A stretch of DNA of 64,000 bases from assembly GCA_001890965.1 (NCBI GenBank), contig MLAY01000008.1:552341-616340 (forward strand), read 5' to 3'. How positions within the stretch are numbered: the first letter of the stretch is position 1; every line of letters starts with the position of its first letter. The notes under the pieces were generated by a model. That model worked only from the letters and a program-made list of their open reading frames with translations, did not search any database and was not told where the DNA came from. The position numbers and the translations under genes are program-made. Below are positions 1 through 64,000 of this stretch, in pieces. The stretch is from a marine bacterium AO1-C. Its GTDB lineage: Bacteria > Bacteroidota > Bacteroidia > Cytophagales > Microscillaceae.

Positions 1-404
1 TTTGAGCCTGTTCATTTCTATATGTCAAAAATAATTTTGTCACTGAACTATCCTATATGTTTTATTTGTTCCACATAATTTTCTAATTATATCGCAATTA
101 TAGCCATAAAGTTTCATAAACCCAATATTTAATATCCAAAAAAACAAAAAAGTTTTTTTATTTAAATCTTATATAAATAGTAATTGGGGCGTTTTTGGGA
201 ACCAATGAGAAAGCTAAAAATCGCTCTTTGAACTAATTCCTTAGGCAATTTTGATGCAGCTATGAGGTTTTAAAAATCACTCAAAAACCTCTTGATTTAG
301 TGCAATCAACCTTTTTGATATAAGCTGGATTCAATAGAAAATAAACGAGTAAAAAACTCACATTTTCTTACATGGGGCACTATTCTGTATTTGTGTACCA
401 ACAA

Positions 405-437
405 AAAAACCCGTGATTTTCACGGGTTTTTGATACT
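405..437. terminator. Bidirectional rho-independent terminator hairpin (cccgtga-ttt-tcacggg) with an A-run upstream and a T-run downstream
   Basis: Sequence aaaaaaacccgtgattttcacgggttttt. It lies just downstream of the stop of the minus-strand aminotransferase gene at 539. Confidence 0.5.
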
Positions 438-538
438 CAAAAAAGTTATTATTTTTTTTAATTTAAATTCTATCACTTGGTGTTGGTGCTTTGCATCCAC
501 CCTCGACCAACAAGTAATAAAATATATATCTAAAATGC

Positions 539-1528
539 TTACTTCACAAATTGGTAAGTACTAGGCATGGTCTTTTGCTTGGCGCGTAGATCACTCACCT
601 CTTCTCCGTAATCTTTGATTTGTTTAATGATGTCTACTCCTACGTTTTCTCCCCACTTGGTGATCAATTTGTTGAACCAGGGACCTACTTCACCAGTACC
701 AATTTTGTAGTTATTGATAGAAGTACAAGGCATCATACAGAAAGGAGTCGCAGTATAGAACGCTTCGTCGGCATTCATGACATCATAAGGCTCAATATTG
801 GCATATTCGTGCTCAAGCCCTATTGCTGGCGCCAATTCCTCGATTACGTACTCCATACTTACTCCACGCAAAATGTTACGAGGCTCAGGAGAAATCAATT
901 TGTTGCCCTTGATAATGAAGAAGTTACTTCCGGTACCTTCGGTAATAAAACCATCTGGATCTAACAACAACGCCCAGTTACGATCACCGCTCATGTTAGA
1001 TACTTCGATGTTGGCCATCATATAAAACATGCGGCTACGGTTTTTTACCTTAGGCTCTTGCAAAGAAGCAGGAATGGCTCTTTGAGAAGGAATGGCCGCG
1101 TTTACCCCTGTATCGTACAATGGTCCCATAGTGGCTACAGTCCATTTGAAAGGGAAATCGGTAATGACTACTGTAGGCTCTACTTTTCCGTCAAAAATCT
1201 CAGAATAGAAAGACAAAGGACCTCGGCTGATATTTACCATCAAACGGTGCTCATCGTGTGGTTGAAACACCTTATCGTTGCGGTCTAATACCTCGTAGCA
1301 AATCTTCTCAAGTTCTTCGATGGTGTGAGGGATTTTGATGTGCAAATAAGCCATAGAACGATACAAACGCTCTAAGTGCTCACGTATTTTGAACTGCTTT
1401 TTGTTGAAAGAACGGGTCATTTCGAACACCATGTCTCCAAACATTAAGGCAGAATCGTATACCGAAATACGCGCTTGTTTTTCGGGGAGAAACTCTCCAT
1501 TGAGGTAAATTACTCTTCCTGAATCCAT
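539..1528 (-). CDS. Aminotransferase class IV (branched-chain amino acid / D-amino acid aminotransferase fold)
   Basis: 329-aa ORF. EGTGSNFF motif and overall pattern typical of IlvE-like fold type IV PLP enzymes. Terminator hairpin downstream. Confidence 0.75.
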   Translation of the reverse strand: MDSGRVIYLNGEFLPEKQARISVYDSALMFGDMVFEMTRSFNKKQFKIREHLERLYRSMAYLHIKIPHTIEELEKICYEVLDRNDKVFQPHDEHRLMVNISRGPLSFYSEIFDGKVEPTVVITDFPFKWTVATMGPLYDTGVNAAIPSQRAIPASLQEPKVKNRSRMFYMMANIEVSNMSGDRNWALLLDPDGFITEGTGSNFFIIKGNKLISPEPRNILRGVSMEYVIEELAPAIGLEHEYANIEPYDVMNADEAFYTATPFCMMPCTSINNYKIGTGEVGPWFNKLITKWGENVGVDIIKQIKDYGEEVSDLRAKQKTMPSTYQFVK

Positions 1529-2054
1529 ATAATAAAGGTTATTTTATGTAGAAAGTTTTTGGGAGATTATGATTCCCTCCCTATCTACTACAATATAATT
1601 AATTTGGTTACAAAATTAGGAATTCAATTCTTTCTTTTGAGTCCATACATGTTTTTTTACATTTTTGTTTCTATATGTGTTTTTTTAAACACAATCACAC
1701 CTTATGAAACTAAAAGAATTAATAGGATTTGGGTAATGATAAAAAAATACCTTCAATAGTTTTTGGAAGCCTTGAGCCAGGGACAATTGATATTCATGTA
1801 GCACCATTTGGACTGAACGACGGAGGAAGCTTAATAAGAGTAGACACAAATAAAGTTCCCAAAGATTGTAGAATACCAAACACAAAGGTTTGGGTAACTA
1901 TGGTTGATTATAATATTGTGACAGTAGAGAAAATTACTGAAAACAATTAATTTGAAAATAATACTCATTATCAAGCCTTACCAATAAGCATTTTGAAGCT
2001 ATACCCATATAGGTTTGCTTGATCACCGTTGTATTTTCCAAAATCTTACAATAA

Positions 2055-2095
2055 AAAAGGCTTTCCCAGTATATTAGAAAAGCCTCTTTTTTATT
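2055..2095. terminator. Rho-independent terminator hairpin (ggcttttc...gaaaagcc) flanked by A/T runs, downstream of the FN3 gene
   Basis: aaaaaaggctttcccagtatattagaaaagcctctttttt. T-run follows the hairpin on the minus strand after the stop at 2128. Confidence 0.45.
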
Positions 2096-2127
2096 TAAAG
2101 TATTAGATAATCTTCTTCTTTTGATGC

Positions 2128-4356
2128 TTAAAAACCACAACCTGAAAAAGTATATGTTGCCGAAAAGTAACCATCCTGTATTGTGGCTACATCCTTACTA
2201 TTAGTTTTAAAAATAAAGAGTTCTAAGCTTCCTGTTTTTTCTCTTATCACATTATTTATTGGCATAAAGCCTCGGTATTCGTTATATGGAAAATCATTTG
2301 CTGCGGCATCTCTTGTCCATTGGTCACGATTGGTAGCAATAAAAAAGCATAAATCAGCGTGTATTAATGCCAAAGGACTGAGTTTGTCATCATAAGAATA
2401 TTCTCTAATCACTGCATCACTACTATTTCTTATCTCGCTTACACGGCCCTTAGCATCATAGGTATACTTAAATTGATACTTCAACGTACCTGTATTCCTG
2501 TAAATCGTCCAGGATGTGCGTTGGCTATTTGTGTTATAAGTAAACACCCAGTTTTCGTAGTCGCTACGGACACCAGTAGTTAGGTCAAAACGATCTGCTT
2601 TTATAGCGGTAAGCAAACCACCAGTATAAGTATATATAAATTCGGTATATGGTTTATCGTTAAAGAATTGAACTACTGTTTTGATAGAGTTATCAGCATT
2701 GTAGGTTATTTCTACTTTCGCAGTAGTTTTATTGTGATATAAAATCTCAGCAAGTCTATTTTGAGCATCATAAACAAACGTTTGCCCTCTTTCGCTGGAA
2801 TTAGGAATACCAGAATATCCTCCTAAAAAGTCTACTTTAGAAAACTTGCAACCATCACTGATACAAGGCTTTACCTCAATTACATTGGAGTAATCAGATA
2901 TTTTGCTAAGGCGTTTAGAACGCAAACGATAATAATAGGTCTGTCTAAAACTTAACCCAAGCTCATCTACATCAAATGAGGTTCCGATGACTTCTTTAGC
3001 CTGATAACCTGGTACAAAGTTGATAAAACTAGCATCAGTAGCGACATCTATTAAATATGAGCTAATATCGGCTTGAGCTTGCCAATTTGCGGTAAATTTA
3101 AAAACCTTTTGGTTAGATGCAGGCTCTGCCACAGGAGCAGGTAATAACCCTGTAACTACCAAAATTGTATTAGAGTAATCCGAGGTGGCGTTTAACCCTT
3201 GAGCGCGCACTCTATAATAATAATTGGTGCTGGCATCTATAGCCTCAATCAGTGCCGAATTTCCTACTACAGCTTTCGCATTATAGTTGGGCAGAATTTG
3301 ACTAAAATTTTCATCAAGCGCCACATCTAACAGGTAAGAAGCTGCATTGGTAGATACTTCCCAGTTTGCCTGAAAACTTCCACTCTGTACATCGCTTGCC
3401 TTGGTAGCTACTGGTGCCGCCAGGTTTACAGTAGTTACAGCCATGACCTCTGAGTGATTAGAAGTAGCTTCAGCATTGACTGCTCTTACCCGATAGAAAT
3501 AATCCTTGCTGGCGTTGAGATCGGATACGACAATATTGTTGGTATTCACGACTCTGTCATTGTAGCCGGGCAGCATTTGTTGAAACAATGCATCTGAGGC
3601 TACATCTATTCTATAAGAAAGGGCTTCAGACATAGGCTTCCAATTGGCCACAAAACTAGTCAATTGTATATTGGTGGCGGGTAATACTTCGGGGCGAGGG
3701 AGCGTACTTGTAAATACCGATTGAACATTAGAATAATTAGAGAACGAATTAGACTGCTTGATTTTTACCCGGTAAAAATACTGTTTGTTTACAGTTACAT
3801 TACTTACTAAAAATGTGGTATCAGCAGCATCAACCTCTACGTTGTCATAGTTTGGTACTCTGTCACGAAATTTTTCATCCAAAGCAACTTCCAACACATA
3901 AGATGTTACCACTGGCATTTTTTTCCAATGCGTTCTAAATCCAGTAGCACTTACCTCAGTAGCTGGGTATACTTCTGGTACATCCAGTGCTTCGGTGGTT
4001 ACCTGAATAGTGTTTGAGTTTTTGGAGGTTTGGTTGGATATATTGGCCCGAACCCTATAAAAGTAAGGCGTGTTGGCTTCTAAACCTATGATAATGAGTG
4101 ACAACTCATTGATCTGCTTCGCTCTGTAGTTTCCTACAAATTGCGTAAACTCTTCATCGGTGGCTACATCTACCTCATAACTCACTGCCCCAGTCACTTT
4201 TTTCCAGTGGGCTTTAAAACTACCCGCAGTTACTTGATCTGCTGGTTCAGCGGTGGGTAATGGGAGTATAAATTCTTTTTCAAATAGTGTACAGCCAGCT
4301 AGTAAATAAATCAGGCACAAGTTCAACGCCCAATTATATATATTATGCTTCGACAT
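2128..4356 (-). CDS. Lipoprotein with five fibronectin type III-like repeats and a C-terminal YD-repeat (Rhs-like) segment
   Basis: Lipobox LLAGC. Five ~90-aa repeats, each with S-Y-x-(L/I)-D-V-A-x-D and Y(F/Y)YRV motifs. The C-terminal ~200 aa carry YxYDxxGR-type repeats (FVYDAQNRL, ITYNADNSI, YTYDAKGRV, YSYDDKL). Confidence 0.7.
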   Translation of the reverse strand: MSKHNIYNWALNLCLIYLLAGCTLFEKEFILPLPTAEPADQVTAGSFKAHWKKVTGAVSYEVDVATDEEFTQFVGNYRAKQINELSLIIIGLEANTPYFYRVRANISNQTSKNSNTIQVTTEALDVPEVYPATEVSATGFRTHWKKMPVVTSYVLEVALDEKFRDRVPNYDNVEVDAADTTFLVSNVTVNKQYFYRVKIKQSNSFSNYSNVQSVFTSTLPRPEVLPATNIQLTSFVANWKPMSEALSYRIDVASDALFQQMLPGYNDRVVNTNNIVVSDLNASKDYFYRVRAVNAEATSNHSEVMAVTTVNLAAPVATKASDVQSGSFQANWEVSTNAASYLLDVALDENFSQILPNYNAKAVVGNSALIEAIDASTNYYYRVRAQGLNATSDYSNTILVVTGLLPAPVAEPASNQKVFKFTANWQAQADISSYLIDVATDASFINFVPGYQAKEVIGTSFDVDELGLSFRQTYYYRLRSKRLSKISDYSNVIEVKPCISDGCKFSKVDFLGGYSGIPNSSERGQTFVYDAQNRLAEILYHNKTTAKVEITYNADNSIKTVVQFFNDKPYTEFIYTYTGGLLTAIKADRFDLTTGVRSDYENWVFTYNTNSQRTSWTIYRNTGTLKYQFKYTYDAKGRVSEIRNSSDAVIREYSYDDKLSPLALIHADLCFFIATNRDQWTRDAAANDFPYNEYRGFMPINNVIREKTGSLELFIFKTNSKDVATIQDGYFSATYTFSGCGF

Positions 4357-5065
4357 AATTCCAAAATAGTTCTGTTAGTGGTATAGTTAATAAATACCTT
4401 GAAGCAAATTAATAAGGGATGAAAAGAGGTAATGGCTGCTGGAGAAATAGCTAAGAATTTACTTTGTGGTATTTTTCACCTGCAAATCTATGCACACCCT
4501 AAGGCGCATTCAAGCCGAACAAAATAATTTGCAGAAGATGTAAGCTTATGAAAAAAAAGACATTCTTTGGAATGAGTAAAATTTCAAACAATACCTTTTT
4601 TGCAAAACAAAACACTTTAAAACACAAAAAAATCAGCACAAAATACACAATTGCATTTATCAGCAAAAACTTCGAGTGGTTGCATAGGTAGTAACTTATT
4701 GAGTATAAATAGAACTAGAGGAGCAAAATGTAAGAAAACATTTGTATTCTTTCATTTCGGTAATTATCCAGCAAGCAAAAAATCACGAAAGAAGAGGGTA
4801 AATATTGCTTTTGCCTGTTTCTAAATATCATTTTTTTAGATAAAGCTTAACAGTCACTGGCTAAAAGCGAACGCAACTTATATGGATTTTCGCAGAGAAT
4901 TGGTAAGACACTAACCAAGAGCCTTGGTATCATACCCCTACTCGCCGTGAGGCAATCGATAAACATGTATTTGCCCAACTCTGGCCGAGTGAGCAATATC
5001 AAGAGGTTTCCAGTTATAAACAGGTACAGATTATTGTAGCAGGTTTCATATTATAAGCAAACATC

Positions 5066-5102
5066 AACAGGTTTTGCAGACAGCGTGTCCACAAAACCTG
5101 TT
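5066..5102. other. Strong 11-bp-stem hairpin (aacaggttttg / caaaacctgtt) with a 15-nt loop, 70 bp downstream of the outer membrane protein gene stop; possible terminator or structured element
   Basis: Perfect inverted repeat seen directly. It is followed by ttggttt on the plus strand and lies inside an 816-bp ORF-free region. Confidence 0.35.
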
Positions 5103-5172
5103 TTGGTTTAAGAGAGCGTAAGAAAAGATAAGGTTTCTCAAACCCTCAATATTCACTATATATAGCAATTAT

Positions 5173-7914
5173 CTACTTTCCTTTTTTACCCAACGCTTTG
5201 AAAGAATACGCCAGGGATACCATAAAGTAGCGTCCAATGGTTTGTACTCTTTGCTCCTGGACAAAGTTTAGACTACTGTTTCGCGTAATACCTTGGTTAC
5301 GATCCAATATATCAAAGGCAATCAATTTGAGTTGAAGGCGGTTTTGTATAAACGATTTTGCCAATGATGCACGTAGCAAAGGTACAATTTGAGCTCCACC
5401 AGTAAAAGCTTCTCCTGTAAATACCGATTGGGTAAAATTCACGCCCAATTCCCAGGTTTTACCCAAATCCAGGTCTCCTTCTACGAAATAATCTTCCTGC
5501 ATAAAAGTTCGGTCTAAATCGTTGGCATCAGAGTACGCTGTAAAGTTCTGAGAAAAAGTAGCACCAGCTTTTATGTCCATCTTTTTCTTTCTGAAGTTTT
5601 CCAAAGTAAACCTGATAGAGTTTGTCCGACGATTTATTGTATTTTCTACACTATTTACAAACACAATGCCTTGGCCCAGAGAAGCATTCCCATTCACGCG
5701 TATCTTGGCGGCCATCCAGCGTAAAGGCGTACTGTATGACAAATATCCATTGATGTTAGCATCAAAATGTACGTTTACTGGTTGGCTAAACTGATTCAAC
5801 AAGCGATCATTGATTACCTTATTGGTGATTTTATTCTGGGTGTAGCTTCCGGTAAAGCCTCCAAAAATACTGGTAAATGAAAACTGATCAAACGAGTAAT
5901 AATTTAGGTTTACACGATGAACAAATTCTGCATCAAGTTCTGGATTTCCCTGAAAAATATTCGTAGGGTTGCTGTTATCTACCACTGGGCGTAACTGATC
6001 CATACTGGGCGCATTGATATTGGTACTATAGTTTATGTTTAGGCCTTTGGAACCTGCCATACGCCAACGTAAACGCACACTGGGCAACACATTCATAAAC
6101 ACTCGATCGATGCGGGTTTCAGAGGTAGTAATGACCCCGTTCAAAGTAGAATACTGGGCACTGGCTCCAATGGTAAGATTGAGGTTATTTTTATTGTAGA
6201 GAAAGTTCACGATTCCTCGATCAAAGGTAAAGTCGTTGGTATAACGATTACTTAGAGAGTCGATAAAAGTTTCAGGGGTAACTCCAGCATTAAAGAAATC
6301 TTTGAAAGAATTGTTGTTAAAGTTATTGCGCTGATACTTTACTTCTACAAATCTACCTCTACCCAAAGGCTCTATGAAAGACAATTGCACATCGTAGTTT
6401 AACTGTCGATTGTTGAGCGGTTGGCGTTGATTGGTAACCAATGATGGTAAAAGTATGCCCGCAGATTGTTCGTTATTCAAGCGATCTACGCTTTCCAGAT
6501 TTTGTGTGCCTACTTGCCCCTGAAATACCAACGTACGACCTCGTTTGCCAAAACGTTTGCGGAATAGCAAGCGAGTATTCACGCCCAGTTCCTGACTATT
6601 TGCCTGGGTATTGCTATTGGCTTGACTCACGGAAGCATCATTCAGGCGGTTGTCTGTTATGTTTGCCTCATCGTTGTTTCCTTCGTTGTACAATAAATCT
6701 ACATAAAAACGTAAACGAGTTTTTTTACCAAAATTATGATCCAGACGCATATTGGCGCGATGGTTCCAATTGCGTAAAGTTTGATCGCGGGTAGTATTGG
6801 TAAAAAAGGTGCTGGAATCTACAAAGGTTTCCCGGTCGGTTACCTGGTTGATGTCGTTGCCAATGAAGTTGTAAAAGTAGTTGGCATGTAAACGAGTTTT
6901 CTTGCTTATATCACGATTGAAGTTTACCCCTAACACTTGGGTACTGGCCAGGGCCTGGCTACTATTCAAGCGTAACAAAGCACTCAACCCGCTGGTTCCT
7001 CCGCTTCTGATATTACTGATAGCTCCCTGGCTAATGTTCTGAAAACCACCCACAAACCCTACATAATCGACAAACGAGAAGGGCTGTTCATTGATGTTAT
7101 TGGCTCCCCCCAACAAAGATATTTGGGTTTTGGAGTCAAAGCGGTTGAAGTTAAATTTTCCATTGTAGCGATCGTCGGTACCGTACCCAGCAGATACATT
7201 TCCGAAAAATCCTCCTTTACGGTTTTTCTTCAAAACCAGGTTGATGGTTTTCTCCCGGTCGCCATCGTCTACGCCCGTAAATTTTGACATTTCAGATTTG
7301 TCATCAAATACCTGTACCTTGTCTATAGCATCAGCTGGGAGGTTTTTGGTAGCTATTTTAGGGTCTTTACCAAAAAACTCTTTACCATCTACCAATACTT
7401 TTTTCACCTCTTTTCCCTGGGCTTTGACCTTCCCATCTTTGTCTACCTCTACCCCAGGCAATTGTTTGAGTAGCTTTTCTACATTGGCGTTGGGTTTGGT
7501 TCGAAAGGCCTTGGAGTTGTATTCTATGGTGTCTTTCTTGATAACAATAGGCACTCGGTCCTCTTTTACCACAATCTCCTTCAGCATCTTTTTGTCTTCC
7601 TCGAGCTTTACATCTCCCAAAGATAGTTCTTTACCTTTTTCTAAGGTTAAAGGCTTATTGAGCGGTTTGAATCCAGTAAAAGATACCTGTAACAAGTATT
7701 TTCCGGCTTTGGCACCTTTTAGTACAAACTGACCTTTACCATCGGCAATGGCGAACTTGGTCAGGATAGAATCAGGTAAACTCATCAGCAACACTGATGC
7801 TCCTGGCAAGGCTTTGCCTTCTGGGTCGGTAATCTTACCATTTACATTTTGAGCTAAAGCAGCGGTATTCCAGCCTATGAGGGCTAATAGTATATAAAAT
7901 GTTAGCTTTTTCAT
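5173..7914 (-). CDS. Outer membrane beta-barrel protein with an N-terminal carboxypeptidase-regulatory-like (CarbD_reg) domain (TonB-dependent-receptor-like, plugless family)
   Basis: 913 aa with signal peptide. N-terminal NGKITDPEGKALPGASV motif, long beta-rich C-terminus ending in an aromatic residue. Paralog of 44025..46802. Confidence 0.75.
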   Translation of the reverse strand: MKKLTFYILLALIGWNTAALAQNVNGKITDPEGKALPGASVLLMSLPDSILTKFAIADGKGQFVLKGAKAGKYLLQVSFTGFKPLNKPLTLEKGKELSLGDVKLEEDKKMLKEIVVKEDRVPIVIKKDTIEYNSKAFRTKPNANVEKLLKQLPGVEVDKDGKVKAQGKEVKKVLVDGKEFFGKDPKIATKNLPADAIDKVQVFDDKSEMSKFTGVDDGDREKTINLVLKKNRKGGFFGNVSAGYGTDDRYNGKFNFNRFDSKTQISLLGGANNINEQPFSFVDYVGFVGGFQNISQGAISNIRSGGTSGLSALLRLNSSQALASTQVLGVNFNRDISKKTRLHANYFYNFIGNDINQVTDRETFVDSSTFFTNTTRDQTLRNWNHRANMRLDHNFGKKTRLRFYVDLLYNEGNNDEANITDNRLNDASVSQANSNTQANSQELGVNTRLLFRKRFGKRGRTLVFQGQVGTQNLESVDRLNNEQSAGILLPSLVTNQRQPLNNRQLNYDVQLSFIEPLGRGRFVEVKYQRNNFNNNSFKDFFNAGVTPETFIDSLSNRYTNDFTFDRGIVNFLYNKNNLNLTIGASAQYSTLNGVITTSETRIDRVFMNVLPSVRLRWRMAGSKGLNINYSTNINAPSMDQLRPVVDNSNPTNIFQGNPELDAEFVHRVNLNYYSFDQFSFTSIFGGFTGSYTQNKITNKVINDRLLNQFSQPVNVHFDANINGYLSYSTPLRWMAAKIRVNGNASLGQGIVFVNSVENTINRRTNSIRFTLENFRKKKMDIKAGATFSQNFTAYSDANDLDRTFMQEDYFVEGDLDLGKTWELGVNFTQSVFTGEAFTGGAQIVPLLRASLAKSFIQNRLQLKLIAFDILDRNQGITRNSSLNFVQEQRVQTIGRYFMVSLAYSFKALGKKGK

Positions 7915-8056
7915 GGTTTTGTATTTTGTCTGGTAGATAGTTCATAGCATCTATGATGTTGTCAAAAGTTTTCAGTTAATCACTAGATGTAATTCTCAAA
8001 AACCAATCACCTGATACTATAGATTATATATTGCTATGAACTATCGACTCATCACC

Positions 8057-8806
8057 TTAGAATTTTCCTTTGCTTCTGCGTTGTTCTCTCATTTCCTGCA
8101 TCTTTTCCTTGACAATCTTGTTGAATTGCTTGCGGGTCACTTTTTTTCCTTTTTTAGGTGCTTTAATAGCGTCAGCTTCTAGTTTCTTAAATTCTATTTT
8201 AGAAGCAGTGGTGGTGGCTTCAAATTTCCCGTTGCCTTTTTCACTCTTTGAGGATGATTTCATCTCAAGGATCAATCCTGGTAATTGGCCATAGCCTTGA
8301 GGCCCAGAAGGAACCGGAATTTGCATCGTAAACCAAGCTTCCAGCGTGCGTTTCTCTTCTTCAAGGGTGGCTTTACGGCAATCATATCCTTGTATTTTTT
8401 TGGTTTCAGCACTGAGCTTCCACTTATGTTGTTTGGGCTTGTCTTTGATCAAAAATTTACGTCCTAAAAATGAGCGCTGTTCTACTATTTCTTGCTTGCT
8501 GGTATTGTAATACATTTGGTTATCATTTCTACCAAAACTCATAAAGCCTCGTCTTTCTTTTGGATCAACTTCTTTGTTGGGATCTTCATAGGTTTTGTAC
8601 ATGGTTTCACTGGCATTGAACAACAATTGATGTGTGATTACTCGATTTTGCATCTTTTCGAGTTGTTCTTTAGAAATCATTCTCTTAAACCTTTCTGGAA
8701 TCTGCATTTTCATTTTGGTGGCATAGATTATTCGCCCTTCATTGTTTTGAGCCTGCGACATGAAAGGTATCCAGATAAGGACTAGTAGAAAAGTTAGTTT
8801 TTTCAT
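8057..8806 (-). CDS. GLPGLI family protein (Bacteroidota-specific, TIGR01200-like)
   Basis: 249 aa with signal peptide. GYGQLPGLILEMK motif. Immediately upstream of the outer membrane protein gene on the same strand. Paralog of 46920..47801. Confidence 0.7.
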   Translation of the reverse strand: MKKLTFLLVLIWIPFMSQAQNNEGRIIYATKMKMQIPERFKRMISKEQLEKMQNRVITHQLLFNASETMYKTYEDPNKEVDPKERRGFMSFGRNDNQMYYNTSKQEIVEQRSFLGRKFLIKDKPKQHKWKLSAETKKIQGYDCRKATLEEEKRTLEAWFTMQIPVPSGPQGYGQLPGLILEMKSSSKSEKGNGKFEATTTASKIEFKKLEADAIKAPKKGKKVTRKQFNKIVKEKMQEMREQRRSKGKF

Positions 8807-9075
8807 CTTTTGAGAATTTTAAATGAGTTAATGGTATAAAGTAGGGATGGTATAAGCACGTAAAATGTTTTATTGTGATTCTGAAATCATCGCGACTTCT
8901 ATATTTTACACCACACCTTGGTTAATAAATCTAAGATAAGCACAAGCCTGATATTTCGTTTCGAAAATCTACAAACTACCCAAGTAACTCGTCCTACCTT
9001 AAAAAAACCTAGCTCTATACTTTGATAAACAATTTCGTACAGCTTTGGTTTTTTATTAATTATAAGGCAAGTATA

Positions 9076-9133
9076 ATACTATTTTTATAGTAACAAAACT
9101 ATTTTATTAGTTTTTATACTATTTTTATAGTAA
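9076..9133. repeat. Two perfect 18-bp direct repeats (atactatttttatagtaa) spaced 40 bp apart in an intergenic region
   Basis: Seen directly at 9076-9093 and 9116-9133. Confidence 0.6.
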
Positions 9134-9413
9134 TTAAGAAATTTGATAAATAATAGGTTAGCTACAGTTATACCACATTGAAGGCAAAACATAGAGAGAA
9201 AAAGCTATCATGGCTGATGCTTTCCTGAGAAAAGATAGTAAATCGGTAGAATACTGGGGTGCTATTTAGCTTATTGATGCATTTGTTATTTTTGGTAAAT
9301 GGAGGGGCTATAGGGAACAATAAACCAACTTTTTAACTACAAGTTATAAATGTTCATGAGGGCGTATAGCCCTCACGCCATTTATATCTAATCAATCGCA
9401 TGATTGCTCTACA

Positions 9414-9938
9414 TTATGCCCATACTCCTGCCAGTGCTTTAGCTTCAATATCTTTGGCAAACAGGGGAGCCTCTTCGTTGATATGCAACTGAAAAGGGGT
9501 ATTGGCTGGGTCTATGTCCTTGGTAAGTTCGTGGGTGGCATGGATAAACGCCTCGTTTTCTGTTTCAGAAGTTACTTTACAAGTCAATGTACAGGTACTG
9601 TCATCAATCTTTTCCAGGCTCAATTCCCAGGTAATTTGCAGCAAAACATATTTTTCATCATCCAGCCAAAGTACCGTATTTGGCGAAACCGTTAAAACCC
9701 GATCTTTTTCAGAAATGGTTTCGATATAGTGTTGAACCATAAAAAAACCTGCCACAAACTCTACATTCATCGATACTCTTTTCCCCGAGGGAAGTCTGCC
9801 CTGAGCAGCACTTTGATGCCCCTCTGCACAGGCCGCATACTCTTCTGAACTAATATTAAATAGCCATTCTGAAATGTTGATTGAATCAATGTTGGCATTT
9901 ATGGTTGCCTGAGCTATAGCTTCTCCTAGTTTATGCAT
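9414..9938 (-). CDS. Hypothetical protein
   Basis: 174-aa ORF, no recognisable motif. Confidence 0.4.
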   Translation of the reverse strand: MHKLGEAIAQATINANIDSINISEWLFNISSEEYAACAEGHQSAAQGRLPSGKRVSMNVEFVAGFFMVQHYIETISEKDRVLTVSPNTVLWLDDEKYVLLQITWELSLEKIDDSTCTLTCKVTSETENEAFIHATHELTKDIDPANTPFQLHINEEAPLFAKDIEAKALAGVWA

Positions 9939-9999
9939 CTGTTTTCTCTTTTTCTAATGGTGTTGTGAAATCGTTGAATCTTTGTTTGAAAGTTATATT

Positions 10000-10479
10000 C
10001 TAGAAATAAGTATTCTTGTTTCTGAACTTCCCTCCAATCATCCAGAAAAGAAATCGCATAGAACCATGGATTGGTTGAACAGCATCCCAATGTTCGGTGA
10101 TGAGTCCATCTTCTACTTTCCAGATATCCATAATGTTTAGTCCCTTTTGAGGGTTTCCACGGTGCTTTTTGTTATTGGTTGCATGAGAATGAACTGTTAC
10201 AAATGGGCCATCTACATAAATATGTTTTACATCATAGACATAGTCAGGATACCTTTTAGCAAAATTGGATACTACCTTTAGTACACCTGTTAAGCCATCT
10301 ACCATGCTTTGGTTATGCTGTCGGTATGGGTGGCTTCCATATTTCTTTTTGATGTATTCAAAATCATGGTCGTTCATCAAGTGCTGCACAAAATCAGTCA
10401 CTATCTCGGCGTTTCTAGTCTCTTCTTCGGTCCAGCTTGACTTTTTAAGTCTTTCTAAATCTACTTTTAATGTATCCAT
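10000..10479 (-). CDS. NTF2-like / SnoaL-like (ester cyclase-type) protein
   Basis: 159 aa. Divergently paired with an HxlR-type regulator, which is the usual arrangement for SnoaL-like genes. Fold assignment is by sequence pattern only. Confidence 0.5.
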   Translation of the reverse strand: MDTLKVDLERLKKSSWTEEETRNAEIVTDFVQHLMNDHDFEYIKKKYGSHPYRQHNQSMVDGLTGVLKVVSNFAKRYPDYVYDVKHIYVDGPFVTVHSHATNNKKHRGNPQKGLNIMDIWKVEDGLITEHWDAVQPIHGSMRFLFWMIGGKFRNKNTYF

Positions 10480-10576
10480 TGTTATACTATTTAGATGTGT
10501 TTAAAATATTTTTACTCACTTGCATTTTGCAAGTTTTGCAAATATAGATACATTTACTTGCAAAAAACAAGTGTTT

Positions 10577-11011
10577 ATGAAAAAAAATAATTTCAGGTCA
10601 GATTCGCCAGTAAATTATGCGCTCGAATACCTAGGCGATAAATGGACTTTGCTCATCATTAGAGACCTGGTATTTGAGGGAAAAAAGTTTTATAAGGAGT
10701 TTTTAACTTCGGAAGAGAGCATTGCGACTAATGTTTTGTCTGAACGACTCAAAAGGCTGGAAAACGCTGATATTGTTCGGTCAAAAATCTATGAAAAACA
10801 GCGAACACAGAAAATATATGCACTCACCGAAAAAGGAAAAGACCTGATTCCAATTCTGGTAGAAATTATATTGTGGTCGTCAAAACATAAGGATGGCCTC
10901 CGTGTAAGTCCTGCTTTTGTGAAGAAACTGGAAACCAATAGAGCGGAAATAATCAAGGCTATTAAAGCAAATGTGGGCAATACAACATTTAGTGCGAATG
11001 GAGGTAAATAA
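10577..11011 (+). CDS. HxlR family winged-helix transcriptional regulator
   Basis: NYALEYLGDKWTLLIIRDL...FKEF...SERLKRLENADIV pattern typical of HxlR/MarR-type regulators. ATG at 10577 is preferred over the upstream alternative start. Confidence 0.75.
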   Translation: MKKNNFRSDSPVNYALEYLGDKWTLLIIRDLVFEGKKFYKEFLTSEESIATNVLSERLKRLENADIVRSKIYEKQRTQKIYALTEKGKDLIPILVEIILWSSKHKDGLRVSPAFVKKLETNRAEIIKAIKANVGNTTFSANGGK

Positions 11012-11020
11012 ATATGTAAC

Positions 11021-11551
11021 TTGTTCAATATTTCAAATTATTCAATTCCTACCAAAATGCTTAATAGCATAAGGGTAATTCACATGAGAAATTCTGTAAT
11101 AGTTTTTGTCCTGGTTTTATTGCTCGCCGCCTGTGAATCTGGCCCACCAAACCATATCCCAGATGATGAGTTTAGAAAGGTTTTCCATAAAGACGCTAGA
11201 AATATGGGGCAATACTTCGTGCCTACTGATGCTGAACTTCTAAAGTTTGAAGTTGAGTTCAAAAGTTATCTGGAAAGCTTGACCAAATCAGGAAAGGGTT
11301 ATAAGATCAATATCTTGGAGAAAACTCATCCCCTCGAATATGGTCTTGGATGGTTCAAAAGGCGATATTTTGGACGAATCGAAAACGATTATAAACGTAA
11401 GTTGTTTGTTGAATTTGTGGCCATCCGATGTGGGGGCTCTGATGAATGGCAACAAATTGACTATCCTTCAGACTCAAATCGCGCCTGTTGGTGGAATGTA
11501 ATATACGATGTAGATAATAGTAAAATTGAAAAAATAGATTACCCTTGGTAG
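11021..11551 (+). CDS. Hypothetical lipoprotein
   Basis: Signal peptide with lipobox (LLLAACESG). The true start is probably the internal M at about 11057. Confidence 0.45.
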   Translation: MFNISNYSIPTKMLNSIRVIHMRNSVIVFVLVLLLAACESGPPNHIPDDEFRKVFHKDARNMGQYFVPTDAELLKFEVEFKSYLESLTKSGKGYKINILEKTHPLEYGLGWFKRRYFGRIENDYKRKLFVEFVAIRCGGSDEWQQIDYPSDSNRACWWNVIYDVDNSKIEKIDYPW

Positions 11552-11791
11552 AAACTTTCACCTTTTTTGATGTTTGAGCAGAATGACACCAAAAAAGCTT
11601 GGCCAATAAAGGTTAGTGGTGACATTTCACTTAAACACCTTCAACCTCTGAAATTATTGCGTTGATTAAACTTAGACGACTAAAGAAACCATAGTTTTAT
11701 TCTTTCCAATACTCCTCGCAAGTTTTGTTTTTTTGCCAGAATATACCCAAATATTTGTATCTTACTAGACAAATAAAATGATCTGACTAAA

Positions 11792-13504
11792 ATGAAAAAA
11801 CAAACACCTTCTAACAAAAAGACGGGTTCTAAAACAGTGATTCAAACCAAAGCTGCAAGCAGTTCGAAAATAGCTTCTTTAAAGCCACCTGCCTATGGCA
11901 TTCACGCTGTTGATAACTTTCAATCAACACCTTTACAAGCTAAATCAAATGTTTCTCCCTTTCCTAACCAAACTTTAGAAAGGCGAGAAAAACCCATAGG
12001 CAAAGAGCTCCCTAATAACCTGAAAACCAAGATGGAACATTTGGGCGGAGTAGACCTCTCTGATGTGAAAGTCAACTATAATTCTGCCAACCCTCAAAAA
12101 ATAGGGGCCTTGGCTTATACTAAGGGGAACCAGATTGAGATTGGCCCTGGCCAGGAAAAACATCTTCCTCATGAGACCTGGCATGCAGTGCAACAAAAAC
12201 AAGGACGAGTACAACCTACCATACAAGCCAAAGGATTAGCCGTCAACAATGACTCTGTTTTGGAAAAAGAAGCAGATTTGATGGGCAACAGAGTAAACAC
12301 TCAATTTGCAAACAAAACAAGCCCTGGTATTGGTGGAACAAAAAATAGTAAAAACCAGGCGGGGGTTGTGCAGAAAAGGGCAGCAGACCCCAAAAACCAA
12401 GCTGGATTTAGAGTAGGAGATTCTGTCGAAACCTATTGGGGAACCTGGACAATAAGAGCAGAGTCAACCCCCACTGACAATCAATATTATGGCATAAAAG
12501 TCGCCCTTGAGTTTTTACCTAATGAAAAAGTAGACGCGACTAAAATTGAAATGGTACAAGTCATGCGTGCCAGAGAAGGAGGAGAAATAAGTCATTTGGA
12601 GGCTAAAAAGAACCTACCAACCAAAGAAGAGAGAAAAGCAGGAAAAGTATTTGGTGGAGATTATCGCAAAAAACACAGTATAACTAAAAAAGATGCAATA
12701 GTAATTGACCCTAAAACGGGTGAAACTGACGAGGGGACTCACATTGACGCTTGGTGGAATAACAATAATCCCATTTTTCGTTTGAAAGGCAAAGCCAATA
12801 CTCTACAGGAAGGAACACCAGAAACGGATGAACTTAAGGGTGGATCACAAATTTACAAAAATACGCCAGGCAAACGTATTGCTAAGAATCCAACTGATGA
12901 TAGGGCTTATTTGGTTGATGGGCCAGAAATTACCAGCGGTGTCATCACCAAAAAAGGCCTTAAGAATACCTATCATAAATTAGAAACAACTGCTCTGGCA
13001 ATATCTGGCAACCAAAAAGGAACCTATTATGGTTCAGTACAATGGGGGTGGGGATTAGATGCCAATGGTAAATATTATACAGTTCCTTTGAAAGTAGTAT
13101 CAGAGGGATTTGTAAGTCCTTCATTTCTTAAAGCTGCCGAAATTTGGAACAAATCAAAAGCGAATATTGATGGCAAAGAGATAGATACCGTTGATTTACC
13201 GATTTTAAAAAATATTCAAGTGTTGAATAGTGACAAAGAAGTCACTTTATTTGAAAGCCTTAGAACAAATTCTGCTACCCCAACCAAACTTCCAAAAGGT
13301 ACACGTTTTATTATAGTAAAACCCGCCACGATGTTTGCAAAATATAAAGACAAAAAATATAAAAAGAGAAAAGACATTGACGCCAATCGTATGGTAATTA
13401 AAGTTGTAGATGGGCCGCATATCAATAAACAAGGCTATATAAGTTCAACAGTATCTATGTTAAACGAAAGCACCACCTGGCGTAAACAACAACAAAAAAA
13501 GTGA
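11792..13504 (+). CDS. DUF4157 domain protein (zincin-like HExxH toxin/effector-associated N-terminal domain) with an ~400-aa C-terminal region of unknown function
   Basis: N-terminal [26 protein letters not shown]...[17 protein letters not shown]...[12 protein letters not shown] matches the DUF4157 signature (LP..L+..ME..G.DLS.V+VH....A...GA.A.T.G..I.F..GQ...HEL.HVVQQ). Confidence 0.75.
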
Positions 13505-13509
13505 TTTTA

Positions 13510-14718
13510 ATGAGATGTAGAATATGGATATGGAGTTGCCTTTTTCAACTTTTCATCCTAAACACTTATGCGCAGTCCCCCGAAGAACGCTTAGCCAAAT
13601 ACATAATTAATCGTGAAGCGAGAAACTTTCAATTCCCGGCAGATAGTTTTTGGCGTGACTATCAAGTTAGACCAGAGTTGATTCAAATTATTACACACCC
13701 CAATATCAGCGATAGCGTGAAGCTTGTCGTGGACAGACTTATTTCTGCCCGGTTGCATGGTATAAACTACTACAGTGTAAAGGCAAAGCAGTCATTGGCC
13801 CACATGTATGTCAAGGCAATCGCTCTTGCCTGCAACAACCCTACTCAGTCTATCATTGATACCAATATCGTGAGGTACGGCGAACCAGGCACCCCCAACT
13901 ATCGGCTTATACAAATAGGAGAAATAGCCATCCCAGCTCTACTCTCTTTATTAGAGAATCGTTGTATTTTTAATACTTATGCAAATGACCTCTTTGCTGC
14001 TCATAAACTTAGAGTCAGGGATCAGGCTGCTTTGCTAATTGCTCGAATCAAAAACATCCCTCTAACTCTAAATAAATACAAATCTCCCGTAAAACGCGAC
14101 CGGCTCATTGAAAATTTAAAGAAAAGAGTGCTTCAAGAACCTTACACCATTCCTACCAAGGACCTATTGATTGACTTCATTAAAAAAAAGGGCCTAAAGC
14201 AACACCTTCCCTCGAAAGTCAAAGATAGCTTATGGAGTCATCATCGTACAGAATTAATAGAAATCATTACCACTCCTAACATTGATGATAGAATAAAGCT
14301 TCGAGTAGATTGGATTCTGTTCTATCGCCAACGTGATCTTTCTATCTTTAATTTGGCCACCAAAAAAGCCTTGGCTCGCTTATATGCTAAAGCTTTGCGT
14401 AAAAGCTGTTATGCCCCTGATTGGTTTTATTATAGTAATGCATTCTGGGCATATATTACCTTTAATGAATTAGGAAGAATGCCAGGACATAGAATTATGC
14501 AGTTGGGGGATTTAATTGTCCCTGAATTAGCGCTTTTACTGGATGACAATTGTTTTAAATTTGGTCGGCGTGATCGCCGTTATTACTTGAGGATCAAAGA
14601 TTTTGCAGCTTTTTTTATTGCCAGAATCAAAAAAATCTCTTTACCCTTACACAAACACATTACCCCTCAAAAACGAGATGAATTGATTGAGAACTTGAAA
14701 AAAGAACTGGATAAGTAA
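13510..14718 (+). CDS. Secreted protein built from two ~190-aa tandem HEAT-like repeats
   Basis: Signal peptide (CLFQLFILNTYAQ). Clear internal duplication (ELIQIITHPNISDSVKLVVD / ELIEIITTPNIDDRIKLRVD; RIKNIPLTLNKYKSPVKRDRLIENLKK / RIKKISLPLHKHITPQKRDELIENLKK). IPALLSLLEN / VPELALLLDD are HEAT/PBS-lyase-like. Start overlaps the upstream stop. Confidence 0.6.
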   Translation: MRCRIWIWSCLFQLFILNTYAQSPEERLAKYIINREARNFQFPADSFWRDYQVRPELIQIITHPNISDSVKLVVDRLISARLHGINYYSVKAKQSLAHMYVKAIALACNNPTQSIIDTNIVRYGEPGTPNYRLIQIGEIAIPALLSLLENRCIFNTYANDLFAAHKLRVRDQAALLIARIKNIPLTLNKYKSPVKRDRLIENLKKRVLQEPYTIPTKDLLIDFIKKKGLKQHLPSKVKDSLWSHHRTELIEIITTPNIDDRIKLRVDWILFYRQRDLSIFNLATKKALARLYAKALRKSCYAPDWFYYSNAFWAYITFNELGRMPGHRIMQLGDLIVPELALLLDDNCFKFGRRDRRYYLRIKDFAAFFIARIKKISLPLHKHITPQKRDELIENLKKELDK

Positions 14719-14721
14719 TCA

Positions 14722-15276
14722 TTACTCTTCCCCTGGAAACTCCAAATACTTTACAGGTACCTGATCGGTGAGCCATACTTTGTTTTCGGATAAGAAAAAT
14801 TGGTGGCCATCGGCATGCATTTCTGCGGCATTTACAATCAAAATAATGGGTTTGCCATGGCGTGAACCCACACTTTTGGCAGTGGTTTCATCAGCCGAAA
14901 GGTGTACATGGTCTCGGTTTCGTTTTTTCAGACCTTGCGCACGAATGCTATTCACAAAACGGGTGGCTGTACCATGATATAGTACTTCAGGAGGTTTGAT
15001 GGCCTCATAGCCTAGTTTTACTCCAATAGAGTGCCCTTGACTAGCTCGAATGTAGGTTTGATCTTCGTCGAAAGCAAAGCGTTTTTTATCGTTTTCGGCT
15101 ACTACAACCTGCAAATCTTCAAAGGTAATGGGGAAATAATTGTTGGAAAACCGGTCTATCAGCATATCTACTGCTACCCAGCCTTCTTCGTCCATCACTA
15201 GCTCTATAGCCTCAGGGTGATGACGCAACACATAGCTCAATCTTTTACTGATTTTAACCATTTGGTTCTTGTTCAT
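14722..15276 (-). CDS. kptA: RNA 2'-phosphotransferase, Tpt1/KptA family
   Basis: KISKRLSYVLRHHPE ... IRASQGHS ... HGT motifs characteristic of Tpt1/KptA. Confidence 0.8.
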   Translation of the reverse strand: MNKNQMVKISKRLSYVLRHHPEAIELVMDEEGWVAVDMLIDRFSNNYFPITFEDLQVVVAENDKKRFAFDEDQTYIRASQGHSIGVKLGYEAIKPPEVLYHGTATRFVNSIRAQGLKKRNRDHVHLSADETTAKSVGSRHGKPIILIVNAAEMHADGHQFFLSENKVWLTDQVPVKYLEFPGEE

Positions 15277-15511
15277 GCTTTTGCTAATTTGGGTTACACC
15301 TGTTTTAATGGTTACATTGTTTGATCGTCCAATAGTTTATAATATATGGTAAAACTCTTGAACCTTATAGCCATTTAGCAATCGTTTTGGAGATCACTTA
15401 ATTCAGGTAATATGATTGATTTAAAGCGAATTATTGTTTTCTAATTATTCTTCAGAAAACGAAATAAATCTTAGTTGGTTTAATGATTCACCAACTACTA
15501 AAAGCGAAGCA

Positions 15512-16246
15512 ATGAAAATTTACTCAGTAATTAAAAAAGGGGAATTGCACCCGGTATATTGTGAAGATTTTTTGATCAGTACTTATGTAGGCGAAAGTTA
15601 TTATATGGGGGCTGTGTTGGATGGTTGTTCGTCGGGAGAAGACTCTCACTTTGCTTCGGCTTTGATGGGGAAGTTGCTCAAAAAAATTAGTAAAGATATT
15701 TCTCAACAAGAGCGTTTGTTGTTTGAAAACCCTCCACTGAGTGCCGAAAAAATAGCGGTCAAAATGCTCAAAAAGATGTTTTGGGAGTTACGTGATGCTC
15801 GTAAACACCTGGGATTGACCAATGTAGAAATGTTGTCTACGTTGATCTTGATGGTGTATGATGAAAATGAAAAACAGGCATTTATCATTGCCATTGGCGA
15901 TGGTATGGTAGCTATAGATGGCAAAGTCACCGAAATTGACCAGGATAATATGCCCGATTATATGGCTTACCACCTAAATCATAGTTTCGACCAGTGGTTT
16001 CAGAAACAAGAGCATATTTATCGGGTTGATCAGCCTAAGGAAATTAGTATTGCTACGGATGGAGTAGATACTTTTCGAACCCATAAAACAGATAATCCAG
16101 CTGATTTTAGTCCGATTGATTTTTTATTACTGGACAATTCACTGGAAAACACCCAGAACATGCTTACCCGTAAAGCCAATATTTTGCATAAAAAATACGG
16201 CTATTTGCCTGCTGATGATGTAAGTGTTATTCGGGTCAAGTTTTAA
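15512..16246 (+). CDS. PP2C-family (PP2C_2-like) serine/threonine phosphatase
   Basis: HPVYCEDF (CQD-like) N-terminal motif, VLDGCSSGEDSHFAS, IAIGDGMV and ATDGV aspartate-containing motifs. ATG at 15512 is preferred over the upstream TTG. Confidence 0.65.
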   Translation: MKIYSVIKKGELHPVYCEDFLISTYVGESYYMGAVLDGCSSGEDSHFASALMGKLLKKISKDISQQERLLFENPPLSAEKIAVKMLKKMFWELRDARKHLGLTNVEMLSTLILMVYDENEKQAFIIAIGDGMVAIDGKVTEIDQDNMPDYMAYHLNHSFDQWFQKQEHIYRVDQPKEISIATDGVDTFRTHKTDNPADFSPIDFLLLDNSLENTQNMLTRKANILHKKYGYLPADDVSVIRVKF

Positions 16247-16378
16247 GCAGCTCATCATATATTGTTCAATTGTTTTATTGCTGATTCCTTCAACCAAGCG
16301 CAGCACAGCGGGGTTTACCAAGTATTACAGACTTAGCGAAACAGTCTCAAAAAAACTCAACAATTTAATCACCTAACA

Positions 16379-18142
16379 ATGAAAGCAATTACTGAAAACG
16401 GCGACACGATTACGATTGACGACAAATATGAAATTAAACGAGGTGGTGAGGGTAAAATTCTGACCATTCCTGAACGCCCCAACCAAGTAGCTAAGATTTA
16501 CCTCAACCCCAATGTAACCCATTTGGGACAAGCCCAAAAAGATGCGTTGAGTGCACTGGATAACACCCACTTTGTAAAGCCATTGGAATTAATTTACCCT
16601 AAAAAAGGTAAAAAAGCGAATAAGCAAAAAGGGCTTTTAGGGTTCACAATGGAGTATTTGCCTCAGGATTTTGTGCCGTTGGCAGCTTTGTTTAAAAAAA
16701 ACTATTGTGCTGCCAATCAGATAGATACTGCTTTTAAAAATGAGTTGGTAAAGCAGCTACCTGCAATTGTAGACCACGCCCACAATCAAGACATTATCAT
16801 TGGAGATTTGAGCGGCTACAACATCATGGTAAATCCTCAGGGTGACTTGAAGTTTATTGATGTAGACGCTTACGAAACCACCATTCACACCCATACTGGA
16901 GTATTGTTGGATGAAATTCGAGATTATTTGTACAATGGGGTAGTGAGCAAAGAAAGTGATTATTTTGCGCTGGCAGTTGTCATGTTCAATCTGCTTACCC
17001 ACTTGCACCCTTTCAAGGGTATTCATAAGCTGTATAAAGTAATGGCAGAGCGCATGGTGCGCAAACTTCCAGTTTTTGTAAACGATCCCGACTTAATCAT
17101 TCCTAAATGCTATACACCTTTGACTGATGCCGCGCTTCAACAACAATTTGAACTGCTATTTGCCGAAGGCAAACGTTTTTTGATCATTGTGGGGCAACCT
17201 GTAGTACCTAGCGCTAAGCCTCAACCTACACCAGCACCTACTATTACAGCAGGAAATTTATCTATCAAAGAAATTTATCAACCTGTAGCTGGAGAATACA
17301 TCTTACGCGCTACCTTCCAACAAAATCAAGGCTTGATAGAAACCAACCGCCAGGCGTTGGTATACGATTCCAGCAATCAGGGCTATGTGACTCTTAAACA
17401 TACGATCACTCCCAATCAATTGCCACCTGAACTACAACAGGGAGAACTTCGCTGGTTTACTGGAGAAAAAAACGTATTGGCTTTACAGAATGGCGCTTTG
17501 TATCACTTTTTGGGCAATGGTGACTTCCAAAAAATTAGTAACTTCCAACTATCAGACAAGGGGCGTTATCATTTGGTTGATAATATCTTGGTGGTGTTGG
17601 ATGGGGAGTATATGCGTTGGTTGTTTTTAGATGATATTAATCGGGATTTTATTCGCATTGAACAAACTCCAGTGTTTGTACCAGGATTTGATGTATTCAA
17701 TGGTTTGATCCAAAACACAGGTGGGGTACAATATGTTTTTTACTGCTCTGGCAAGCATATCTCTACTGTCAAATCCCCGTTGTCGCTTATAGAATCGGTA
17801 CATATTCAGGGTAATGTAGGCTGGGTGAGCTATGATGAACAGCAAAACGGAGAGATTACTCGCAAATATGAGTACTTTAGCATAGATGGTCTGCAAATGA
17901 AACTCAGTGGAGAACCAGTATTTGGCCAGCGCCAATTTGCCTATAAAGCTACTTCGGCTAGTGGGGGGATTGTGTTTGAACCCGATGATGATAAAATGCG
18001 GGTGCGTCGCAGTCAGGATTTTAAGGTATTGCAGGAGTTTGATTGTAGCGTGCTAAGTACCGAAAGTGCCTTAGTGAGTACACAGGCGGGGATTGTAGCA
18101 TATGAACGAGATTTTTGTTATTTATTGAATAGCCAAAAGTGA
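16379..18142 (+). CDS. Atypical Hanks-type Ser/Thr protein kinase-like protein with a C-terminal beta-rich domain of unknown function
   Basis: Glycine-rich loop RGGEGKI, VAKIY lysine, catalytic-loop-like HNQDIIIGDLSGYNIMV, DVDAY (DFG-like), SDYFALAVVMFNLLT (subdomain IX-like). A PAPT-rich linker follows, then ~330 aa of unassigned sequence. Confidence 0.6.
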   Translation: MKAITENGDTITIDDKYEIKRGGEGKILTIPERPNQVAKIYLNPNVTHLGQAQKDALSALDNTHFVKPLELIYPKKGKKANKQKGLLGFTMEYLPQDFVPLAALFKKNYCAANQIDTAFKNELVKQLPAIVDHAHNQDIIIGDLSGYNIMVNPQGDLKFIDVDAYETTIHTHTGVLLDEIRDYLYNGVVSKESDYFALAVVMFNLLTHLHPFKGIHKLYKVMAERMVRKLPVFVNDPDLIIPKCYTPLTDAALQQQFELLFAEGKRFLIIVGQPVVPSAKPQPTPAPTITAGNLSIKEIYQPVAGEYILRATFQQNQGLIETNRQALVYDSSNQGYVTLKHTITPNQLPPELQQGELRWFTGEKNVLALQNGALYHFLGNGDFQKISNFQLSDKGRYHLVDNILVVLDGEYMRWLFLDDINRDFIRIEQTPVFVPGFDVFNGLIQNTGGVQYVFYCSGKHISTVKSPLSLIESVHIQGNVGWVSYDEQQNGEITRKYEYFSIDGLQMKLSGEPVFGQRQFAYKATSASGGIVFEPDDDKMRVRRSQDFKVLQEFDCSVLSTESALVSTQAGIVAYERDFCYLLNSQK

Positions 18143-18348
18143 GTGAAAAACGAAAAGCGTAAAGTGAAAAATTAGCGCAAAGCGGTGATTTCTCGAGTCC
18201 AAGAAGTTCCCTCCTGTTTAGGTAGGCTAGGGTGGTGATATAAGCTAAAAATGAATAATGGCGCAAAACGGAAATAATTAATTATTAACCATTTCTTATT
18301 GAATCTTTATATACCAAATAAATTACACAATTTTTAAGTATATGTCTT

Positions 18349-19431
18349 ATGGCAAGAAAAAAGAGTAGAAGAAGGACAATTATCAGAAGAATATTGCTAG
18401 CGTTGGTAGTGGGGTTGTTGTTTATGGTAGGTAACACGCTGTATGTAGCAGGCGTTTTTAGAAGCATCAAGCCGCACTTTGCAGGTACCGAAAAATCAGT
18501 GGCTATATTGGGTGGAGCCGAAGATATTACCATCGACCAAACCACGGGGATTGCCTACGTTTCGGCCGATCAGCGTCGAGCTACTTTTCAGGATAAAAAG
18601 AATCCAGTACAAGGCACGATTTATTGGGTAGATTTGAATAATCCTGCTCAGGCACCTGTAAATATGTTACCTGATTTTAAGAAAGATTTCCACCCACATG
18701 GCATTTATTTTTACCGAGCCAAATCGGGCAAGCAATTGCTTTTTGCGGTCAATCACGCCGAAAAGAATACCATTCAAAGCATCGAGCGATTTGAGGTACA
18801 GGGCAAAAAACTAGTACACCTCAATACCATTCAGCATGAGTTGATGACATCGCCCAACGATGTGGTGGCAGTGGGTGAAAATGAGTTTTACGTAACCAAT
18901 GATCACGGTTTTACCAAGGGCTTTGGCCGCACCCTGGAAGAATACTTGCGACTTCCGCTGGGGTATGTCAACTATTATGATGGCAAAACGATGAAAACGG
19001 TTTCGTCCAACATTACTTACGCCAATGGCATTAATGTAAGCCCCGATGGAAAGAAACTGTATTTGGCTTCTCCTTCTACCCGTCGGGTACTGATATTTGA
19101 CCGCAAAGCGGACAATAGCATTGAAAAAGTAACTTCGGTAGCTATAGGTACTGCTGGAGACAATATAGAATTAGACGCACAAGGAAACTTATGGCTGGGG
19201 TGCCACCCACAAATGCTCAAATATGCAGCCCACGCCAAGGATTCGAAGAAAAAGTCGCCTTCGCAAGCCATTAAAATCACGGTAAAAGGTGATAACCAAT
19301 ACGAGGTATCTGAAATATATATGAACGATGGCACTTCGCTTTCGGGGTCTAGTGTAGCGGCGGTTTATAAGAATAATTTGTTGGTAGGCGGCGTGTATGA
19401 CCGTAAGTTTTTGTGGTGTAAGATGAAGTAA
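18349..19431 (+). CDS. Paraoxonase/arylesterase (PON) family lactonase-like protein, membrane-anchored N-terminus
   Basis: Strong collinear similarity to the PON1 pattern: HPHGI, AVNH, DVVAVGENEFYVTNDH, ANGINVSPDGKKLY, NLWLGCHP, GSSVAAVYKNNLLVGGV...C. N-terminal basic stretch followed by a hydrophobic anchor. Confidence 0.8.
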   Translation: MARKKSRRRTIIRRILLALVVGLLFMVGNTLYVAGVFRSIKPHFAGTEKSVAILGGAEDITIDQTTGIAYVSADQRRATFQDKKNPVQGTIYWVDLNNPAQAPVNMLPDFKKDFHPHGIYFYRAKSGKQLLFAVNHAEKNTIQSIERFEVQGKKLVHLNTIQHELMTSPNDVVAVGENEFYVTNDHGFTKGFGRTLEEYLRLPLGYVNYYDGKTMKTVSSNITYANGINVSPDGKKLYLASPSTRRVLIFDRKADNSIEKVTSVAIGTAGDNIELDAQGNLWLGCHPQMLKYAAHAKDSKKKSPSQAIKITVKGDNQYEVSEIYMNDGTSLSGSSVAAVYKNNLLVGGVYDRKFLWCKMK

Positions 19432-19464
19432 GATACTTGTTGGTGTTGTTTTGGGCAAATGAAA

Positions 19465-19500
19465 ATCAAAAAAGCCTGTCTCGTAAGAAACAGGCTCCCT
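19465..19500 (-). terminator. Rho-independent terminator (gcctgtctc-gtaa-gaaacaggc plus T-run on the minus strand) downstream of thioredoxin paralog 1, also terminating the convergent PON-like gene
   Basis: Hairpin 19474-19495 preceded by aaaaatcaaaaa on the plus strand. Near-identical copies at 22122-22158 and 23441-23475. Confidence 0.6.
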
Positions 19501-19521
19501 TAAATATTGGTTGATTCAATG

Positions 19522-20697
19522 TTAGAGTTTTGCATTGATTTTATCAAGCAACTCTTTGGCATATTTAATATTCCCTTTTTCTTGCTTGGCCAAAACAATG
19601 GATTCTTCAACTACTTTTTTGGCTTCTGCATAACGCTCCAACTTAAACAGCAACTGAGCTTTAACATATACATTGCCATAGATTTTCCTCAGTTCTATAG
19701 AACGTTTTATCCAGTCTAAAGCTTTTTCTAAACGCTTAGTATCCAGCTTATCTTTGCTGAAAGCATAGCTATAAGCAGTCATTGCAAAATTCATAGGGTT
19801 TTCACAGTAATTGTCCAGATAACGGCAATCATAATGAAAACTTTTCTCCTTGTCACTTCCATAAAACAAGTACTCAGCTTTTGCAATGTATTTATCAGCT
19901 GATTTTCCCAATATTTTGCTCAGGTTCTTTTTAAAGGCGGTAAGTTGGTCTTTATCCTTAGATTTACTGATGCTTCGCATTTCAGGCTCTATTCCTTTTT
20001 CAATAAATTTATTTACCTCTCGTTTGTTCTTTGCCAATTTCACAAACTTGTCCTGATTGTTCAGCACATAGCCAAAAGCTTCTTGTGAATATTTGGTCAC
20101 AAATTCTTTGATAAATTCCCAGCCTTCAGCAGTAGCCCAATTATTTTTGCCCAATTGGTTTAAATACGTTTCGGTGGGTTTGGTAAAGTCTTGACGAGCA
20201 CCTTTTGCTGCTATAATGTATTTCTTAAGAAAAGCCTTATCTTTTTCACCTTTCTCAAAGCGGCGTTGCATGGTGTAAAACTGGTTTTCAGGGTTCAATG
20301 CATTATTGGCTTGTTTCAATAATTTTTTAGCTGGATAAGCACCTAAGGTTTTATGCACGATTTCGCCTTGAGGATTAAAGTACACCAATGTTGGAAAAGC
20401 ACGTATTTCGTATTTTTTTGCAAAATCTACACCTTCTCCTTTTTCCATGTCCATTTTAAAAGATACAAAGTGTTTGTTGAAAAAATCGCCTACTTTTTTT
20501 TGAGGAAATATTTTCTTGGACTGCCATTTACAAGGGCCACACCAGGTAGTGTAGGCATCCACAAAAATGTGTTTGTTTTCGGCTTTGGCCTTGGCTTTTA
20601 TTTCAGCCCAAGTGCCTTTTTCAAATTTGATTCCTTGAGCAATGGTAAAGTTTGCAAACAAGCCCAGCAGTAAAAGGATATTTAATATTTTTTTCAT
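19522..20697 (-). CDS. Thioredoxin-family protein (secreted, CGPC active site) with a C-terminal alpha-helical domain; paralog 1 of 4
   Basis: Signal peptide. AYTTWCGPCKWQSKK thioredoxin motif. ~395 aa. Tandem with three paralogs. Confidence 0.75.
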   Translation of the reverse strand: MKKILNILLLLGLFANFTIAQGIKFEKGTWAEIKAKAKAENKHIFVDAYTTWCGPCKWQSKKIFPQKKVGDFFNKHFVSFKMDMEKGEGVDFAKKYEIRAFPTLVYFNPQGEIVHKTLGAYPAKKLLKQANNALNPENQFYTMQRRFEKGEKDKAFLKKYIIAAKGARQDFTKPTETYLNQLGKNNWATAEGWEFIKEFVTKYSQEAFGYVLNNQDKFVKLAKNKREVNKFIEKGIEPEMRSISKSKDKDQLTAFKKNLSKILGKSADKYIAKAEYLFYGSDKEKSFHYDCRYLDNYCENPMNFAMTAYSYAFSKDKLDTKRLEKALDWIKRSIELRKIYGNVYVKAQLLFKLERYAEAKKVVEESIVLAKQEKGNIKYAKELLDKINAKL

Positions 20698-20871
20698 TTA
20701 TGTGGTAGTTTAAGTTTAAAACACAACAATTACTATAAATATAGTCATATGACTATTAAACTAGTAATAAGTAGAAAAGTTTCATGTCCAATATACTTAT
20801 TAACAACACATAAATAAGTTTAACCACAGGTTATTTGGATGATTTAAAAGATGTATTTACTCAACAAAGCA

Positions 20872-22068
20872 TTACAATTTGGCCTCAATTTCTTCTAATT
20901 GTTTTTGAGCTTTTTGCACAAACGATTTTACTTCCTTTTTGGCCAGGGTTACTACTTCTTGAGCCACAGGATAAGCTTGTTTATAGCGTTTCATTTTTAG
21001 CAACAAGCCCACCTTTGCATTGAGATTATCTACATTACGCTTTAGCTTGATAGCTCGATTTATCCAATGTAGGGCACTGTTTAAATGTTCCAAATCAGTA
21101 TATTTATTAGTGTACATCCAAGCAGCATATAGTAGGGCTATTTCGTCGTTGGTATGATCTAAAAATTTACGGGCATATTTTAAGGATTTTTTTTCATCGG
21201 GCAGGTAATATAAATACTCCTTTCGAGCAATGGCTTCTTTTGCTTCTTCAGGAGGAAAAACCATTTTTACTTTCTTCCGGTAATCAATCAATGCTTGTTC
21301 TCTTTCTGAATGAGGCACATTCATCGCATCTTCGTTCAGTGATTTGATTAGGTATTGGCTAACAATCTTTTTACCCAAAACTTGAGCAAAACTAGCTCGG
21401 TTGTCAAGAATGTAGTTAAACTCCTTTGAAGTAGTTCTCTTCAAATAAGCTTCTATTATTTTCCAGTTTTCTGGTTTCGCCCAGTTTGCTTTTTCCTGTT
21501 GAGCCAAGTACGCACTCAATGGTTTATCGTAGGGTTCATTTGCCAGGCTCAATGCTTTGATATAACGCTTTAGAAAATCGTTTTCTCTAGCTCCGGCTTT
21601 ATATCGCCTTTGTTGAGCCATCAATTGGGTTTTGGGGTCTAGGGCCTGACGAGCTGCATCTATAATTTTAGCTGCTCCGCCAGAGCCTTTGACAATATGC
21701 ACCAGATTTCCCTGGGGGTCAAAATAAAGCAAGGTAGGATATGATGTCACTTGGTACTTTTTGGCAAACGCAACGCCTTCTCCTTTTTCCATATCCAATT
21801 CGTAACTCACCAAGTGTTGATTATAAACATCTCCTACCTCTTTCAAAGGAAAGACCTTCTTCCTCAGGTATTTGCAAGGGCCACACCAGGTAGTATAAGC
21901 ATCTACAAATATGAATTTATTCTCTTTTTTGGCTTTCGTCTGAATTTCGCTCCAGGTACCTTTTTCAAATTTGATCCCTTGTCCAAGTACTACACTACTC
22001 ACCCAGGCAATAAGAGTGACCACACATAAAATCGTTCTCATATAATTTAAAAGTTTGATTGGTTTCAC
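20872..22068 (-). CDS. Thioredoxin-family protein; paralog 2 of 4 (most divergent)
   Basis: AYTTWCGPCKYLRKK motif. The start may be the internal M at 22041. No terminator copy downstream, unlike the other three. Confidence 0.7.
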   Translation of the reverse strand: MKPIKLLNYMRTILCVVTLIAWVSSVVLGQGIKFEKGTWSEIQTKAKKENKFIFVDAYTTWCGPCKYLRKKVFPLKEVGDVYNQHLVSYELDMEKGEGVAFAKKYQVTSYPTLLYFDPQGNLVHIVKGSGGAAKIIDAARQALDPKTQLMAQQRRYKAGARENDFLKRYIKALSLANEPYDKPLSAYLAQQEKANWAKPENWKIIEAYLKRTTSKEFNYILDNRASFAQVLGKKIVSQYLIKSLNEDAMNVPHSEREQALIDYRKKVKMVFPPEEAKEAIARKEYLYYLPDEKKSLKYARKFLDHTNDEIALLYAAWMYTNKYTDLEHLNSALHWINRAIKLKRNVDNLNAKVGLLLKMKRYKQAYPVAQEVVTLAKKEVKSFVQKAQKQLEEIEAKL

Positions 22069-22121
22069 ATAAAATACGTATTGTATTGACTAGACGCGAC
22101 TTATTTGTGTAAAGCAAACCA

Positions 22122-22158
22122 TCAAAAAAAGCCTATTTCTCGTAAGAAACAGGCCCTT
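22122..22158 (-). terminator. Terminator hairpin copy (gcctatttc-tcgtaa-gaaacaggc) downstream of thioredoxin paralog 3
   Basis: Same hairpin-plus-A-run unit as at 19465-19500, with one mismatch in the stem. Confidence 0.5.
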
Positions 22159-22178
22159 AAATATTGGTTGATTAAGTA

Positions 22179-23366
22179 TTATAACTTCGCATTGATTTTC
22201 TTTAGCAAGGCCTGTGCTCCTCCTGGACTTCCCCCTATTTTTTTGGACAAAGCAATAGATTCTTCCGCTACTTTTTTGGCTTCCTGATAACGCTTCAATT
22301 TATATAATAAGCGCGCTTGGGTACTGGTATTATACCAAGTCTTTTTTAGCTTCACCGATTTTTCGGCCCACACCAATGCTTTTTCCAGTTTTTGAGGATC
22401 ATTCGTAATTAAACTATACCTGGCCGCCATACCGCCTAAATCCTGAGAACCATTGCAATAATTATCATAATACTTGCAGACATACCGAAAAGCTTTTTCT
22501 TTATCTTTGTCAAGATAAAAGAACCAAAAATCTGCTTTAGTCAAGAGCTTTTCAACGTCTCTCTTTTGAACAAATACTTTTCTCAATCTTCGCTTCAATG
22601 AATCTAATTGGGCCTCACTTTTATCTTTAGAAAACGCTACTTTTTTCATGTCCTCTTCTAACACCTTTTCGATATAATTTTTCACGTTCTCTTTTTTCTT
22701 AGCCACTTGCTCAAACTTTGCTTGGTTTTTTAAGACATATTCAAAAGCTACTGCTGAAGGTTTTTCCACATATTGACTTATAAATTCCCAACCTTTGGTG
22801 GTGGCCCATTTGTCTTTACCCAGTTGGTTCAAGTATAGTGTAACGGGTTCAGTAATATCCTCGAAGGCAGTTTTCAAAGTCTTGATGTATTTCTCCAGGA
22901 ACTCATTGCTTTTTTCTCCTTTCTCAAAACGGCGTTGTAAAGTAAAAACCTGAGTTTCAGGGTTCAAGGCGTCTGCAGTCAGTTTCAGTAATATGTCAGC
23001 TGGCGCAGCCCCTCCAATTTTATGAACTATTTGGCCTTGGGGGCTAAAATATAGCAAGGTAGGATATGCACTTATCTTGTATTTTTTAGCAAAAGCAGGC
23101 CCTTCTCCCTTTTCTGTATTCACCTTATAAGACACAAAATGCTTGTTGAAAAAATCGCCTACTTTTTTTTGAGGAAAGACTTTTTTGGATTGCCACTGAC
23201 AGGGGCCACACCAAACAGTGTAGGCATCTACAAAAATGTACTTGTTTTCAGCTTTGGCTTTGGCTTTTATTTCCGTCCAGGTGCCTTTTTCAAACTTAAT
23301 CCCTTGAGCAATCGTGGTATTGGCAAGCCAACCTATCAGTATTAATGTATAGAATGTAACTTTCAT
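22179..23366 (-). CDS. Thioredoxin-family protein; paralog 3 of 4
   Basis: AYTVWCGPCQWQSKK motif. Same architecture as the others. Confidence 0.75.
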   Translation of the reverse strand: MKVTFYTLILIGWLANTTIAQGIKFEKGTWTEIKAKAKAENKYIFVDAYTVWCGPCQWQSKKVFPQKKVGDFFNKHFVSYKVNTEKGEGPAFAKKYKISAYPTLLYFSPQGQIVHKIGGAAPADILLKLTADALNPETQVFTLQRRFEKGEKSNEFLEKYIKTLKTAFEDITEPVTLYLNQLGKDKWATTKGWEFISQYVEKPSAVAFEYVLKNQAKFEQVAKKKENVKNYIEKVLEEDMKKVAFSKDKSEAQLDSLKRRLRKVFVQKRDVEKLLTKADFWFFYLDKDKEKAFRYVCKYYDNYCNGSQDLGGMAARYSLITNDPQKLEKALVWAEKSVKLKKTWYNTSTQARLLYKLKRYQEAKKVAEESIALSKKIGGSPGGAQALLKKINAKL

Positions 23367-23440
23367 CTTTTGAACAATTTAATTGATAACAACCTACACA
23401 GTTCTATACTTGATGGCTTTAAAAAATGGAGCCGATTTAT

Positions 23441-23475
23441 AAAAAAAGCCTGTCTCTCGTAAGAAACAGGCTCTT
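23441..23475 (-). terminator. Terminator hairpin copy (gcctgtctctc-gtaa-gaaacaggc) downstream of thioredoxin paralog 4
   Basis: Hairpin 23448-23471 with an aaaaaaa run on the plus strand. Confidence 0.55.
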
Positions 23476-23495
23476 AAATCTTGATTGATTAAGTA

Positions 23496-24668
23496 TTATA
23501 ATTTCGCATTGATTTTTTCTAACAATGCTTTGGTTTCTTTGGCATTTTGCTTGGCTTCTTTGGCCAAAGCTATAGATTCTTCAGCAACCTTTTTGGCTTC
23601 TTTGTAACGCTTAAGCTTAAATAACAAGTGGGCTTGAGTATCGGTATTGAACGATTTTTTCATCAATTTTACTGATTGTTGTGCCCAGCCTAAAGCCTTT
23701 TCTAAACGCTCAGTATCATTGTACTTTTTGTAATAGCCCCACGCAATGCTGTTAAACTCATAGGCATTGTCACAGTACTTATCAAAGTACTTGCAGGCAT
23801 ATTGCATGGCTTTTTCTTTGTCTCCAGCATAAAACATATATTCGGCCTTGGCAATGTGCTTGTCGGCATCTTTCCCAAATACATCCTTTAATTTCTTTTT
23901 GAAAGTAGTCAGCTGTTTTTTGTCTTTGGAACGAGCTACTCCGCGCATATCCATCATCAACACACGAGTGATATACTTCTCTACTTTTTCTTTGCTTTCA
24001 GCTGCTTTTTCAAACTTAGCCTGGTTTTTCATTACATACTCAAAAGCCTCTGCAGAAGACTTACGTACATACTTGCTGATAAACTTCCAACCTTCGGCAG
24101 TAGCCCATTTGTCTTTGCCCAATTGCGCCAGATACATGTCAGCAGGCTTGCTGAAATCCTCATAGGCACCTTCTAAAGCAGCAATATATTTTTGCAGAAA
24201 CTCATTACTTTTTTCTCCTTTTTCAAAACGACGCTTCAAAGTAAATACCTGGGTCTCGGGGTTTAGCGCATTGGCTGCAGCTTTTAGTAGTACCTTAGCA
24301 GGGTAGGCACCTACGGTTTTATGCACCATTTCGCCTTGGGGGTTAAAATATACCAAAGTAGGATAAGCTCTTACTTTGTATTTTTTTGCAAAGTCAACTC
24401 CTTCTCCTTTTTCCATATCCATTTTAAAAGAGATATAGTTTTTATTGAAAAAGTCACCTACTTCTTTTTGAGGGAATACTTTTTTGGATTGCCACTTACA
24501 AGGGCCACACCAGGTAGTATAGGCATCTACAAAAATGTGCTTGTTTTCGGCTTTGGCTTTAGCCTTAATTTCAGACCAGGAGCCTTTCTGAAAGGCAATT
24601 CCTTGAGCACCTGCGGTAAAGGCGGCTAGTAGTAAAAAAGCAAAGAGGGGTAAAAATTTATGCTTCAT
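23496..24668 (-). CDS. Thioredoxin-family protein; paralog 4 of 4
   Basis: AYTTWCGPCKWQSKK motif. ATG at 24668 (MKHKFLPLFAFLLLAAF, a signal peptide) is preferred over the longer ORF start at 24731. Confidence 0.75.
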   Translation of the reverse strand: MKHKFLPLFAFLLLAAFTAGAQGIAFQKGSWSEIKAKAKAENKHIFVDAYTTWCGPCKWQSKKVFPQKEVGDFFNKNYISFKMDMEKGEGVDFAKKYKVRAYPTLVYFNPQGEMVHKTVGAYPAKVLLKAAANALNPETQVFTLKRRFEKGEKSNEFLQKYIAALEGAYEDFSKPADMYLAQLGKDKWATAEGWKFISKYVRKSSAEAFEYVMKNQAKFEKAAESKEKVEKYITRVLMMDMRGVARSKDKKQLTTFKKKLKDVFGKDADKHIAKAEYMFYAGDKEKAMQYACKYFDKYCDNAYEFNSIAWGYYKKYNDTERLEKALGWAQQSVKLMKKSFNTDTQAHLLFKLKRYKEAKKVAEESIALAKEAKQNAKETKALLEKINAKL

Positions 24669-24866
24669 TGTGTATTGTAGTTTAAGGGTGATTGATTTAT
24701 GTTGAGTTAAATTAATGATTTTTTGCCTCAATGATGTTCTTCCAGCCCAAATAGTTGCTTTCTTCGCAAGAAATTATGCTTTCTTTAGTATTTAGCCTGC
24801 TTTTTTTTCTTAACCTTTTACCTTTGCATCCGGTTATTTAAGCAATCAAAATAAGTATACTGGTTT

Positions 24867-26492
24867 ATGACCAATGCCACTCAAATTCCTGTAAAAAAAA
24901 TCTTGATTTTGGCGCTTGTCTGTATCCTTGGCTTGTGGCTAAGTTGGCAAGTATATCCTATATTTTTATTGGTGGGATTTGTACCTATTTTAATGATAGA
25001 AACCGAAATCGTTCCTCAAAAGCGGGGTGGTTTTAAGTTTTGGCTGGCGTGCTTACTTATTATGCTTGGCTGGAATGCCCTGACTACCTGGTGGCTCGCC
25101 CTGGCTACTATACCAGGTGCTATAGCAGCCATTACATTGAATGGCCTATTTATGACGCTTCCTTTTGTTTGTTATAGAATCACTAAACAAGCACTTGGCA
25201 ATAATTATGGCTATTTCACTTTTGTGCTTTATTGGCTAAGCTTCGAGTACTTGCATTTACACTGGGACATCTCGTGGAGTTGGCTTACCCTAGGCAATGC
25301 CTTTGCCCAAACTACCAACTGGGTGCAATGGTACGAATATACTGGGGTGCTGGGTGGTTCGCTTTGGGTACTAATGCTTAATCTATTGGCTTATTTTATA
25401 GTCAAAAGCACATTGGGGCATAATCGTCGCACTTATGCTATTTACCTGGCACTGCTACTCTTTGTCCCCATCATTGCTTCTTATATCATCAAACCTTCTT
25501 TTGCTAATACAAAACGCCAAACGATAGAGGTAGCCCTGGTACAGCCCAATATTGATCCGCATACCCAAAAATTTCGCAATAACAAAGGCTTTATTCCTTA
25601 TCAGGTACAATTGAAACAGTTTCTCAAACAAGCAAAGTCAGTAGTAACTCCTCAAACCCAAATACTTCTTTTCCCCGAAACCGCTTTTGATGAACAATAC
25701 ATTGAGCCTCAAGTACCCAATTATGGTGTGTTCCAGCAGATCAATACCTTTCTGGCCAAAAATCCCCAACTGTCGCTTATGACAGGGGCCACCACAGCCA
25801 AGTTTTATGGTCGTTCGGCTACTACACCTACCGCACGTCGACACAAAACGCTGAATAAATATTATGATGTATTCAACACCGCTATTTGGCTAAGAGCAAA
25901 GCAAGCACCTGAATTTTATCATAAGTCGAAGCTGGTAGCTGGGGTAGAAACACTTCCTTATCCTGAAGTTTTTTCTATTTTTAATTCCTTATTGCTTGAC
26001 TTGGGAGGTACTACTGGATCGTATGGTACTCAAACAGAACGAAGTATTTTCCAGACACAAGATAGCACCTGGGTAGCTCCGTTGATTTGTTTTGAATCTT
26101 TGCATGGAGATTTTACTACGGCTTATGTAAATCAACAAGCCCAGCTCTTAACGGTAATTACCAATGATGGATGGTGGGGTGATACCGAGGGGCATCGTAA
26201 ACACTTTGCTTATACTCGATTGCGTGCCATAGAAACACGCCGAGCAATTGCTTTCTGTGCCAATACGGGTACTTCTGGATTTATAGACGTAACAGGTGAG
26301 ATACTACAAAAATCAGCTTATAATACACCAGCAGCATTGACGCAGAAAATACCAGTAAATCAAAAAATAACCATTTATACCCAATATGGCGACTACATCG
26401 GGCGACTTGCCGCCTTTTTGGCGGTGGGTTTACTACTTACTTTATTCGTTAAGCGAATTACAGGAGGTAAGACAGGAGCTTTGAAGAAATGA
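24867..26492 (+). CDS. lnt: Apolipoprotein N-acyltransferase
   Basis: N-terminal polytopic membrane region followed by a carbon-nitrogen hydrolase domain (LVQPNIDP, FPETAF, CFESLHGDF, ITNDGWWGDTEG) characteristic of Lnt. Confidence 0.8.
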   Translation: MTNATQIPVKKILILALVCILGLWLSWQVYPIFLLVGFVPILMIETEIVPQKRGGFKFWLACLLIMLGWNALTTWWLALATIPGAIAAITLNGLFMTLPFVCYRITKQALGNNYGYFTFVLYWLSFEYLHLHWDISWSWLTLGNAFAQTTNWVQWYEYTGVLGGSLWVLMLNLLAYFIVKSTLGHNRRTYAIYLALLLFVPIIASYIIKPSFANTKRQTIEVALVQPNIDPHTQKFRNNKGFIPYQVQLKQFLKQAKSVVTPQTQILLFPETAFDEQYIEPQVPNYGVFQQINTFLAKNPQLSLMTGATTAKFYGRSATTPTARRHKTLNKYYDVFNTAIWLRAKQAPEFYHKSKLVAGVETLPYPEVFSIFNSLLLDLGGTTGSYGTQTERSIFQTQDSTWVAPLICFESLHGDFTTAYVNQQAQLLTVITNDGWWGDTEGHRKHFAYTRLRAIETRRAIAFCANTGTSGFIDVTGEILQKSAYNTPAALTQKIPVNQKITIYTQYGDYIGRLAAFLAVGLLLTLFVKRITGGKTGALKK

Positions 26493-26658
26493 GTAGTTTG
26501 ACAATTTTAACATATTTCATTGTTGTATTACTACATTGTTAGTTCCTTCGGCTTCGTTCAGGACAGTACGTTTCGCAATGCAACACTAAAATATACTTGT
26601 TCAAAACTTATTTTTGCAAGCGCAAAAAGCCATTGGGCAACGAAACCATACTATCGAA

Positions 26659-27450
26659 ATGAATTTACAAAAGATTACCGAAGAGGTTATTCAAATTACC
26701 AAGGATGTAGGCTATTTCATCCGTACCGAACTCCAAAACTTTGACCGCTCCTTTATTGAGTATAAAGGTAAAAACGATTTAGTGTCTTATGTAGACAAAA
26801 AAGCAGAGCAAAGTCTCATTAAAGCATTACGAGAGGTGCTTCCTGAAGCAGGGTTTGTATCAGAAGAAGACCCACAAAATCATCAGCTCTCCGACAAAGA
26901 ATATCACTGGGTAATTGACCCGCTGGATGGTACTACTAACTTTTTACATGGATTACCAGTATTTGCCATCAGCATTGCTTTGATGCAGGGTAAAGAAATT
27001 GTAGCTGGAGTGGTATTCGAAATCAACCGTAGTGAATGCTTTTACGCCTGGAAAGATGGTGGAGCTTATCTGGATCAAGCCAAAATTCATGTTTCCCGCG
27101 CCGATTCATTGAGCGAAAGCCTATTGGCTACTGGGTTTCCTTACTACAACTTTGAAAAAATGGAGCAATATCTTACCATTTTGAATGGGTTTATGCAACA
27201 CACCCACGGACTTCGTCGCTTTGGCTCGGCGGCAGTAGATTTGGCCTACGTAGCTTGTGGACGTTTTGAAGGATTTTTTGAATATAACCTCAAGCCCTGG
27301 GATGTAGCCGCTGGTGCCTTATTGGTACAAGAAGCAGGAGGCATGGTAAGCACTTTCAATGGAGGTGATGATTACATTTTCGGCCGTGAAATCGTAGCAA
27401 GCGGACTCATTCACGACGAAATGCTGGAAGTAATCGGAAAACATTGGTAA
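26659..27450 (+). CDS. Inositol monophosphatase family protein (SuhB/IMPase-like)
   Basis: WVIDPLDGTTNFLHGLP metal-binding motif and the WDVAAG motif. ATG at 26659 is preferred over the upstream TTG. Confidence 0.8.
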   Translation: MNLQKITEEVIQITKDVGYFIRTELQNFDRSFIEYKGKNDLVSYVDKKAEQSLIKALREVLPEAGFVSEEDPQNHQLSDKEYHWVIDPLDGTTNFLHGLPVFAISIALMQGKEIVAGVVFEINRSECFYAWKDGGAYLDQAKIHVSRADSLSESLLATGFPYYNFEKMEQYLTILNGFMQHTHGLRRFGSAAVDLAYVACGRFEGFFEYNLKPWDVAAGALLVQEAGGMVSTFNGGDDYIFGREIVASGLIHDEMLEVIGKHW

Positions 27451-27468
27451 TAACTCTCCCTTGTTTAT

Positions 27469-27819
27469 TTAGGAAGGTAATGGATAAGTCAGTTTCTTGT
27501 CCATTACTTTTTGGAATATTACCTTTTCCACGGCTGCCCAATCTTCATAACCTAAAAACTGTACAATCTTTTCTTGATTGATCGTATTGAGTTTTCCCAA
27601 ACATTTGGTAGTGGCTTCACTATTAAACAATCGTTTGAGGGTAGAAATGCTTATGTCGGTCATAGAAGATAAATTCCTAAAATCCTTATAGGTACAATCT
27701 TCAGGCTTTTGGGGTATTCTTTTGCAATAGGTAAGACCGCTGGCAGGTCTTCCCAGCAGTTCATTAGCCCTTTCCAAGATCATTAGGGCAATTGTTTTTT
27801 TTAAAATTCGGGTTAGCAT
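27469..27819 (-). CDS. Small HTH-like protein; paralog A of a pair that brackets the lanthipeptide biosynthetic genes
   Basis: Shares with 33125..33442 the blocks MILE(R/T)A, DFR(N/Y)LS..T.ISI(S/T)TLKRLFN(S/C)EA and QKI..FLGY..W..VE.VI. The S..T..RL block resembles an HTH recognition helix. Confidence 0.5.
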   Translation of the reverse strand: MLTRILKKTIALMILERANELLGRPASGLTYCKRIPQKPEDCTYKDFRNLSSMTDISISTLKRLFNSEATTKCLGKLNTINQEKIVQFLGYEDWAAVEKVIFQKVMDKKLTYPLPS

Positions 27820-28096
27820 ATCGGTATTGTTAGGTATAGACAACTGCAAACGCAGGCACTCTATAGGTTTACGAAATAGCTGCTCGAATTGAAGGAAATG
27901 GATCACTTATTTCTTAGAAGCTGTTTGAGTTTTAGTCATAGAAATTGTTATAGGTTATTTTGAGTCTAATTAAAGCTCATTTTTGATACATAGCCTGTAG
28001 CTACGTGCGAAAAAACAGCTAAAACGTAGGCCCAAAAGAGCCATCACAAAAATATTGAATAGAATTCGAACAGCTTCTGAGACATTCTCTCAACTC

Positions 28097-31000
28097 TTAA
28101 TCATTTTCAGCCATCACCTCTGGCTGATTCGTTTGTTTTTTCTTCGCTCTGGCAATAGTGGAACGATAATGCTGAAAAAGAAAGTCGTACAATACTACTT
28201 CGTGGATGCGTTGTTTAGAACGTAGTAATCGATTAACCATCATATGGATATAACTCGGCAACATGATATTTAGTTGACCTTGCGTTCCATTTGCCTCACA
28301 AATAGTGTGTATTTCTTGAATAATACCTTTCCAGGCTTGAGAACGTTGCTCAAAACAATCAAATGCGGCAGCCAGTGGGTGGGTATTATCGTATGAAGTC
28401 ACCATTATTTCTTGCACCTTAGTACGGGCTTCGCGATATTTTTGACTCAACTGTTTCTTGGCCGCTTTGTCGGTAAAGTTAAAATCTCGGGCAAAATTGT
28501 CTTTCATGTTTTCTATCAACTGCAAGCGCTGGTGCAAATCCAACCCAAAATCGGCCATCAATGCATCTGCACCTCTCAAAGCCAACAACCAACGAAATTC
28601 TTCTATTTCTTCGCCTTCGAATAAGCTTAAAATATTGGCTACTGCCTGACTATCATGGCAAAATAGTTTCTCTGAAAGCTCCATTGTGGCCGCTCCATAG
28701 CGTTCCACTTCGCGCACATAAGTATCGGTATGGAAGTTACTCACCAAACCAGTGCTCACGTAAGGTTCCAGGGCTTGATGCAGCAAGGCAATTACTTGGG
28801 CATAAAACAAGCCTTTACCCTTAAAACGCACTCTCAAATGGCTTTTTGGATCTATATAACGCAAGAAAAACCATTCTTCAATGATTTGTTCCGACAAAAG
28901 TTGATCGGCTACTGGTTTGATCACTTCGGTAATGATTTGATCAGCGATCTTAGCCCCACAATATATTTTTAGATAAAACCATTCTGACCCTAAAGCAAAT
29001 TCACGGGTAATTTGCTGGTCAGTAACCGTAAACAGGTTGGTATTAGTTGGCGACTGGACATCAGCCTGATTTGCATTGGTGGTATAATGAAAAGGCACCA
29101 CAATTTCATTGGTAAAGCTTCCTTCTGGGCCAGTGGCCAACAAGTTTTGTTCATGAAACAAAGATTCCTCTAAAACCGCCACATAAGAAGGTTTGTACAA
29201 GCTCAACAATATTTTGATGGGCCATAGCTGCGATAAATCCAATGGAAGTTTATTGTCTCCAAAAACAGCCGTTATATGTTGGGGTATTTGCAATCGGTCA
29301 CGCAGAGCCTGCATTTTTTCTACTTTGTGCGCATCGCTTGCATCTCTTACCTCCTTTAAATCTTCGGCTTTCACTTTCCATCGGGCCTTGCTCAAAATGG
29401 CTTTGCCCAAGGTTACTCTTGGCAACCAATCAGCATTTTCGAGATGCAGCCAACTCCAGGTTACACCATTGGCAAATTGGGTTTGCAAGTCACACAAGAA
29501 GTAGTATACTGGAACCGATTTCGTTTCATAATTATGAGCAGAACTTAAACGAGGGATTACTTCTTTGCCCAGTTTTTTAGAAAATAAAATCAAACGATCA
29601 TCGTGGATTTTCAGCCATAAATCAGCCAAAGCAATGGTATATGCTTCGTCTACTGCGGTAGTAGCCATTACTGGAATCTCATAATCGCGTAATACCGCTC
29701 GTTGCAATACATTGCCCAAACGAGCCATGGGCAAATGCACAATCTCTGCCAAAATTGCTTCAGGAAAGGCCGCTTGTTCTTTCTCAAAAGTATGTTTTAG
29801 CAAATCGGTGAGTTCTTCTCCTTCATAACAAAAACGCCCCAACATTTTACCTACTGATGCTCCGCCAGCTGAGGTAACCGCTACCTGAAACTTCCCCTGA
29901 TCTACCGCCTCGGGCGATGCAGCTAACACATTGCCTAAAAAGCTAAAAGTAGTTCCCAACTGAAGGTCTTCAGGGCGAGTAAATAGTTTTTCCAGTTCGT
30001 CTTTTGACAATTCTATATTGGCCTTGCCCTGGTGCAAAGCTTCATAATATTTTTCTTGTAAATAATGCGTCCAGGCACTCAGTTCTAAAGAAGCGTTAGA
30101 AGCTCGGCCATTTTTTGCCAATACCAAGTCATCTACCAAAGGAGTAAAGTCTGCTGAGTCTTGATGCTTAAGTGGATATCCCAGGCCAACTTCACTATCT
30201 AAGGCCTGTAGCAATGGTACGGCTTGTTGCTCATACTTTTGCCGAAAATCTACCTTAAAACTCTCTAAGTCTAGATTGGGAGCATTACCTTTGATCAAAA
30301 ATAGCCATTCTACTGCTTCAACTATTTCTTTGGCTACTTGTGGGTGCAAAGTATTTTGGATGGTAGCTTTTTGCATATCTACTTGAAACAGCTCTCCCGC
30401 CTTTATTTCTTGGCCTTTTGCATCCAATTGTTGCGCGAGTGCTTCGATTGCTTGCTGGATTTGGCGATAACGATCTACCTCTACTCCTAGCGGTTGGTGA
30501 TCAATCGCCTGCATTTGTTGAGCGATTTGCTCTAAAGCGTTTACCAATGTCCCCTGTGAAGGAATTGTTTGAAGAATTTCGATTAAACGCCCTAAAAACT
30601 CTTCTCCGGTAACCGTGGGTTCTAACTCACTTAACAATAACTGACTCTCAATGAGTGCCTCAATAAACTCACTGGCTTCTTCCAGGGTAGTTTCGTCGTC
30701 TACAAACAGGTTGGCCAAATCTATAATTTTGGCCCCTTGTTGGGCTTGCTGCAAGACTAACTCTATAAATTCTGAATTGTCTACATCTACCAAATGTAAA
30801 GTTCGTCCTTTTTCCTGCAAACGATATTCGAGGTAGCGTAAATAGTCTCCTACTTTATATAAGGTAGGATTGGGGTAAAATTTTAAATGAGGTTTGATTG
30901 CGGGCCTTTCGGCCAATTGAATTGCAAAATTGCCAAGAAACCCCATGTCGAGTCGGGTATGTCGTTGATTATGTTCGTTCTCGGCAAACTTTACCTGAGT

Positions 31001-31333
31001 TTGTTGCTCAAACTTACCTACCGATATTCCTGCCATCAACCCAAAAGGGGTAGGCCGAAACGACATACGATACAAGTACTTTAGAAATGATATTTTGAGC
31101 TTCTCTTCTTCTTTGGTGCTTTCTACGCCGTTTTTGAACCATTGCAGTAAAGCCTCTAGCAAACTAGGTGATGACAAATAAATTGCCTCTCGAATGATGG
31201 GGTTTTCTAATAGTTTTTCGATCGATATCGCTTCAACATCAGCAAAAGAATTAAAGGGTAAGAGTGGGGTTCTTAAAACGTAATAATCCAGTGGGCGAAT
31301 GTGGTATTTTTTAGGTTGGTTAGTTTGTTTCAT
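28097..31333 (-). CDS. Class I lanthipeptide dehydratase LanB (full-length, unsplit: glutamylation plus elimination domains)
   Basis: ~1080 aa. N-terminus (MKQTNQPKKYHIRPLDYYVLRTPLLPF) is the hallmark start of lantibiotic dehydratases. Its size is consistent with an N-terminal dehydratase domain plus a C-terminal SpaB_C-type elimination domain. It follows LanC after a 25-bp gap. Confidence 0.85.
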   Translation of the reverse strand: MKQTNQPKKYHIRPLDYYVLRTPLLPFNSFADVEAISIEKLLENPIIREAIYLSSPSLLEALLQWFKNGVESTKEEEKLKISFLKYLYRMSFRPTPFGLMAGISVGKFEQQTQVKFAENEHNQRHTRLDMGFLGNFAIQLAERPAIKPHLKFYPNPTLYKVGDYLRYLEYRLQEKGRTLHLVDVDNSEFIELVLQQAQQGAKIIDLANLFVDDETTLEEASEFIEALIESQLLLSELEPTVTGEEFLGRLIEILQTIPSQGTLVNALEQIAQQMQAIDHQPLGVEVDRYRQIQQAIEALAQQLDAKGQEIKAGELFQVDMQKATIQNTLHPQVAKEIVEAVEWLFLIKGNAPNLDLESFKVDFRQKYEQQAVPLLQALDSEVGLGYPLKHQDSADFTPLVDDLVLAKNGRASNASLELSAWTHYLQEKYYEALHQGKANIELSKDELEKLFTRPEDLQLGTTFSFLGNVLAASPEAVDQGKFQVAVTSAGGASVGKMLGRFCYEGEELTDLLKHTFEKEQAAFPEAILAEIVHLPMARLGNVLQRAVLRDYEIPVMATTAVDEAYTIALADLWLKIHDDRLILFSKKLGKEVIPRLSSAHNYETKSVPVYYFLCDLQTQFANGVTWSWLHLENADWLPRVTLGKAILSKARWKVKAEDLKEVRDASDAHKVEKMQALRDRLQIPQHITAVFGDNKLPLDLSQLWPIKILLSLYKPSYVAVLEESLFHEQNLLATGPEGSFTNEIVVPFHYTTNANQADVQSPTNTNLFTVTDQQITREFALGSEWFYLKIYCGAKIADQIITEVIKPVADQLLSEQIIEEWFFLRYIDPKSHLRVRFKGKGLFYAQVIALLHQALEPYVSTGLVSNFHTDTYVREVERYGAATMELSEKLFCHDSQAVANILSLFEGEEIEEFRWLLALRGADALMADFGLDLHQRLQLIENMKDNFARDFNFTDKAAKKQLSQKYREARTKVQEIMVTSYDNTHPLAAAFDCFEQRSQAWKGIIQEIHTICEANGTQGQLNIMLPSYIHMMVNRLLRSKQRIHEVVLYDFLFQHYRSTIARAKKKQTNQPEVMAEND

Positions 31334-31358
31334 TTGGTAAAGAATTAAGTCATCATTT

Positions 31359-32615
31359 CTAAGCAATATCAAGCAAAAAGGCTCGCTCCCAATCGGTATT
31401 ATTTTCGTTATCCAAGAAACCCAGCATTACCATTGCAATCCCGGCATAGCCTTCTAAGAAACTGTAATCTTCTACCCAGTAAGGCTCTTTGGTATCAGGA
31501 TTCACTTTCATTCGTTTGTAATGTTCTTGTGCTTCGTTTTCTTGGTATTGTGTTACCAATAGGTTTAGCCAATGATCAGCAGCTTGTTGAAAGGCTTCTT
31601 CTTGTGTTGCCTGGTACAACTTACGATACATGTGGGCTATGCCTCCACCGCCATGGCAAAAGCCTGCATCCATCAGATTATCTTGAGGACTAAGGTGTAC
31701 CCCCGCTTCCTGAGGAGTTGCTTTTTGGGTAGTTTGTAGCGCAATCGCAATGGCCTTTTGCTTCCATTGATCCTGATCTAGGGCTTTTGAGGCATGCATC
31801 AAGGCTACCACAATGCATAAATCTCCGTAACACCAAGCCAACCGACCTTGTCGCTCATTGGCGGCTCCTTCTATAATCGTCAGCGGAAAGCACTCTGGTT
31901 GGTCTTCAAGCTCTTGCTGCACTAGCCAGGTCACGCTTTGCTCCAGCAATGTTTTACTTACTTCGGGTAAAATTTCGTTTTGAAAAGCCTTAGCCAAAAA
32001 GCTAATAATTCCAGGAATGCCATGGGCTAGCCCCAGATTGTAGCGAACATGGTGTTGGTATTCTTCATCTATGGTAAAATGGTCTTGCCAATAAGTAAAT
32101 CCATTTTCTTTGATGGCAGTTTGGTCTAAAGAAGTAACAATTTGTTCTAGTTGTGTCCTTGCTGAATCTGCGTGAGGTAAACGCTCGAGGTAATAAATAC
32201 CTTTGCTCACTAAACCATACAGCGTATCATAATTTTTATGTTGGCTATTTTGTACCAACGATGCCTCTATCATATCATCTAAATCGCTCAACATTTCGGC
32301 ATCTTCAGGATCAAGAATTTCTATGTTTACCAAATGTTGTAGCAACCAGGCTGCCCCCAGGTATTTGCCTGCCATAGCTACCTCGGCATGGGCTATCTCG
32401 CTATTTACTTGCATAAACTCCTCCAACGCCTCCACAGCTCCCTGGGCAAACTTATCGGCTTGCGATGCATCAAATAAGCTTGCATAGGCATACAGTAATG
32501 ATTGGGCCGCGTGATAATTGCTAAACAGGTAAGGAGTAGTAGGCAATGGATGCTTCTCGAACTTATTGAGTAGTTTTTGGACGATGTTTTTTTGAAGCTC
32601 AGGGGAAGACCACAT
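31359..32615 (-). CDS. Lanthionine synthetase C-like cyclase LanC
   Basis: Zinc-ligand and catalytic motifs GLAHGIPGI, LAWCYGDLCI and GFCHGGGGIAHMY (GxAHG / WCxG / CHG). Confidence 0.85.
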   Translation of the reverse strand: MWSSPELQKNIVQKLLNKFEKHPLPTTPYLFSNYHAAQSLLYAYASLFDASQADKFAQGAVEALEEFMQVNSEIAHAEVAMAGKYLGAAWLLQHLVNIEILDPEDAEMLSDLDDMIEASLVQNSQHKNYDTLYGLVSKGIYYLERLPHADSARTQLEQIVTSLDQTAIKENGFTYWQDHFTIDEEYQHHVRYNLGLAHGIPGIISFLAKAFQNEILPEVSKTLLEQSVTWLVQQELEDQPECFPLTIIEGAANERQGRLAWCYGDLCIVVALMHASKALDQDQWKQKAIAIALQTTQKATPQEAGVHLSPQDNLMDAGFCHGGGGIAHMYRKLYQATQEEAFQQAADHWLNLLVTQYQENEAQEHYKRMKVNPDTKEPYWVEDYSFLEGYAGIAMVMLGFLDNENNTDWERAFLLDIA

Positions 32616-32699
32616 ATTTCAGAGAATGAATTGGCAATGAATAAAAAATGATCACCCCCTTTGATAGCAAAGGAGGTGATTGAAAGCAACGCTTAATGT

Positions 32700-32924
32700 T
32701 TATACTGGGTAGTTAGATGGAGTTCTGCATTGTCTAGAGTCGTTGCAGGTAAACTGAGAAGCAGCACAAGGACCACCCATGCTACGGTCACAAGTCATGT
32801 CTTCTACACGAGTAAGATACTGACAAGCTTCTCCACCTTGAATAGTTTTCAGGTTCAAATCGTTTTGACCTTTGGTAAAATTCTTTAATGTACGTTTGTT
32901 TACTTTGAATTTGTTTTTGCTCAT
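32700..32924 (-). CDS. Lanthipeptide precursor peptide LanA (double-glycine leader, Cys/Ser/Thr-rich core)
   Basis: 74 aa. Leader MSKNKFKVNKRTLKNFTKGQNDLNLKTIQGG with an NDLNL (FNLD-like) box and a GG site. Predicted core EACQYLTRVEDMTCDRSMGGPCAASQFTCNDSRQCRTPSNYPV has 5 Cys and 8 Ser/Thr. Immediately upstream of LanC and LanB on the same strand. Confidence 0.7.
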   Translation of the reverse strand: MSKNKFKVNKRTLKNFTKGQNDLNLKTIQGGEACQYLTRVEDMTCDRSMGGPCAASQFTCNDSRQCRTPSNYPV

Positions 32925-33124
32925 GATTAAAATTAGATTTAGTTAACATACCTACTCTGTTTCCGATTTTCGGCGTACTCGGTCTTAGAAACTGTGTAGA
33001 CTTTAATGAAAAATGGCTTATAACATTTCTTGTCACTAAAACCACACAATTTCACAATCCAAAGATCAAAAAGAAAATAAATATATTTCCCTCACAAAAT
33101 GACCAAATAAAATTTGGATAAAGA

Positions 33125-33442
33125 TCAATCTTTCTTATCAATTAGATTATCAAGAATGACCCCTTCGACCTCGTCCCAGGTGGCATATCCTAAAAAATGA
33201 GCAATTTTTTGTTGGTTTTTGGCATTACAAAATCTTACTCCTTGAGCCTCACAGTTGAAGAGACGTTTGAGCGTAGTAATGCTAATCCCTGTAAGGTAAG
33301 ACAGGTATCGAAAATCGGCGTGTCGGCAAGTCTGCGTGTCGGTAGCTAATTTGGTTTGCTGTTCACAGAATGCTTGATTTTTTGCGGTAGCAGTTTCCAA
33401 AATCATTTGAGCCACTTGCTGTTTAAGGAGATGGTATAGCAT
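33125..33442 (-). CDS. Small HTH-like protein; paralog B, immediately upstream of the precursor gene
   Basis: See 27469..27819. 105 aa. Confidence 0.5.
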   Translation of the reverse strand: MLYHLLKQQVAQMILETATAKNQAFCEQQTKLATDTQTCRHADFRYLSYLTGISITTLKRLFNCEAQGVRFCNAKNQQKIAHFLGYATWDEVEGVILDNLIDKKD

Positions 33443-33730
33443 GATGTTTTGTGATTTATGATGAGAATATGCCTGACATATTCTTTTTTCATATGTTGTT
33501 TTACTTAACTATTTGTTACACTTATTATGATTTTAAGTCAGGGTCTTCGTTAGAAAGTTTGATAAAATTTTAATAAAAATATGGTATTTTATCTGGATAA
33601 GCTTGAGGATTGGCTTTTTTTATAGCAAATGGGGGTGGTGAACTAGCAACTTTTTAAAACGATGGATATTTTGATGTATCGGCTTGTTTAAGAAAACAGG
33701 AAAGGATGTTGGGGACTTGCCCCAACAAAA

Positions 33731-35041
33731 CTACTTCACCAAAACCCTTTTTTCCATCAACAATCGTTTCTCTACATCCCATACTTTCACCTGATAAGAG
33801 CCTTTAGGTAGCACCAAATAAGAAGGCTTATCTAGTTGCTTGAGGTGGATTTGGTCTATGGGCACTGCATTTTCAGCATCACTTGGTTTAAAAGCTTGCA
33901 CCAAACACTCTTGCTTGATATTCCACTTTTTAGGATCAACCTTGTAGTACTTTTTGGCGGTCCCCCAACTGAGCCAGGTTGGGCGTCCGTTTTTGAGTTG
34001 GGTACGGGGCAAAAAGACTTGCACATCTACGTAGTTTACAAACAAATTGCCCGTATCGGCTACCCAAGGTTTGCTTTGATACTCAAGCACAATGGGGCTA
34101 TTTTTTAACCAACCTTGTTTGATCACCTGACGATAATACACATGTTCATATTTTTTATGAAAACGCTCGGTCATCTCAGTTTGATCTATAGTAAAAGGGT
34201 TGATTCCGGTCAATTTGATGAACTCCTCGCCCATTTTTACCCAACTTTTCTTCTGGTGGTTTTCTTCTATATTCTGGATACCTCCATATACCAGCATCTT
34301 GGCTTCAGGATTTTTCTTAAGCACCTCCTGTAAGTGCATCGCTTGCTGTTTAGATCTTGAGGTACCTCGTTTGTTGGCCTCGTAAGGCAATACTTTAAAG
34401 CCTAGCTTGATGGCTTGGCGAATCAAGTTACTCATCATAGGTTCTAAAGTAAAATACCCCGAATTGGCCAATGGATAACCTCGTTGGTTCAGCAAAGTAT
34501 CTTTATGGCTCAATGTCTCGACCATCAAGAAACGAAAGCCTTGTTGGTATAAACCAGCTAATAGTGTCGCAGCAAAGGCTCGGTGCTGGCCCACATGGTG
34601 CGCTTCATTGATCATTATTACTTGCTCACGCTTGGCTCTTTGGAGAATGTAGTTTTTAGCATCAGGCACCTTTACTTGCTTACTATCCAGCGATTTGACT
34701 ACTATTTTCTTTCTACCCTCAATCATCAAGGCTTTGTCAAAATAGTAAAGTGCGCTATCATAATTCGTCACAAACGAATTGTAAAACCCTTGGTATTGGG
34801 CATAAAAACTCTTGGTATCAGGATCGGCATTGGCCACAAGGCTTTCGTTGGCTTTGAGCGCAACTACTGGCTTGAGATAATTAGGGTTAGAGCGATCTTG
34901 TATAGCCTCTCTCACTATACTATCTATTTTGCTCATGAGTTCGAACTGAGCAAATGCTTGTGTTTGAAAAAATAGTATTCCACAAAGGATACTACCTATC
35001 ACAAAAGCTTTTCCGGCGGATAATTTCGCAAATTTGATCAT
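33731..35041 (-). CDS. Secreted protein of uncertain function encoded inside the lanthipeptide operon (possible Tiki/TraB/erythromycin-esterase-like hydrolase)
   Basis: Signal peptide (GILFFQTQAFAQ). INEAHHVGQHR and VYGG segments weakly resemble the paired GxxH motifs of the Tiki/TraB/PrgY/ChaN superfamily. Assignment is tentative. Confidence 0.4.
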   Translation of the reverse strand: MIKFAKLSAGKAFVIGSILCGILFFQTQAFAQFELMSKIDSIVREAIQDRSNPNYLKPVVALKANESLVANADPDTKSFYAQYQGFYNSFVTNYDSALYYFDKALMIEGRKKIVVKSLDSKQVKVPDAKNYILQRAKREQVIMINEAHHVGQHRAFAATLLAGLYQQGFRFLMVETLSHKDTLLNQRGYPLANSGYFTLEPMMSNLIRQAIKLGFKVLPYEANKRGTSRSKQQAMHLQEVLKKNPEAKMLVYGGIQNIEENHQKKSWVKMGEEFIKLTGINPFTIDQTEMTERFHKKYEHVYYRQVIKQGWLKNSPIVLEYQSKPWVADTGNLFVNYVDVQVFLPRTQLKNGRPTWLSWGTAKKYYKVDPKKWNIKQECLVQAFKPSDAENAVPIDQIHLKQLDKPSYLVLPKGSYQVKVWDVEKRLLMEKRVLVK

Positions 35042-35343
35042 TACTTTAAAACAGTTTAAAATTTTAATGTTTTATCACTAATGGGGCTACCTCTTAGAAG
35101 AATGACTTTAATAGATAAGTATAAATTAGGAGAGACTTGTTAATTATGATTTATTGGGTGTACCTAAGAGATTAGTCTCCAGGTAACCTTACTTGAGAGA
35201 TAAAAAAAGTGGAGAGATTTTATGATTTGATTCGGGTAATAGGCTGGCTTTTAAGAAAATGTGCTGATAATAAAGCAAAAAAAATTGTAGGCAATTCACA
35301 TCATTGCCTACAACCTTTTATATCGTTACGAAAGCGAAAGGGC

Positions 35344-37539
35344 TTACCCTCCTAATTCTAACTGGTTTTTCACCAAGTCGTAGTACATACCTTTTTGGGC
35401 AGTAAGTTCTGCGTGAGTTCCTTGCTCTACCAGTTTTCCTTTCTCGAGTACAATGATTTGGTCAGCATTTTTTACCGTACTCAATCGGTGGGCAATCACT
35501 ACTGCGGTACGTCCCTTGAAGAACTCATTTAAGTTCTCCATAATGATCTTCTCATTGTTGGCATCCAGAGCCGAAGTAGCCTCATCAAAAAACAAAAATT
35601 CAGGGTTTTTATACACTGCCCGAGCAATCAAAATCCGTTGTTTTTGTCCACCACTTACCCCAATTCCATCCTGGCCAATTTTGGTGTTATAGCCCAAAGG
35701 CAAACCTTCAATAAACTCTTGAATGTTGGCCACTTGTACTGCCTGACGCAAACGCGCCTGATCTATGATTTCGTCACTTACTGCAATATTACGAGCAATG
35801 GTATCAGAGAAAATAAATCCATCTTGCATGACAGTACCACAACGCTCTCGCCACATACGACCATTGAGGTTATTCAACTGAATACCTTCAAGTTTAATAA
35901 CACCTTCTACCGTATCATAAAACTTAAGCAAGAGTTTCAGAAGCGTAGTTTTTCCACTACCACTGGTACCTACCACTGCGGTAATTTTCCCTTCAGGGAT
36001 GGTAAAAGAAACATCTTCTAAAACCTTAGGAGAATGAGGTCCTTCGTATTGAAAGGTAACATCTTCGAGGTGAATATTTTTACCTTCAGGCAAAATCGTA
36101 ATCTGAGGGGTTCCATCTTCTTCCTCGTTGTCTTTGTCATGAATTTCACCCAATCGCTCCAGACTTATCTTGGCATCCTGCATTTCATATACAAAGTTGA
36201 TCATTTGGCTAATAGGGCCATCCAACTGCCCAATAATAGACTGTACTGCCAACATCATACCCAGCGTCATAGAACCATTCACTACTGCGTAGGCTGCCGA
36301 AAACGTGATCAGAATGTTTTTACTTTGGTTGATAAATAAGCTTCCTGCCTGCTGTATTTGCTCCAAGGTTACACTCTTTACATTGATCTTAAACATTTTG
36401 GCCTGAATACGCTCCCATTCCCACCGCTTTTGTTTTTCACAGTTGTTTAGCTTAATCTCTTGCATACCATTAATCAAGTGAATCAAGCTACTTTGGTTAC
36501 GTGACATTTCCTGAAAACGCTTGTAATCCAGTTTTTTACGCCAGTTTAAGAATGCCAATACCCAGGCAATGTACAAGATACTTCCTACTAAAAATATCAA
36601 AAAGATATAGATATTGTAAAAGGCCAGAATGACCCCAAATACTATAAAGTTGAAGAAGGAGAATAGGATAGAAAGCGTGGAAGTACTCAGAAACTGCTCA
36701 ATGCGGTGGTGGTCGTTGATTCGTTGCAATAAATCTCCGATCATTTTGGTGTCGAAAAAGCCAATGGGGAGTTTCATCAACTTGATCAAGAAATCGGAAA
36801 TCAGTGAGATATTGATCCGGGTACTGAGATGTAGCAGTATCCACCGCCTTATAAAGTCCACTGCTGTTTGGCTAAAAAAGAGTACAAATTGGCCAATTAG
36901 CACAATGTAAATAAAATCCAGATTGCGGGTATTAATCCCGATATCTACTACCGATTGGGTAAGAAATGGGAAAATCATACTGAGCAAACTGCCCAACAAT
37001 AATCCCAAAAACAATTGGAATAAAAACTTACGATAACGCACCAAATACCCCAACAAAAAGCGCCAACTAGCCTTATTAATCTTTTCGTCAGTTTCTTTTT
37101 GATAAAACTCTGGGGTGGGTTCCATCAACATGGCTACCCCTTTGTCTTCGCCTCCTTCCCGAGTACTTGCCCAGTGTTTTAGAAATTGCTCTCGCTCATA
37201 TGTTACTAATCCTACTGCTGGGTCAGATACAAATACTTTCTTTTTTGTGACTTTATATACCACTACAAAGTGCTGTTGATTCCAGTGGGCAATAAAAGGC
37301 ACTGGAGCTTCATCGGCTAGTTGCTGGAAGGTAGTTTTTACACCAATAGTACGAAAACCAACTGCTTCGGCAGCATCGCTAATACCCAATAAAGAAACGC
37401 CTTCACGGGTAATATAGCTTTGCTCACGCAGGTATTGTAATGAATATTTTTTACCGTAATGTTCTGAAATAATTTTGACACATGAGGGGCCGCAGTCCAT
37501 CATGTCTAATTGTATATAGGAGGGAAATTTCTTCGCCAT
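35344..37539 (-). CDS. Peptidase C39 domain-containing ABC transporter (LanT/bacteriocin-processing exporter)
   Basis: N-terminal C39 motif MDCGPSC plus downstream His/Asp. Six-TM core. Walker A GTSGSGKTT, ABC signature LSGGQKQRILIARAV, Walker B LFFDEATSALD. Confidence 0.85.
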   Translation of the reverse strand: MAKKFPSYIQLDMMDCGPSCVKIISEHYGKKYSLQYLREQSYITREGVSLLGISDAAEAVGFRTIGVKTTFQQLADEAPVPFIAHWNQQHFVVVYKVTKKKVFVSDPAVGLVTYEREQFLKHWASTREGGEDKGVAMLMEPTPEFYQKETDEKINKASWRFLLGYLVRYRKFLFQLFLGLLLGSLLSMIFPFLTQSVVDIGINTRNLDFIYIVLIGQFVLFFSQTAVDFIRRWILLHLSTRINISLISDFLIKLMKLPIGFFDTKMIGDLLQRINDHHRIEQFLSTSTLSILFSFFNFIVFGVILAFYNIYIFLIFLVGSILYIAWVLAFLNWRKKLDYKRFQEMSRNQSSLIHLINGMQEIKLNNCEKQKRWEWERIQAKMFKINVKSVTLEQIQQAGSLFINQSKNILITFSAAYAVVNGSMTLGMMLAVQSIIGQLDGPISQMINFVYEMQDAKISLERLGEIHDKDNEEEDGTPQITILPEGKNIHLEDVTFQYEGPHSPKVLEDVSFTIPEGKITAVVGTSGSGKTTLLKLLLKFYDTVEGVIKLEGIQLNNLNGRMWRERCGTVMQDGFIFSDTIARNIAVSDEIIDQARLRQAVQVANIQEFIEGLPLGYNTKIGQDGIGVSGGQKQRILIARAVYKNPEFLFFDEATSALDANNEKIIMENLNEFFKGRTAVVIAHRLSTVKNADQIIVLEKGKLVEQGTHAELTAQKGMYYDLVKNQLELGG

Positions 37540-37822
37540 CAGTATTCTTGAGTTAAAGGTTATTTAGGGAATTGTACATGACCACTTTCTAAAAACAAGG
37601 CTACAAAGTTAGTAAACCTTTAGGAATTGTCGTATTCATTTTTTGCTCAATAATTCTCAAAGTAAAATGTTAGATGACTTTAGTACAATCTCTCACCTAT
37701 ATTTTTATGGCGTTTACCGCTACAAAAACCTCCCTTAACCCCAAAATAAGCTCGCCGAATTATTAGATAAATTAAATTAACTCTTAATAAAACTCAATTT
37801 TGTATTACTACAATTAAACCCA

Positions 37823-38845
37823 ATGATGAATTTTTCAAAACCTATTTTGGGAGGGTTATTGGCGATGTTGCTTGCTTTGAACGCCTGTAGCCCATCCAAC
37901 GAAAAAGTGGAGCCTGCCAACAAGGCCAAACCATTGCCCATAGCAAGTTCGGTAAGTCAACAGGCTGCCAGTTTGCAAAATGGCCTTACCAGTCATTTTC
38001 GCCAATGGCTCAACAGTAACGGTTATGGTAGTTATGATTTTGCTCGTTTAGGCCTCACTGGAGGAAGTTATGGAGGCAAACAAAGTAATAGTGATGCAGT
38101 AAATAACGAACCCGTAATTTTTATTCACGGCAACTCAGACAAAGCTTTTGGCTCGGCAAGTGGGCAAACTGGCTGGACTAGTTCTATCAGTTATTTTTTA
38201 CAAAATGGCTACAAACAATCTGAAGTGTATGCCATTACCTGGGGACCTGCCAGTGCCAGTTTGGCCGCTCAACAGTACCACTCTAAACCTTACATTGAAC
38301 GCATACGTGCTTTTATTCAAGCTGTGAAAGCTTACACTGGCAAAAACAAAGTAGACGTAGTAGCTCATTCTATGGGAGTTACATTGTGTCGTAAGGCCAT
38401 CAAAGGTGGTTCGGGGAGCGATTTACTCAATGGCGGCTCTTATAATCTGGGAGGTTCACTTACCAATAGTGTAGATACTTTTGTGGGTATTGCTGGGGCC
38501 AACTGGGGACTCACCAATTGTATAAGTTTGGCAGCGACTCCTACTTGTGGGTCTACCAATGGCTTTTATCCTGGTGCTTATGCTACATTTTTTGGTCCAG
38601 TAGGCTTATCAAACATTCTGAGCGATTTGAATAGCTCTAGTGGTTACGAGGGGCGATATGTGTATTCTATTTGGTCGAGTGCCGATCAGGTAGTGGGCTA
38701 CGGATGCATCGTATGGGGGCGCAATACTTGCAAAGTACCTGGGCAAGATGGACAAAAAAGTTTTTCTACACTGGGGCACTTTGGGGCAAAAGACAATACA
38801 GCCTACTATCAATTGCGTATGGTAAAACATCATCGCACCAATTAA
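37823..38845 (+). CDS. Secreted lipase/esterase, alpha/beta-hydrolase (lipase class 2-like)
   Basis: Lipobox LALNACS. Nucleophile elbow VVAHSMGV (GxSxG variant AHSMG, as in Bacillus LipA-like lipases). Confidence 0.65.
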   Translation: MMNFSKPILGGLLAMLLALNACSPSNEKVEPANKAKPLPIASSVSQQAASLQNGLTSHFRQWLNSNGYGSYDFARLGLTGGSYGGKQSNSDAVNNEPVIFIHGNSDKAFGSASGQTGWTSSISYFLQNGYKQSEVYAITWGPASASLAAQQYHSKPYIERIRAFIQAVKAYTGKNKVDVVAHSMGVTLCRKAIKGGSGSDLLNGGSYNLGGSLTNSVDTFVGIAGANWGLTNCISLAATPTCGSTNGFYPGAYATFFGPVGLSNILSDLNSSSGYEGRYVYSIWSSADQVVGYGCIVWGRNTCKVPGQDGQKSFSTLGHFGAKDNTAYYQLRMVKHHRTN

Positions 38846-38852
38846 TAATCTT

Positions 38853-38888
38853 ATGGCTAAATGTTTCTACCATTTAGCCATAAAATAA
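38853..38888. terminator. Bidirectional terminator hairpin with an 11-bp stem (atggctaaatg / catttagccat) between convergent genes
   Basis: cttatggctaaatgtttctaccatttagccataaaataa, between the lipase stop (38845) and the Trx-NHL stop (38903). Confidence 0.55.
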
Positions 38889-38902
38889 TTACTTATCTAA
38901 AC

Positions 38903-40438
38903 TTATTTTCCCACTTTTATCACGTTTTTTTTCAATGTTTTCAGGTCAATTTTAAGCAATTGATGATTGTTGGTATCCGAAACCCATAGCGTGTTTCCCA
39001 TAAATAATACGTCATTGGGTTCATTCAACCCTGACACAAAGGTTTTTAGTCGTTTATTTTGTAGGTCAAATATTTTGATTTTGCCGTTGTAAGTATCTGC
39101 TATATAGATTTTGTTATTACGAAAAGTAAGCCCCACTGCGTGTTGTAAGCGTGCTTTATCGGCACCTCCATCTACATCGCCAAACTCAAATAATCCTTTT
39201 CCTAAGGGGGTAGTTACTTGTTTTTTAGATAAATCTATGGCTCGAATGGCACTGGCTTCGCTATCGGCTATATACAAGGTGTTTCCATTTTTTACTAATC
39301 CACTGGGCTGGTTAAATGCCGACTGGCGATAGTTCCCATCTGTCAATGCTTCTCTCCCGCTTCCAGCAAAGCGTCTTACTTCTTCGGTTTGCAAATTCAT
39401 GGTGAGGATTTGGTGATTCCCTGCATTGGCAATATACATTTGGGTTCCGTCTATCCACAAGTCCCAGGGGCTATTTGGATTCACGGCTTCGTTCCAGCGC
39501 TCTTCACCAAAATAATAGTCTAGTTTGCCGTTTCCAGCGATGGTTTTCACGGTCTTGTTTTTCAGATCTACCTTGCGAATGCGGTTATTCTTGGTATCGG
39601 CTACATACAAGAAATCTCCTTTCAGTGCCAAGCCATGAGGCTCATAAAAAGTCGCCATCTTAAAGCTTCCATCTTTGGCTCCTTGCTTTCCTTCACCAAT
39701 TTGCTCTAGTACTTTTCCTTGGTTATTAATATGTAAAATACGGTTATGACCACTATCTGATATATATAGGGTGCCATCCGCAGCTTGAATCATTTTGGAA
39801 GGAAATCGCAAAAATGTTTGCTTACCAGCCAGATACTCCTGGTCTTTTTCCAGTTGAAACTTCAAAGGCTTGCGGTTAATGGCATTGCCTCGTTCTTGTA
39901 CAATGCGCTTAATGTATCCTCTAATTGCCTCATAAAACCCCTCTCCTGAAGCTTGTCCCATTACTCGCCCTTCGGGATCAATCAATACTACCGTAGGCCA
40001 GGCATTTACTCCATAGCTCTGCCATACTTTAAACTTGGCATCGTTTACTACGGGGTGCTCAATCCCAAATTTGAGAATAGCTTTACGAATGTTTTTATTG
40101 GAACGCTCAGAGAAAAACTTGGCAGAATGTACCCCAATTACGACTAACTCTTTGGCAAACTCTTCTTCTAGCTTGCGTAAATCAGGAATAACATGCTGGC
40201 AATTGATACAACCAAAGGTCCAAAAGTCGAGCAAGACTATTTTACCCTTAAAGTCCTCTATAGTCCAGGATTTATCAGTATTTAGCCATCCATAAGGTGT
40301 ATTAATCTCTGGTGCTGGATAAACACCCTTTGTTTTATATTTTTTGCTTTTTGAAGTTTTGTTTTGAGTAGTGGTTTGCCCTTGACAGCTCAAAAAGAGT
40401 ACTGAGCAAATACCCAATAACAGCAAGAATTTGTTCAT
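38903..40438 (-). CDS. Thioredoxin-like (TlpA/AhpC-TSA type, CxxC) domain fused to an NHL-repeat beta-propeller (NHLRC2-like architecture)
   Basis: FWTFGCINCQHVIP CxxC motif. At least five NHL repeats (YISDSGHNRILHIN, LYVADTKNNRIRKVD, LYIADSEASAIRAID, IYIADTYNGKIKIFD, LWVSDTNNHQLLKID). Confidence 0.75.
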   Translation of the reverse strand: MNKFLLLLGICSVLFLSCQGQTTTQNKTSKSKKYKTKGVYPAPEINTPYGWLNTDKSWTIEDFKGKIVLLDFWTFGCINCQHVIPDLRKLEEEFAKELVVIGVHSAKFFSERSNKNIRKAILKFGIEHPVVNDAKFKVWQSYGVNAWPTVVLIDPEGRVMGQASGEGFYEAIRGYIKRIVQERGNAINRKPLKFQLEKDQEYLAGKQTFLRFPSKMIQAADGTLYISDSGHNRILHINNQGKVLEQIGEGKQGAKDGSFKMATFYEPHGLALKGDFLYVADTKNNRIRKVDLKNKTVKTIAGNGKLDYYFGEERWNEAVNPNSPWDLWIDGTQMYIANAGNHQILTMNLQTEEVRRFAGSGREALTDGNYRQSAFNQPSGLVKNGNTLYIADSEASAIRAIDLSKKQVTTPLGKGLFEFGDVDGGADKARLQHAVGLTFRNNKIYIADTYNGKIKIFDLQNKRLKTFVSGLNEPNDVLFMGNTLWVSDTNNHQLLKIDLKTLKKNVIKVGK

Positions 40439-40547
40439 AGATGTTCAATTTTAAAATTGGTTACCAAGTATACGAGCTTGGAAGATGATTTGGATGCACA
40501 CAAATATGAACAATATTCGTTACACGGTTTGTCAGGAGGTAGACATA

Positions 40548-41138
40548 TCAGGCTTTGGGCTTTTCAAAGTTCACTCTTTTGTAAATATCACCTACTTTCA
40601 ACGTAAGGTTTAATTTGGGGAAAGTAATGGATTGATTGGCATCATCATAAAAAGTATATGCCCAGAAATCTTGCCGACGTTCGTATAACTTTACCAAGCA
40701 CTGTTCTTGTGATACCAATACGTAGTATTCTAAGGCGGGCAAACGCATATAAGCATCTTTTTTATGCTCTTTGCCATAGTTTTGAGTAGATTTAGATAAC
40801 ACCTCGATAATAAGGCTTGGATTCCGAATAAAAGCTTTTTGATCATCTTCTAAATCTTGTGGATCACAGGTTACTACCACATCTGGATATACATAATAAC
40901 CCTGAGAAAAAATCTCTACTTTTACATATCCAATAAAAGATTCACAATCATCTCCTAATGATGAGTCCAATGCTGTCACAAGGTTCTTGGAGATACGATT
41001 ATGTCGTTTTGTACCTCCTGCCATAGCGAATACTTCTCCCTGATAGTATTCATAGCGAATACCATCTTGTTGTTCCAAGGCAAGGTATTCTTCATAGGAA
41101 TAATGTGTTTTGACTGGCTCTGCTTGTCCCATACTCAA
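40548..41138 (-). CDS. Uma2-family (DUF820) PD-(D/E)xK endonuclease-like protein
   Basis: YEYYQGEVFAMAGGTKRHNRISKNL ... PDVVV ... IIEVLSKST pattern typical of the Uma2 family. Confidence 0.7.
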   Translation of the reverse strand: MSMGQAEPVKTHYSYEEYLALEQQDGIRYEYYQGEVFAMAGGTKRHNRISKNLVTALDSSLGDDCESFIGYVKVEIFSQGYYVYPDVVVTCDPQDLEDDQKAFIRNPSLIIEVLSKSTQNYGKEHKKDAYMRLPALEYYVLVSQEQCLVKLYERRQDFWAYTFYDDANQSITFPKLNLTLKVGDIYKRVNFEKPKA

Positions 41139-41296
41139 AGATAAAAAATTACAGGCACAAAAAAACTCCTGAAAACGGGTTGACTTTCAGGAGTTTATAA
41201 TAACAAGTTAATATTATTATTGAATGGCTACATTGTTTTATGGTTTGTAATATGATTATACAACCATTAACCACAAAACAATATGGTCATCGGTTG

Positions 41297-41932
41297 TTAA
41301 CCTTGTTGAGCTTGTTGGTCATTTACGTGATTAGTTCCATTGATAGGTACCACATTACTTTCTGCCTCATAAAAGCATTTACGACACAATGGCTCGTATA
41401 TGTCTTTTTCACCCAATACCACTTTTTCATCTGAAGATACCAAACGATGCGAATAATGGGCAATATCACCACAAGTTACACAAATCGCATGTACCTTGGT
41501 CACGTATTCGGCTACTGCCATCAAATGCGGCATAGGCCCAAAAGGCTTGCCTCTAAAGTCCATATCCAATCCAGCAGCAATGACCCGAATGCCTCGATTG
41601 GCCAATTCTATACTTACATCCACGATGCCTTCATCAAAAAATTGGGCTTCGTCAATACCTACTACATCACAGTTGTTTACGTGGTTCAAAATCTCTACCG
41701 CAGAAGTTACTGGATTCGACATCACTGCATTGGCATTGTGAGATACCACATGTCTTGCGTGAAAGCGTTTGTCAATAGAGGGTTTAAAAATAATCACTTC
41801 TTGTTTAGCAATCTTAGCCCGCTTCACTCTACGAATCAGCTCCTCTGTTTTGCCCGAAAACATTGATCCACATACTACTTCAATCCACCCGGTTTTATGG
41901 GGAGTGTTATTCAAATTAGGTTCAATAAACAT
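41297..41932 (-). CDS. tdk: Thymidine kinase
   Basis: P-loop [14 protein letters not shown]. Length and the C-terminal zinc-ribbon cysteines (CxxC...CRKC) are typical of type II thymidine kinase. Confidence 0.85.
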
Positions 41933-42274
41933 ATTGACTTGATTAAAACTAGATAACTCAGCTACGAATTTGTGTTCTGGGTTAAGTAATACCTTATTAC
42001 TCTAAAATTACGTAAAACCTGAGCTAACATGAAGGTAAAAAGTGCCACGAATTTACTTTATTTTTTTCAATAAATTCAGGCTCAAAAGGTGGGATTTTCA
42101 AGCTATTTTCTAACTCCCTGATTAGGAATAAATTAAGTAGGTGTGTCGAAAATGTGAATAAATTATGGGCTATTCTGACAACCTAATTTAGCTAAAGAAC
42201 TTGCTTACTTTTTTGCATAAAAAAAAGCTGATTTACCTCTTGCAAACCAGCCTTTTAGCAATTGTTACTACTAT

Positions 42275-43663
42275 CTAACCTTTATTTTGATTGTCACTCA
42301 GTTTTTGCTGCAATGTATCTTCTATAAAGTCATTTACCATAGTCTCCATCAACGAGAGAGGTATTTGCCCTTTGCTAATGACTTTACTATGAAACTTACG
42401 GATATCAAAGCGCTTTCCCAGCTTTTGCTCACAGCGACGTTTAAGCTCTAGCAGCTTGGCTTCGCCTAGTTTGTAGCTCAATACCTGGGCAGGCCAACGG
42501 GTTACTCGATCAATTTCTCGCTGGGCAATATCCATTCTAAAGGATAGATGCTTTTTCCAATAGTCCATTGCTTGCTGTTTGCTCCAGCCAAAGTGATGAA
42601 TACCAGCATCAAGCACGATTCTTACCGATCGTACCAAATCCCACGACCACTTGCCAAACTCTGTATATATATTTTGATACAACCCCAGCTCTTTCCCTAA
42701 ATTTTCTACATAAGCCGCCCAACCTTCAAAAAAACCTGGGTACCTTACCAGTTTATGAAAGGCTGGTAGATTTTTCAGGTGCAATTGTTCATGTTCAAAA
42801 TGATAGCTATGTCCAGGTAATGCTTCGTGGATATACAAAAAGTCCATAGCTCGCCAATTATGCTTACCCTGATAATATTTAAAATAAAAAGTATTGCCAC
42901 TCATTCTATTGGGGATCAAATACCCGGGAGGAGAATCATAATTTACATTTGGGATAGGCTTAATCTTCACTTTTCGGGCTTTGGTATACTCAAATAAGCG
43001 ATGGAGGTTTTCCCTAACAGTATGATCGAGTTGAGCATAACGAGCCAAGATCGTGTCCATATTATTCAAGTTAAATCTGTCATTTTGCAAATGTGCATAA
43101 AATGCTTTGTCATGACCCGCAAAGCCAGCTTTTGCCTGTATTTTCTTAATTTCACCTTTTATTCTGGCTACTTCCTTTTCACCAAACTTCATTAATGCTT
43201 TAGGGCTTATCTCAGCGGTAGTCATGCGTTTTACATACATCGCATACCAGCCTTTAGGCAAGAACTTCATTCCCTGATCCGATATTTTCAAAGGCTGTTG
43301 TTGGAATGCCAACTGCAAGGCAACTTGCTCTTGATTACGTTTAAGCTCATACAAGAAATGGGCATAATCGTACTGATCATTTCTGGAAAGTCTTGTATGA
43401 TCAATGGTTTGGGCCTTTTGGGTGTATCGAGCAAAAAAACGCTTTTGCTCTTCCAGTTTTTTTACACTTGGTAGGTTCTGTAAATTGGTCACATAACTTA
43501 AGCCGAAACGAGAGGCTATTCCTAGTTTTTCGAACTCTCGAGTATACTCTTCAAACAATTGATGGAGGATGTTTTTTGGAGCAGACTTGGATTGACAACT
43601 TCCAGTAAACCCTACCCCACAAAGAATGGCTAACAATAATATTTTTTTCATCATAAGCAGCAT
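42275..43663 (-). CDS. DUF885-family lipoprotein (zincin-like HExxH fold)
   Basis: Lipobox (GFTGSC). IHEALPGHSYHFEHE motif characteristic of DUF885. Confidence 0.6.
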   Translation of the reverse strand: MLLMMKKILLLAILCGVGFTGSCQSKSAPKNILHQLFEEYTREFEKLGIASRFGLSYVTNLQNLPSVKKLEEQKRFFARYTQKAQTIDHTRLSRNDQYDYAHFLYELKRNQEQVALQLAFQQQPLKISDQGMKFLPKGWYAMYVKRMTTAEISPKALMKFGEKEVARIKGEIKKIQAKAGFAGHDKAFYAHLQNDRFNLNNMDTILARYAQLDHTVRENLHRLFEYTKARKVKIKPIPNVNYDSPPGYLIPNRMSGNTFYFKYYQGKHNWRAMDFLYIHEALPGHSYHFEHEQLHLKNLPAFHKLVRYPGFFEGWAAYVENLGKELGLYQNIYTEFGKWSWDLVRSVRIVLDAGIHHFGWSKQQAMDYWKKHLSFRMDIAQREIDRVTRWPAQVLSYKLGEAKLLELKRRCEQKLGKRFDIRKFHSKVISKGQIPLSLMETMVNDFIEDTLQQKLSDNQNKG

Positions 43664-43945
43664 TTGATTGTTAGGCCTAAAGTTCGGTATTTATGTCGAG
43701 GTGAGATTGTCAAAAACTGCTATATGCAAAGAAGGTGAGTCAAATTGTTACGACATTTCGCACACATAACGATATTTCGTAAAAAAATTCATTTTTCACA
43801 CAACTGGCATTGGCTTGCAAAATATTTTTTCACAAATTAACTCACTGATTATCAAAATCTTAAAATTTATTTTTCGCTCTAACTTAAAACTGGTATCTGG
43901 TTTGAATAATTATAATCAAAGATATTTAATAAGCTTTGTGGTTAG

Positions 43946-43985
43946 GAAAAAAAAGCACGGTTTCAATGAAGCCGTGCTTTTTCAT
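43946..43985. terminator. Rho-independent terminator (agcacgg...ccgtgct, flanked by A8 and T5 runs) downstream of outer membrane protein paralog 2
   Basis: aaaaaaaagcacggtttcaatgaagccgtgctttttc, 40 bp past the stop at 44025 on the minus strand. Confidence 0.55.
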
Positions 43986-44024
43986 TTATTAACTCATTTT
44001 TCCAATTAATTACACTAAACTTTC

Positions 44025-46802
44025 TTAGCGAATTACAAATCCGTTGCCTCTTCCTTTGCCAAAGGCTTTGATAGAATACGCCAACGAAATCATAAAATAT
44101 CTTCCAATGGTTTGTACCCGACGCTCCTCTACAAAATTCAATACACTGTTTCGAGTAATCCCCTGGTTACGGTTCAAAATATCAAAGGCAGTGAACTTTA
44201 CCTGTAAGCGGTTTTTCATAAAAGATTTGGAAAGTGACGCTTTGAACAAAGGAATCGTTTGAGCACCTCCAGCAAAAGCTTCCCCAGTATATACCGATTG
44301 GGTATAAGAAGCTTCCAATTGCCAGGTTTTACCAATATCTAAGTCACCTTCTACGAAATAATCTTCTTGCATAAAGTTTCTATCCAAATCGCTTGATTCA
44401 GAATAAGCCGTAAAGTTTTGCGCAAAACGAGCACCTATACGTACATCCATTTTTCGCTTTTTAAAATTCTCTAAGCTTACTCTTATAGAGTTGGTGCGAC
44501 GACTCACCGTATTTTCAACATCATTTACAAAGATTAGCCCTTGGTTATACATTCCATTGGCACGGATACGAATCTTCGCTGCCATCCATCGCATGGGCGT
44601 GCTAAACGAAGCATAAGCATTGATGGTCGCATCGTAATCTACATTCACAGGCTGCGAAATTTGGTTAAGGTTTGCCAGGGTAGTCACTTTGTTGGTAATT
44701 CTGTTTTGGGTGAGGCTACCATAGGCTCCTCCAAAAAAGCTTGTCATCGAGAATTGATCAAAGGAATGATAATTTAGATTGACACGATGTACATACTCTG
44801 CATCCAAATTGGGATTTCCCTGATACAATCTGCTAGGGTTGCTATTGTCTACCACAGGGCGCAATTGCTGCATGTTGGGCGCGTTCATATTGGTAGAGTA
44901 GTTAAAGTTTACACTAGACACACCACCCAGGCTCCAACGAAAACGTAAGCTGGGCAATACATTCAGGAAATTACGATTGATGCGTGTTTCTGACGTAGTA
45001 ATTACCCCATTTAAAGTAGAGTATTGTACACTGGTTCCCAAAGTCAAATTAAACTTCTTGGTACGATACATATAGTTTAAGTATCCACGATCAAAGGTAA
45101 AAGCGTTGGTGTAGCGATTACTCAAAGAACCAATAAAGGTTTCGGGTTCAGTGGTCTGATCATAAAAATCTTTGAAAGAGTTGTTGTCAAAGTTGTTGCG
45201 TTGGTATTTCAGTTCTATCGCCTGACCTTTGCCAAATACTGGCTCAATAAACGACGCCTGGATATCGTAATTCATTCGGCGGTTATTCAAAGGTTGGCGT
45301 TGATCAATGATATTGTTGAATATGGGATCTAAAAAGGTTTGGTTGTTAACGATTCTATCTTCACTGGTTACATTTTGCATACCCAATTGCCCTTGCAATA
45401 CCAATACTCGGCCTTTGCGCCCAAAACGCTTACGATATAACAATCGGGTGCTTAGTCCAAAATCATTACTTTGCGCTTGGGTAGTGCTTCGGGTTTGGCT
45501 TTGTTGTACCTCATCCCCTTGTGCATTATTAATCAGGTTTGTACTTTGACTAAAAGCATCGTTATTGCCTTCATTGTACATTGCGTCTACATAAAAGCGC
45601 AAGCGAGAAGATTTGCTAAACTTATGGTCTAAACGAATGTTGGTTCGATGATTCCAATTACGTAAAGTACGATCTTGCAAACTATTGGTAAAGAAGCTAC
45701 TGGAATCTAAGAAGGTTTCTCGAGCTGTAGATTGATTGATTTCGTTGCCTAAGAAATTATAAAAGTAATTGGCGTGTAAGCTCGTATTTTTAGTGAGGTC
45801 TATATTCAGGTTGGCTCCCAATACGTTGGTATTCGACAAGGCCTGGTTGGAGTTCATTGCCAATAAAGCCCCTAACCCGCTACTTCCGTTGAGCTGAATA
45901 GAACCTCCTCCCCCACTGCTCATATTGCTAAAGCCTCCCATAAAATTGATATAATCCATAAACGAGAAGGGACGTTTATTGATATTATTGGCAGACCCTA
46001 AAAACGAAAGTTGCGTCTTGGCACTAAAGCGATTGAGGTTGAACCTACCATCATAACGATTGTCGGTGCCTCCACCCGCCATCACATTCCCAAAGAATCC
46101 ATTCTTGCGGTCTTTCTTAAGTTTTAGGTTGATTGTTTTCTCCCGATTGCCATCATCGACTCCAGTAAATTTCGACATCTCCGATTGGTCATCAAATACT
46201 TGTACCTTGTCTATAGCATCGGCTGGTAGATTTTTGGTGGCAATTTTAGGGTCTTTGCCAAAAAACTCTTTGCCATCTACCAGTACTTTTTTCACTTCTT
46301 TTCCCTGGGCCTTAATCTTTCCATCACGGTCTACCTCAACTCCTGGCAATTGCTTGAGCAGCTTTTCTACATTGGAGTTGGGGCGGGTACGAAATGCTTT
46401 AGCATTGTACTCAATTGTATCCTCTTTGATAACAATGGGTACCCGATCATCTTTGACTACGATCTCGTCAAGCACTTTTTTGTCTTCCTGAAGCGTGAGA
46501 TTGCCTAAGGCAAGGTCTTTACCTTTTTCCAAAGTAAGAGCCTTGTTCAAAGTTTTGAAGCCAGTAAAAGTTATCTGAAGGTTATAATTACCTGCTTTTA
46601 CCCTTGGTAAAGTAAAAACACCTGCATTATTGGTACTACCAAATTTATTTAAAATAGAATCTGGTAAGTTCATCAGCATCACAGTGGCACCTGGCAATGC
46701 TTTACCTTCTGGGTCAATTACTTTTCCACTGATTTTTTGGGCTTGGGCCGTTGCCCCCCACCCGAGGATGAATAAAATGATGTATAGTGAAGTATTTTTC
46801 AT
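44025..46802 (-). CDS. Outer membrane beta-barrel protein with CarbD_reg N-terminal domain; paralog of 5173..7914
   Basis: 925 aa, collinear with copy 1 over its full length. The N-terminal ~250 aa are nearly identical at protein level and about 85% identical at nucleotide level in the segment compared (46150-46460 versus 7241-7560). Confidence 0.75.
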   Translation of the reverse strand: MKNTSLYIILFILGWGATAQAQKISGKVIDPEGKALPGATVMLMNLPDSILNKFGSTNNAGVFTLPRVKAGNYNLQITFTGFKTLNKALTLEKGKDLALGNLTLQEDKKVLDEIVVKDDRVPIVIKEDTIEYNAKAFRTRPNSNVEKLLKQLPGVEVDRDGKIKAQGKEVKKVLVDGKEFFGKDPKIATKNLPADAIDKVQVFDDQSEMSKFTGVDDGNREKTINLKLKKDRKNGFFGNVMAGGGTDNRYDGRFNLNRFSAKTQLSFLGSANNINKRPFSFMDYINFMGGFSNMSSGGGGSIQLNGSSGLGALLAMNSNQALSNTNVLGANLNIDLTKNTSLHANYFYNFLGNEINQSTARETFLDSSSFFTNSLQDRTLRNWNHRTNIRLDHKFSKSSRLRFYVDAMYNEGNNDAFSQSTNLINNAQGDEVQQSQTRSTTQAQSNDFGLSTRLLYRKRFGRKGRVLVLQGQLGMQNVTSEDRIVNNQTFLDPIFNNIIDQRQPLNNRRMNYDIQASFIEPVFGKGQAIELKYQRNNFDNNSFKDFYDQTTEPETFIGSLSNRYTNAFTFDRGYLNYMYRTKKFNLTLGTSVQYSTLNGVITTSETRINRNFLNVLPSLRFRWSLGGVSSVNFNYSTNMNAPNMQQLRPVVDNSNPSRLYQGNPNLDAEYVHRVNLNYHSFDQFSMTSFFGGAYGSLTQNRITNKVTTLANLNQISQPVNVDYDATINAYASFSTPMRWMAAKIRIRANGMYNQGLIFVNDVENTVSRRTNSIRVSLENFKKRKMDVRIGARFAQNFTAYSESSDLDRNFMQEDYFVEGDLDIGKTWQLEASYTQSVYTGEAFAGGAQTIPLFKASLSKSFMKNRLQVKFTAFDILNRNQGITRNSVLNFVEERRVQTIGRYFMISLAYSIKAFGKGRGNGFVIR

Positions 46803-46919
46803 GGGTTATATGGTTTTTTAGTAGATAGTTGATAGTATCAAGTCAATGGTTCATAGTCTGCAATACTAGCTAGACTAAATTTTGATACTGTGGTCTGTTG
46901 GCCGTTAACCGTAGACTCT

Positions 46920-47801
46920 CTAATTTCTCTCTATTCTAATCCCTCCACCTTTGTTGCGGTACATCTCCTTCATCTCTTCTGTCTTCTTCTTTACAATTTT
47001 TCTGAACTGTTTGCGAGTAACTTTCTTACCTTTTTTGGGTGGTACTATAGCTCCTTTGTCTAACTTGGTAAAGTTAATTTTGGTAGCAGTGGTAGTAGTA
47101 GCTGCTCGTTGGGTAGTTGAGATACTCACTCCATTTTCACTTTCTTTTCTTTCTTCCTTGTCTGCTTTAGAAGGCTTAGGGATTTTTTTCAATTCTAAAA
47201 TCATCCCTGGCAACTTTCCATACCCCTCAGGACCAGCAGCTACTGGTATTTGCATCGTAAACCAAGCCTCTATCGTCAGCTTTTCTTTCTCCATTACTGC
47301 TTTTTTACACTCATAACCCAAGATTTTCTTAGACTCTCCTTTTATTTTCCAAGCAGCTTTAGATGCCTCATCTTTGATCAAAAACCTACGTCCCATAAAG
47401 GTGCGCATGTCTACCACCTTGTTTTCGGCTACATTATAATATAGTTTGTCGTCGTTAGAGGCTCCAGCAAATTTGATTACTACGTTGGCTCCACCACTAC
47501 TAAACTGTTGCTCACTTGGGGTATCGTCATCCTTCTTGGCATCGTACCTTTTATAAACAGATTCTTTACTATTAAATAGCAATTCCTTGTGAGTCACTCG
47601 ATTTTGCAATTTTTCGAGTTGCTCCTTCGACAACATATTTGCAATATTACCCGAAAGCTTCACTTTCGATTTGGTTGTAAATACGATTTTCCCTTCGTTT
47701 TTAGGGGCGTTTTCCTGAGCCATCGTTACCAGTGGAAACAAGGCTACTAATGCGACAATCAATACTTTTCTCATAGTTTTATGTGAATGTAACCTAGCCA
47801 A
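46920..47801 (-). CDS. GLPGLI family protein; paralog of 8057..8806
   Basis: 293 aa with signal peptide and a GYGKLPGMILELK motif. Same position relative to the outer membrane protein gene as copy 1. Confidence 0.7.
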   Translation of the reverse strand: MARLHSHKTMRKVLIVALVALFPLVTMAQENAPKNEGKIVFTTKSKVKLSGNIANMLSKEQLEKLQNRVTHKELLFNSKESVYKRYDAKKDDDTPSEQQFSSGGANVVIKFAGASNDDKLYYNVAENKVVDMRTFMGRRFLIKDEASKAAWKIKGESKKILGYECKKAVMEKEKLTIEAWFTMQIPVAAGPEGYGKLPGMILELKKIPKPSKADKEERKESENGVSISTTQRAATTTTATKINFTKLDKGAIVPPKKGKKVTRKQFRKIVKKKTEEMKEMYRNKGGGIRIERN

Positions 47802-48184
47802 TTATGCGAAACGCACCATTGAATAAGTTGGGTAAACATGATTGGGTTTATACAAAAGTAGCTTTTCGAGGAGGGATAGTTTTTAAAGGAAAGTTAAAGA
47901 GTGTTAAAAGATGTTAAAGAGGAAATGGCGTGAAAAATGAAAAACTAACGGCAAGGAATGATACAAAGTACCCCTAAAATTTAAGAAAGCAAATCGTGAC
48001 TTTTGGCTATTAGCATACGACTAATTTATGCGCTTTAATTGCAAGGCTGAATTCATTCAAGCCGTTTTAATAACAATAAAAGTCCTATTTTGTCATTGTT
48101 AAGGCCACTAAAAATTGTCTAATTCTTCTGGATTCATTAATGTTAGCTTTTGGTTCTTTGTTGCCTTTTACCAACCCCTACATA

Positions 48185-48673
48185 ATGAAGGTTTTAAAAA
48201 TTTGTGTGTTCCTTTTCTTGATAAATACGAGTTGCCAAACAAAGTTTAATCCCACTGGCTATTATCGTTTAACCAACCAATGGCAAGGGGCTGGTAAGTC
48301 ATTGGCTTTGGTAAAGAATGGCAAGAATTATCAATTACGATTGGTCAAATCCAATAATTCTTCAGAACAAATGTGGAGATTCATTCATTATGGAGGGTAT
48401 TATCGCTTGATAAATAAGTCGCAAGGATATGACAGGTCGCTGGATGTAATAAATGATGGTAAGAATAATCGCCTGGAATTGGCCAAATCGGGAAATTATT
48501 TAGGGCAAATGTGGAAGATCTCTTCCATAGGTAATGGCTATTATCGCTTAACCACTAAGTGGCTAGGCTCCAAAAAATCGCTGGATGTAGTAAACGATGG
48601 CCAGAATAATAAGATACAATTGGCTAAATCTGGAAGTTTTTCGAGGCAAACGTGGAAAATTGAGCCATTTTAA
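48185..48673 (+). CDS. Ricin B-like (beta-trefoil, QxW) lectin lipoprotein
   Basis: Lipobox LINTSC. Three ~45-aa repeats each containing GYYRL...LDV.NDG.NN.L.LAKSG....Q.WKI (QMW, QMW, QTW). Confidence 0.7.
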   Translation: MKVLKICVFLFLINTSCQTKFNPTGYYRLTNQWQGAGKSLALVKNGKNYQLRLVKSNNSSEQMWRFIHYGGYYRLINKSQGYDRSLDVINDGKNNRLELAKSGNYLGQMWKISSIGNGYYRLTTKWLGSKKSLDVVNDGQNNKIQLAKSGSFSRQTWKIEPF

Positions 48674-48710
48674 AAAGGCATTTCCTCCTATATACTTCGC
48701 AGGTTTTGTG

Positions 48711-49400
48711 TTAACTCCTAATAATCCCTATTAACACCACAATTATCAACAATTGAATAAAGAATAAGGCAGTGGAGCCAAGTGACTGTAAAAATGCCTC
48801 TACATCCTTTTTCTTTTGCTTAAATATGTTGTAGGTAATCCAAATTATTGCAATATAGACAAGGGGATTAAATAGCAATCCTTGTTTGGTTATAACAAAA
48901 CTGATTAACCCCACTAAAGTAGCTTGCCCCATCACAAAGGAATTGATGGCTAAATGTTCCGCATAATTGTACTTTCGGAATACAAGCTTTGTAGAAATGC
49001 TCAGCCATACAACAGAGAGTATCCAAAAATATTTGAAGTACAATTTCACAAATCTTCCAGCTTCATATCCAACCGAATAAACCCTTAAGTTCGTCTTAGT
49101 TGTGGTTGTTTTAACCACAATGATGGAATCTATGATTAAGTAAACAGTAATTGTGATGATCAGAAATGATATTGGATTGAAAATATTTTTTCTCTTGCCC
49201 TTAATAAAATCATTTACTATTCCATTCGGGTTCAACACAAGTTGCTTTACATTGAATAAGAATCCTCTATTCATGTTAGTAATTGTGGATAGTCCATGAC
49301 TGAAAATAGAGGTGAAGGTAATTTGGGGTACTGCGGCTTTTTCTCCACAGTTTGGGCAAAAGTTACTATGGTGTTCATAGTTACAGTTAACGCATCTCAT
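48711..49400 (-). CDS. DUF3667-like membrane protein with an N-terminal zinc-ribbon
   Basis: MRCVNCNYEHHSNFCPNCGEK double CxxC, followed by multiple hydrophobic helices. Confidence 0.6.
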   Translation of the reverse strand: MRCVNCNYEHHSNFCPNCGEKAAVPQITFTSIFSHGLSTITNMNRGFLFNVKQLVLNPNGIVNDFIKGKRKNIFNPISFLIITITVYLIIDSIIVVKTTTTKTNLRVYSVGYEAGRFVKLYFKYFWILSVVWLSISTKLVFRKYNYAEHLAINSFVMGQATLVGLISFVITKQGLLFNPLVYIAIIWITYNIFKQKKKDVEAFLQSLGSTALFFIQLLIIVVLIGIIRS

Positions 49401-50141
49401 ATCTTATCACTTGTATAATTTTCCTTACTTATCAAGAACATATTCAAATATACAACATTTGTCAAGCCAATATTTAACACATTCCATTCAGGGCATTTAC
49501 AATACACGCTTTTCAATTCAAATTTTCACATTTGCTCGTTGACTCTATTTTGAGAACACACCTGTAAACGTTTCGAACGCCTCTACCTTTTGGCTCTTGC
49601 TCCCTTAAAACGACTTCGTAAAGGAGAGTATCAGGATTGCATTTTTTTGTAAAATTCTTTTAACCTCAGGTTTGATATCTGTCTGGGCTAAACACACTGC
49701 AACAGGATATTAAACACTTATAATCAAGCATTTTGCTTTTCACTGTGTATGATGAAGTTCCTTTGGGGAGTTGGGGTTATTAACCAAATCACCTCTGATA
49801 CTTTTACTTTCAGGACATAATCGAGATAATTCAATTCAAGGCATTGTATTCTTATACTCTTCGCTTACCAAGGCTAATTGAAAATCTAATAACTGCAAAA
49901 ATCATAATGCATTTAGTCTGCTTTTTATCAAACCTTTAAGCATCTTCATTATGAATTCTCAACGCTTTTTATGTTTGACAATACCGTAATTTCAGATTAA
50001 TTTATATAGTTTAGGTTTAAATTTTCTTCCACAAGAAAAGGCAATAATAATGTTTCGTAAATACCACTTTCTGCCTTTTCCTCATTTTTCACAAAATCAT
50101 CGGGTAGAGCACAAAATAGCTCTTTTAATAAACAGTACACA

Positions 50142-52373
50142 ATGTCTTATACAATACCTGTTCTCAAAAAATGTGGTTATCTAGGGAATAAAGCTGCCTA
50201 TTTTTGCTTCTGTTGGGTCATTTTTCTAAGTAATTATACAACATTTGCCCAAAAGCAAGCCCAGATAGATTCTCTTTCAAAGGTGTTCAAGTCAAATATA
50301 TCAGACAAGGAAAAAGTAAATGTATGCTTAAAACTGGCTCGAATATACTTGGAAATAGATTCTTTGGCCACTGTTCAATACGCTGACCAAGCGGTACAAT
50401 TGGCCAACCAAATCAATGACAAGAAAGGAGCCATTAATGCATTTTACTTACTGGGTAAACTCAACACCCGAAAGGGCAATTACGCCAGGGCAAAAATGTT
50501 TCAGCAACAAGTTATCGAACAGTCCAAAACCATTAATTATTTGGTGGGGCAAGCGAAGGGACTCAGCGAGCTTGGAAGTATCAACGATGAAGAAGGAGTA
50601 TACGAAAAAGCCTTGGATTATTGCTTACAAGCTTTAAAAATCAACCAGAAGCTAGATAATCAAGAAAAAATAGCAGACAATTATAACCTCATTGCCATTG
50701 TATATGCCAACCTGGGCAATGAAGACAAAGCCATTGATTACTTCAATCAATCATTTTCAATCAAACAACAATTAGAAGATAAAAAAGGTATGGCCATCAC
50801 GCTAGGTAATATAGGAACTCTACTTAGCAACCAAGAAAAATACCAGGAAGCCTTGAAGTATCACCAACGATCACTCATTCTGGAAAAGGAAATAGACAAC
50901 CAAGTAGGCATCGCCCTCAGCTACAGAAGCATAGGGGACACTTACCTATACCTAAAGCAATACGAGCGAGTCTTAGACTATTATTCTAAATCTTTGAAAA
51001 TCATCAAAACCATTGGGGCAAGTGTGTATGAACCTCAGGTTTTGTTCAGTATTGGAACGTTGCAGGCCGAGCAAAACCAATGGAAAGTAGCCAAACAATA
51101 CTTCTTGGATGCTATGAAAATAGCAAAAAAAATGAAGCTTATCCGTCTCATGAAGGATACCGCAGAACAACTAGCATTGGTACAAAAGAATTTAGGGAAT
51201 TATGAGGCTGCTTACGAAGCTCAGGTGCTATTCAAGAAAATGGCCGATAGCCTGAGAAACGATGAAGTTACTCAAAACGTGACTCGATTAGTCGCAGAAT
51301 ACGAATTTCAACAAGAAAAGGATTCTATCAAGTTTGCGAATAAAGCGCAACGCATTGCCCTAGAGAAAGACATCGAAAACAGAAAAGTTACCCAGCAAGC
51401 TACCTTAATAGGCATCGGGTTGTTGGCTCTATTGGCCTTGATCCTGTTTTTGTTTTTCCAATCCAAACGACGCTCCAACAAGCTTTTAACCGAAAAATCT
51501 AAAGAGTTGGAAACCGCCAACGGAGAACTCCAAGCAGCCAATAAGGAGATTCAGACTATGAACAAAAAGCTTAGCAAGACCCTCGATACCGTAGAACATC
51601 AACGCGACGATATCCTGAGTAGCATTCGGTACGCCAAGCGCATTCAAAACTCTATTTTGCCTCGTGAAAACTATTGCAATCATGTGCTGCCAACTCATTT
51701 TATCTTTTTTAAACCTCGAGATGTGGTTTCGGGAGATTTTTACTGGTTATCAAAAATCAATCAGAAGGTGATACTGGCCGTGGCAGACTGCACGGGACAC
51801 GGAGTACCTGGCGCTTTTATGTCTATGGTGGGCAACGACCTACTCAATAACATTGTGAAGGATAAAAAAGTAGATCAGCCCCACTTGATTTTAAATCAGC
51901 TCCACAAAGAAGTGAGGCAAGCCTTGCACCAAGATGAAACCAACAACCGTGATGGTATGGACATTACATTAGTAAGCATAGACACAACCAATAAAAAACT
52001 GGAGTTTGCTGGGGCTAAAAATCCTTTAATTTATGTACAAAATGGGCAATTGAACCAAATAAAAGGGGATCAAATGTCGATTGGAGGAGAACAACTGGAG
52101 GGAGAAAGAATTTTTACCCCACATGAGATTGATATTACCCCACCTACTACTTTTTACCTGTTCTCGGATGGGTTTCAGGATCAGTTTGGAGGTCCCAAAG
52201 GGCGAAAATTCCTAACACATCGTTTTAGGGAATTGTTGTTTGAAATACACGACCAAGAAATGGCCGCCCAACACACCACCTTGGAGCAAACCCTAAATGA
52301 TTGGATGAACTATAAAGAGCAACAGCTTGGTCAAATTGATGACATTTTGGTAGTAGGTGTAAAAGTTGAATAG
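50142..52373 (+). CDS. Tetratricopeptide-repeat sensor protein with a transmembrane segment and a C-terminal SpoIIE/PP2C-like phosphatase domain
   Basis: Multiple TPR-like units (AINAFYLLGKL, LDYCLQALKI, AIDYFNQSFSI, ALKYHQRSL). TM helix (LIGIGLLALLALILFLFF). Coiled coil. SpoIIE-type motifs (SGDFYW, VADCTGHGVPGAF, FLFSDGF). Confidence 0.75.
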   Translation: MSYTIPVLKKCGYLGNKAAYFCFCWVIFLSNYTTFAQKQAQIDSLSKVFKSNISDKEKVNVCLKLARIYLEIDSLATVQYADQAVQLANQINDKKGAINAFYLLGKLNTRKGNYARAKMFQQQVIEQSKTINYLVGQAKGLSELGSINDEEGVYEKALDYCLQALKINQKLDNQEKIADNYNLIAIVYANLGNEDKAIDYFNQSFSIKQQLEDKKGMAITLGNIGTLLSNQEKYQEALKYHQRSLILEKEIDNQVGIALSYRSIGDTYLYLKQYERVLDYYSKSLKIIKTIGASVYEPQVLFSIGTLQAEQNQWKVAKQYFLDAMKIAKKMKLIRLMKDTAEQLALVQKNLGNYEAAYEAQVLFKKMADSLRNDEVTQNVTRLVAEYEFQQEKDSIKFANKAQRIALEKDIENRKVTQQATLIGIGLLALLALILFLFFQSKRRSNKLLTEKSKELETANGELQAANKEIQTMNKKLSKTLDTVEHQRDDILSSIRYAKRIQNSILPRENYCNHVLPTHFIFFKPRDVVSGDFYWLSKINQKVILAVADCTGHGVPGAFMSMVGNDLLNNIVKDKKVDQPHLILNQLHKEVRQALHQDETNNRDGMDITLVSIDTTNKKLEFAGAKNPLIYVQNGQLNQIKGDQMSIGGEQLEGERIFTPHEIDITPPTTFYLFSDGFQDQFGGPKGRKFLTHRFRELLFEIHDQEMAAQHTTLEQTLNDWMNYKEQQLGQIDDILVVGVKVE

Positions 52374-52574
52374 ATAATTGTCCGAACATTATCCTCTTTT
52401 AAGCTTTGCGCCTAGAAAGGGTGAAACAAGTTCTTTGATTTTTTACCTTTACAAGAAGACCTTTGACAAAACGCTGGTTTTAGTGCACTATACTACTTCT
52501 AATACCCAAAAACCCACTAAAGCTAGCGAATGAGTATCAAAACAATCAAACTTAGTAGATTTTATGGCGGATGT

Positions 52575-53558
52575 CTATTGCTTACCCAGGGTTTTTCGAT
52601 ACCCTACGGTGATTTCAGTGGCCGTTCTCTTATTTTCTTGTGAGACAGCAATATCATAACTTACCCCAACAAAAAGATTTTTGAAAGTATAATCTAAGCC
52701 TACAATTACCAAACCCTGACTCCACCAAGCCCCCATCCCAAGCATATGGTTTGGTTGGAGACGATATCTACCCAAAGCTCCCACATTCAATTGAACAAGT
52801 TGGTTTTCTAAAATCCAGCGGAAGTTGGGTTGTAAACTAAATTTATCCGTATTGAGTACTTCTATTCCACCATTGATGATGAAATGAATTGGTTGGGTTA
52901 CGGCATCGGCTGAGCCAATAAACTCAAAATCAGGCTGATTGAGGTGATAAGCGGCAACTCCAAAAAAGGATCTATGTTGTCCAAAATCCCCTGATTGATA
53001 CCACAAAACACCTGTGTTGAAAGAAACCACCCCTTTGGTTCTGATTCCTCCCGACAGTAACGGATCGACCGTAGGTTGTCCCAACAAGTCTTGTTCACTT
53101 TGCAAAGCATCAGGGTTGAGCGATTTCCGTAAATAACCCACTTGGCCTCCAAAGCTAATAAAATGATGCTTGGCCAGCTTTACATTATGGGCATATGTCA
53201 CTCCAAAACCAATCGTTTGCAAGGAGTTGCCCAAGGTTTGATCCTGAATGATGTGTACACCAGCTCCCCCCCATCGTTTACCCTGTCCAGTGGAGCCATC
53301 TTCTTTTTTAGCTTTATTCACAAATGGGCGAATAAATGACAACATCGGATTAGAAAAACTTTCGTTCCCCCCAAGCATTTCCCGACGATAATTTATCAAT
53401 ACCGTCATTTGATTATTGGCAGCTACCCACGCTGGATTGACCAGCAAAGGTGATTGGTGGAATTGAGAATATTGTTGGTTTTGAGCCGACAAATGTAAAA
53501 AGGGCAAGCTCAGTAAATATATGATTATACTACAAGTAATTATTTTCTTCTGTATCAT
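52575..53558 (-). CDS. Type IX secretion system membrane protein, PorP/SprF family
   Basis: 327 aa. Signal peptide then QQYSQFHQSPLLVNPAWVAANN, the canonical PorP/SprF N-terminus. Sits directly downstream of a type-B C-terminal-domain cargo gene, as is usual. Confidence 0.75.
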   Translation of the reverse strand: MIQKKIITCSIIIYLLSLPFLHLSAQNQQYSQFHQSPLLVNPAWVAANNQMTVLINYRREMLGGNESFSNPMLSFIRPFVNKAKKEDGSTGQGKRWGGAGVHIIQDQTLGNSLQTIGFGVTYAHNVKLAKHHFISFGGQVGYLRKSLNPDALQSEQDLLGQPTVDPLLSGGIRTKGVVSFNTGVLWYQSGDFGQHRSFFGVAAYHLNQPDFEFIGSADAVTQPIHFIINGGIEVLNTDKFSLQPNFRWILENQLVQLNVGALGRYRLQPNHMLGMGAWWSQGLVIVGLDYTFKNLFVGVSYDIAVSQENKRTATEITVGYRKTLGKQ

Positions 53559-53604
53559 AGTATCTTCTCTAAATGATTAATTAAAAAAATCAGTGTGTTA
53601 GGTT

Positions 53605-56391
53605 TTATCTTGCTAGTTTCACAACCCCTCGTAACACCCCTTCTTTACCTGTGGTAGTAAGATATGACACTTCATAGACGTAGATTTTAGCCGTAGCATT
53701 TGCCCCATCCCATCCCTGGTTGAGGGCCTCCTCTACATTATTAGTGCTATACACCAGGCGATATTTGTCAAATACTTTGAAGCTAACTCTTTGTAATTGG
53801 AAAGATGATATCACTTTGAAATAGTCATTATTTCCATCACCATTGGGGGTAAAGATATTAGGTACAAATACTCCAACCTTTCCTATTCCTGTGACTGCGG
53901 GGGTGACTTCAAAACGCTGACTAATATTAGGGGCAACATTATAATTCGAATTTCCAGCCTGACTTGCCGTAATACTGATAGTACCTACCCCTATAATGGT
54001 GACGGTACTGCCAGAAATGGTAGCCACTGCTGGATTAGAACTGGTATAGGTCACGGTGAGGCCCGAACTGGCAGAGGCTGTAAGATCAAAGGCTGCATCT
54101 CCTATTTTTTTTGCAGCAAGGGATTCAAAGGTGATCATTTGATCACCTTTATCCACTACTAAGGCGTGTGTTACATCAGGAGCCGCATTATAATTCGCAT
54201 TTCCAGCCTGACTCGCCGTGATATTGGTAGTACCCGCTCCTACAATCGTTACCGTACTGCCTGAAACAGTAGCTACTGCTGGATTGGAACTAGTATAAGT
54301 CACGGCTAGCCCAGAACTTGCCGTAGCATTTAGATTGAAAGGAGTATCTCCAAAAGTTTTAGTAGCATCTGTACCCAAGATAAAATTAATGGTTTGGTCA
54401 GCCTTAGAAGTAGCAGTGTTGGCTTCACCTCCAGTACTCTCAAAAGTATTTGTACCACCGCAATCGCTGTAAGCAAATACTTTGAAATAATAAGTAATTC
54501 CTGAATTCAACCCAGTAACTGTAATACTTGGATTAGTCGAAGTACCCGCATAAATCACTTGCTCACCTGCTCCTACCCAAGTCAGACTTGCAGTTGGTAA
54601 AGTACCATCAGTAGGGGTTGTAAATGTATTGGTGTTATTGATTTTAACTACATAACCAACAGCTCCTCCTGCTGGAGCAGTAAAACCAGTAAATACTATG
54701 CTATTGATGGTGGCAGTGCCCAACATAATCCCAGTTACTGGATCATTAGGCCCATTACAAAGCGTGTAGGTTTCATCAGTACCTGGCTCATTGCTTGGCA
54801 AAGTATTACCCGCCAAATCAGTAATGGCTACTCCCGTTGCGAAATTCAAACCAAGCGTACCATTCAACGTCGCCAAGTCTCCACCAGAAACTACCACATC
54901 ATAAGTAGAGGCGGTCAATTGAGTCACCGTAATTGTGGCTCCAGTTGGCCCTACTGCTTCAAAATCAGATAAACCCACTCCGGTTACATCTTCGCCAAAG
55001 GTCGCCAAGAAAGTAATGGCATCCGCACTGGTGACTTGATTAGCTGGCGTCTTACGGGTAAAACTCACTACAGTTGGCGCAGTATTATCCAACCCATAAG
55101 TATTTACATTAGTGCCAGTGGGGGTGGTATTCGCTAAGGCATTTCCTGCAATATCGGTAATGTTCTGACTTCCGTTAAAACTCAAAGTAACTGTACCATT
55201 TAGACCAGCTATATCTCCACCAGAAACGGCTACTTCATAGGTGGTCCCCGATCCAGTTACATTAATCGCAGCTCCAGTAGGGCCAGTCACCTCAAAGTCA
55301 GCATCATCTATGGCAGTCACTGCTTCGTTGAATACCACTTCAAAGGTAACTACATCGGCATTGGTAGGACTCCCTGTAGGTGTTTTTCGGTTAATACTAG
55401 TAACTGTAGGGGCTATCGCATCATTGGTACCGGCAAGGTTAAATGTGAGCTGTTTGTCTCCTGAGGCAACATTACTCCCTGGTGTCCAATTTGTAAAACC
55501 CGAACCAAAAATATTATTTTGATCCCATAAGTGAAATTCAGTTCCTGTCCCATTGGTTGTTCTTTCCCAAAACCAACGCCCTGAACCTCCATCAAAATCT
55601 AATATAGGAGTTACTGAAAGCCAATAAGTTCCTGCAGGTATCGCTAAAGGAGCCGAAAGCGACAATGTCAAATTAGGATCGTTCTGACCATTGACTGCGG
55701 TCAATGTTTCCTCATAAAAAACTCCATCAGGCAAACCGGTTACCCCATTTGAAGACCAGATGCGCACTAATATTTGATTGATAGGATCCGCACCTTTAGA
55801 TCCTACTGTACCGATCTCCCATATTTTCCAATTTTCTCCAGCAGGCACTGTAAAGTCATCTGCGGTAAAAACAATACCACCCAGATCAGTAAAATTCTGT
55901 GACGTAATCCCAGCCACATTCGCGTCTTTAGGTAATTGAGAAACAAGGGTGCTGGTGTATGCCGGAACCACAACACTCTTTAATCTGATGTTGGTGGTTA
56001 CCCCAGTACTTGCCAAAGCCAATCTCTCGACCCGCATTCCTCTCACACTAGCAGCAGCTACTCTTACTTGAATGGCAACAGTCGTATTGATATTGGTGAC
56101 CGTGGTGGTAGTATTAGTCACAAAAGTAGCTCCTCCGTCTACCGATATTTCAAAATTTGCTGGAACCGTTACCGTTATATTTTCTGTGAGGCCAGTACTG
56201 GTAATGTCTACCGATTGTGTGGTTGAGACTGATCCTTCGTTTGCACTAAAACCATTGAGGACTGTGGCGCTCGGAACAATGGTTTGAGAATGTACCTTCA
56301 GACTAATGAGAAGGCAAAGATTTAACAACCCTATAACAATAATTTTTTTACTGCGAAGGGTTGAATGGCTATTGTGGAAGGTATACTGCAT
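53605..56391 (-). CDS. Large cell-surface adhesin with Ig-like tandem repeats and a type IX secretion type-B (gliding-motility-associated) C-terminal sorting domain
   Basis: C-terminal VPNIFTPNGDGNNDYFKV is the T9SS type-B C-terminal-domain hallmark. Two near-identical ~50-aa repeats (TYTSSNPAVAT(V/I)SGSTVTI(V/I)G(A/V)GT..ITASQAGN(A/S)NYN(A/V)AP). Thr/Ser/Gly-rich beta repeats throughout. Confidence 0.75.
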   Translation of the reverse strand: MQYTFHNSHSTLRSKKIIVIGLLNLCLLISLKVHSQTIVPSATVLNGFSANEGSVSTTQSVDITSTGLTENITVTVPANFEISVDGGATFVTNTTTTVTNINTTVAIQVRVAAASVRGMRVERLALASTGVTTNIRLKSVVVPAYTSTLVSQLPKDANVAGITSQNFTDLGGIVFTADDFTVPAGENWKIWEIGTVGSKGADPINQILVRIWSSNGVTGLPDGVFYEETLTAVNGQNDPNLTLSLSAPLAIPAGTYWLSVTPILDFDGGSGRWFWERTTNGTGTEFHLWDQNNIFGSGFTNWTPGSNVASGDKQLTFNLAGTNDAIAPTVTSINRKTPTGSPTNADVVTFEVVFNEAVTAIDDADFEVTGPTGAAINVTGSGTTYEVAVSGGDIAGLNGTVTLSFNGSQNITDIAGNALANTTPTGTNVNTYGLDNTAPTVVSFTRKTPANQVTSADAITFLATFGEDVTGVGLSDFEAVGPTGATITVTQLTASTYDVVVSGGDLATLNGTLGLNFATGVAITDLAGNTLPSNEPGTDETYTLCNGPNDPVTGIMLGTATINSIVFTGFTAPAGGAVGYVVKINNTNTFTTPTDGTLPTASLTWVGAGEQVIYAGTSTNPSITVTGLNSGITYYFKVFAYSDCGGTNTFESTGGEANTATSKADQTINFILGTDATKTFGDTPFNLNATASSGLAVTYTSSNPAVATVSGSTVTIVGAGTTNITASQAGNANYNAAPDVTHALVVDKGDQMITFESLAAKKIGDAAFDLTASASSGLTVTYTSSNPAVATISGSTVTIIGVGTISITASQAGNSNYNVAPNISQRFEVTPAVTGIGKVGVFVPNIFTPNGDGNNDYFKVISSFQLQRVSFKVFDKYRLVYSTNNVEEALNQGWDGANATAKIYVYEVSYLTTTGKEGVLRGVVKLAR

Positions 56392-56394
56392 AAA

Positions 56395-56691
56395 TCAAAG
56401 TGAGTTTTTTGTAAGGGTAATTCGACTTGGGTTGGGACTCAGATTCCTGGCAGCATCAATTTGCTGGGTGACAAGACTTTGAGGTCTCTCCGAAATGGTG
56501 AAATCATTGGTTGTATGAAGGATTACCCGATCTGTACTGGCATTTCCTTTTGGGGCCTGAAACTTTTGCGTATTTGCTAGTATAACCAGCCCTAAGGCCA
56601 GTGACCAGATCAACCTGCCTACCTCCTTTCTGGTTGTTATCTTCCTGATTGTCTTCATTTTAGTGGTTATTGTATGCTTAAATTGTATCAT
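56395..56691 (-). CDS. Small hypothetical protein with one predicted TM helix, immediately upstream of the adhesin gene
   Basis: 98-aa ORF. Hydrophobic stretch LIWSLALGLVILA. No other support. Confidence 0.3.
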   Translation of the reverse strand: MIQFKHTITTKMKTIRKITTRKEVGRLIWSLALGLVILANTQKFQAPKGNASTDRVILHTTNDFTISERPQSLVTQQIDAARNLSPNPSRITLTKNSL

Positions 56692-57428
56692 AACTCTATG
56701 CTTTGTCTTTCAAAAGAAGCAGTAAAAAAGATGTATTCTATCATCTCTCAATTTTGCAAAAATGATTAGCCAAGGATAAAGCATGTATTGATCACTACCT
56801 GTCTTGATCATCAATATTGACAATCTTTTACAAGAGTAATCGCGATCTGGTGAACAAAATTTATGTGGTATTTATACAAATAATCGGTTTGGGTGGAGTA
56901 GTTCACAAACACTGAAAAGATTATTTGTTGGTGTGGGTGAAAGGTTAAAAATAAGCAAATAATTTTAAACACAGAAATACGGATTTTGCCAACTGCTTAG
57001 GCATCCAAGACAAGTTTCGCCAAACATTCCCTGATTATATCCAAGAATGTATCGCGAAAAACCCTTCTAATCAAGAGACTAAAAGTTGCAAAAGAGGGTG
57101 GGATCAATGGGTATTTTTTGTGTACTCAAGGCCTTGCGCTCAGAAAGCACAAATCCTCGGTAAAACACTTTTACTCAAAACAAGTCAGCAACGGATTCTC
57201 ATTGAAAAGCACCAAATCATCCTTATTTCCTGGTTGCCAAAGCTTTTTTCTTCTTATAACTGTCCAGTCCCATCATAGAGGCACTGAATGCCTATGTGAC
57301 AAACAATAGACAAGCGAAATCTGTGGTTAAACGATGATTTTAGCGTTGCTTTGTATTCAAGGCTGATGCATCAATCAGCTTCTACCGTATTTCTGTTATT
57401 CAGTACCAAGGCTTGTGTTGAAGATGAA

Positions 57429-58070
57429 TCAATCAAACCGCCGCCTAAGCCAAATAATGAAGAGCAGGAGGGTGAAGACTAGCCCCAAAACTGAAATAAT
57501 GAATAGGTGGGTCGGCATGTTGAGAACATTAACTACAAGGAATATAAGCGCTACAACATACACAACAATACCTGCAATGAAGATCAGAGTTGAGCGATTA
57601 GAGTTAGTTTCTCCTTTTTTCTTGGATAAAGTTTTTTTAGGATGTCCTTTTCTGGATTGAGAAGATTTCAGTTCATTAATAACATGATATGCTTGCTTCA
57701 AATTAGGGTTTATCTCAGTGCAGTTGTAAGCATATGCCAGAGCTTTTTCTTTGTCTACTTTTTTACGCTGCTCACGCCATTTGCCCGCATATGCCTGAGC
57801 CAGCCCACATAGCCCCTTATCATTATTGGGTGCTAATAAAAGCAATTGTTCATATTCTTTGATCGCATCGTTGTAGTTGCCCGCACGACGATGATTATGA
57901 CCACGAATAAGGTAGTCTTTCTTAGCTTTGGCAAGTTCCTGAATGTTGAGTCCTAATTTTTGGGCAATGTCTTGCAAATCTTCTTCACTGAGATAATCCT
58001 CTGTTTTGGAGTTGAGCACTTCTTGTGCTTTTATAAGGTATTTTTCTAAATCCTGATCAGAGTAAGCCAT
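57429..58070 (-). CDS. TPR-like repeat protein with a C-terminal membrane anchor
   Basis: AIKEYEQLLLLAPNN and LAQAYAGK TPR-like units. Basic linker. Two C-terminal hydrophobic helices. Confidence 0.55.
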   Translation of the reverse strand: MAYSDQDLEKYLIKAQEVLNSKTEDYLSEEDLQDIAQKLGLNIQELAKAKKDYLIRGHNHRRAGNYNDAIKEYEQLLLLAPNNDKGLCGLAQAYAGKWREQRKKVDKEKALAYAYNCTEINPNLKQAYHVINELKSSQSRKGHPKKTLSKKKGETNSNRSTLIFIAGIVVYVVALIFLVVNVLNMPTHLFIISVLGLVFTLLLFIIWLRRRFD

Positions 58071-58674
58071 ATGTTTTAGGTCGTTGGTTTAAGTTTTTTG
58101 GCATAAAAAAGTTGTGCATAGCTCTAGTCCTGAGCACTTCGTTGAACGATGCAGGAATTAGCAAAAATAAAGATTATAACACAAATAGCTTTGCATTCGT
58201 TGTTTTGATGGACTTTAGAAAAACTCAAAGGGTTGTAACTTTTGCTAAACAAGTTATAAATAAAAGAGAAGTCGTATCTAGAATAGGTAGGTCTGCGAAG
58301 CGAAGAAATTCGTATTCGACATAACTAGAATGGATTACTTAGATGAAAAAGTGACTTATTTATTGTACAAATCACTTTTAACATTCATTAACAACATGCC
58401 CCCTCCTTTTCCCATACTCTTCAAGGCCTCAAAAAACAAACGAGGTTCACAGACATCGCATCCATAAAACGCTATTCCAAAATGCTTACAGGGGACTTTC
58501 ACTGACCAATATTTGATACACCCATCATTATTTCAGGTACTTTCATCCTCGTTTCAAACCTGCTCATCATTTCCCTCCTTTTCTTAACTTGAGGTAACCT
58601 ATCTTGCATTCAAGAAATAGCTATTTCCTAAACATATTCTAACCTCAAAATTATTTTACTAACCAAAAATTATT

Positions 58675-59586
58675 ATGACATACAGAAAAACATCTAGATT
58701 ATCAGTGCTTGTATTTTTGCTGGCACTTATTTTCTCTTCCTGTCAAACAAATAATGTAGACCCATTCAAAACCGATCTTATAAGCTATCAAGAAATACCA
58801 GGGCTTACAAATACAGGCCCTATCCAATTTGATATATTAACTAAAAGGGGAAGTTTAACAATTGACAGCAAATGGGAAGGGCCTGGCTCAGGTACAAAAG
58901 AAGATCCTTTTATTGTAGAAAATGTAGATATTTCGGGAGTCCTGAAAATAAAAGTGAGCAATGTTATTGTTAGAAACTTTAGGGTTAAATCTAACTCAAC
59001 TTATCCAGTGCAAGCTCACTTCAAAAAAACCAGCAATATTTTGCTTGAAAATGGTGAAGTAATAGGGGGAGTAAGATCCAGTGCAACTATTATTGCTAAA
59101 AACGGAGTTACGTTAAGAAAGCTAAACCTACACGAAACCGGAGGAGATGGTGTAAAAGTGCAAGGCAGTAACTTTACAATGGAGAACTGCTGGATTCACC
59201 ATATAGGACTTGCCGATGGAGCCCATGCCGACGGTGTGCAAGGAACAGTCAGAGGAAGTAATAAAAGATGGAAAAATCATGTCTACCGAGGAAATTTCTT
59301 TGATATGGCAGTAAATAAACTGACAGGTGATTATTCCTCAAACGCTACTATCCTTTTACATAGTAAAGGAGAAGGAGCAGGTATAGATGGTGTACTTATT
59401 GAAAATAACTGGTTGATAGGAGGGAATTTTAGCTTGCCTCTGGGAAAAGGGATTAAAGGAACAAAAATACTCAATAACAAATTTGGGCATAGAGGAGTCG
59501 AGGTTAGATTTGGGAATTTACGCTTGAAAGAAACCCCTGATTTGGTTGAGGGGAATGTATATTATGATACCGAAGAGCCAATTTAG
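58675..59586 (+). CDS. Lipoprotein with a predicted right-handed parallel beta-helix (pectate-lyase-like) fold
   Basis: Lipobox FSSCQ. Repeated G/N-rich ~22-aa beta-helix-like rungs (NVIVRNFRV, NCWIHHIGLADGAHADGVQG, GVLIENNWLIGGN). Fold call is by pattern only. Confidence 0.45.
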   Translation: MTYRKTSRLSVLVFLLALIFSSCQTNNVDPFKTDLISYQEIPGLTNTGPIQFDILTKRGSLTIDSKWEGPGSGTKEDPFIVENVDISGVLKIKVSNVIVRNFRVKSNSTYPVQAHFKKTSNILLENGEVIGGVRSSATIIAKNGVTLRKLNLHETGGDGVKVQGSNFTMENCWIHHIGLADGAHADGVQGTVRGSNKRWKNHVYRGNFFDMAVNKLTGDYSSNATILLHSKGEGAGIDGVLIENNWLIGGNFSLPLGKGIKGTKILNNKFGHRGVEVRFGNLRLKETPDLVEGNVYYDTEEPI

Positions 59587-60050
59587 AATAATTAAACCAA
59601 TGAATAGGCTTACATTCCTGAGCCTCCATCGCTGCTGGTCGTGTCTCCACAAGCAACTCGAAGGCAATAATGGGTGATCTACACGTATGTGATCTTAGCT
59701 TGCTCTCAAGCCTGCCCCTAACAAGCCATAATTCTTGACCATTATTAAACTTCGCTTTAGTAGTGTTTAGAGTTACAAAGAATTGTTGAATTCAGCTTTG
59801 GGGTTTTACAGAAAAGAGTAATCTACTAAAAGCAAAAAAGCCCTCCAACCAGAGGGCATTTTTGCTTATAAGCTATTATTCTTTAATAATTTACACCATT
59901 GGCAGTGAGGACACTACCAACAGGTTACTCCTTGATCATTTTTTGGATACTTATCTTTCGAGCCACGTGTAACTTTAAGCAAATACATACCTTTAGGCAA
60001 TGCTTGCATATCCAATAAAACTAGTTCTCAAACTCGAAATTAATCTTTTG

Positions 60051-61127
60051 TCAATCCACCACTCGCTTCTTAAGCACGCGGTTCAAATCTAAATACAAAG
60101 AAAGGAAGTTGCGCCCACCCGCGGCGTGGTAGCTGGCACGAGAGAAAGCAAATTCCTGGCCTTTGATTCTAATGCGAAAACCATAAGAAAAGCCATTAAA
60201 ACGAGAAGCGCCTTCTTCTCGTAATTCTCTATTAATCAAATGATTGTACCCTAAGCGAATACTAAAGGCCTTTTCAGGCATCAGTTCTCCCCCAATTACA
60301 AAGTGGCGTAACAAGTTATCTCCAAAGTTTTTTTCACGAGGTACAGTATTGCCGTTGGCATCAAAAGTTACATCTTGCAAGGGATCAAGGTAGGTAATGT
60401 CAAACTGCTGCATTTGCTGAAAAGTAAGCGAGAAGCGGAAAGGCATGTATTTGGGTTTAAAAGAAGTTCCCAATTGTACCTCAAAAGGCAAACGACTCTG
60501 GGTAAAATCGTTGTAATCGCTCAATACTACCCCTATATTCTTAAATACCAACCCAATGGTCCAATCATACTTGGGATGAACAAATGCCCCACCAATATCT
60601 ACCGCCAAAGCCGAAGAATTATAGGTTTCTATTTGTGATCCAATAAACTTCAGATTGATACCCATCCGAAAATACTTGATTTTATGGGCATAAGACACCG
60701 TAAAAGCAAAATCGTTGGCCACAAAAGTACCCAACACTTGTCCACTGGCATCAGTTTCCTCAAAGCTTCCATAAGCCATATAGTTGAGACCAGCCCCAAA
60801 GGTGCCTATTTTGGGCACATCATGCACATAAGACAAGTGGGTGTTTTTGATATCGGCAAAATAAGGGGTGTAATTAAAAGCAAACTTACGAGAACTTGCC
60901 GAATCTATCAGTGCCGGGTTTTGCCACAATACATTCGGATCGCCTTGGTGCAATGATACATTTACTCTACCAATCCCCGCCAAGCGAGCGTTGCCAGGTA
61001 CTTGCAAAAACTCAAAGTTGCGTCGTCCGCCAATTTGGGCCTGGGTACTACACGTAAAGAATACGCCTAGTACCCACACCACTATTTTATAAAAACTTTG
61101 ATTAGATTTGATATGTATCAATTGCAT
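60051..61127 (-). CDS. Type IX secretion system outer-membrane protein, PorQ family
   Basis: Signal peptide then GGRRNFEFLQVPGNARLAGIGRVNVS, matching the PorQ N-terminal signature (..FLNLP.SAR..ALGG.). ~340-aa beta-barrel-like remainder. Confidence 0.6.
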   Translation of the reverse strand: MQLIHIKSNQSFYKIVVWVLGVFFTCSTQAQIGGRRNFEFLQVPGNARLAGIGRVNVSLHQGDPNVLWQNPALIDSASSRKFAFNYTPYFADIKNTHLSYVHDVPKIGTFGAGLNYMAYGSFEETDASGQVLGTFVANDFAFTVSYAHKIKYFRMGINLKFIGSQIETYNSSALAVDIGGAFVHPKYDWTIGLVFKNIGVVLSDYNDFTQSRLPFEVQLGTSFKPKYMPFRFSLTFQQMQQFDITYLDPLQDVTFDANGNTVPREKNFGDNLLRHFVIGGELMPEKAFSIRLGYNHLINRELREEGASRFNGFSYGFRIRIKGQEFAFSRASYHAAGGRNFLSLYLDLNRVLKKRVVD

Positions 61128-61134
61128 ATAAGTC

Positions 61135-63621
61135 TTAATCTTTCTTCTCTTCTCTAATAGATAGATCGATCTGACGTTTTACTTTTTCGGGCAACAGGGC
61201 TGCTTCCAATACCTGATCTACATGATTTACAAAATGGAAAGTCAAATCCTCAATGTAGCTGCTATTAATCTCATCTACATCTTTGCGGTTCTTTTCACAC
61301 AAAATCACTTCTCGAATACCCGCTCGTTTTGCTGCCAATATTTTCTCTTTGATACCTCCCACGGGTAGCACTCGCCCTCTTAGGGTAATTTCACCCGTCA
61401 TCGCCAACTTTTCTTTTACCTTACGTTGGGTAAATACTGAGGCTAAAGAAGTAAACATTGCGATCCCTGCTGATGGCCCATCTTTGGGTACTGCTCCTGC
61501 TGGTACGTGTACGTGCAAATCAAATTGATCAAACACCCGATGGTCAATGTCCAACTGATCAGCGGTCGCCTTCAAATATGATAAAGCTGCAGAAGCCGAT
61601 TCCTTCATCACATCGCCTAGCTGTCCAGATAAGGTTAGCTTACCTTTACCCCTACTCAAAATAGATTCTATATATAAAATCTCTCCACCTACCTGGGTCC
61701 AGGCCAGTCCGGTTACCACTCCTGAAATGTCTTCTGTTTGATATTCTTCTTTGTCAAAAAGCTCAATACCTAACAAACGGTTCACATCTTTGGGTTGTAT
61801 AGTTTTACCGTACTTCTCTTCCATCGCCACCGATTTGGCAATTTTACGCACTACCTTCCCAATTTGGCGTTCGAGATTTCTCACCCCCGATTCGCGGGTA
61901 TAGTTTTCTATAATTTTATGAATAGCCGTTGGCTGAAATTTGATCTCCTTGGCAGACAAGCCATGTTCTTTGCGTTGTTTAGGGATCAAATGCTTCTTGG
62001 CAATTTGTACTTTTTCTTCTTCGGTATACCCAGTAATCTCAATGATTTCCATCCGATCGCGTAATGCAGGATGAATCGTTTCCAGCGAGTTTGCTGTGGC
62101 AATAAACAATACCTTTGATAGGTCATAGGGTAGCTCCAAATAGTTATCAGCAAAAGTGTTATTTTGCTCAGGATCAAGCACTTCTAAAAGCGCAGAGGCT
62201 GGATCGCCTCGAAAATCCGAAGATACCTTATCTATTTCATCCAATATAACTACTGGATTTGACGAGCCTGCTTTCTTGATATTTTGGATGATTTTACCTG
62301 GCATCGCTCCAATATAGGTTTTACGATGACCTCGTATCTCGGCTTCGTCGTGCAAACCACCCAACGACATACGAATGTATTTACGATTAAGCGATTTGGC
62401 AATAGAGCGTCCCAAGGAGGTTTTACCTACCCCAGGAGGGCCATAAAAACATAAAATCGGCCCACGCATATTGTTTTTGAGCTTCAGCACTGCCAAATAT
62501 TCAATAATACGCTCTTTTACTTTTTCTAACCCATGGTGGTCACTATCTAGTATCTTCTGGGCTTTGGCCAAATCCAACGAATCTCGAGTTACCTCGTTCC
62601 AGGGCAAATCTACCAACAATTCTGCATAATTTACCGCAATAGGGTATTCTGCCGAGGCAGGATTCATTCTGGATATTTTGCCTAATTCTTTTTCAAATTG
62701 CTTGGCTACATCTATTGGCCATTTTTTCTTCTTGGCCCGCATCTTAAGCGCATCCAGCTCTTGATCGCCCGTTTCGCTGCCTAGCTCATCCTGCAACACC
62801 TTCATTTGCTGTCGCAAAAAATAATCACGCTGCTGTTGATCAATATCTGAGTGGACTTTGCTTTGAATTTCACGCTTAAGTTCCAACAACTGGATATCCT
62901 TATGCATAAACTCCAGCAACATTGTAGCACGTTTTAAGCCATCGTTGGTTTCCAACAAGCGTTGCTTTTCCCCTGCATCTGCATTGATGTTAGATGATAA
63001 AAAGTGGGTCAAAAAACTCGCACTCTCTATATTATCTAGAGCAATTTGGGCTTCCTGAGGAATCTCTGGATTCAGTTTTAAAATTTTGGTAGCAGCTTCC
63101 TTAAGCGATGAAATCAATGCCTTGGTTTCGCGCTCGTCCTGAGAAGGGAAAGTTTCGCTTACAGTTTCGATACGTGCCTTAATAAAAGGCGTATCTTCGG
63201 TAAACGCCAAAACATTGAAGCGCTTCTTACCTTGTAAAATGATGGTCGTATTACCATCTGGTAATACCAGCATTTTTAGAATATGGGCCATCGTGCCCAT
63301 TCTATAGAGATCATCAGAGGTAGGATCTTCAATATCTGGGTTATCCTGAGCAATAACTCCAATTGTTTTATCACTATTGTAAGCCTTTTTTACAAGCTTG
63401 ATGGATTTTTGCCGTCCTACAGTTACCGGAATCACTACTCCTGGAAATAGCACGGTGTTTTTTAAAGGTAAGATGGGTAGATCGTCTATTACGACATCCT
63501 CGGTATTCAAATCTTCTTCCTCTTCTTCCATCGAGAGTAGAGGGATCATTTCCACGGTATTTTCATCCGAAGATTCAGAAAGCATCATTTCTATATAGGA
63601 AAAATCAATGTTTTGACTCAT
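61135..63621 (-). CDS. lon: ATP-dependent Lon protease (endopeptidase La)
   Basis: Lon N-domain LPILPLKNTVLFPGVVIPVTV. Walker A GPPGVGKTSLGRSIA. Protease active-site region PKDGPSAGIAMFTSLAS. ATG at 63621 (MSQNIDF) is preferred over the upstream non-ATG start at 63660. Confidence 0.9.
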   Translation of the reverse strand: MSQNIDFSYIEMMLSESSDENTVEMIPLLSMEEEEEDLNTEDVVIDDLPILPLKNTVLFPGVVIPVTVGRQKSIKLVKKAYNSDKTIGVIAQDNPDIEDPTSDDLYRMGTMAHILKMLVLPDGNTTIILQGKKRFNVLAFTEDTPFIKARIETVSETFPSQDERETKALISSLKEAATKILKLNPEIPQEAQIALDNIESASFLTHFLSSNINADAGEKQRLLETNDGLKRATMLLEFMHKDIQLLELKREIQSKVHSDIDQQQRDYFLRQQMKVLQDELGSETGDQELDALKMRAKKKKWPIDVAKQFEKELGKISRMNPASAEYPIAVNYAELLVDLPWNEVTRDSLDLAKAQKILDSDHHGLEKVKERIIEYLAVLKLKNNMRGPILCFYGPPGVGKTSLGRSIAKSLNRKYIRMSLGGLHDEAEIRGHRKTYIGAMPGKIIQNIKKAGSSNPVVILDEIDKVSSDFRGDPASALLEVLDPEQNNTFADNYLELPYDLSKVLFIATANSLETIHPALRDRMEIIEITGYTEEEKVQIAKKHLIPKQRKEHGLSAKEIKFQPTAIHKIIENYTRESGVRNLERQIGKVVRKIAKSVAMEEKYGKTIQPKDVNRLLGIELFDKEEYQTEDISGVVTGLAWTQVGGEILYIESILSRGKGKLTLSGQLGDVMKESASAALSYLKATADQLDIDHRVFDQFDLHVHVPAGAVPKDGPSAGIAMFTSLASVFTQRKVKEKLAMTGEITLRGRVLPVGGIKEKILAAKRAGIREVILCEKNRKDVDEINSSYIEDLTFHFVNHVDQVLEAALLPEKVKRQIDLSIREEKKD

Positions 63622-63657
63622 AGAGTAATTTTGATCAAAGGTTCGTCCAACTTGGCA

Positions 63658-63665
63658 CAAATTTA
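63658..63665 (-). promoter_or_regulatory. Candidate Bacteroidota -7 promoter element TAAATTTG (TAnnTTTG consensus) upstream of lon
   Basis: Reverse complement of caaattta at 63658-63665, about 37 nt upstream of the lon ATG. A match to the known Bacteroidetes sigma-A -7 consensus. Confidence 0.3.
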
Positions 63666-64000
63666 GTAATATTAAAGGGATAGCTTGGTTTTATTTGTAT
63701 TATATTTGCATTACACAAGGCTTATACCAAGTTCATGACTAGGACCATTTGACAGGCAAACGTATACTTTCGTATAAAACACAATAATTTAACAGCTGTT
63801 TGTATATAAACAAACTATAATTTACGTTCAGAATAAATCAGGTATTAACGTCTTTAAGTTAATTACATTCTTTTGTTTGATGAAAGCATACTCCTACATA
63901 TTTTGCCTTTCGGCAATACTTCTTTTCACTCCTTTTTTGACACTTGCCCAACCTCCAGGGCAACGCATGGTTAGAGTAGGCAACCAAGACACTTTGTCAT

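Follow-up and report, generated by a model that had tools for sequence, protein, structure and literature searches.

A DUF4157-led protein and its tightly coupled exported partner in marine bacterium AO1-C: a probable orphan toxin-immunity pair of the contractile-injection type

Toxins of the PVC secretory system were described by Zhang et al. (2012, PMC3482391) as combining an N-terminal DUF4157 releasing peptidase with swappable C-terminal toxins, and Microscilla marina was noted for its many PVC-metallopeptidase toxins. The C-terminal domain is unannotated in 983 of 1130 predicted DUF4157 toxins of injection systems (Danov et al., PMC11297309), and Geller et al. speak of an "intriguing mystery" in that antibacterial toxins of the extracellular contractile injection systems (eCIS) seem to be without immunity genes. 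Within Bacteroidota, Cgo1 and Cgo2 are cargo of AlgoCIS, the eCIS of Algoriphagus machipongonensis (PMC8894135; preprint 10.64898/2026.05.27.728243). The disordered N-terminal domain of AlgoCIS cargo is reported to be a loading signal (10.64898/2026.05.27.728243) and Cgo1, of 498 aa and with a C-terminal domain predicted to be a metalloprotease, to be toxic in E. coli (PMC8894135); the genes for both proteins lie within the eCIS cluster, and neither is known from these accounts to have an immunity partner. In the archaeon Halogeometricum borinquense, which has a T6SS-like CIS, DUF4157 proteins are secreted in a CIS-dependent manner, are toxic when expressed and are neutralized by the gene immediately downstream, with two such pairs lying away from the CIS cluster (PMC11566945). 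In the T6SS-associated VgrG2b/PA0261 (Tpe-Tpi) system the zincin is instead a C-terminal toxin fused to the VgrG spike and is itself targeted by the immunity protein.

We analysed a 64-kb stretch of DNA (the window) that contains two adjacent genes, A and B (Table 1). The gene A product shares with Cgo1 and Cgo2 the three-part layout of a disordered N-terminus, DUF4157 and a variable C-terminal effector, is similar in size to Cgo1 and comes from the same phylum. The likeness is one of layout. Gene A has a beta-rich mid domain where Cgo1 has its predicted metalloprotease; further, gene A has a tightly coupled partner, and any eCIS gene that the window might contain would be over 11 kb away. In arrangement the pair resembles the Halogeometricum pairs remote from their CIS cluster, and it differs from VgrG2b in having the zincin at the N-terminus and a partner gene that follows a different domain. 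The arrangement is familiar, while the putative toxin domain and putative protective protein match no family in the databases searched.

Table 1. Features of genes A and B, in positions of the window
Feature	Position	Strand	Basis
Gene A (BKI52_25130, 'marine bacterium AO1-C'), 570 aa, DUF4157-led toxin/effector protein	11792..13504	+	ORF, ATG start
A, residues 1-67: disordered, K/S/T/Q-rich N-terminal region, candidate CIS loading sequence	11792..11992	+	pLDDT <50
A, residues ~70-172: DUF4157/eCIS_core/'PVC-metallopeptidase' zincin, HExxH (H127, E128, H131) and E158	11999..12307	+	
A, residues 173-204: low-confidence linker with VVQKR and invariant Q194	12308..12403	+	AF2 pLDDT; alignment
A, residues 205-470: 'mid' domain, presumed toxin domain, ~265 aa, beta-rich	12404..13201	+	
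A, residues 471-560: SH3b-like C-terminal domain	13202..13471	+	
Gene B (BKI52_25135), 402 aa, exported protein, presumed immunity protein	13510..14718	+	ORF; alternative GTG start 13501
B, signal peptide, MRCRIWIWSCLFQLFILNTYA followed by Q, Sec, SPase I type	13510..13572	+	read from sequence
B, domain copy 1, residues ~24-212	13579..14145	+	family HMM i-E=5e-39
B, domain copy 2, residues ~213-402	14146..14715	+	family HMM i-E=5e-41

Both ORFs are present as given in a preliminary description of this DNA. That description gave position 13501 as an alternative start of gene B, where a GTG would overlap the TGA stop of gene A (13502-13504) as GTGA; this start is possible, but the NCBI annotation (402 aa) and the sequence favour the ATG, which leaves a gap of 5 nt. 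The two genes are tightly coupled under either start. A sigma-70 promoter match at 11766-11793 was discarded, as it overlaps the start codon of gene A and the host belongs to Bacteroidota. One database protein is 100% identical to the gene A product, the pair lies in an ordinary chromosomal context syntenic with a close relative, and a search for literature on strain AO1-C found nothing relevant. Scanning of the ORFs of at least 150 aa in the window gave no match to eCIS, T6SS or Rhs families, in keeping with the earlier reading that no such gene is visible there.

The AF2 model of the gene A product has a mean pLDDT of 78.8. The disorder of residues 1-67 is read from AF2 confidence; no Sec signal is present in this N-terminus, and a hydrophobic stretch occurs in only 2 of 62 toxin N-termini of the family. 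By analogy with AlgoCIS cargo, this region is a candidate for a CIS loading signal. The adjoining zincin matches Pfam PF13699 (DUF4157, now eCIS_core) over residues 73-138 (E=2.8e-8, 34.2 bits against a gathering threshold of 22 bits). Its HETWH (H127-E128-x-x-H131) is a true HExxH zinc-binding motif, and H127, E128, H131, Q134, Q135 and E158 are invariant in 43 full-length homologs. The domain and its motif are thereby borne out; as to the extent, first put at the N-terminal ~150 aa, the zincin is folded over about residues 70-172, and the disordered segment ahead of it lies outside the domain. The linker that follows, with pLDDT below 50 at residues 174-189 and 197-203, contains VVQKR, an instance of an h-x-Q-[RML] motif that sits just ahead of the toxin module whatever the type of carrier (53/63 DUF4157 carriers and most carriers without DUF4157).

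Clustered at 50% identity, the mid-domain family comprises 585 clusters, patchily distributed over at least 8 phyla. Its invariant residues are Q256, D319, G360, D376, E398, W418, G419 and W452, and its motifs are VDAxxIGLTQ, TDEGxxID, NNPIY and FETTALAxxGxQxGTYYGSVxWGW. We found no match for it in Pfam, NCBIfam or PDB, and no fold or sequence match to known toxins or enzymes; PDB sequence searches with the gene A product and with the mid domain, using single sequences and profiles, returned nothing meaningful, and NCBIfam, PADLOC and PHROGs had zero matches for the products of genes A and B. The C-terminal region, which the preliminary description considered possibly novel, is a conserved family without known annotation in the Pfam, NCBIfam and PDB searches, and it is from genomic context that we presume the mid domain to be a toxin. 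The all-beta Ntox3 of Microscilla and Haliangium (PMC3482391) might be the same domain when compared by description, but its conserved D, R, H and C show no obvious agreement with the invariant Q, D, D, E, W and W of the mid domain. The SH3b-like domain that ends the protein is predicted to be, possibly, a peptidoglycan- or envelope-binding module.

The gene B product carries an evident signal peptide, as had been noted, followed by an internal repeat (E=3e-34) that reflects tandem duplication of a ~190-aa domain. Copy 2 can be aligned with single-copy homologs; the copies in the window are divergent and lack the YEGSxEATxGN segment of the B family. The AF2 model, for which the prediction drew on 17 sequences, is all-alpha (pLDDT 80.9, pTM 0.72). 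The preliminary description proposed two ~190-aa HEAT-like repeats; the tandem duplication is upheld, the predicted fold is all-alpha, and in sequence none of 50 B-family members matched HEAT/ARM Pfam models at E<=0.1. The window's own gene B product is unmatched in Pfam and NCBIfam, its PDB sequence search with the single sequence and a profile gave nothing meaningful, and a B-family profile search of a 5.8-billion-protein database recovered at least 10 proteins. Sec or lipoprotein signals, detected as a hydrophobic N-terminal extension, are present in 34/54 B homologs (63%) versus 0/30 and 2/62 in control sets, the latter being the toxin N-termini. A secretion signal had been thought unusual for an immunity protein; it is, on the contrary, the rule for immunity to periplasm-acting effectors, as in VgrG2b-PA0261, where the immunity protein needs its own signal peptide to protect (PMC6899460). 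The signal is absent from the other 20 homologs (~37%), including those of the monoderm Actinomycetota, which fits poorly with a purely periplasmic target. Signal-peptide status was not significantly related to eCIS adjacency (4/11 vs 29/42, p=0.08).

To define the relationship between the two genes we used 80 loci from at least 8 phyla, in which 78 mid-domain genes could be evaluated for linkage. A comparison of these loci revealed features that mark polymorphic toxins: 1) The downstream partner tracks the toxin domain. For 54/78 mid-domain genes the next gene downstream is a one-copy B homolog, present on the same strand after 44/60 ORFs with both the mid domain and DUF4157 and after 10/18 mid-domain ORFs without DUF4157, but after 0/32 DUF4157 ORFs without the mid domain. 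Tight linkage thus follows the mid domain and not DUF4157. In the Mantel comparison the distances of the mid domain and B correlate with r=0.60 (partial r=0.55 given DUF4157), and those of DUF4157 and the mid domain with r=0.28, all these correlations being confounded by shared phylogeny. 2) A decayed toxin is found with a retained immunity gene. At one Microscilla marina locus (L004) the toxin is reduced to a 134-aa piece of its C-terminus (E=5e-20) and the two-copy B next to it is intact; in the loci compared, every B gene found came right after a mid-domain gene or such a remnant. 3) One C-terminal domain is displayed on several N-terminal carriers. The mid domain is carried by 62 proteins with DUF4157 and 18 others: some carriers are ~400-aa proteins whose N-termini are of other kinds, a 2538-aa FG-GAP/Big_13 protein (L066) ends in the domain and still has the B gene next downstream, and a 1642-aa DUF4157-calpain protein (L069) also contains it. 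No B was detectable downstream of 24/78 mid-domain genes, and the six toxins followed by another kind of partner group together in a mid-domain subclade of their own. A third conserved gene, 'C', encoding a CxxCxxCC motif, follows B in 30 loci, and DUF4157 toxin genes stand in tandem arrays at many loci. Whereas many PVC toxins lack immunity genes and none is given for Ntox3 (PMC3482391), ~70% of mid-domain loci have an immunity-like partner. The suggestion that B is the cognate partner of A is therefore strengthened across phyla by this linkage, the opposite of the missing co-conservation that would have spoken against it.

The preliminary description had also asked whether homologs adjoin injection-system genes. 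In 16/80 homologous loci eCIS core genes (Pvc15-like AAA ATPase, CIS tape measure, Pvc16_N, sheath, tube and spike) are found within 10 kb, the AAA ATPase gene often immediately upstream of the toxin gene, and this links the mid-domain family to eCIS. As delineated by Geller 2021 and Danov 2024, eCIS-associated toxins (EATs) are encoded no more than about ten genes away from an eCIS operon; they begin with a disordered, hydrophilic loading sequence, may or may not have DUF4157, and end in an effector domain that varies. The gene A product has this architecture, and in the 64-kb window gene A is not within that distance of such an operon; about 12% of EATs are encoded far from the eCIS operon (Danov, PMC11297309). 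Since the scanned ORFs of the window include no recognizable eCIS, T6SS or Rhs member, delivery of the gene A product by a CIS stands as a proposal.

We accordingly weighed other roles for the two proteins. Were the DUF4157 zincin itself the toxic activity, as in VgrG2b/Tpe1, with the mid and SH3-like domains only targeting the envelope and B inhibiting the peptidase, B should accompany DUF4157; instead it is never found after DUF4157 genes without the mid domain, follows over half of the mid-domain genes without DUF4157, and has distances that follow the mid domain better than DUF4157. Moreover, known toxic zincins are C-terminal rather than N-terminal (PMC3482391), and Cgo1 toxicity is independent of the DUF4157 metalloprotease motif (PMC8894135), making this reading very unlikely. 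The proposal that B is a chaperone, adaptor or co-effector that stabilizes, loads or activates protein A draws on the chaperone role proposed for DUF4157-associated genes (PMC11297309), on the B homologs that are cytoplasmic like the toxin, on the immunity protein Tli of E. cloacae that doubles as a toxin activator (PMC10294624), and on gene C, which hints at accessory functions. We nevertheless judge it unlikely: in the window and in most homologs B is exported while A lacks a signal peptide, which places them in different compartments of the producer; the intact B kept beside a decayed toxin fragment suits immunity and not a dedicated chaperone; and the position and tight coupling are those of validated DUF4157 toxin-immunity pairs (PMC11566945).

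The least probable of these alternatives is that no conflict system is involved: A would remodel the cell envelope or act in adhesion, and B would assist or regulate it from the periplasm. The SH3b-like domain is typical of cell-wall enzymes, no homology to toxins could be detected in the mid domain, and the syntenic chromosomal setting in a window free of secretion-machine genes would suit such a role. Against this stand the patchy spread of the family, the shuffling of the mid domain among unrelated N-terminal carriers, the tandem arrays of DUF4157 toxin genes, the eCIS genes adjoining 20% of loci, the module of decayed toxin and intact partner, and the absence of an export signal in A.

Taken together, we regard genes A and B as likely to form an orphan CIS-type (eCIS/'PVC') polymorphic toxin-immunity pair situated away from any injection-machine operon. 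We infer toxicity of A, its delivery by a CIS, a target in the cell envelope and neutralization through direct binding by B. Under this toxin-immunity model, protein A would be made in the cytoplasm without a Sec signal and would presumably leave the cell through a CIS whose genes lie in another part of the genome, or else when the cell lyses. The DUF4157 zincin would be an accessory or releasing peptidase, and the effector would consist of the mid domain followed by the SH3b-like binding domain. The toxin probably acts on the cell envelope; its SH3b-like domain, its acidic and aromatic invariant residues and the export of the immunity protein all point that way. Protein B, which in the AO1-C lineage carries two tandem copies of the ~190-aa domain of its family, a predicted alpha-solenoid, would be sent by Sec to the periplasm, there to bind and neutralize toxin arriving from sibling cells.

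A bolder and doubtful extension of the toxin-immunity model is that the mid domain is a new antibacterial toxin fold and activity directed at an envelope component reachable from both membrane faces, such as a lipid-linked cell-wall precursor, that in B the DUF4157 cargo of contractile injection systems has its first immunity family of broad conservation, and that h-x-Q-[RML] marks a DUF4157 peptidase cleavage or recombination boundary. If true, a target accessible from both faces would account for the exported and cytoplasmic forms of the B family, and contractile-injection machines would deliver envelope-acting antibacterial toxins. The known paradigm is unchanged by the present locus, which offers annotation databases two candidates for new domain families and opens onto ~600 clusters, from at least 8 phyla, that tie one particular toxin domain closely to one particular family of partners. 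It provides a tractable toxin-immunity pair for asking what injection machines do to bacteria, whether DUF4157 processes its own cargo and, since some lineages export their immunity proteins and others keep them in the cytoplasm, where the toxin acts.

Gene A and the gene B that directly follows it, whose ORFs in the preliminary description both proved real, share an already known arrangement, in which an immunity gene lies downstream of a polymorphic toxin of the DUF4157/PVC type. As that description had it, the N-terminal part of A contains DUF4157 (PF13699, presently named eCIS_core in Pfam; residues 73-138, E=2.8e-8, above the cut-off), and its HExxH-like stretch is a true HExxH (HETWH) with H127, E128 and H131 conserved in homologs. 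These residues, along with Q134, Q135 and E158, are invariant across 43 full-length homologs. An AlphaFold2 model of A using 43 homologs as input (mean pLDDT 78.8) resolved five segments (see table), among them a β-rich "mid domain" with invariant Q256, D319, G360, D376, E398, W418, G419 and W452 and motifs including TDEGxxID, NNPIY and FETTALAxxGxQxGTYYGSVxWGW. The suspicion that the C-terminal region could be novel is supported, in that the mid domain matched nothing in Pfam 2025, NCBIfam r20, PADLOC, PHROGs or PDB, where neither the putative immunity family nor the linkage of the two was found. Compared by description alone, the mid domain might be the Ntox3 of Zhang et al. (PMC3482391), an all-beta domain of Microscilla and Haliangium with no immunity protein listed. 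With the mid domain as sole query, a search of 1.84 billion representative clusters at 50% identity recovered 585. In all carrier types (the window and L005-L084) a short h-x-Q-[RML] motif occurs 5-8 residues N-terminal of the mid domain, in many cases following Y[RQ]S.[AG]L.[MI]R..[LV]R; it could represent a recombination boundary or a site cleaved by the zincin. IQAK/LQAK-like motifs are also a repeated feature of the disordered N-terminal regions of DUF4157 proteins, A having VIQTK (16-20) and PLQAK (47-51).

The tight junction noted between the genes holds with either start of B: the TGA of A (13502-13504) is 5 nt from the ATG at 13510 (NCBI call, 402 aa), while the GTG at 13501 gives a 4-nt overlap. 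The N-terminus of B is a Sec-type signal, MRCRIWIWSCLFQLFILNTYA followed by Q. The description of B as two ~190-aa repeats holds (copies 39% identical, E=3e-34); as to their HEAT-like nature, HEAT or ARM models matched none of 50 family members. B itself gave zero matches to Pfam, NCBIfam, PADLOC, PHROGs and PDB sequences.

Features of the window, of protein A and of homologous loci in other genomes (L numbers)
Feature	Location	Strand	Remarks
Gene A	11792-13504	+	570 aa, putative toxin
Gene B	13510-14718	+	putative immunity protein
Disordered segment	A 1-67		hydrophobic signal absent
Folded zincin	A 70-172
Linker	A ~173-204		low confidence
VVQKR	12365-12379; A 192-196		h-x-Q-[RML] instance
Mid domain	A 205-470		beta-rich, confident
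Small beta domain	A 471-560
176-aa ORF	11021-11551	+	no annotation; between HxlR regulator gene and A
KptA/Tpt1 RNA 2'-phosphotransferase	block 14722-18142		convergent with B, stop codons 3 nt apart
PP2C phosphatase	within 14722-18142		after KptA/Tpt1
587-aa atypical Ser/Thr-kinase-like protein	within 14722-18142		weak PADLOC PD-T4-6 and MkoA kinase matches
Four tandem ~395-aa thioredoxin-like paralogs	19522-24731	-	some with C-terminal TPR
Class I lanthipeptide-type cluster	28097-37539	-	next four rows
LanB dehydratase	28097-31372	-
LanC cyclase	31359-32615	-
436-aa ORF	33731-35041	-	no annotation
C39-peptidase ABC exporter	35344-37539	-
PorP/SprF	52575-53558	-	Type IX secretion
CHU_C-tailed cargo protein	53605-56391	-	928 aa; in Type IX stretch 52575-61127
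PorV	60051-61127	-	Type IX secretion
Second DUF4157 protein	L003:12571-13722		Microscilla marina; carries Tox-MPTase3; after mid-domain toxin and B
Third gene (PF03692)	e.g. L012:11547-12173		L006, L008-L012, L015, L018-L024, L026, L027, L034, L038-L041, L046, L049-L051

The source organism, 'marine bacterium AO1-C', is Microscillaceae-like (Bacteroidota). The entire 14722-18142 block is syntenic in the coral-metagenome relative L001, from which the 176-aa ORF upstream of A, in which an internal Met gives a lipoprotein-like start (MRNSVIVFVLVLLLAAC), is absent. A carries no C-terminal sorting domain of the Type IX system.

A word-indexed search yielded just four homologs of B. A distant A homolog in M. 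marina (32% identity) is overlapped at its 3' end by a gene for a one-copy B relative (E=6e-11 and 8e-10 against the two copies). We then used an HMM of the B unit on 80 mid-domain loci from species-representative genomes of Bacteroidota, Cyanobacteria, Proteobacteria, Actinomycetota, Acidobacteriota, Chloroflexota, Gemmatimonadota, Calditrichia and one archaeon. The proposed partnership was supported: B lies directly 3' of 54 of 78 mid-domain genes, with no detectable B downstream of the other 24. A same-strand B directly follows 44/60 genes combining the mid domain with DUF4157 and 10/18 mid-domain genes lacking DUF4157, as against 0/32 DUF4157 genes without the mid domain (34 such ORFs occur in these loci); within the loci examined, B has no other position than right after a mid-domain gene or its remnant. 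Where the mid domain is the C-terminal part of a surface-type FG-GAP/Big_13 protein of 2538 aa, B is still the next gene; the domain also occurs within a DUF4157-calpain protein. Pairwise distances of the mid domain correlate with those of B (r=0.60; partial r 0.55 given DUF4157) and only at r=0.28 with those of DUF4157 in the same polypeptide, which, with shared phylogeny as a confounder of both values, is consistent with the mid domain and B forming a cassette that separates from its carrier by recombination. Upstream of a seemingly orphan two-copy B in M. marina lies a 134-aa ORF, the remnant of a toxin C-terminus (E=5e-20); here the toxin has decayed while its partner has been kept. DUF4157 toxin genes are often arranged in tandem (M. 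marina L003; also L009, L014, L019, L034, L038).

Six mid-domain toxins (L039, L044, L049, L051, L055, L081), which form their own subclade, have a ~350-aa PNGase_F-II_N-like protein replacing B. Two paralogs from the related Porph_ging/PNGase_F-II_N (GLPGLI-type) family are encoded in the window (8057-8806 and 46920-47801, both on the reverse strand), each adjoining an OMP_b-brl_3 outer-membrane protein (5173-7914, 44025-46802). In 30/80 loci a third conserved gene directly after B, or after the toxin, extends the operon; its ~215-aa cytoplasmic product lacks a signal peptide and has a CxxCxxCC/YkgJ-type cysteine-cluster domain. This gene is absent from the window.

No eCIS, T6SS or Rhs family was matched by the scanned ORFs of at least 150 aa in the 64-kb window, which are ordinary chromosomal genes, in agreement with the absence of shell genes first noted. 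When all neighbor genes of the homologous loci were clustered and recurrent clusters annotated, the suggested search for eCIS linkage recovered core genes within 10 kb in 16/80 loci: a Pvc15-like AAA ATPase in 14, often immediately upstream of the toxin, and the CIS tape-measure protein, Pvc16_N, sheath, tube and spike. Starting from a database of 64,756, Geller et al. counted 1,249 genomes with eCIS loci; if the two numbers describe one set of genomes, ~2% of genomes would carry an eCIS, and the 20% adjacency would be a strong enrichment. DUF4157 is the marker domain of eCIS-associated toxins, and Zhang et al. 2012 (PMC3482391) described it, under the name PVC-metallopeptidase, as a releasing peptidase in polymorphic toxins. 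In AlgoCIS, cargo has a disordered N-terminal domain, DUF4157 and a variable C-terminal domain, with the first required for loading and DUF4157 dispensable (PMC8894135; 10.64898/2026.05.27.728243). In a haloarchaeal CIS, DUF4157 proteins are secreted and toxic, and the downstream gene neutralises them (PMC11566945). By analogy, this work supports A being an injection-type toxin.

We propose that A would be a polymorphic toxin of the contractile-injection type whose gene lies apart from its machine, with B as its immunity protein. A lacks a Sec signal, and only 2/62 family N-termini have a hydrophobic stretch. A hydrophobic N-terminal extension is present in 34/54 B homologs (22 of these with a lipobox-like Cys) versus 0/30 in a control family, and B is accordingly predicted to be exported. 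In the producer the two would then occupy different compartments, which favors protection against incoming toxin over a chaperone role for B. The exported immunity protein, together with an SH3b-like module and the acidic and aromatic invariant residues, suggests a cell-envelope target for A. However, the N-terminus leaves no room for a signal peptide in 20/54 B homologs, the three from monoderm Actinomycetota all included, so that a purely periplasmic target does not fit the whole family. As a clean toxin-immunity family, A and B would bear on the reported paucity of immunity genes that accompany eCIS toxins.

Follow-up and report, generated by a model that had tools for sequence, protein, structure and literature searches.

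Class I lanthipeptide precursors with leaders of the LxLxKx5L...GG type have been described for Bacteroidetes, and the combination of GG leaders and C39 proteases is already known as typical of the class I clusters of this phylum (Walker et al., 2020, PMC7268733). Ped15.1 and Ped15.2 of Pedobacter lusitanus NL19 are characterised members (Bothwell 2021; Caetano 2020), known here from papers citing them (PMC12328550; PMC9680876). The gene cluster of "marine bacterium AO1-C" (Cytophagales, Microscillaceae-like) shares with these systems the phylum, separate LanB and LanC proteins and a GG leader, for which removal by a C39 peptidase is predicted. Hence, the novelty that an earlier note on this DNA saw in class II-style processing within a class I cluster has to be given up. 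Bacteroidetes clusters with GG leaders often include the gene for the C39 protease, while in AO1-C the gene of an active-type C39-ABC protein is adjacent, yet not conserved with the module. As far as the citing text goes, the Ped15 dehydratase is spoken of as one protein, PedB, in contrast to the split PinB1/B2 (PMC9680876), and the AO1-C LanB is single, too. Compared with Ped15 as these papers present it, the AO1-C module has one precursor instead of several, is bracketed by paralogous XRE-like genes and lacks a constant exporter. The pinensin cluster of Chitinophaga pinensis also encodes a class I lanthipeptide from Bacteroidota, but its LanB is split into PinB1 and PinB2 (PMC7268733; PMC9680876), whereas in AO1-C both domains reside in a single 1078-aa protein, a contrast that the earlier note had drawn correctly. 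Nisin/subtilin-type clusters of Firmicutes have homologous catalytic residues, a Glu-tRNA-dependent LanB, a zinc-dependent LanC and a hairpin after lanA, ahead of the enzyme genes. They differ in their FNLD-type leader cut by LanP, a protease-less LanT, LanRK and LanI/LanFEG, none of which was found among the scanned ORFs around the AO1-C genes. Thalassomonasins and viridisins, class I products of Gammaproteobacteria, are similar in their Gram-negative marine origin, LanB and LanC, and double-glycine leaders (PMC9680876), but they come from another phylum with several precursors per operon, and no similarity of their cores to that of AO1-C was detected.

The stretch of DNA analysed here, called the window, is 64 kb long, and all coordinates are positions within it. 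Seven minus-strand ORFs claimed between 27469 and 37539 are all present. They are co-directional and contiguous as described earlier, however, the comparison of nine related loci does not support a single conserved unit. Conserved is a module of five genes, an XRE-like gene, lanA, lanC, lanB and an XRE-like paralog. The ORF and profile data confirm the genes alone, and their union in one operon of seven is an interpretation. The features are the following:

27469-33442, minus strand: conserved five-gene module, from gene maps of related loci
27469-27819, minus strand: XRE-like small protein 2 (BKI52_25190, 116 aa), last module gene, paralog of protein 1
28097-31333, minus strand: LanB dehydratase (BKI52_25195, 1078 aa), glutamylation and elimination domains (PF04738 and PF14028)
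31359-32615, minus strand: LanC cyclase (BKI52_25200, 418 aa), PF05147 LANC_like, 5e-38
32651-32680, minus strand: hairpin of 13 bp with a trailing U-run, immediately behind the lanA stop codon, between lanA and lanC
32700-32924, minus strand: lanA precursor (BKI52_25205, 74 aa), directly upstream of lanC, orthologs conserved
32949-32983, minus strand: DUF805b RNA motif (RF02914), cis-regulatory candidate in the lanA leader, ends 24 nt before the ATG
33090-33117, minus strand: conserved non-coding block 1, closely following the stop codon of the first small gene, candidate operator/promoter element
33125-33442, minus strand: XRE-like small protein 1 (BKI52_25210, 105 aa), opening gene of the module
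33731-35041, minus strand: 436-aa gene, the earlier "secreted unknown", EreA/ChaN-like fold
35279-35319, minus strand: terminator-like hairpin, 17 pairs and a T-run, just after the exporter stop codon
35344-37539, minus strand: C39-peptidase ABC exporter of the PCAT/AMS type (OJJ18874.1, 731 aa), Pfam C39, ABC_membrane and ABC_tran

DNA similarity to the related locus L004 is confined to 27538-33462, and similarity to L001, L003 and L007 stops at about 33460-33590. Little conservation is seen upstream of the first small gene and in the spacer between lanB and the second. All module ORFs are intact. The domain assignments are strong Pfam profile matches, beyond chance, and the products of 436, 105, 74 and 116 aa were assigned to no Pfam or NCBIfam family. 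GC content gave no compositional island at the cluster. A sigma-70 promoter scan was uninformative, as expected because Bacteroidota promoter motifs differ from the sigma-70 consensus. Neither LanP subtilisin, LanFEG/LanI, LanRK, HlyD nor TolC was found in the scanned window ORFs (36 of the 41 with at least 150 aa), which agrees with the earlier statement that a LanP-type subtilisin is missing; this holds despite the five unscanned ORFs, because each is below 180 aa and too short for LanP. The same ORFs contained no immunity genes and no outer-membrane-crossing partner of the HlyD/TolC type. The window also has no homologs of a C39-like-VKOR-thioredoxin fusion present in relatives, or of the relatives' upstream genes.

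LanB matched Lant_dehydr_N (PF04738) with 7e-160 and Lant_dehydr_C (PF14028) with 6e-71 in Pfam, and TIGR03891 with 2e-66 in NCBIfam, each over the full profile, in line with the full-length protein of about 1080 aa claimed before. Alignment matches were NisB (4wd9, 4e-43) and 9g04 (6e-69), and the positions R-x3-R-x-T-PFGL, RLD, QVD, GRF, FLRYxDPxxHxRxR and EVERYG are kept relative to both. The glutamylation domain has conserved equivalents of NisB R83, R87, T89, D121, D299 and R464, and the elimination domain those of R786 and E823/R826, as positions within the alignment. LanC is a stand-alone protein with Cys-Cys-His zinc ligands and a catalytic His; the three zinc-ligand motifs reported earlier, GLAHG, WCYG and FCHG, align together with a YD motif to NisC and 8byk. 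The catalytic residues, a point to be checked in the earlier note, are thus conserved in the LanC motifs and at the aligned LanB positions of both domains.

The precursor consists of a 31-aa leader, MSKNKFKVNKRTLKNFTKGQNDLNLKTIQGG, and a 43-aa core, EACQYLTRVEDMTCDRSMGGPCAASQFTCNDSRQCRTPSNYPV. The leader pattern F6-x-V8-x-K10-x5-F16 ... I28 Q G30 G31, with the segment F6-K-V8-N-K10-RTLKN-F16 in the window, fits the LxLxKx5L motif with F or V replacing L at hydrophobic positions; the L008 precursor reads L6-S-L8-K-K10-RTLQN-F16. A recount of the core gave the same five Cys and eight Ser/Thr as before. Conservation of the 74-aa ORF in relatives had been set beforehand as a test, and five orthologs of 72-74 aa were found in which the GG at the leader end and every Cys are invariant. 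Across seven family members, the one of L008 included, all five Cys as well as T38, T44, T59 and S63 are invariant, and the core pattern is C-x3-T-x5-TC-x7-C-x2-S-x2-TC-x2-S-x2-C. Since Cys34 lies N-terminal to every Ser/Thr, at least one ring would need reversed polarity, or Cys34 would be free or part of a disulfide. The precursor family comprises six clusters, none of them named, and the product is therefore probably new, as the earlier note suspected when calling it unlikely to be characterised. A genome scan with the precursor profile returned one GTDB genome only. No named peptide with similarity to the core was detected, the precursor gave nothing meaningful against NCBIfam at E up to 10, and a six-frame scan of the window revealed no GG-leader or LxLxK-type peptide besides lanA.

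The neighbouring exporter has an N-terminal C39 domain (Peptidase_C39, 1e-35 in Pfam) followed by the ABC transmembrane and nucleotide-binding domains, also matched by ABC_membrane and ABC_tran. This is the domain order of PCAT/AMS proteins, shared with PCAT1, ComA and LahT, and Gln10, Cys16, His90 and Asp106 align to the catalytic residues of ComA PEP and PCAT1. Unlike those exporters, it belongs to a Gram-negative host, has no adjacent membrane-fusion or outer-membrane partner and acts on a putative substrate. Relative to the GG, the LanA leader carries hydrophobic residues at -4 and -7, and hydrophobic residues at these positions are required by the C39 enzyme LahT150, as quoted in PMC12328550. 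This protein is probably the leader peptidase and exporter of LanA. Of the earlier claim of a GG leader paired with a C39 exporter, the GG and an active-type C39 domain stand, but constant module membership of the exporter does not. Apart from AO1-C, only one relative, L008 (93% identity), has the exporter directly next to the module, which amounts to two of four lineages; the gene is a lineage-conserved neighbour, not a constant module member.

The common direction and contiguity of all seven genes, from the exporter to the second small gene, might suggest one dedicated lanthipeptide operon to which every gene contributes, all the more as the GG leader needs a C39 peptidase, one with intact catalytic residues is present, and the exporter adjoins the module in L008 too. 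This is very unlikely. The 436-aa gene occurs in AO1-C only, in none of the nine related loci, and its product has an erythromycin-esterase/ChaN-like fold and belongs to a family of more than 2,400 representatives. Against NCBIfam at E up to 10 this protein gave nothing meaningful, and no repeats or mobile-element signatures of note surround the gene. It is an unrelated, AO1-C-specific neighbour and no longer counts as the operon member it was taken for. The behaviour of the exporter gene also argues against a seven-gene operon: its ortholog in the MAG UBA11690 (same 90%-identity cluster) lies on a different contig from the module (L012 versus L007) with beta-lactamase and esterase genes coming next, it is unlinked in paired metagenome contigs as well, and in L008 its 93% identity is decoupled from the 52-67% of the module. 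Furthermore, there is a strong terminator-like hairpin downstream of the exporter gene, and the spacing between most of the seven genes is 200-300 bp.

The opposite reading is that the adjacency of the exporter is coincidental, with an unlinked protease and transporter processing and exporting the peptide, or with a modified peptide that stays cell-associated or periplasmic. What ties the exporter to the module is that the two are neighbours in two of four lineages and that a GG peptidase is needed; the leader could therefore be removed by another protease as well. No C39 gene lies within 10 kb in loci of the L004 type, and in those of the L001 type the only C39-like domain next to the module is catalytically dead and part of a fusion with VKOR and thioredoxin. 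The scanned window ORFs hold no HlyD/TolC partner, and unclustered lanthipeptide proteases are a known occurrence (PMC8960859). Nevertheless, we consider coincidence unlikely: the leader combines GG with the hydrophobic -4/-7 residues canonical for C39 substrates, this exporter has the sole catalytically complete C39 domain seen in contigs of the lineage, its ortholog is kept at more than 90% identity in the MAG carrying the module, and the window offers no alternative peptidase. Still less can be said for a relic, or for a product that is not lanthionine-bridged, for example dehydrated only or held by disulfides. The odd number of Cys, one of them preceding every Ser/Thr, the VKOR-thioredoxin fusion (disulfide-forming machinery) next to the module in relatives, and the silence of many Gram-negative class I clusters in their native host (PMC9680876) are in line with it. 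However, the ORFs are intact and the catalytic motifs of LanB and LanC conserved, and five Cys and four Ser/Thr have stayed invariant in family members that share only about 55% identity in LanB and LanC, the pattern expected of ring-forming residues, which renders this reading extremely improbable.

We favour a five-gene class I lanthipeptide module together with a proposed LanBC/C39 pathway and its regulation, with a probability of about 0.78. In this pathway LanB would bind the Bacteroidota-type leader (F/L-x-V/L-x-K-x5-F/L) and, using Glu-tRNA, glutamylate and eliminate Ser/Thr in the 43-residue core. LanC would then join the five invariant Cys to these dehydro residues and so form as many as five (methyl)lanthionine rings. 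During transport across the inner membrane, the adjacent PCAT exporter would cut the peptide after Gly30-Gly31 with its C39 domain. This conserved, housekeeping-like exporter of the lineage probably works for the module both where the two are neighbours (AO1-C, L008) and where they are unlinked (UBA11690). The DUF805b leader element, together with the two XRE-like proteins, probably controls lanA expression, and the hairpin after lanA probably leads to an excess of lanA transcript over lanCB, as in other lanthipeptide operons.

The AO1-C module follows a well-documented Bacteroidota cluster layout, and the lanthipeptide scaffold predicted from it is very probably new. Clusters built this way are on record as the rule in the phylum, so that the module does not alter how lanthipeptide biosynthesis is understood. 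The peptide is a reasonable target for heterologous expression, because the lineage is barely studied and few Bacteroidota lanthipeptides, namely the pinensins and Ped15.1/15.2, have been characterised. The minimal cloning unit is the five genes, or lanA, lanB and lanC alone; the 436-aa gene is dispensable for cloning, and the C39 domain of the exporter is predicted to be the logical reagent for leader removal.

Several non-coding elements are located around lanA. DUF805b is the sole Rfam match in the window (cmscan, 41.4 bits versus a gathering score of 35.6, E 2.4e-8, full length 1-35/35). Like the Rfam family, the AO1-C instance has a 4-bp stem, a 12-nt loop and a AGAGUAGG tail; it differs in that it precedes a lanthipeptide precursor. 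In L001, L008 and L015 the precursor is likewise preceded by the motif, and its core pattern occurs once in each of ten out of ten precursor-bearing loci and in none of five exporter-only loci. The stem is intact and covaries across loci (CCGA/UCGG, AAGC/GCUU, AAGG/CCUU). This element had been considered as block 2, a module-specific operator, which was rejected because it matched DUF805b and precedes many unrelated genes. DUF805b precedes this precursor with a constant spacing, and in metagenomes it does so for many further small peptides that have a GG leader or are secreted. We found no account in the searchable literature that links it to RiPP or bacteriocin-like peptide genes, and the finding may carry wider value for this orphan motif. 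The hairpin after lanA folds with -20.1 kcal/mol (z -3.7), is seen at the same position in five of five loci with compensatory changes in 5 of 13 pairs, and is probably an attenuator, a terminator or a transcript stabiliser. Both the DUF805b element and this covarying hairpin were missed in the earlier note. Block 1, CCAAAT-TTT-ATTTGG-TCATTTTGTGA, contains a palindrome that occurs once in the window, and the block is almost unchanged across five loci, among them the divergent L008.

Tentatively, and with some doubt, one may speculate that the lineage-restricted XRE-like paralogs and DUF805b form a dedicated control device for genes of exported GG-leader peptides, DUF805b serving small secreted peptides, bacteriocins and RiPP precursors throughout Bacteroidota; if true, this would give the motif its first functional context. 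Just as tentative is a separate thought, that the mature peptide has a new topology, either with five rings or with a mixture of lanthionine and disulfide, in which one ring of reversed polarity starts from Cys34.

The two small proteins are paralogs as claimed earlier (43% identity, E 2e-26). Small protein 2 has 116 aa when read from the ATG at 27819 and is annotated as 104 aa; the longer N-terminus is conserved in orthologs, and its gene lies downstream of lanB in all related loci. Their description as HTH-like holds for structure, since both adopt a five-helix XRE-type DNA-binding fold, but not for sequence models, as HTH families such as Pfam HTH_3/HTH_31 gave no Pfam or NCBIfam match at E up to 0.01 (NCBIfam up to 10). 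Small protein 1 is probably a regulator of the pathway. The family consists of 18 clusters only. Members of it are encoded upstream of a graspetide GG-leader precursor in L015, and AO1-C has a third paralog, P0022.

We show here that the window carries a real and intact class I lanthipeptide module, which is probably functional as judged from its sequence. The source is "marine bacterium AO1-C" (taxid 1905359, Cytophagales), and the nearest module-bearing genome is the Microscillaceae MAG UBA11690. All seven minus-strand open reading frames that an earlier note had listed as one operon were found in place (BKI52_25190 to BKI52_25215 plus OJJ18874.1); they are given here together with an RNA motif upstream of the precursor gene.

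35344-37539 (-), exporter with Peptidase_C39, ABC_membrane and ABC_tran domains (Pfam)
33731-35041 (-), 436-aa protein
33125-33442 (-), small XRE-like protein 1, 105 aa
32949-32983 (-), block 2, matching the DUF805b RNA motif (Rfam RF02914) over its full length
32700-32924 (-), lanA, 74-aa precursor
31359-32615 (-), lanC, LANC_like (Pfam, 5e-38)
28097-31333 (-), lanB, Lant_dehydr_N (7e-160) and Lant_dehydr_C (6e-71) (Pfam)
27469-27819 (-), small XRE-like protein 2, 116 aa

NCBIfam agrees with the Pfam domain assignments of the cluster genes, and neither collection has a curated-family match for the 436-aa, 105-aa, 74-aa and 116-aa products. The databases annotate every cluster gene except the ABC transporter as "hypothetical protein". 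LanC, aligned to NisC and 8byk, has the motifs ascribed to it, namely GLAHG with the catalytic His, WCYG (Trp-Cys-Tyr) and FCHG with the Cys-His pair. LanB is full-length as claimed, with both dehydratase domains covering their complete Pfam profiles in a single reading frame, and can be aligned to NisB (4wd9), MibB (5ehk) and 9g04. The alignment retains the positions of the glutamylation site (R-x3-R-x-T-PFGL, RLD, QVD and GRF) and those of the elimination site in FLRYxDPxxHxRxR and EVERYG, the equivalent of NisB His961 lying beyond the printed part.

The LanA precursor consists of the leader MSKNKFKVNKRTLKNFTKGQNDLNLKTIQGG and the core EACQYLTRVEDMTCDRSMGGPCAASQFTCNDSRQCRTPSNYPV, and is the only such peptide in a scan of the 64 kb. 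Its leader follows the pattern F6-x-V8-x-K10-x5-F16 ... I28-Q-G-G. Five orthologs of 72-74 aa are 78-86% identical, and a divergent type found by tblastn in the related locus L008 is 52% identical; the leader, the GG, all five Cys, T38, T44, T59 and S63 are kept in all of them. A profile search of 5.8 billion proteins returned only six 90%-identity clusters for this family, none of them named. Bacteroidetes supply nearly one quarter of class I LanCs, their LanAs often have an LxLxKx5L leader with terminal GG, a C39 protease is often found within the clusters, and LanB may be split or full-length (Walker et al. 2020, PMC7268733). The leader described here agrees with this description. Ped15.1 and Ped15.2 of Pedobacter lusitanus have been characterised as class I peptides, with the C39 domain LahT150 removing their leader, and GG leaders also occur in the thalassomonasins and viridisins, likewise class I peptides from Gram-negative bacteria (PMC12328550, PMC9680876). 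Thus, the GG leader with a C39 domain and the unsplit LanB, which had been regarded as unusual, are the norm for the phylum. The product is uncharacterised and belongs to an already documented type of cluster; what sets the module apart from other Bacteroidetes class I clusters is confined to its core peptide, the flanking pair of XRE-like paralogs and its DUF805b leader. Its value is mainly that of an expression target and of a link between DUF805b and small peptides.

The comparison covered nine related loci, all of which keep lanA, lanC and lanB in this order between two genes for small proteins. These proteins are paralogous to each other (43% identity), each holding its own position across loci. 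DNA similarity to locus L004, whose genomic context is unrelated, is confined to 27538-33462, and that to L001, L003 and L007 (the module contig of UBA11690) runs from the downstream flank to about 33460-33590 and ends there. Hence, the conserved unit comprises five genes and not seven, the exporter and the 436-aa gene lying outside it. The latter gene was found in none of the related loci compared. Its product belongs to a large family, with 2,419 representatives at E <= 0.001, for which Pfam has no model, and nothing ties it to lanthipeptide biosynthesis. Between the window (27469-33442) and L008 (10001-15723) the module proteins are 52-67% identical, compared to 64-93% for flanking genes and 93% for the exporter, indicating that the module has its own evolutionary history. 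It would either have been exchanged or be evolving much faster than its neighbourhood. Four tandem paralogs at 19522-24731 (-) encode secreted thioredoxin-like proteins of about 390-410 aa (Thioredoxin_2/7, DsbH-like), a few of which end in TPR repeats. The four genes keep synteny with the module in L001, L003 and L008 but are absent beside L004, and are therefore probably unrelated to it.

L008 has the window's flanks on both sides, and its exporter gene adjoins the first small gene across a 146-bp gap, with no 436-aa gene in between. In UBA11690 the exporter ortholog (same 90%-identity cluster) lies on contig DMXI01000372, with the upstream block of the window (DUF885, TK, Uma2, Trx-NHL, lipase) and with beta-lactamase and esterase genes next after it, while the lan module is on the separate contig DMXI01000182. 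Paired metagenome contigs have the same split. Thus, AO1-C and L008 have two conserved blocks side by side, an arrangement specific to their lineage. The exporter stop codon is followed by a 17-pair hairpin with a T-run, which suggests a transcript separate from that of the module. Gln10, Cys16, His90 and Asp106 of the exporter C39 domain align with the catalytic positions in ComA PEP and PCAT1, and with this full set the exporter should be proteolytically active. Linked to the module or not, this PCAT-type protein is likely to serve as both leader peptidase and exporter. A 554-aa C39-like-VKOR-thioredoxin fusion is encoded upstream of the module in L001-type loci:

L001:7448-9112, fusion gene
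L003:1988-3652, fusion gene
L007:7445-9112, fusion gene

Its C39-like domain has other residues in place of Cys, His and Asp, so that it cannot process leaders. The fusion could couple binding of GG-leader peptides to disulfide formation, which would matter for a core whose Cys count is odd.

The spacer between small gene 1 and lanA contains two blocks that are invariant in the alignment even in L008. Block 1 includes the palindrome CCAAAT-N3-ATTTGG, and block 2, the DUF805b motif, is the window's only Rfam match (41.4 bits, gathering threshold 35.6). An insertion of about 66 nt separates them in AO1-C only (about 32984-33050, (-)) and is absent from the other four loci. The motif also precedes the precursors in L001, L008 and L015, and its core pattern occurs once per precursor-bearing locus and never in exporter-only loci. 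A metagenome scan with this pattern gave at least 124 instances (loci L016-L135). The 4-bp stem is complete in 76 of 123 and has three of four pairs in a further 25; for 101 of 119 instances an ATG lies 15-29 nt 3' of the motif, and the downstream reading frame is at most 130 aa in 61 of 119. Many of these small products are secreted (signal-peptide) or Cys-rich, or have a GG leader and look like bacteriocins or RiPP precursors. Examples of the motif-bearing loci are:

L117:122-966, three tandem motif-peptide units
L065:9792-10250, motif locus
L071, L098, L079 and L132, motif loci

Since it lies upstream of many other reading frames, the motif is general and not lanthipeptide-specific, and the small-peptide neighbours may provide a functional context for this orphan motif. 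Directly 3' of lanA is a 13-bp hairpin (-20 kcal/mol, z -3.7), present in five of five loci with compensatory changes in 5 of 13 pairs; a clear U-run follows it in the window only.

Other lanthipeptide systems have XRE-type regulators, for example LtnR and CylR2. The small-protein family described here comprises only 18 database clusters, all from the AO1-C lineage. At L015:1009-3772, more distant members (about 37% identity) come immediately before a DUF805b motif and a different GG-leader peptide of 68 aa, after which a grasp-with-spasm ATP-grasp maturase is encoded (TIGR04192, 7e-35). The family therefore accompanies RiPP loci with GG leaders in two chemical classes, which fits the predicted role of the small proteins as pathway regulators. 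BKI52_14815, the third paralog in AO1-C, resembles the L015 members most, and a graspetide locus is therefore probable elsewhere in its genome.

Elsewhere in the window, 11792-18142 (+) encodes an eCIS_core protein (11792-13504), a 405-aa protein without assignment, a PP2C phosphatase (15434-16246) and a protein-kinase-like protein (16379-18142). Two paralogous gene pairs at 5173-8806 and 44025-47801 (-) each combine a CarboxypepD_reg and OMP_b-brl_3 outer-membrane barrel protein of about 915-925 aa with a Porph_ging/PNGase_F-II_N partner.

Follow-up and report, generated by a model that had tools for sequence, protein, structure and literature searches.

The 64,000-nucleotide stretch of the marine bacterium AO1-C analysed here (the window) contains a class I lanthipeptide cluster in which the biosynthetic genes lanA, lanC and lanB are bracketed by the genes of two paralogous small proteins, A and B. 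On the grounds of a predicted phage-repressor-type fold and of their travelling with lanthipeptide genes, A and B are most likely cluster-specific gene regulators. The evidence leans modestly towards a fuller account, in which they are an anciently duplicated XRE/Cro-C1-like HTH pair that forms the two ends of an A-lanA-lanC-lanB-B cassette and regulates lanA-lanC-lanB. The pair belongs to an undescribed family of small proteins (about 100-140 aa) for which no database model exists, and its closest relatives with a named source come from Microscillaceae (Cytophagales, Bacteroidota).

The minus strand encodes the whole set of five genes (Table 1), with a 200-bp gap between the stop of A (33125) and the start of lanA (32924) and a 277-bp gap between the stop of lanB (28097) and the start of B (27819). 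The arrangement given in the original prediction, with A directly upstream of the precursor gene and B directly downstream of LanB, is borne out by this gene order. Leaders of the GG type, as found in the lanA product, have been described for Bacteroidetes class I LanAs (PMC7268733), and lanA is 78-85% conserved at four related loci (L001, L006, L009 and L011). A C39-peptidase exporter is encoded upstream of the cassette; its counterpart at locus L004 is 93% identical and abuts gene A there. No kinase gene is present between 27.4 and 37.6 kb.

Table 1. Features of the cassette and its surroundings, in window positions (predicted helices of A in residues)
Feature	Position	Strand	Description
Gene B, BKI52_25190 (NCBI)	27469-27819	-	116 aa from ATG 27819; directly downstream of lanB
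lanB	28097-31372	-	Full-length dehydratase, 1091 aa; Pfam Lant_dehydr_N 7e-160, Lant_dehydr_C 6e-71
lanC	31359-32615	-	418 aa; Pfam LANC_like E 5e-38
Hairpin between lanA and lanC	32651-32680	-	13-bp stem then T-run; intrinsic terminator- or attenuator-like
lanA	32700-32924	-	Precursor ORF, 74 aa; leader ends ...LNLKTIQGG; core rich in Cys, Ser, Thr
Conserved block 2	32949-32983	-	Rfam RF02914 (DUF805b cis-regulatory RNA motif); 24 nt upstream of lanA ATG
Conserved block 1	33060-33118	-	Non-coding; starts 7 nt past A stop codon
Promoter candidate	33067-33098		Bacteroidetes-like, TTTG-N20-TCTTTTTG, relaxed pattern; within block 1
Perfect palindrome	33103-33117		CCAAAT-N3-ATTTGG; within block 1
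Gene A, BKI52_25210 (NCBI)	33125-33442	-	105 aa, small XRE-like HTH protein (predicted); directly upstream of lanA
lanT-like exporter	35344-37539	-	C39-peptidase ABC exporter, 731 aa; Pfam Peptidase_C39 1e-35, ABC_membrane, ABC_tran
Predicted helices of A	2-24, 41-51, 55-62, 74-83, 89-104		55-62 is the predicted recognition helix

A and B are paralogs: both ORFs are present where they had been placed, and the proteins align over 112 columns with 43% identity (BLASTP, E 5e-26). The three blocks on which the relationship was first proposed occur in both, as MILE[T/R]A, DFRxLSxxTxISIxTLKRLFNxEA and QxKIxxFLGYxxWxxVExVI. A tblastn search with both proteins finds no third copy in the whole window, the next best match having E > 0.5. 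The ORF of B stays open as far as GTG 27906 (145 aa), and the NCBI start is a later Met that gives 104 aa; ATG 27819 is favoured because it yields an N-terminus, MLxxxLKxxxAxMILE, that is common to the A and B groups of orthologues. Both proteins begin straight at helix 1 of the domain. Neither carries a leader. Nor is a signal peptide or membrane segment found in either, which excludes readings as immunity proteins or as membrane proteins.

The cassette is conserved beyond the window, and its two ends are conserved with it. Related loci were collected by searching with A or B, and were supplemented by one locus from GTDB species genomes and two short metagenome contigs; since every locus came from such searches, lanBC clusters without the pair fall outside this sample. 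Five lineages are represented by contigs of adequate length (L001/L002, L004/L005, L006/L007, L009 and L011), and each of them shows the order A-lanA-lanC-lanB-B, so that the expected flanking pair accompanies lanA-lanC-lanB at every related locus of sufficient length. The cassette occurs in more than one genomic context: at L006, DNA homology to the window sets in 20 bp ahead of A and stops within B, and the flanking genes are unrelated. On the A side the neighbour is a PCAT at L004, a 436-aa protein of no known kind followed by the PCAT in the window, a C39-VKOR-thioredoxin fusion at L001 and unrelated genes at L009; on the B side, suhB-like, lnt and thioredoxin genes are syntenic in four of the five lineages. 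A and B form separate orthologous groups that are older than the divergence of the five lineages. Purifying selection acts on each of them (dN/dS 0.11-0.22, at a dS of about 1-2). The separate groups, the selection, the fixed order and the differing flanks at L006 together identify A and B as old, retained members of a five-gene cassette rather than as a duplication scar.

Structure prediction gives a DNA-binding-type fold with good confidence for both proteins, in agreement with the HTH character first proposed for them. The predicted domain is compact and five-helical, with the HTH formed by helices 2 and 3 (residues 41-62 of A), as in the XRE/Cro-C1 (lambda-repressor-like) superfamily. The predicted recognition helices are nearly identical, ISITTLKRLF in A and ISISTLKRLF in B. 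Residues invariant across both orthologous groups (L47, S48, T51, S54, T57, R60, L61 and F62, together with K79, I80, F83, L84, G85 and W89) map to the HTH and to helix 4, and the pI is basic in most family members (8.4-9.9). At the level of sequence profiles the family stands apart. Neither A nor B reaches the gathering score of a curated XRE-type profile (Pfam HTH_3, HTH_26, HTH_31 and similar); the best Pfam match, HTH_26, is to residues 47-71 of A only. NCBIfam returns nothing for the pair, and no Pfam or NCBIfam family scores above threshold for A, B or any of the 43 family members scanned, among which there are one or two sub-threshold matches to HTH_3 and Xre-like-HTH. A PDB search with two family profiles reaches a marginal E of 0.055-0.07 for the XRE-family regulator chain of 7AB3/7AB4, in the HTH motif only (aligned as DLYTLELQTGISTSTLKRLF), and hhalign against a small alignment of five approximate XRE sequences places helices 2-3 and 4 in register without reaching significance (E 0.0036, probability 9%).

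The spacer between A and lanA holds two nearly invariant non-coding blocks. The six loci compared agree in 43 of the 59 columns of block 1, a level of invariance equal to that of second codon positions and well above the 15-20% at third codon positions. Its palindrome is perfect in five of the six loci, and the window has a single copy of it. The promoter spacer contains another inverted repeat, which reads AAAGAAAT..ATTTCTTT in the orthologues; it is imperfect in the window and altered in both arms at L004. Block 1 is a candidate lanA promoter and operator or else the terminator of A, and its palindromes could equally form the terminator hairpin. The promoter candidate within it follows a relaxed pattern of which the window has many instances (36 matches vs 20 expected). 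The strict Bacteroidetes pattern, TTTG-N17-23-TAnnTTTG, does not occur between the genes of the cassette, and a sigma-70 scan performs no better than shuffled sequences. A search for an operator shared by the region before A, the A-lanA spacer and the region before B found none, and the palindromes that precede A and B are not conserved among the six loci; for want of a palindrome shared by the regions before A and B themselves, there is no sign of autoregulation.

Block 2, immediately before lanA, has 29 of 35 invariant columns and is the sole Rfam match in the window (RF02914; 41.4 bits against a gathering score of 35.6, E 2.4e-8 over the window). The same family scores above threshold upstream of lanA at L001, L004, L006, L009 and L011 (36.4-40.8 bits). 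The conserved stretches GCCGAAAA and AGAGUAGG are present, and the stem is kept with other base pairs (CCGA/UCGG against the consensus AGGc/gCCU); covariation is absent among the six loci. The motif is reportedly named for the DUF805 genes found downstream of it, whereas the downstream gene here encodes a lanthipeptide precursor. Its position before a RiPP precursor gene is a new clue to this orphan RNA motif.

In the regulatory scheme that these features suggest, A and B would each bind DNA as a dimer through their nearly identical recognition helices. The target would be the palindromic block at 33060-33118, the probable site of the lanA promoter. Reading the same or overlapping sites, the two proteins would then act as a pair, either in competition (activator vs repressor) or as a heteromer, and so set the expression of lanA-lanC-lanB. 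The DUF805b-like element would be a separate, generic cis element and not the operator of A and B.

Other explanations give the duplication or the proteins a different meaning. The original prediction had allowed that the pair might be the footprint of a duplication that assembled the cluster. A decaying remnant, with one or both copies functionless, might be suggested by the faster evolution of B (orthologue identity 52-73%, vs 67-81% for A) and by the one variable position of its recognition helix, where K is replaced by N or T. This is now hardly credible: both genes are intact ORFs in five lineages, are conserved as distinct groups under purifying selection despite near-saturated synonymous divergence, and have confident fold predictions, so that the remnant reading is largely refuted and the pseudogene or duplication-scar form of it is ruled out by the selection analysis. 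It is very unlikely, too, that A and B delimit a mobile or exchangeable unit and serve as DNA-binding accessory factors (of the recombination-directionality or target-selection type) for moving or exchanging lanACB. The limits of homology between the window and L006, the changing neighbours on the A side and the direct orientation of A and B at the two ends would suit such a role. Against it stand the synteny on the B side, the lack of any integrase, transposase or recombinase in or beside the cassette at any locus and the absence of detected terminal repeats; nor, with a protein identity of just 43%, do A and B share DNA-level similarity able to drive recombination.

A different kind of doubt comes from the distant relatives, represented by a set of 40 proteins; the wide alignment of the family is too divergent for pattern search. 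Five of these (P0023, P0032, P0042, P0045 and P0046) carry an N-terminal double-glycine export leader, odd for cytoplasmic transcription factors. The GGSQ junction is conserved in P0023, P0045 and P0046, and matches to the GG-leader model TIGR04149 are weak (E 0.004 for P0046, 0.058 for P0032). The leader of P0032 is homologous to that of an adjacent Cys-rich 104-aa gene (10 of 22 residues identical), and P0032 and P0045 both adjoin HlyD/AprE-like proteins, from which it appears that the family recurs beside GG-leader cargo and export genes; at L018, a distant member lies immediately upstream of a GG-leader precursor-like gene, a placement that matches that of A before lanA and speaks for the regulatory reading. 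The leader-bearing relatives leave room for a role that is non-regulatory or coupled to export. A and B might have an XRE fold without DNA binding and work through protein contacts in peptide maturation or export, attending the GG-leader precursor or the C39 exporter as, for example, chaperones, adaptors or gatekeepers, or else conferring immunity from inside the cell. The relatives lend this alternative some weight, yet it is unlikely: leader, signal peptide and membrane segment are all missing from A and B, conservation in the two is strongest in the HTH and helix 4, as it is in DNA-binding XRE proteins, their family is mostly basic, the palindrome-bearing block beside gene A is strongly constrained, and the seven sampled contexts of distant members are mostly without export genes. 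Nor is lanB or lanC present in any of these seven contexts, which makes the lanthipeptide link specific to the A/B clade. A and B are not themselves double-glycine cargo of C39-peptidase exporters, since no stretch of about 15-30 aa with a terminal GG precedes a mature domain in either. By analogy with the anti-sigma factor FlgM, which the flagellar export apparatus expels, the family may couple expression to export: in some members an XRE-like regulator, fused to a leader homologous to that of the neighbouring bacteriocin-like precursor, would be cleaved or expelled by the C39-peptidase exporter, and the leaderless A and B would be derivatives of which one antagonises the other. Alternatively, the family may comprise XRE-fold proteins that are secreted and act outside the cell. 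Both versions are improbable, and either would, if true, be a previously unknown use of the XRE fold in peptide-export loci.

The preferred reading of A and B as regulators bears on a practical problem. Pinensins were the only lanthipeptides isolated from Bacteroidota as of 2020, in a phylum that holds a large share of class I clusters (PMC7268733), and the switching-on of these clusters is a bottleneck for natural-product discovery and for heterologous expression. A five-gene cassette that ends in paralogous XRE-like proteins offers a testable regulatory pair, and the candidate operator/promoter of 60 bp gives DNA-binding tests a precise target. The analysis also defines a new small-protein family that lacks a database model and whose leader-bearing members hint at export-linked control.

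Among known regulators, A and B resemble several in part. They do not belong to the controller (C) proteins of restriction-modification systems, which control their own expression through boxes that precede their gene: A and B show just 8-16% sequence identity to C.BclI, C.Esp1396I, C.AhdI and ClgR, no conserved C-box-like palindrome precedes either gene at the six loci, and the associated genes differ, with no restriction-modification genes nearby. SinR, SlrR and SinI of Bacillus subtilis and CI-MOR of phage TP901-1 are likewise without sequence relationship to A and B, and their biology differs. The common lanthipeptide regulators comprise LanR/LanK two-component systems, LuxR-type proteins and SARPs, and A and B are none of these; Pfam and NCBIfam detect no receiver domain, winged-helix/GerE output, LuxR or SARP domain in either. 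CylR2, by comparison, is reportedly a 66-aa Cro/C1-type HTH dimer. The unlikeness to common lanthipeptide regulators claimed in the original prediction therefore stands at the level of sequence (no response-regulator, LuxR or SARP domain, and an HTH_26 score of 13 bits where the cut-off is 22) and fails at the level of type, since small XRE-type repressors such as CylR2 are known for lanthipeptides (PMC3709268).

CylR2 is a small repressor of the Enterococcus faecalis cytolysin, a class II lanthipeptide, and binds to the promoter from which the structural-gene operon is transcribed (PMC3709268). Like A and B it is a small single-domain protein in a lanthipeptide cluster, of the fold class predicted for them. 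The differences lie in the absence of any detectable sequence relationship, in the partner (the membrane protein CylR1 for CylR2, the paralog B for A), in the divergent, overlapping promoters of the CylR2 system as against the co-directional placement of A and B at both ends of the biosynthetic genes, and in the host, a Gram-negative bacterium of the Bacteroidota with a class I cluster; A and B thus lack both the homology and the divergent transcription that mark a CylR2-type regulator. They are also longer, with a long predicted N-terminal helix and a predicted insertion before the HTH. For the logic of a regulatory pair, the parallel is PlnC and PlnD of the bacteriocin regulon of Lactobacillus plantarum C11, which are described as 59% identical, binding the same DNA repeats and acting as activator and repressor (PMC2714321). 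PlnC and PlnD are response regulators that take their input from a histidine kinase and a peptide pheromone, whereas A and B have no receiver domain and their cassette no kinase. What the two systems would have in common is a pair of paralogous regulators within one bacteriocin locus and, as proposed for A and B, a set of shared DNA sites.

Genes A and B encode small XRE-like proteins (105 and 116 aa) that enclose a lanthipeptide cassette in the minus-strand order A-lanA-lanC-lanB-B. As originally predicted, A adjoins the precursor gene upstream, B follows LanB, and the two are paralogs (43% identity, E 5e-26) in which all three quoted sequence blocks are present. No further copy of either is found in the 64-kb window. 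Exact protein matches to the two, BKI52_25210 for A and BKI52_25190 for B, name marine bacterium AO1-C as their source. For B, the start with the best support is the ATG at 27819, as A and the B orthologues have the N-terminal helix sequence in common. Next after B, in convergent orientation, lies an inositol-monophosphatase-like gene; a 15-nt inverted repeat (27474-27510, 87% complementary), which overlaps the 3' end of B, where conservation is poor, and lies 24 nt from the stop of that gene, may be a shared bidirectional terminator.

Coordinates of the cassette, its conserved spacer blocks and related features in other loci (L, related locus; P, family protein)
Feature	Locus	Coordinates	Strand	Remark
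C39-peptidase ABC exporter	window	35344-37539	-	
436-aa secreted protein	window	33731-35041	-	without family
Gene A	window	33125-33442	-	BKI52_25210
Block 1	window	33060-33118	-	from 7 nt past A stop
Block 2	window	32949-32983	-	Rfam RF02914 (DUF805b cis-regulatory RNA motif), above gathering score
lanA	window	32700-32924	-	74-aa precursor, leader ending in GG
lanC	window	31359-32615	-	
lanB	window	28097-31372	-	
Gene B	window	27469-27819	-	BKI52_25190
DUF805b match	L001	4305-4339		above gathering score
DUF805b match	L004	10389-10424		above gathering score
DUF805b match	L006	4601-4635		above gathering score
DUF805b match	L009	8681-8715		above gathering score
DUF805b match	L011	10394-10428		above gathering score
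Leader-bearing genes	L018; L017; L012	L018 1643-2041 and 2229-2543; L017 4783-5181; L012 10001-10381		P0032, P0045, P0046 (also P0023, P0042)

Searches with A and with B return seven or eight close homologs each, in two separate groups: A-type orthologues (67-81% identity) and B-type ones (52-73%). Among related loci, all retrieved through A or B as query, both flanking genes are present in all five lineages with long enough contigs (L001/L002, L004/L005, L006/L007, L009 and L011), and the gene order is kept wherever the contig reaches. GTDB species genomes contain a single related locus, in a Microscillaceae MAG. Four lineages have B-side neighbours syntenic with the window and varying A-side neighbours; in L006/L007 both flanks are unrelated to the window, and DNA homology begins 20 bp upstream of A and ends within B. 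At dS ~1-2, dN/dS values of 0.13-0.14 (A) and 0.11-0.22 (B) indicate purifying selection on both. With separate orthologous groups and this constraint, the pair descends from an old duplication of which both copies have been kept, and the suggestion that the pair is the footprint of a cluster-assembling duplication is therefore rejected.

The 436-aa protein encoded between the exporter and A has a signal-like N-terminus and no Pfam or NCBIfam family; L004 lacks it, the gene for the exporter (93% identity at the protein level) being immediately next to A there, and it thus seems to be an insertion confined to the AO1-C genome. In the coral-metagenome loci L001 (1988-3652) and L002 (1962-3626), the gene upstream of A codes for a 554-aa fusion of C39 peptidase, VKOR and thioredoxin-like domains instead of a C39 ABC exporter. 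The precursor core has five Cys, and the fusion could unite a leader protease with a module that forms disulfides. Tandem paralogous genes for thioredoxin-domain proteins, at least three and possibly four (~395-411 aa, signal-like N-termini; window ~19460-24731, minus strand), are syntenic beside the cassette in four of the five lineages.

Pfam and NCBIfam give nothing above threshold for A or B (the best profile match, HTH_26 to A residues 47-71, scores 13 bits, below its cut-off of 22), and by sequence the pair falls in no curated family. AlphaFold2 models built with a 15-sequence alignment are confident and all-helical (A, pLDDT 84, pTM 0.78; B, pLDDT 80.7, pTM 0.76), each with five helices: a long N-terminal one and, after a poorly ordered insertion, those at 41-51, 55-62, 74-83 and 89-104 (A numbering). 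The stretch GISITTLKRLFN fits the turn-plus-recognition-helix pattern of XRE proteins, QKIAHFLGY aligns with helix 4, and residues invariant in both paralog groups fall within the HTH elements and helix 4. Family members are mostly basic. The models support, as a prediction, the HTH fold proposed for the pair, and this predicted fold would place A and B in the XRE superfamily.

Across the window, L001, L004, L006, L009 and L011, only 15-20% of third codon positions are invariant, and the A-lanA spacer holds two blocks with 73% and 83% of columns invariant, near the level of second codon positions. Block 1 contains CCAAAT-N3-ATTTGG, a perfect palindrome with no second occurrence in the window, together with TTTG-N20-TCTTTTTG, which is akin to the Bacteroidetes -33/-7 promoter consensus and matches only its relaxed pattern. 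Its orthologues carry a second inverted repeat within the promoter spacer, the arms being changed on both sides in L004. Upstream of A and of B, no shared or conserved palindrome was found. The perfect palindrome GAATATG-N5-CATATTC (33465-33483), 23-41 nt ahead of the start codon of A, is ruled out as a conserved operator because the stretch is missing from orthologous loci; it could be a strain-specific site.

Block 2 is the sole Rfam match in the 64-kb window, and the motif lies ~24 nt upstream of lanA both there and in each of the five orthologous loci. Because DUF805b is an Rfam family in its own right, independent of these loci, block 2 is unlikely to be an A/B operator. The name refers to DUF805 genes, and a RiPP precursor is unexpected downstream of it. 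A ~70-bp insertion present only in the window (32988-33057) parts the two blocks, which fits block 2 lying in the 5' UTR, downstream of a block 1 promoter. Between lanA and lanC, a strong hairpin (32651-32680, minus strand; 13-bp stem and T-run) resembles a terminator or attenuator, which would give precursor transcript in excess of enzyme transcripts.

We hold it most likely, with moderate confidence, that A and B are dimeric XRE-type proteins that would bind block 1 and control lanA-lanC-lanB; each step, from fold through DNA binding and target site to pairwise logic, is one that we infer. In the window the recognition helices are nearly identical (A ISITTLKRLF, B ISISTLKRLF), on which basis the two would recognise identical or overlapping sites and work as a pair, either in competition or as a heteromer. 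The Lys position is variable among B orthologues, and this sequence variation may mean weaker or shifted DNA contacts. A protein-interaction or export-linked role is a live alternative, kept mainly because of leader-bearing relatives in the wider family. Searched in full with HMMER, 1.84 billion representatives give only 42 matches at E < 1e-3, of 91-157 aa save one 567-aa protein whose match is limited to a short repeated stretch; members with a named source organism are Microscillaceae. Neither lanB nor lanC lies near distant members in seven sampled contexts, which confines the link with lanthipeptide genes to the A/B clade. Five distant representatives (P0023, P0032, P0042, P0045 and P0046) have an N-terminal extension ending in GG exactly at the domain start (...ISKEEMEQIMGG, ...DMAHLLGGSQ, ...LSHIKGGSQ, ...HMIHGGSQ and MQQIMGG), two of them with weak matches to the TIGR04149 GG-leader model. 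In L018, P0032 has a leader homologous (10/22 residues identical) to the one encoded by the following gene, which specifies a Cys-rich bacteriocin-like precursor of 104 aa, and P0032 and P0045 each adjoin a divergently oriented gene for an HlyD/AprE-like protein. This suggests that some family members are substrates of peptidase-ABC exporters, and export leaders are unexpected in a transcription-factor family.

No published description was found of a retained paralogous pair bracketing biosynthetic genes, of the extended domain architecture of A and B, of such proteins in a class I cassette of Bacteroidota, or of export-leader-bearing relatives. Small XRE repressors within lanthipeptide clusters are already known, and the control of the cassette by A and B proposed here has a precedent in CylR2, a regulator within the cytolysin operon (PMC3709268). 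For paired action the precedent is PlnC/PlnD, paralogs that bind common repeats with opposite effects (PMC2714321), the same logic as would apply to A and B.

What the first reader, a model, noticed from the sequence alone, without database searches (positions are those of the whole stretch)
32700..32924. Precursor peptide with an unusually polar, charged core and two candidate double-glycine cleavage sites
The leader MSKNKFKVNKRTLKNFTKGQNDLNLKTIQGG has the hydrophobic -4/-7 spacing (I, L) expected for C39 processing, plus an NDLNL box resembling the FNLD box that LanB recognises. The predicted core EACQYLTRVEDMTCDRSMGGPCAASQFTCNDSRQCRTPSNYPV has 5 Cys and 8 Ser/Thr, enough for five (methyl)lanthionine rings plus extra dehydro residues. 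It is rich in Asp, Glu and Arg, which is atypical for membrane-targeting lantibiotics. A second internal GG (SMGG|PC) could instead yield a 23-aa, 3-Cys product. The sequence alone leaves it open which GG is used.
Basis: partly seen in the sequence, partly recalled or inferred. Interest (0 to 1): 0.65.

Follow-up and report, generated by a model that had tools for sequence, protein, structure and literature searches.

The report
Bacteroidota class I lanthipeptide precursor gene
This small gene encodes the precursor of a ring-containing (lanthionine) peptide made by neighbouring enzymes in a marine Cytophagales bacterium. It is an ordinary new member of a known group, and comparison with relatives shows the leader is almost certainly cut at the first Gly-Gly.

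Summary
The 74-aa ORF at 32700..32924 (- strand) is exactly as described. It is a real gene: synonymous sites against five homologues are saturated (pS 0.5-0.9) while pN is 0.08-0.12 among close homologues. It lies directly upstream of a LanC cyclase with intact zinc ligands and a full-length LanB dehydratase. A C39-ABC exporter with an intact Gln/Cys/His/Asp active site lies 2.4 kb upstream. This is therefore a class I lanthipeptide precursor of the Gly-Gly-leader type already known from Bacteroidota and marine Gram-negatives. The host is marine bacterium AO1-C, where the gene is annotated only as a hypothetical protein.

The first GG is invariant in all eight family sequences. The internal GG becomes GA in one sequence and is lost in another, and it lacks hydrophobic -4/-7 residues, so cleavage after G31 giving a 43-aa core is favoured. 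The proposed "NDLNL = FNLD box" is not supported. The leader instead carries the Bacteroidota LxLxKx5L motif, here FKVNKRTLKNF. The polar, slightly anionic core is confirmed and holds across the family, as do five Cys and five Ser/Thr.

Unexpected extras:
- An Rfam DUF805b RNA motif in the lanA 5' UTR in all six loci.
- A highly conserved upstream region.
- A covarying hairpin between lanA and lanC.
- Two paralogous small proteins flanking the operon.

The parts
32700..32924 (-). lanA: 74-aa class I lanthipeptide precursor (OJJ18871.1). Leader is residues 1-31 (nt 32832..32924), core is residues 32-74 (nt 32703..32831), stop is 32700..32702.
   Evidence: sequence; homologues; purifying selection; database identity.
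32832..32837 (-). Codons for G30-G31, the predicted C39 cleavage site (cut after G31). Invariant in all 8 family sequences.
32772..32777 (-). Codons for the internal G50-G51. Not conserved (GA in P0002, absent in L012), with Ser at -4 and Cys at -7. Judged not to be a processing site.
32877..32909 (-). Codons for F6..F16 (FKVNKRTLKNF). This is the Bacteroidota class I leader motif LxLxKx5L in the form PhixPhixKx5Phi, and the presumed LanB recognition element.
   Evidence: literature; regex in window and in 7 related leaders.
32949..32983 (-). Match to Rfam DUF805b RNA (RF02914, cis-regulatory, function unknown) in the lanA 5' UTR, ending 24 nt before the ATG.
   Evidence: 41.4 bits against a gathering score of 35.6. 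It is the only hit in the 64 kb. The same motif sits at the same place in L002, L005, L008, L012 and L015.
33060..33117 (-). Highly conserved upstream block: palindrome CCAAAT-N3-ATTTGG (33103..33117) followed by a T-rich promoter-like stretch ending in GATCTTTG. Candidate operator plus promoter.
   Evidence: Intergenic identity is 71-95%, while synonymous sites of lanA are saturated.
32985..33049 (-). Insertion of about 65 nt, private to this genome, between the conserved promoter block and the DUF805b motif.
   Evidence: alignment gap in all five other loci.
32651..32680 (-). 13-bp hairpin followed by a T-run between lanA and lanC. Terminator/attenuator-like, conserved with compensatory changes.
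   Evidence: scan; 13 pairs, 4 with changes on both sides.
31359..32615 (-). lanC: lanthionine cyclase, 418 aa, with GLAHG, WCYG and CHG motifs (catalytic His and Zn ligands).
28097..31372 (-). lanB: full-length dehydratase with glutamylation and elimination domains. The listed TTG start overlaps lanC; the true start may be slightly downstream.
35344..37539 (-). lanT: C39 peptidase-ABC exporter (AMS/PCAT type), 731 aa, with Q10, C16, H90 and D106. It has its own terminator-like hairpin at 35279..35319.
   Evidence: It is 93% identical to the LanT that lies directly beside the cluster in L012.
33125..33442 (-). orf105 (BKI52_25210): small all-helical protein, possibly an XRE-like HTH. It is conserved immediately upstream of lanA in every locus.
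27469..27819 (-). Paralogue of orf105 (BKI52_25190 region), conserved immediately downstream of lanB in every locus.
   Evidence: (hhalign 99.5%, 43% identity).
33731..35041 (-). orf436: predicted secreted protein of unknown family, inserted between lanT and orf105 in this genome only. Membership of the system is uncertain.

Best explanation
The ORF is lanA, the precursor of a class I lanthipeptide of the Gly-Gly-leader type found in Bacteroidota. The proposed pathway is below; every step is inferred from homology and conservation, and none is shown experimentally.
1. lanA is transcribed from a strongly conserved promoter/operator region, with a DUF805b-type element in its 5' UTR.
2. A hairpin after lanA lets only part of the transcription continue into lanC-lanB.
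3. LanB binds the N-terminal leader motif FKVNKRTLKNF. It then dehydrates Ser/Thr of the core through glutamyl-tRNA-dependent glutamylation and elimination.
4. The zinc enzyme LanC adds the Cys thiols to the dehydro residues, giving up to five (methyl)lanthionine rings. The likely partners are the five invariant Cys (core positions 3, 14, 22, 29, 35) and the five invariant Ser/Thr (7, 13, 25, 28, 32).
5. The C39 domain of the neighbouring ABC exporter LanT cuts after G30-G31 and exports a 43-residue, polar, slightly anionic peptide.

The internal GG is a structural Gly pair inside the core, not a second processing site. The peptide carries no lipid II-binding motif. Like other Gram-negative class I lanthipeptides, it probably does not act as a nisin-like membrane or lipid II antibiotic.
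For: - Gene order lanT ... orf105-lanA-lanC-lanB-paralogue, all on the - strand. Pfam scores: Lant_dehydr_N 534 bits, Lant_dehydr_C 240 bits, LANC_like 131 bits, Peptidase_C39 123 bits.
- LanC keeps GLAHG, WCYG and CHG.
- The LanT C39 domain aligns to ComA/PCAT1/LahT with Gln, Cys, His and Asp in place.
- The same core cluster surrounds every homologous precursor.
- Strong purifying selection acts on leader and core.
- The first GG is invariant in 8/8 sequences; the internal GG is not.
- Before the first GG, -4 is Ile and -7 is Leu. Before the internal GG they are Ser and Cys. C39 domains seat -4, -7 and -12 in a hydrophobic groove, and charged substitutions at -4/-7 abolish cleavage (PMC6363468).
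- The LxLxKx5L leader motif is present in the window and in 7 related Bacteroidota leaders.
- It is the only GG-leader ORF of this type in the 64 kb that has homologues or sits beside lan genes.
- The hairpin between lanA and lanC has 4 compensatory pairs.
- There are no lipid II motifs.
Against: - No experimental data exist: no mass, no transcript, no cleavage assay.
- Position -12 before the first GG is polar (Gln; Asp in L012). This departs from the canonical Leu-12 of C39 substrates.
- lanT is clustered only in the window and L012. Loci L002-L008 have no catalytic C39 gene nearby, so processing by this transporter is not a conserved feature of the cluster.
- No membrane-fusion or outer-membrane partner for export across the Gram-negative envelope lies in the 64 kb.
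- Core Cys3 has no conserved Ser/Thr N-terminal to it. Five canonical N-to-C rings are therefore impossible: at least one ring must run in the reverse direction, or one Cys stays free.
- No NCBIfam or Pfam precursor model matches the peptide.
Confidence: 0.8

Rival explanations
1. The leader is removed at the internal GG (after G51). This would release a 23-residue, 3-Cys product (PCAASQFTCNDSRQCRTPSNYPV) and discard EACQ...SMGG as an extended leader or second fragment.
For: A GG dipeptide is present there in 6 of 8 family sequences. GA, as in P0002, is also an accepted C39 site in general. Spirosoma precursors from a related LanC clade also carry an internal GG shortly after the leader GG.
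Against: The site is lost in the L012 homologue (NVTPG-C). Position -4 is Ser/Asn/Thr and -7 is an invariant Cys expected to sit in a ring, whereas C39 recognition needs hydrophobic -4/-7 in a helix. The 20 residues that would be discarded contain two invariant Cys and two invariant Thr, and are under the same purifying selection as the rest of the core.
Confidence: 0.04
2. The peptide is a genuine LanBC substrate, but the neighbouring LanT is not its dedicated processing exporter. On this view the leader is removed by an unlinked protease or transporter, possibly with further N-terminal trimming, and lanT is only a conserved neighbour.
For: lanT is absent from the cluster in L002-L008. It has its own terminator and is separated from the operon by an unrelated 436-aa gene in the window. 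LanT is 93% identical between the window and L012 while LanB/LanC are 54-55% identical, so they do not evolve as one unit. The stretch between GG and the first Cys varies in length (EA versus GGGHTDN), which is compatible with trimming. Unclustered lanthipeptide proteases are well documented (PMC8960859, listed).
Against: The GG and the -4/-7 pattern are invariant even in genomes without a clustered lanT, which argues for a C39-type enzyme somewhere. In L012, lanT lies directly beside orf105-lanA. No other GG-leader substrate for LanT exists in the 64 kb. The catalytic residues are intact.
Confidence: 0.12
3. The ORF is a conserved small protein unrelated to lanthionine chemistry, for example a disulfide-bonded secreted peptide that merely sits next to lanBC.
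For: No precursor-family HMM matches it. Thiol-disulfide oxidoreductase genes are abundant nearby: four thioredoxin-like paralogues, AhpC-NHL, and a C39-like-VKOR-Trx in L002.
Against: It co-occurs with lanC-lanB in every locus where flanks are available, including one in a different genomic context without the thioredoxin genes (L005). It has an odd number of Cys. Five Ser/Thr are co-conserved with five Cys. Its leader carries the Bacteroidota class I motif. The VKOR fusion in L002 has its own 4-Cys GG peptide.
Confidence: 0.03

Closest known systems
Class I lanthipeptides of Gram-negative bacteria with double-glycine leaders: pinensins (Chitinophaga pinensis), PedA15.1/15.2 (Pedobacter lusitanus), RuiA (Runella limosa), ChmA, thalassomonasins, viridisins, pseudorosins
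   Same: Separate LanB and LanC enzymes. The leader ends in GG, and Bacteroidota members carry LxLxKx5L. A C39 protease/transporter is often in the cluster. Cores lack lipid II motifs, and most show no antibacterial activity (PMC7268733; PMC9680876; PMC11270710). The nearest LanC relatives outside the family are Bacteroidota LanCs at 31-39% identity (Spirosoma, Chitinophaga, Elizabethkingia).
   Different: The core has no detectable similarity to anything outside a family of about 8 sequences among 1.84 billion representatives. There is a single precursor gene rather than several. LanB is full-length, whereas pinensin's is split. The leader has 13 residues between the motif and GG, against 4-11 in the others examined. 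Only this family has the DUF805b motif and the two flanking paralogous small proteins.
Nisin/subtilin/epidermin-type class I lantibiotics of Firmicutes
   Same: LanB plus LanC chemistry. The Cys count is similar (5) and the Ser/Thr count is similar (8). An inverted repeat lies between lanA and the biosynthetic genes.
   Different: There is no FNLD/FxLD box. The leader ends in GG for a C39 transporter, not in a LanP subtilisin site, and there is no LanP. There is no lipid II motif. The core has net charge -1 and GRAVY -0.71, against +2/+3 and positive GRAVY for the reference cores, which I quoted from memory. No LanFEG or LanI immunity genes lie in the 64 kb.
Double-glycine leader peptides processed by AMS/PCAT transporters (ComA, PCAT1, LahT)
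   Same: GG at -2/-1 and hydrophobic residues at -4 and -7. The transporter carries an N-terminal C39 domain with Gln/Cys/His/Asp.
   Different: Position -12 is polar in this family and a conserved Leu sits at -9 instead. No accessory (HlyD-like) or outer-membrane component is encoded nearby.
DUF805b RNA motif (Rfam RF02914)
   Same: The 35-nt element upstream of lanA scores above Rfam's gathering threshold in six independent loci. The stem is kept by base changes on both sides relative to the family consensus.
   Different: It precedes a lanthipeptide precursor gene, not a DUF805 gene. The association of the family with DUF805 genes is from its name and my memory of Weinberg 2017; the supplementary text was not available. 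Thermodynamic folding of the UTR is not better than shuffles.

Membership tests
Class I lanthipeptide system (LanA/LanB/LanC) | Full-length LanB dehydratase with glutamylation (Lant_dehydr_N) and elimination (Lant_dehydr_C) domains encoded with the precursor | tested here: met
   PF04738 534 bits (profile 2-649/649) and PF14028 240 bits (1-255/255). TIGR03891.
Class I lanthipeptide system (LanA/LanB/LanC) | Stand-alone LanC cyclase with catalytic His and Zn ligands (Cys, Cys-His) | tested here: met
   PF05147 131 bits. GLAHG, WCYG and FCHG align to NisC and 8BYK.
Class I lanthipeptide system (LanA/LanB/LanC) | Adjacent small ORF with a leader and a Cys- plus Ser/Thr-rich core, conserved with the enzymes | tested here: met
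Class I lanthipeptide system (LanA/LanB/LanC) | Dehydroamino acids and (methyl)lanthionine thioethers in the product | not testable with these tools
   Needs MS or NMR of the modified peptide.
Bacteroidota GG-leader class I LanA (Walker et al. 2020) | LxLxKx5L motif in the leader | tested here: met
   FKVNKRTLKNF (Phi-x-Phi-x-K-x5-Phi). LSLKKRTLQNF in L012, LTLNKNTVSNL in P0007, and the same pattern in L016 and L017 leaders.
Bacteroidota GG-leader class I LanA (Walker et al. 2020) | Leader ends in Gly-Gly and a C39 protease is encoded in the cluster | tested here: met
   GG is invariant. C39-ABC is present in the window and L012. It is not clustered in L002-L008.
AMS/PCAT double-glycine substrate | Hydrophobic residues at -4, -7 and -12 before GG | tested here: inconclusive
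   -4 Ile and -7 Leu are met; -12 Gln is not met (Asp in L012).
AMS/PCAT double-glycine substrate | Transporter C39 domain with oxyanion Gln and the catalytic Cys/His/Asp | tested here: met
   Q10, C16, H90 and D106 align with ComA, PCAT1 and LahT.
AMS/PCAT double-glycine substrate | Demonstrated cleavage after GG coupled to export | not testable with these tools
   Needs an in vitro protease assay or genetics.
Nisin-type leader (FNLD box) | F-N/D-L-D (FxLD) box about -18 to -15 in the leader | tested here: not met
   no F.LD in the leader. DLNL lies at -10..-7 and is not conserved in L012 or L011.
Lipid II-binding lantibiotics | SxxxCTP(G/S)C (nisin/gallidermin) or TxTxEC (mersacidin) motif in the core | tested here: not met
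   (regex).
DUF805b RNA (RF02914) | Covariance-model score at or above Rfam's gathering score | tested here: met
   35.8-41.4 bits against 35.6, in 6/6 loci.
DUF805b RNA (RF02914) | Location upstream of a DUF805-domain gene | tested here: not met
   The downstream gene is lanA. No Pfam family was found for it.
XRE/Cro-type HTH regulators (for orf105 and its paralogue) | Significant sequence or structural match to an HTH domain | tested here: inconclusive
   Pfam HTH_26 E=0.12. The AF2 model has pLDDT 84.7 and five helices. The best Foldseek PDB hit has E=0.68, but most weak hits are XRE-type HTH proteins.

The most novel reading that the evidence does not exclude
This small Cytophagales-specific family would not be an antibiotic. 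It would be a vertically inherited lanthipeptide with a conserved physiological role, such as signalling, metal binding or surface/morphogenetic function. Its core is frozen by purifying selection. Its synthesis would be controlled by a dedicated circuit made of two paralogous XRE-like proteins, a palindromic operator and the orphan DUF805b RNA element. That would give the first functional context for DUF805b outside DUF805 genes.
Probability: 0.2. Interest if true: 0.6.

Novelty: new member of a known kind. Interest (0 to 1): 0.38.

Why it matters
Class I lanthipeptides from Gram-negative bacteria are numerous in genomes but almost uncharacterised. Most show no antibacterial activity, and their cleavage sites and roles are described as enigmatic (PMC11270710). 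This locus adds a compact, single-precursor example in which comparative data already fix the probable cleavage site and the ten residues likely to form rings. It also has an unusually clear regulatory anatomy: a conserved operator/promoter, a DUF805b element and an attenuator hairpin. That makes it a convenient system for heterologous reconstitution and for asking what DUF805b does. As a discovery it is incremental, because the enzyme chemistry, the leader type and the processing logic are all known.

Tried and rejected
- Pfam and NCBIfam scans of the precursor and two homologues, up to E=10, matched no precursor family.
- The profile search of 1.84 billion representatives gave only two true distant relatives. 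The fourth hit, P0008, is a repetitive 437-aa protein matched over 30 residues and was rejected as spurious.
- The metagenome scan added only one more close homologue. The genome scan gave one, Microscillaceae UBA11690.
- A search of the RODEO supplement of Walker 2020 for this peptide, its motifs or the strain found nothing. No paper mentions Microscillaceae lanthipeptides, and none links strain AO1-C to this locus.
- The sigma-70 promoter scan was uninformative, which is expected for Bacteroidota.
- I looked by eye for the Bacteroidetes -7 TAnnTTTG element. Only a 7/8 match (GATCTTTG) is present, and the spacing to an upstream TTTG is non-canonical, so the promoter assignment stays tentative.
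- RNA folding of the 5' UTR was no better than shuffles.
- DUF805b was sought upstream of lanA in more distant clusters (L011, L016, L017) and is absent there.
- The supplement of the DUF805b discovery paper is not held, and Bothwell 2021 on PedA15 ring patterns is not held.
- orf436 has no Pfam, NCBIfam or PDB relatives, and its single-sequence AlphaFold model is unusable at pLDDT 34.
- I considered the C39-VKOR-thioredoxin fusion in L002-L004 as an alternative leader protease. I rejected this because its C39-like domain lacks the catalytic Cys region and it has its own 4-Cys GG peptide next to it.
- MAFFT did not put the leader motifs of distant clusters in register, so a regex was used instead.
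Full report
**Observation.** The counts are correct. The 43-residue stretch after G30-G31 has 5 Cys, 8 Ser/Thr, 5 acidic and 4 basic residues, net charge -1 and GRAVY -0.71. The exact protein exists in NCBI as OJJ18871.1, 'hypothetical protein BKI52_25205' of marine bacterium AO1-C, an unclassified member of Cytophagales. The gene has therefore been called but never interpreted.

**Neighbourhood.** All relevant genes are on the minus strand. In transcription order they are:
- a C39-peptidase/ABC exporter (35344..37539);
- a 436-aa predicted secreted protein without any family (33731..35041);
- a 105-aa protein (33125..33442);
- the precursor;
- LanC (31359..32615; PF05147, 131 bits);
- a full-length LanB (28097..31372; PF04738 534 bits and PF14028 240 bits);
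- a small protein of about 116 aa (27469..27819).

LanC retains the GLAHG, WCYG and CHG motifs that hold the catalytic His and zinc ligands of NisC. The exporter's N-terminal domain aligns with the solved C39 domains of ComA, PCAT1 and LahT, with Gln10, Cys16, His90 and Asp106 in place. Nothing else in the 64 kb resembles LanP, LanFEG/LanI, HlyD or TolC. A regex scan found no other credible GG-leader ORF.

**Relatives and selection.** A word-indexed search found five precursors at 78-86% identity. A profile search of 1.84 billion representative proteins added only two genuine distant members, P0006 and P0007. A metagenome scan added one more close copy. One relative comes from a Microscillaceae MAG, and several come from coral and marine metagenomes.

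Wherever flanks are available, the same core unit recurs: orf105 - lanA - lanC - lanB - small paralogue. This includes one locus (L005) in a completely different genomic context. Codon-level comparison shows synonymous differences of 0.52-0.86, which is essentially saturated. Non-synonymous differences are only 0.08-0.12 among the close homologues, and this holds in the leader and in the core separately. The frame is therefore translated and under strong purifying selection. The conservation of the core is notable, since RiPP cores are often variable.

**Which Gly-Gly.** In the eight-sequence alignment the first GG is invariant, and it is expanded to GGGGG in L012. The internal GG is GA in P0002 and is lost altogether in L012 (DNVTPG-C). 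Residues before the first GG are Ile(-4) and Leu(-7). Before the internal GG they are Ser(-4) and Cys(-7).

The crystal structure and mutagenesis of LahT150 show three things (PMC6363468):
- The last 13 or so leader residues carry the recognition.
- Positions -4, -7 and -12 sit in a hydrophobic groove.
- Charged replacements at -4/-7 abolish cleavage.

The 20 residues between the two GGs also contain two invariant Cys and two invariant Thr. They are as constrained as the rest of the core, which would make no sense for a discarded spacer. I therefore assign cleavage after G31 (confidence about 0.8-0.85). One caveat is that -12 is polar in this family (Gln; Asp in L012), with a conserved Leu at -9 instead.

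**Leader recognition by LanB.** No F.LD exists in the leader. The DLNL stretch lies at -10..-7, inside the C39 recognition helix, and changes to KPLNM or EILLT in distant members. Walker et al. (PMC7268733) reported that Bacteroidetes class I LanAs carry LxLxKx5L instead of FxLD, and usually end in GG with a C39 protease nearby. The window's leader has this motif as F6-K-V8-N-K10-RTLKN-F16. L012 has LSLKKRTLQNF and P0007 has LTLNKNTVSNL. Precursors next to the nearest outside LanCs (an unnamed metagenome contig, L016, and Spirosoma montaniterrae, L017) have it too. That LanB binds this motif is an inference by analogy; I found no experiment on it.

**The core.** Across all eight sequences, five Cys (core 3, 14, 22, 29, 35) and five Ser/Thr (7, 13, 25, 28, 32) are invariant or conservatively kept. 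S17, T37 and S39 are not. Five thioether rings are thus plausible, but the topology cannot be read from sequence. T13-C14 and T28-C29 are adjacent, and Cys3 has no conserved Ser/Thr on its N-terminal side. So at least one ring would have to run in the reverse direction, or one thiol stays free.

The polar, neutral-to-anionic character holds for the whole family: net -3 to 0, GRAVY -0.33 to -0.90. Reference nisin-type cores, which I quoted from memory, are cationic with positive GRAVY. Neither lipid II motif is present. This fits what is reported for other Gram-negative class I lanthipeptides, most of which lack antibacterial activity (PMC11270710). Pinensins are antifungal and bind zinc (PMC13532221).

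**Regulatory anatomy (found in passing).**
- *Conserved upstream region.* The roughly 127 alignable bases between orf105 and lanA are 71-95% identical between loci, even though synonymous sites in lanA are saturated.
  - The region starts with a palindrome, CCAAAT-N3-ATTTGG. It is unique in the window (33103..33117) and present once at the same place in ten related loci.
  - A T-rich promoter-like block follows.
- *DUF805b motif.* Further downstream, at 32983..32949 and 24 nt before the ATG, lies a 35-nt match to Rfam DUF805b (RF02914, 'Cis-reg').
  - It scores 41.4 bits against a gathering score of 35.6 and is the only hit in the window even at E<=5.
  - The same motif is found once, at the same position, in L002, L005, L008, L012 and L015.
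  - It is absent upstream of lanA in the more distant clusters L011, L016 and L017.
  - Its 4-bp stem differs from the family consensus on both strands of each pair.
  - The UTR as a whole does not fold better than shuffled sequence, so the evidence is the covariance score plus positional conservation, not thermodynamics.
- *Private insertion.* The window alone has an insertion of about 65 nt (32985..33049) between the promoter block and DUF805b.
- *Hairpin after lanA.* A 13-bp hairpin with a T-run (32680..32651) lies after lanA. It is conserved in all six loci, with four pairs changed on both sides. Such inverted repeats between lanA and the modification genes are classical in lantibiotic operons (my knowledge). 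They are thought to give excess precursor mRNA with partial read-through.

**Accessory genes.** orf105 and the small gene after lanB are paralogues (hhalign probability 99.5%, 43% identity). Their family numbers only 16 clusters in 5.8 billion proteins, and those whose surroundings I fetched all lie beside this lan cluster. An AlphaFold model built from a 15-sequence alignment (pLDDT 84.7) is a five-helix bundle. Foldseek finds nothing significant (best E 0.68), although most of the weak hits are XRE/Cro-type HTH proteins, and Pfam gives HTH_26 at E=0.12. 'Regulators' is therefore a reasonable but unproven label.

lanT is directly adjacent to orf105 in L012. It is 93% identical there, although LanB/LanC are only 54-55% identical and the flanking housekeeping genes 66-85%. 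It is missing from the cluster in L002-L008. In L002-L004 its place is taken by an unrelated module: a 67-aa GG-leader peptide with four Cys, plus a C39-like-VKOR-thioredoxin fusion whose C39-like domain lacks the catalytic Cys region. orf436 is present only in the window and remains uncharacterised.

**Mechanism, and what is shown versus inferred.**
- *Shown by computation:* the ORF is real and constrained. It is embedded in a complete LanB/LanC/LanT set with intact catalytic residues. The first GG and the leader motif are conserved. The regulatory elements are conserved.
- *Inferred from established knowledge of class I lanthipeptide biosynthesis:* LanB carries out glutamyl-tRNA-dependent dehydration. 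LanC carries out zinc-dependent Michael additions. Proteolysis is coupled to export by an AMS/PCAT transporter. The hairpin acts as an attenuator.
- *Unknown:* ring topology, the number of dehydrations, whether the peptide crosses the outer membrane (no MFP or OMF is nearby), the function of DUF805b and of the two paralogues, and the biological activity.

**Comparison and novelty.** The system works like, and passes the testable membership criteria of, the Bacteroidota GG-leader class I lanthipeptides. It fails those of nisin-type leaders and of lipid II binders. It is a new member of a known kind. The core sequence family is new and rare, but the chemistry and logic are not. The most interesting by-products are the DUF805b association and the dedicated pair of flanking paralogues.

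Noticed in passing
window 32949..32983 (-); also L002 9939..9973, L005 9939..9973, L008 8681..8715, L012 10023..10058, L015 628..662: The Rfam DUF805b RNA motif (an orphan cis-regulatory family) sits in the 5' UTR of lanA in all six loci, above the gathering score. It is the only such hit in 146 kb and is absent from more distant lan clusters. An association of this motif with a RiPP precursor gene was unexpected.
   Followed up: partly
window 33060..33117 (-): The non-coding block upstream of lanA is far more conserved (71-95% identity) than the synonymous sites of lanA. It includes a unique palindrome, CCAAAT-N3-ATTTGG, 8 nt after the orf105 stop. This may be an operator, or alternatively a small orf105 terminator hairpin.
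   Followed up: partly
window 32985..33049 (-): An insertion of about 65 nt, private to this genome, separates the conserved promoter-like block from the DUF805b motif. The other five loci lack it.
   Followed up: no
window 33125..33442 (-) and 27469..27819 (-): Two paralogous small proteins (43% identical) bracket lanA-lanC-lanB in every locus. The family has only 16 clusters in 5.8 billion proteins. The AF2 model is a confident five-helix bundle with only weak XRE-HTH resemblance.
   Followed up: partly
window 33731..35041 (-): A 436-aa gene with a signal peptide, with no Pfam, NCBIfam or PDB relative, lies between lanT and orf105 in this genome only. L012 has lanT directly next to orf105. 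Single-sequence structure prediction failed (pLDDT 34).
   Followed up: partly
window 35344..37539 (-) versus L012 7295..9490: LanT is 93% identical between two genomes whose LanB/LanC are 54-55% identical and whose flanking housekeeping genes are 66-85% identical. The transporter and the modification enzymes do not share one evolutionary rate or history.
   Followed up: no
L002 6058..9112 (also L003, L004): Next to the lan cluster in the Microscillaceae UBA11690 lineage lies a separate module. It has a 67-aa GG-leader peptide with four Cys, a 340-aa secreted protein, and a 554-aa fusion of a C39-like domain (no catalytic Cys region), VKOR and thioredoxin. It looks like a disulfide-peptide maturation/export system.
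   Followed up: partly
window 19522..24731 (-): There are four tandem paralogous thioredoxin-like proteins of about 390-410 aa. They are syntenic downstream of the lan cluster in several related genomes but absent from L005, so they are probably unrelated to the lanthipeptide.
   Followed up: no
window 5173..8806 (-) and 44025..47801 (-): There are two paralogous gene pairs. Each has a CarboxypepD_reg plus OMP_b-brl_3 outer-membrane protein followed by a Porph_ging/PNGase_F-II_N protein.
   Followed up: no
L017 10936..11886 (Spirosoma montaniterrae CP014263): Four tandem class I precursors with LxLxKx5M...GG leaders all carry a second GG (SGMGGY/SGPGGY) 8-9 residues into the core. The locus has two LanC genes. 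Internal GG pairs may therefore be common in this enzyme clade.
   Followed up: no
window 11792..13504 (+), 15434..18142 (+): The window also holds an eCIS-core-domain protein and, separately, a PP2C phosphatase next to a weakly matching protein-kinase-domain protein. These are unrelated to the finding.
   Followed up: no
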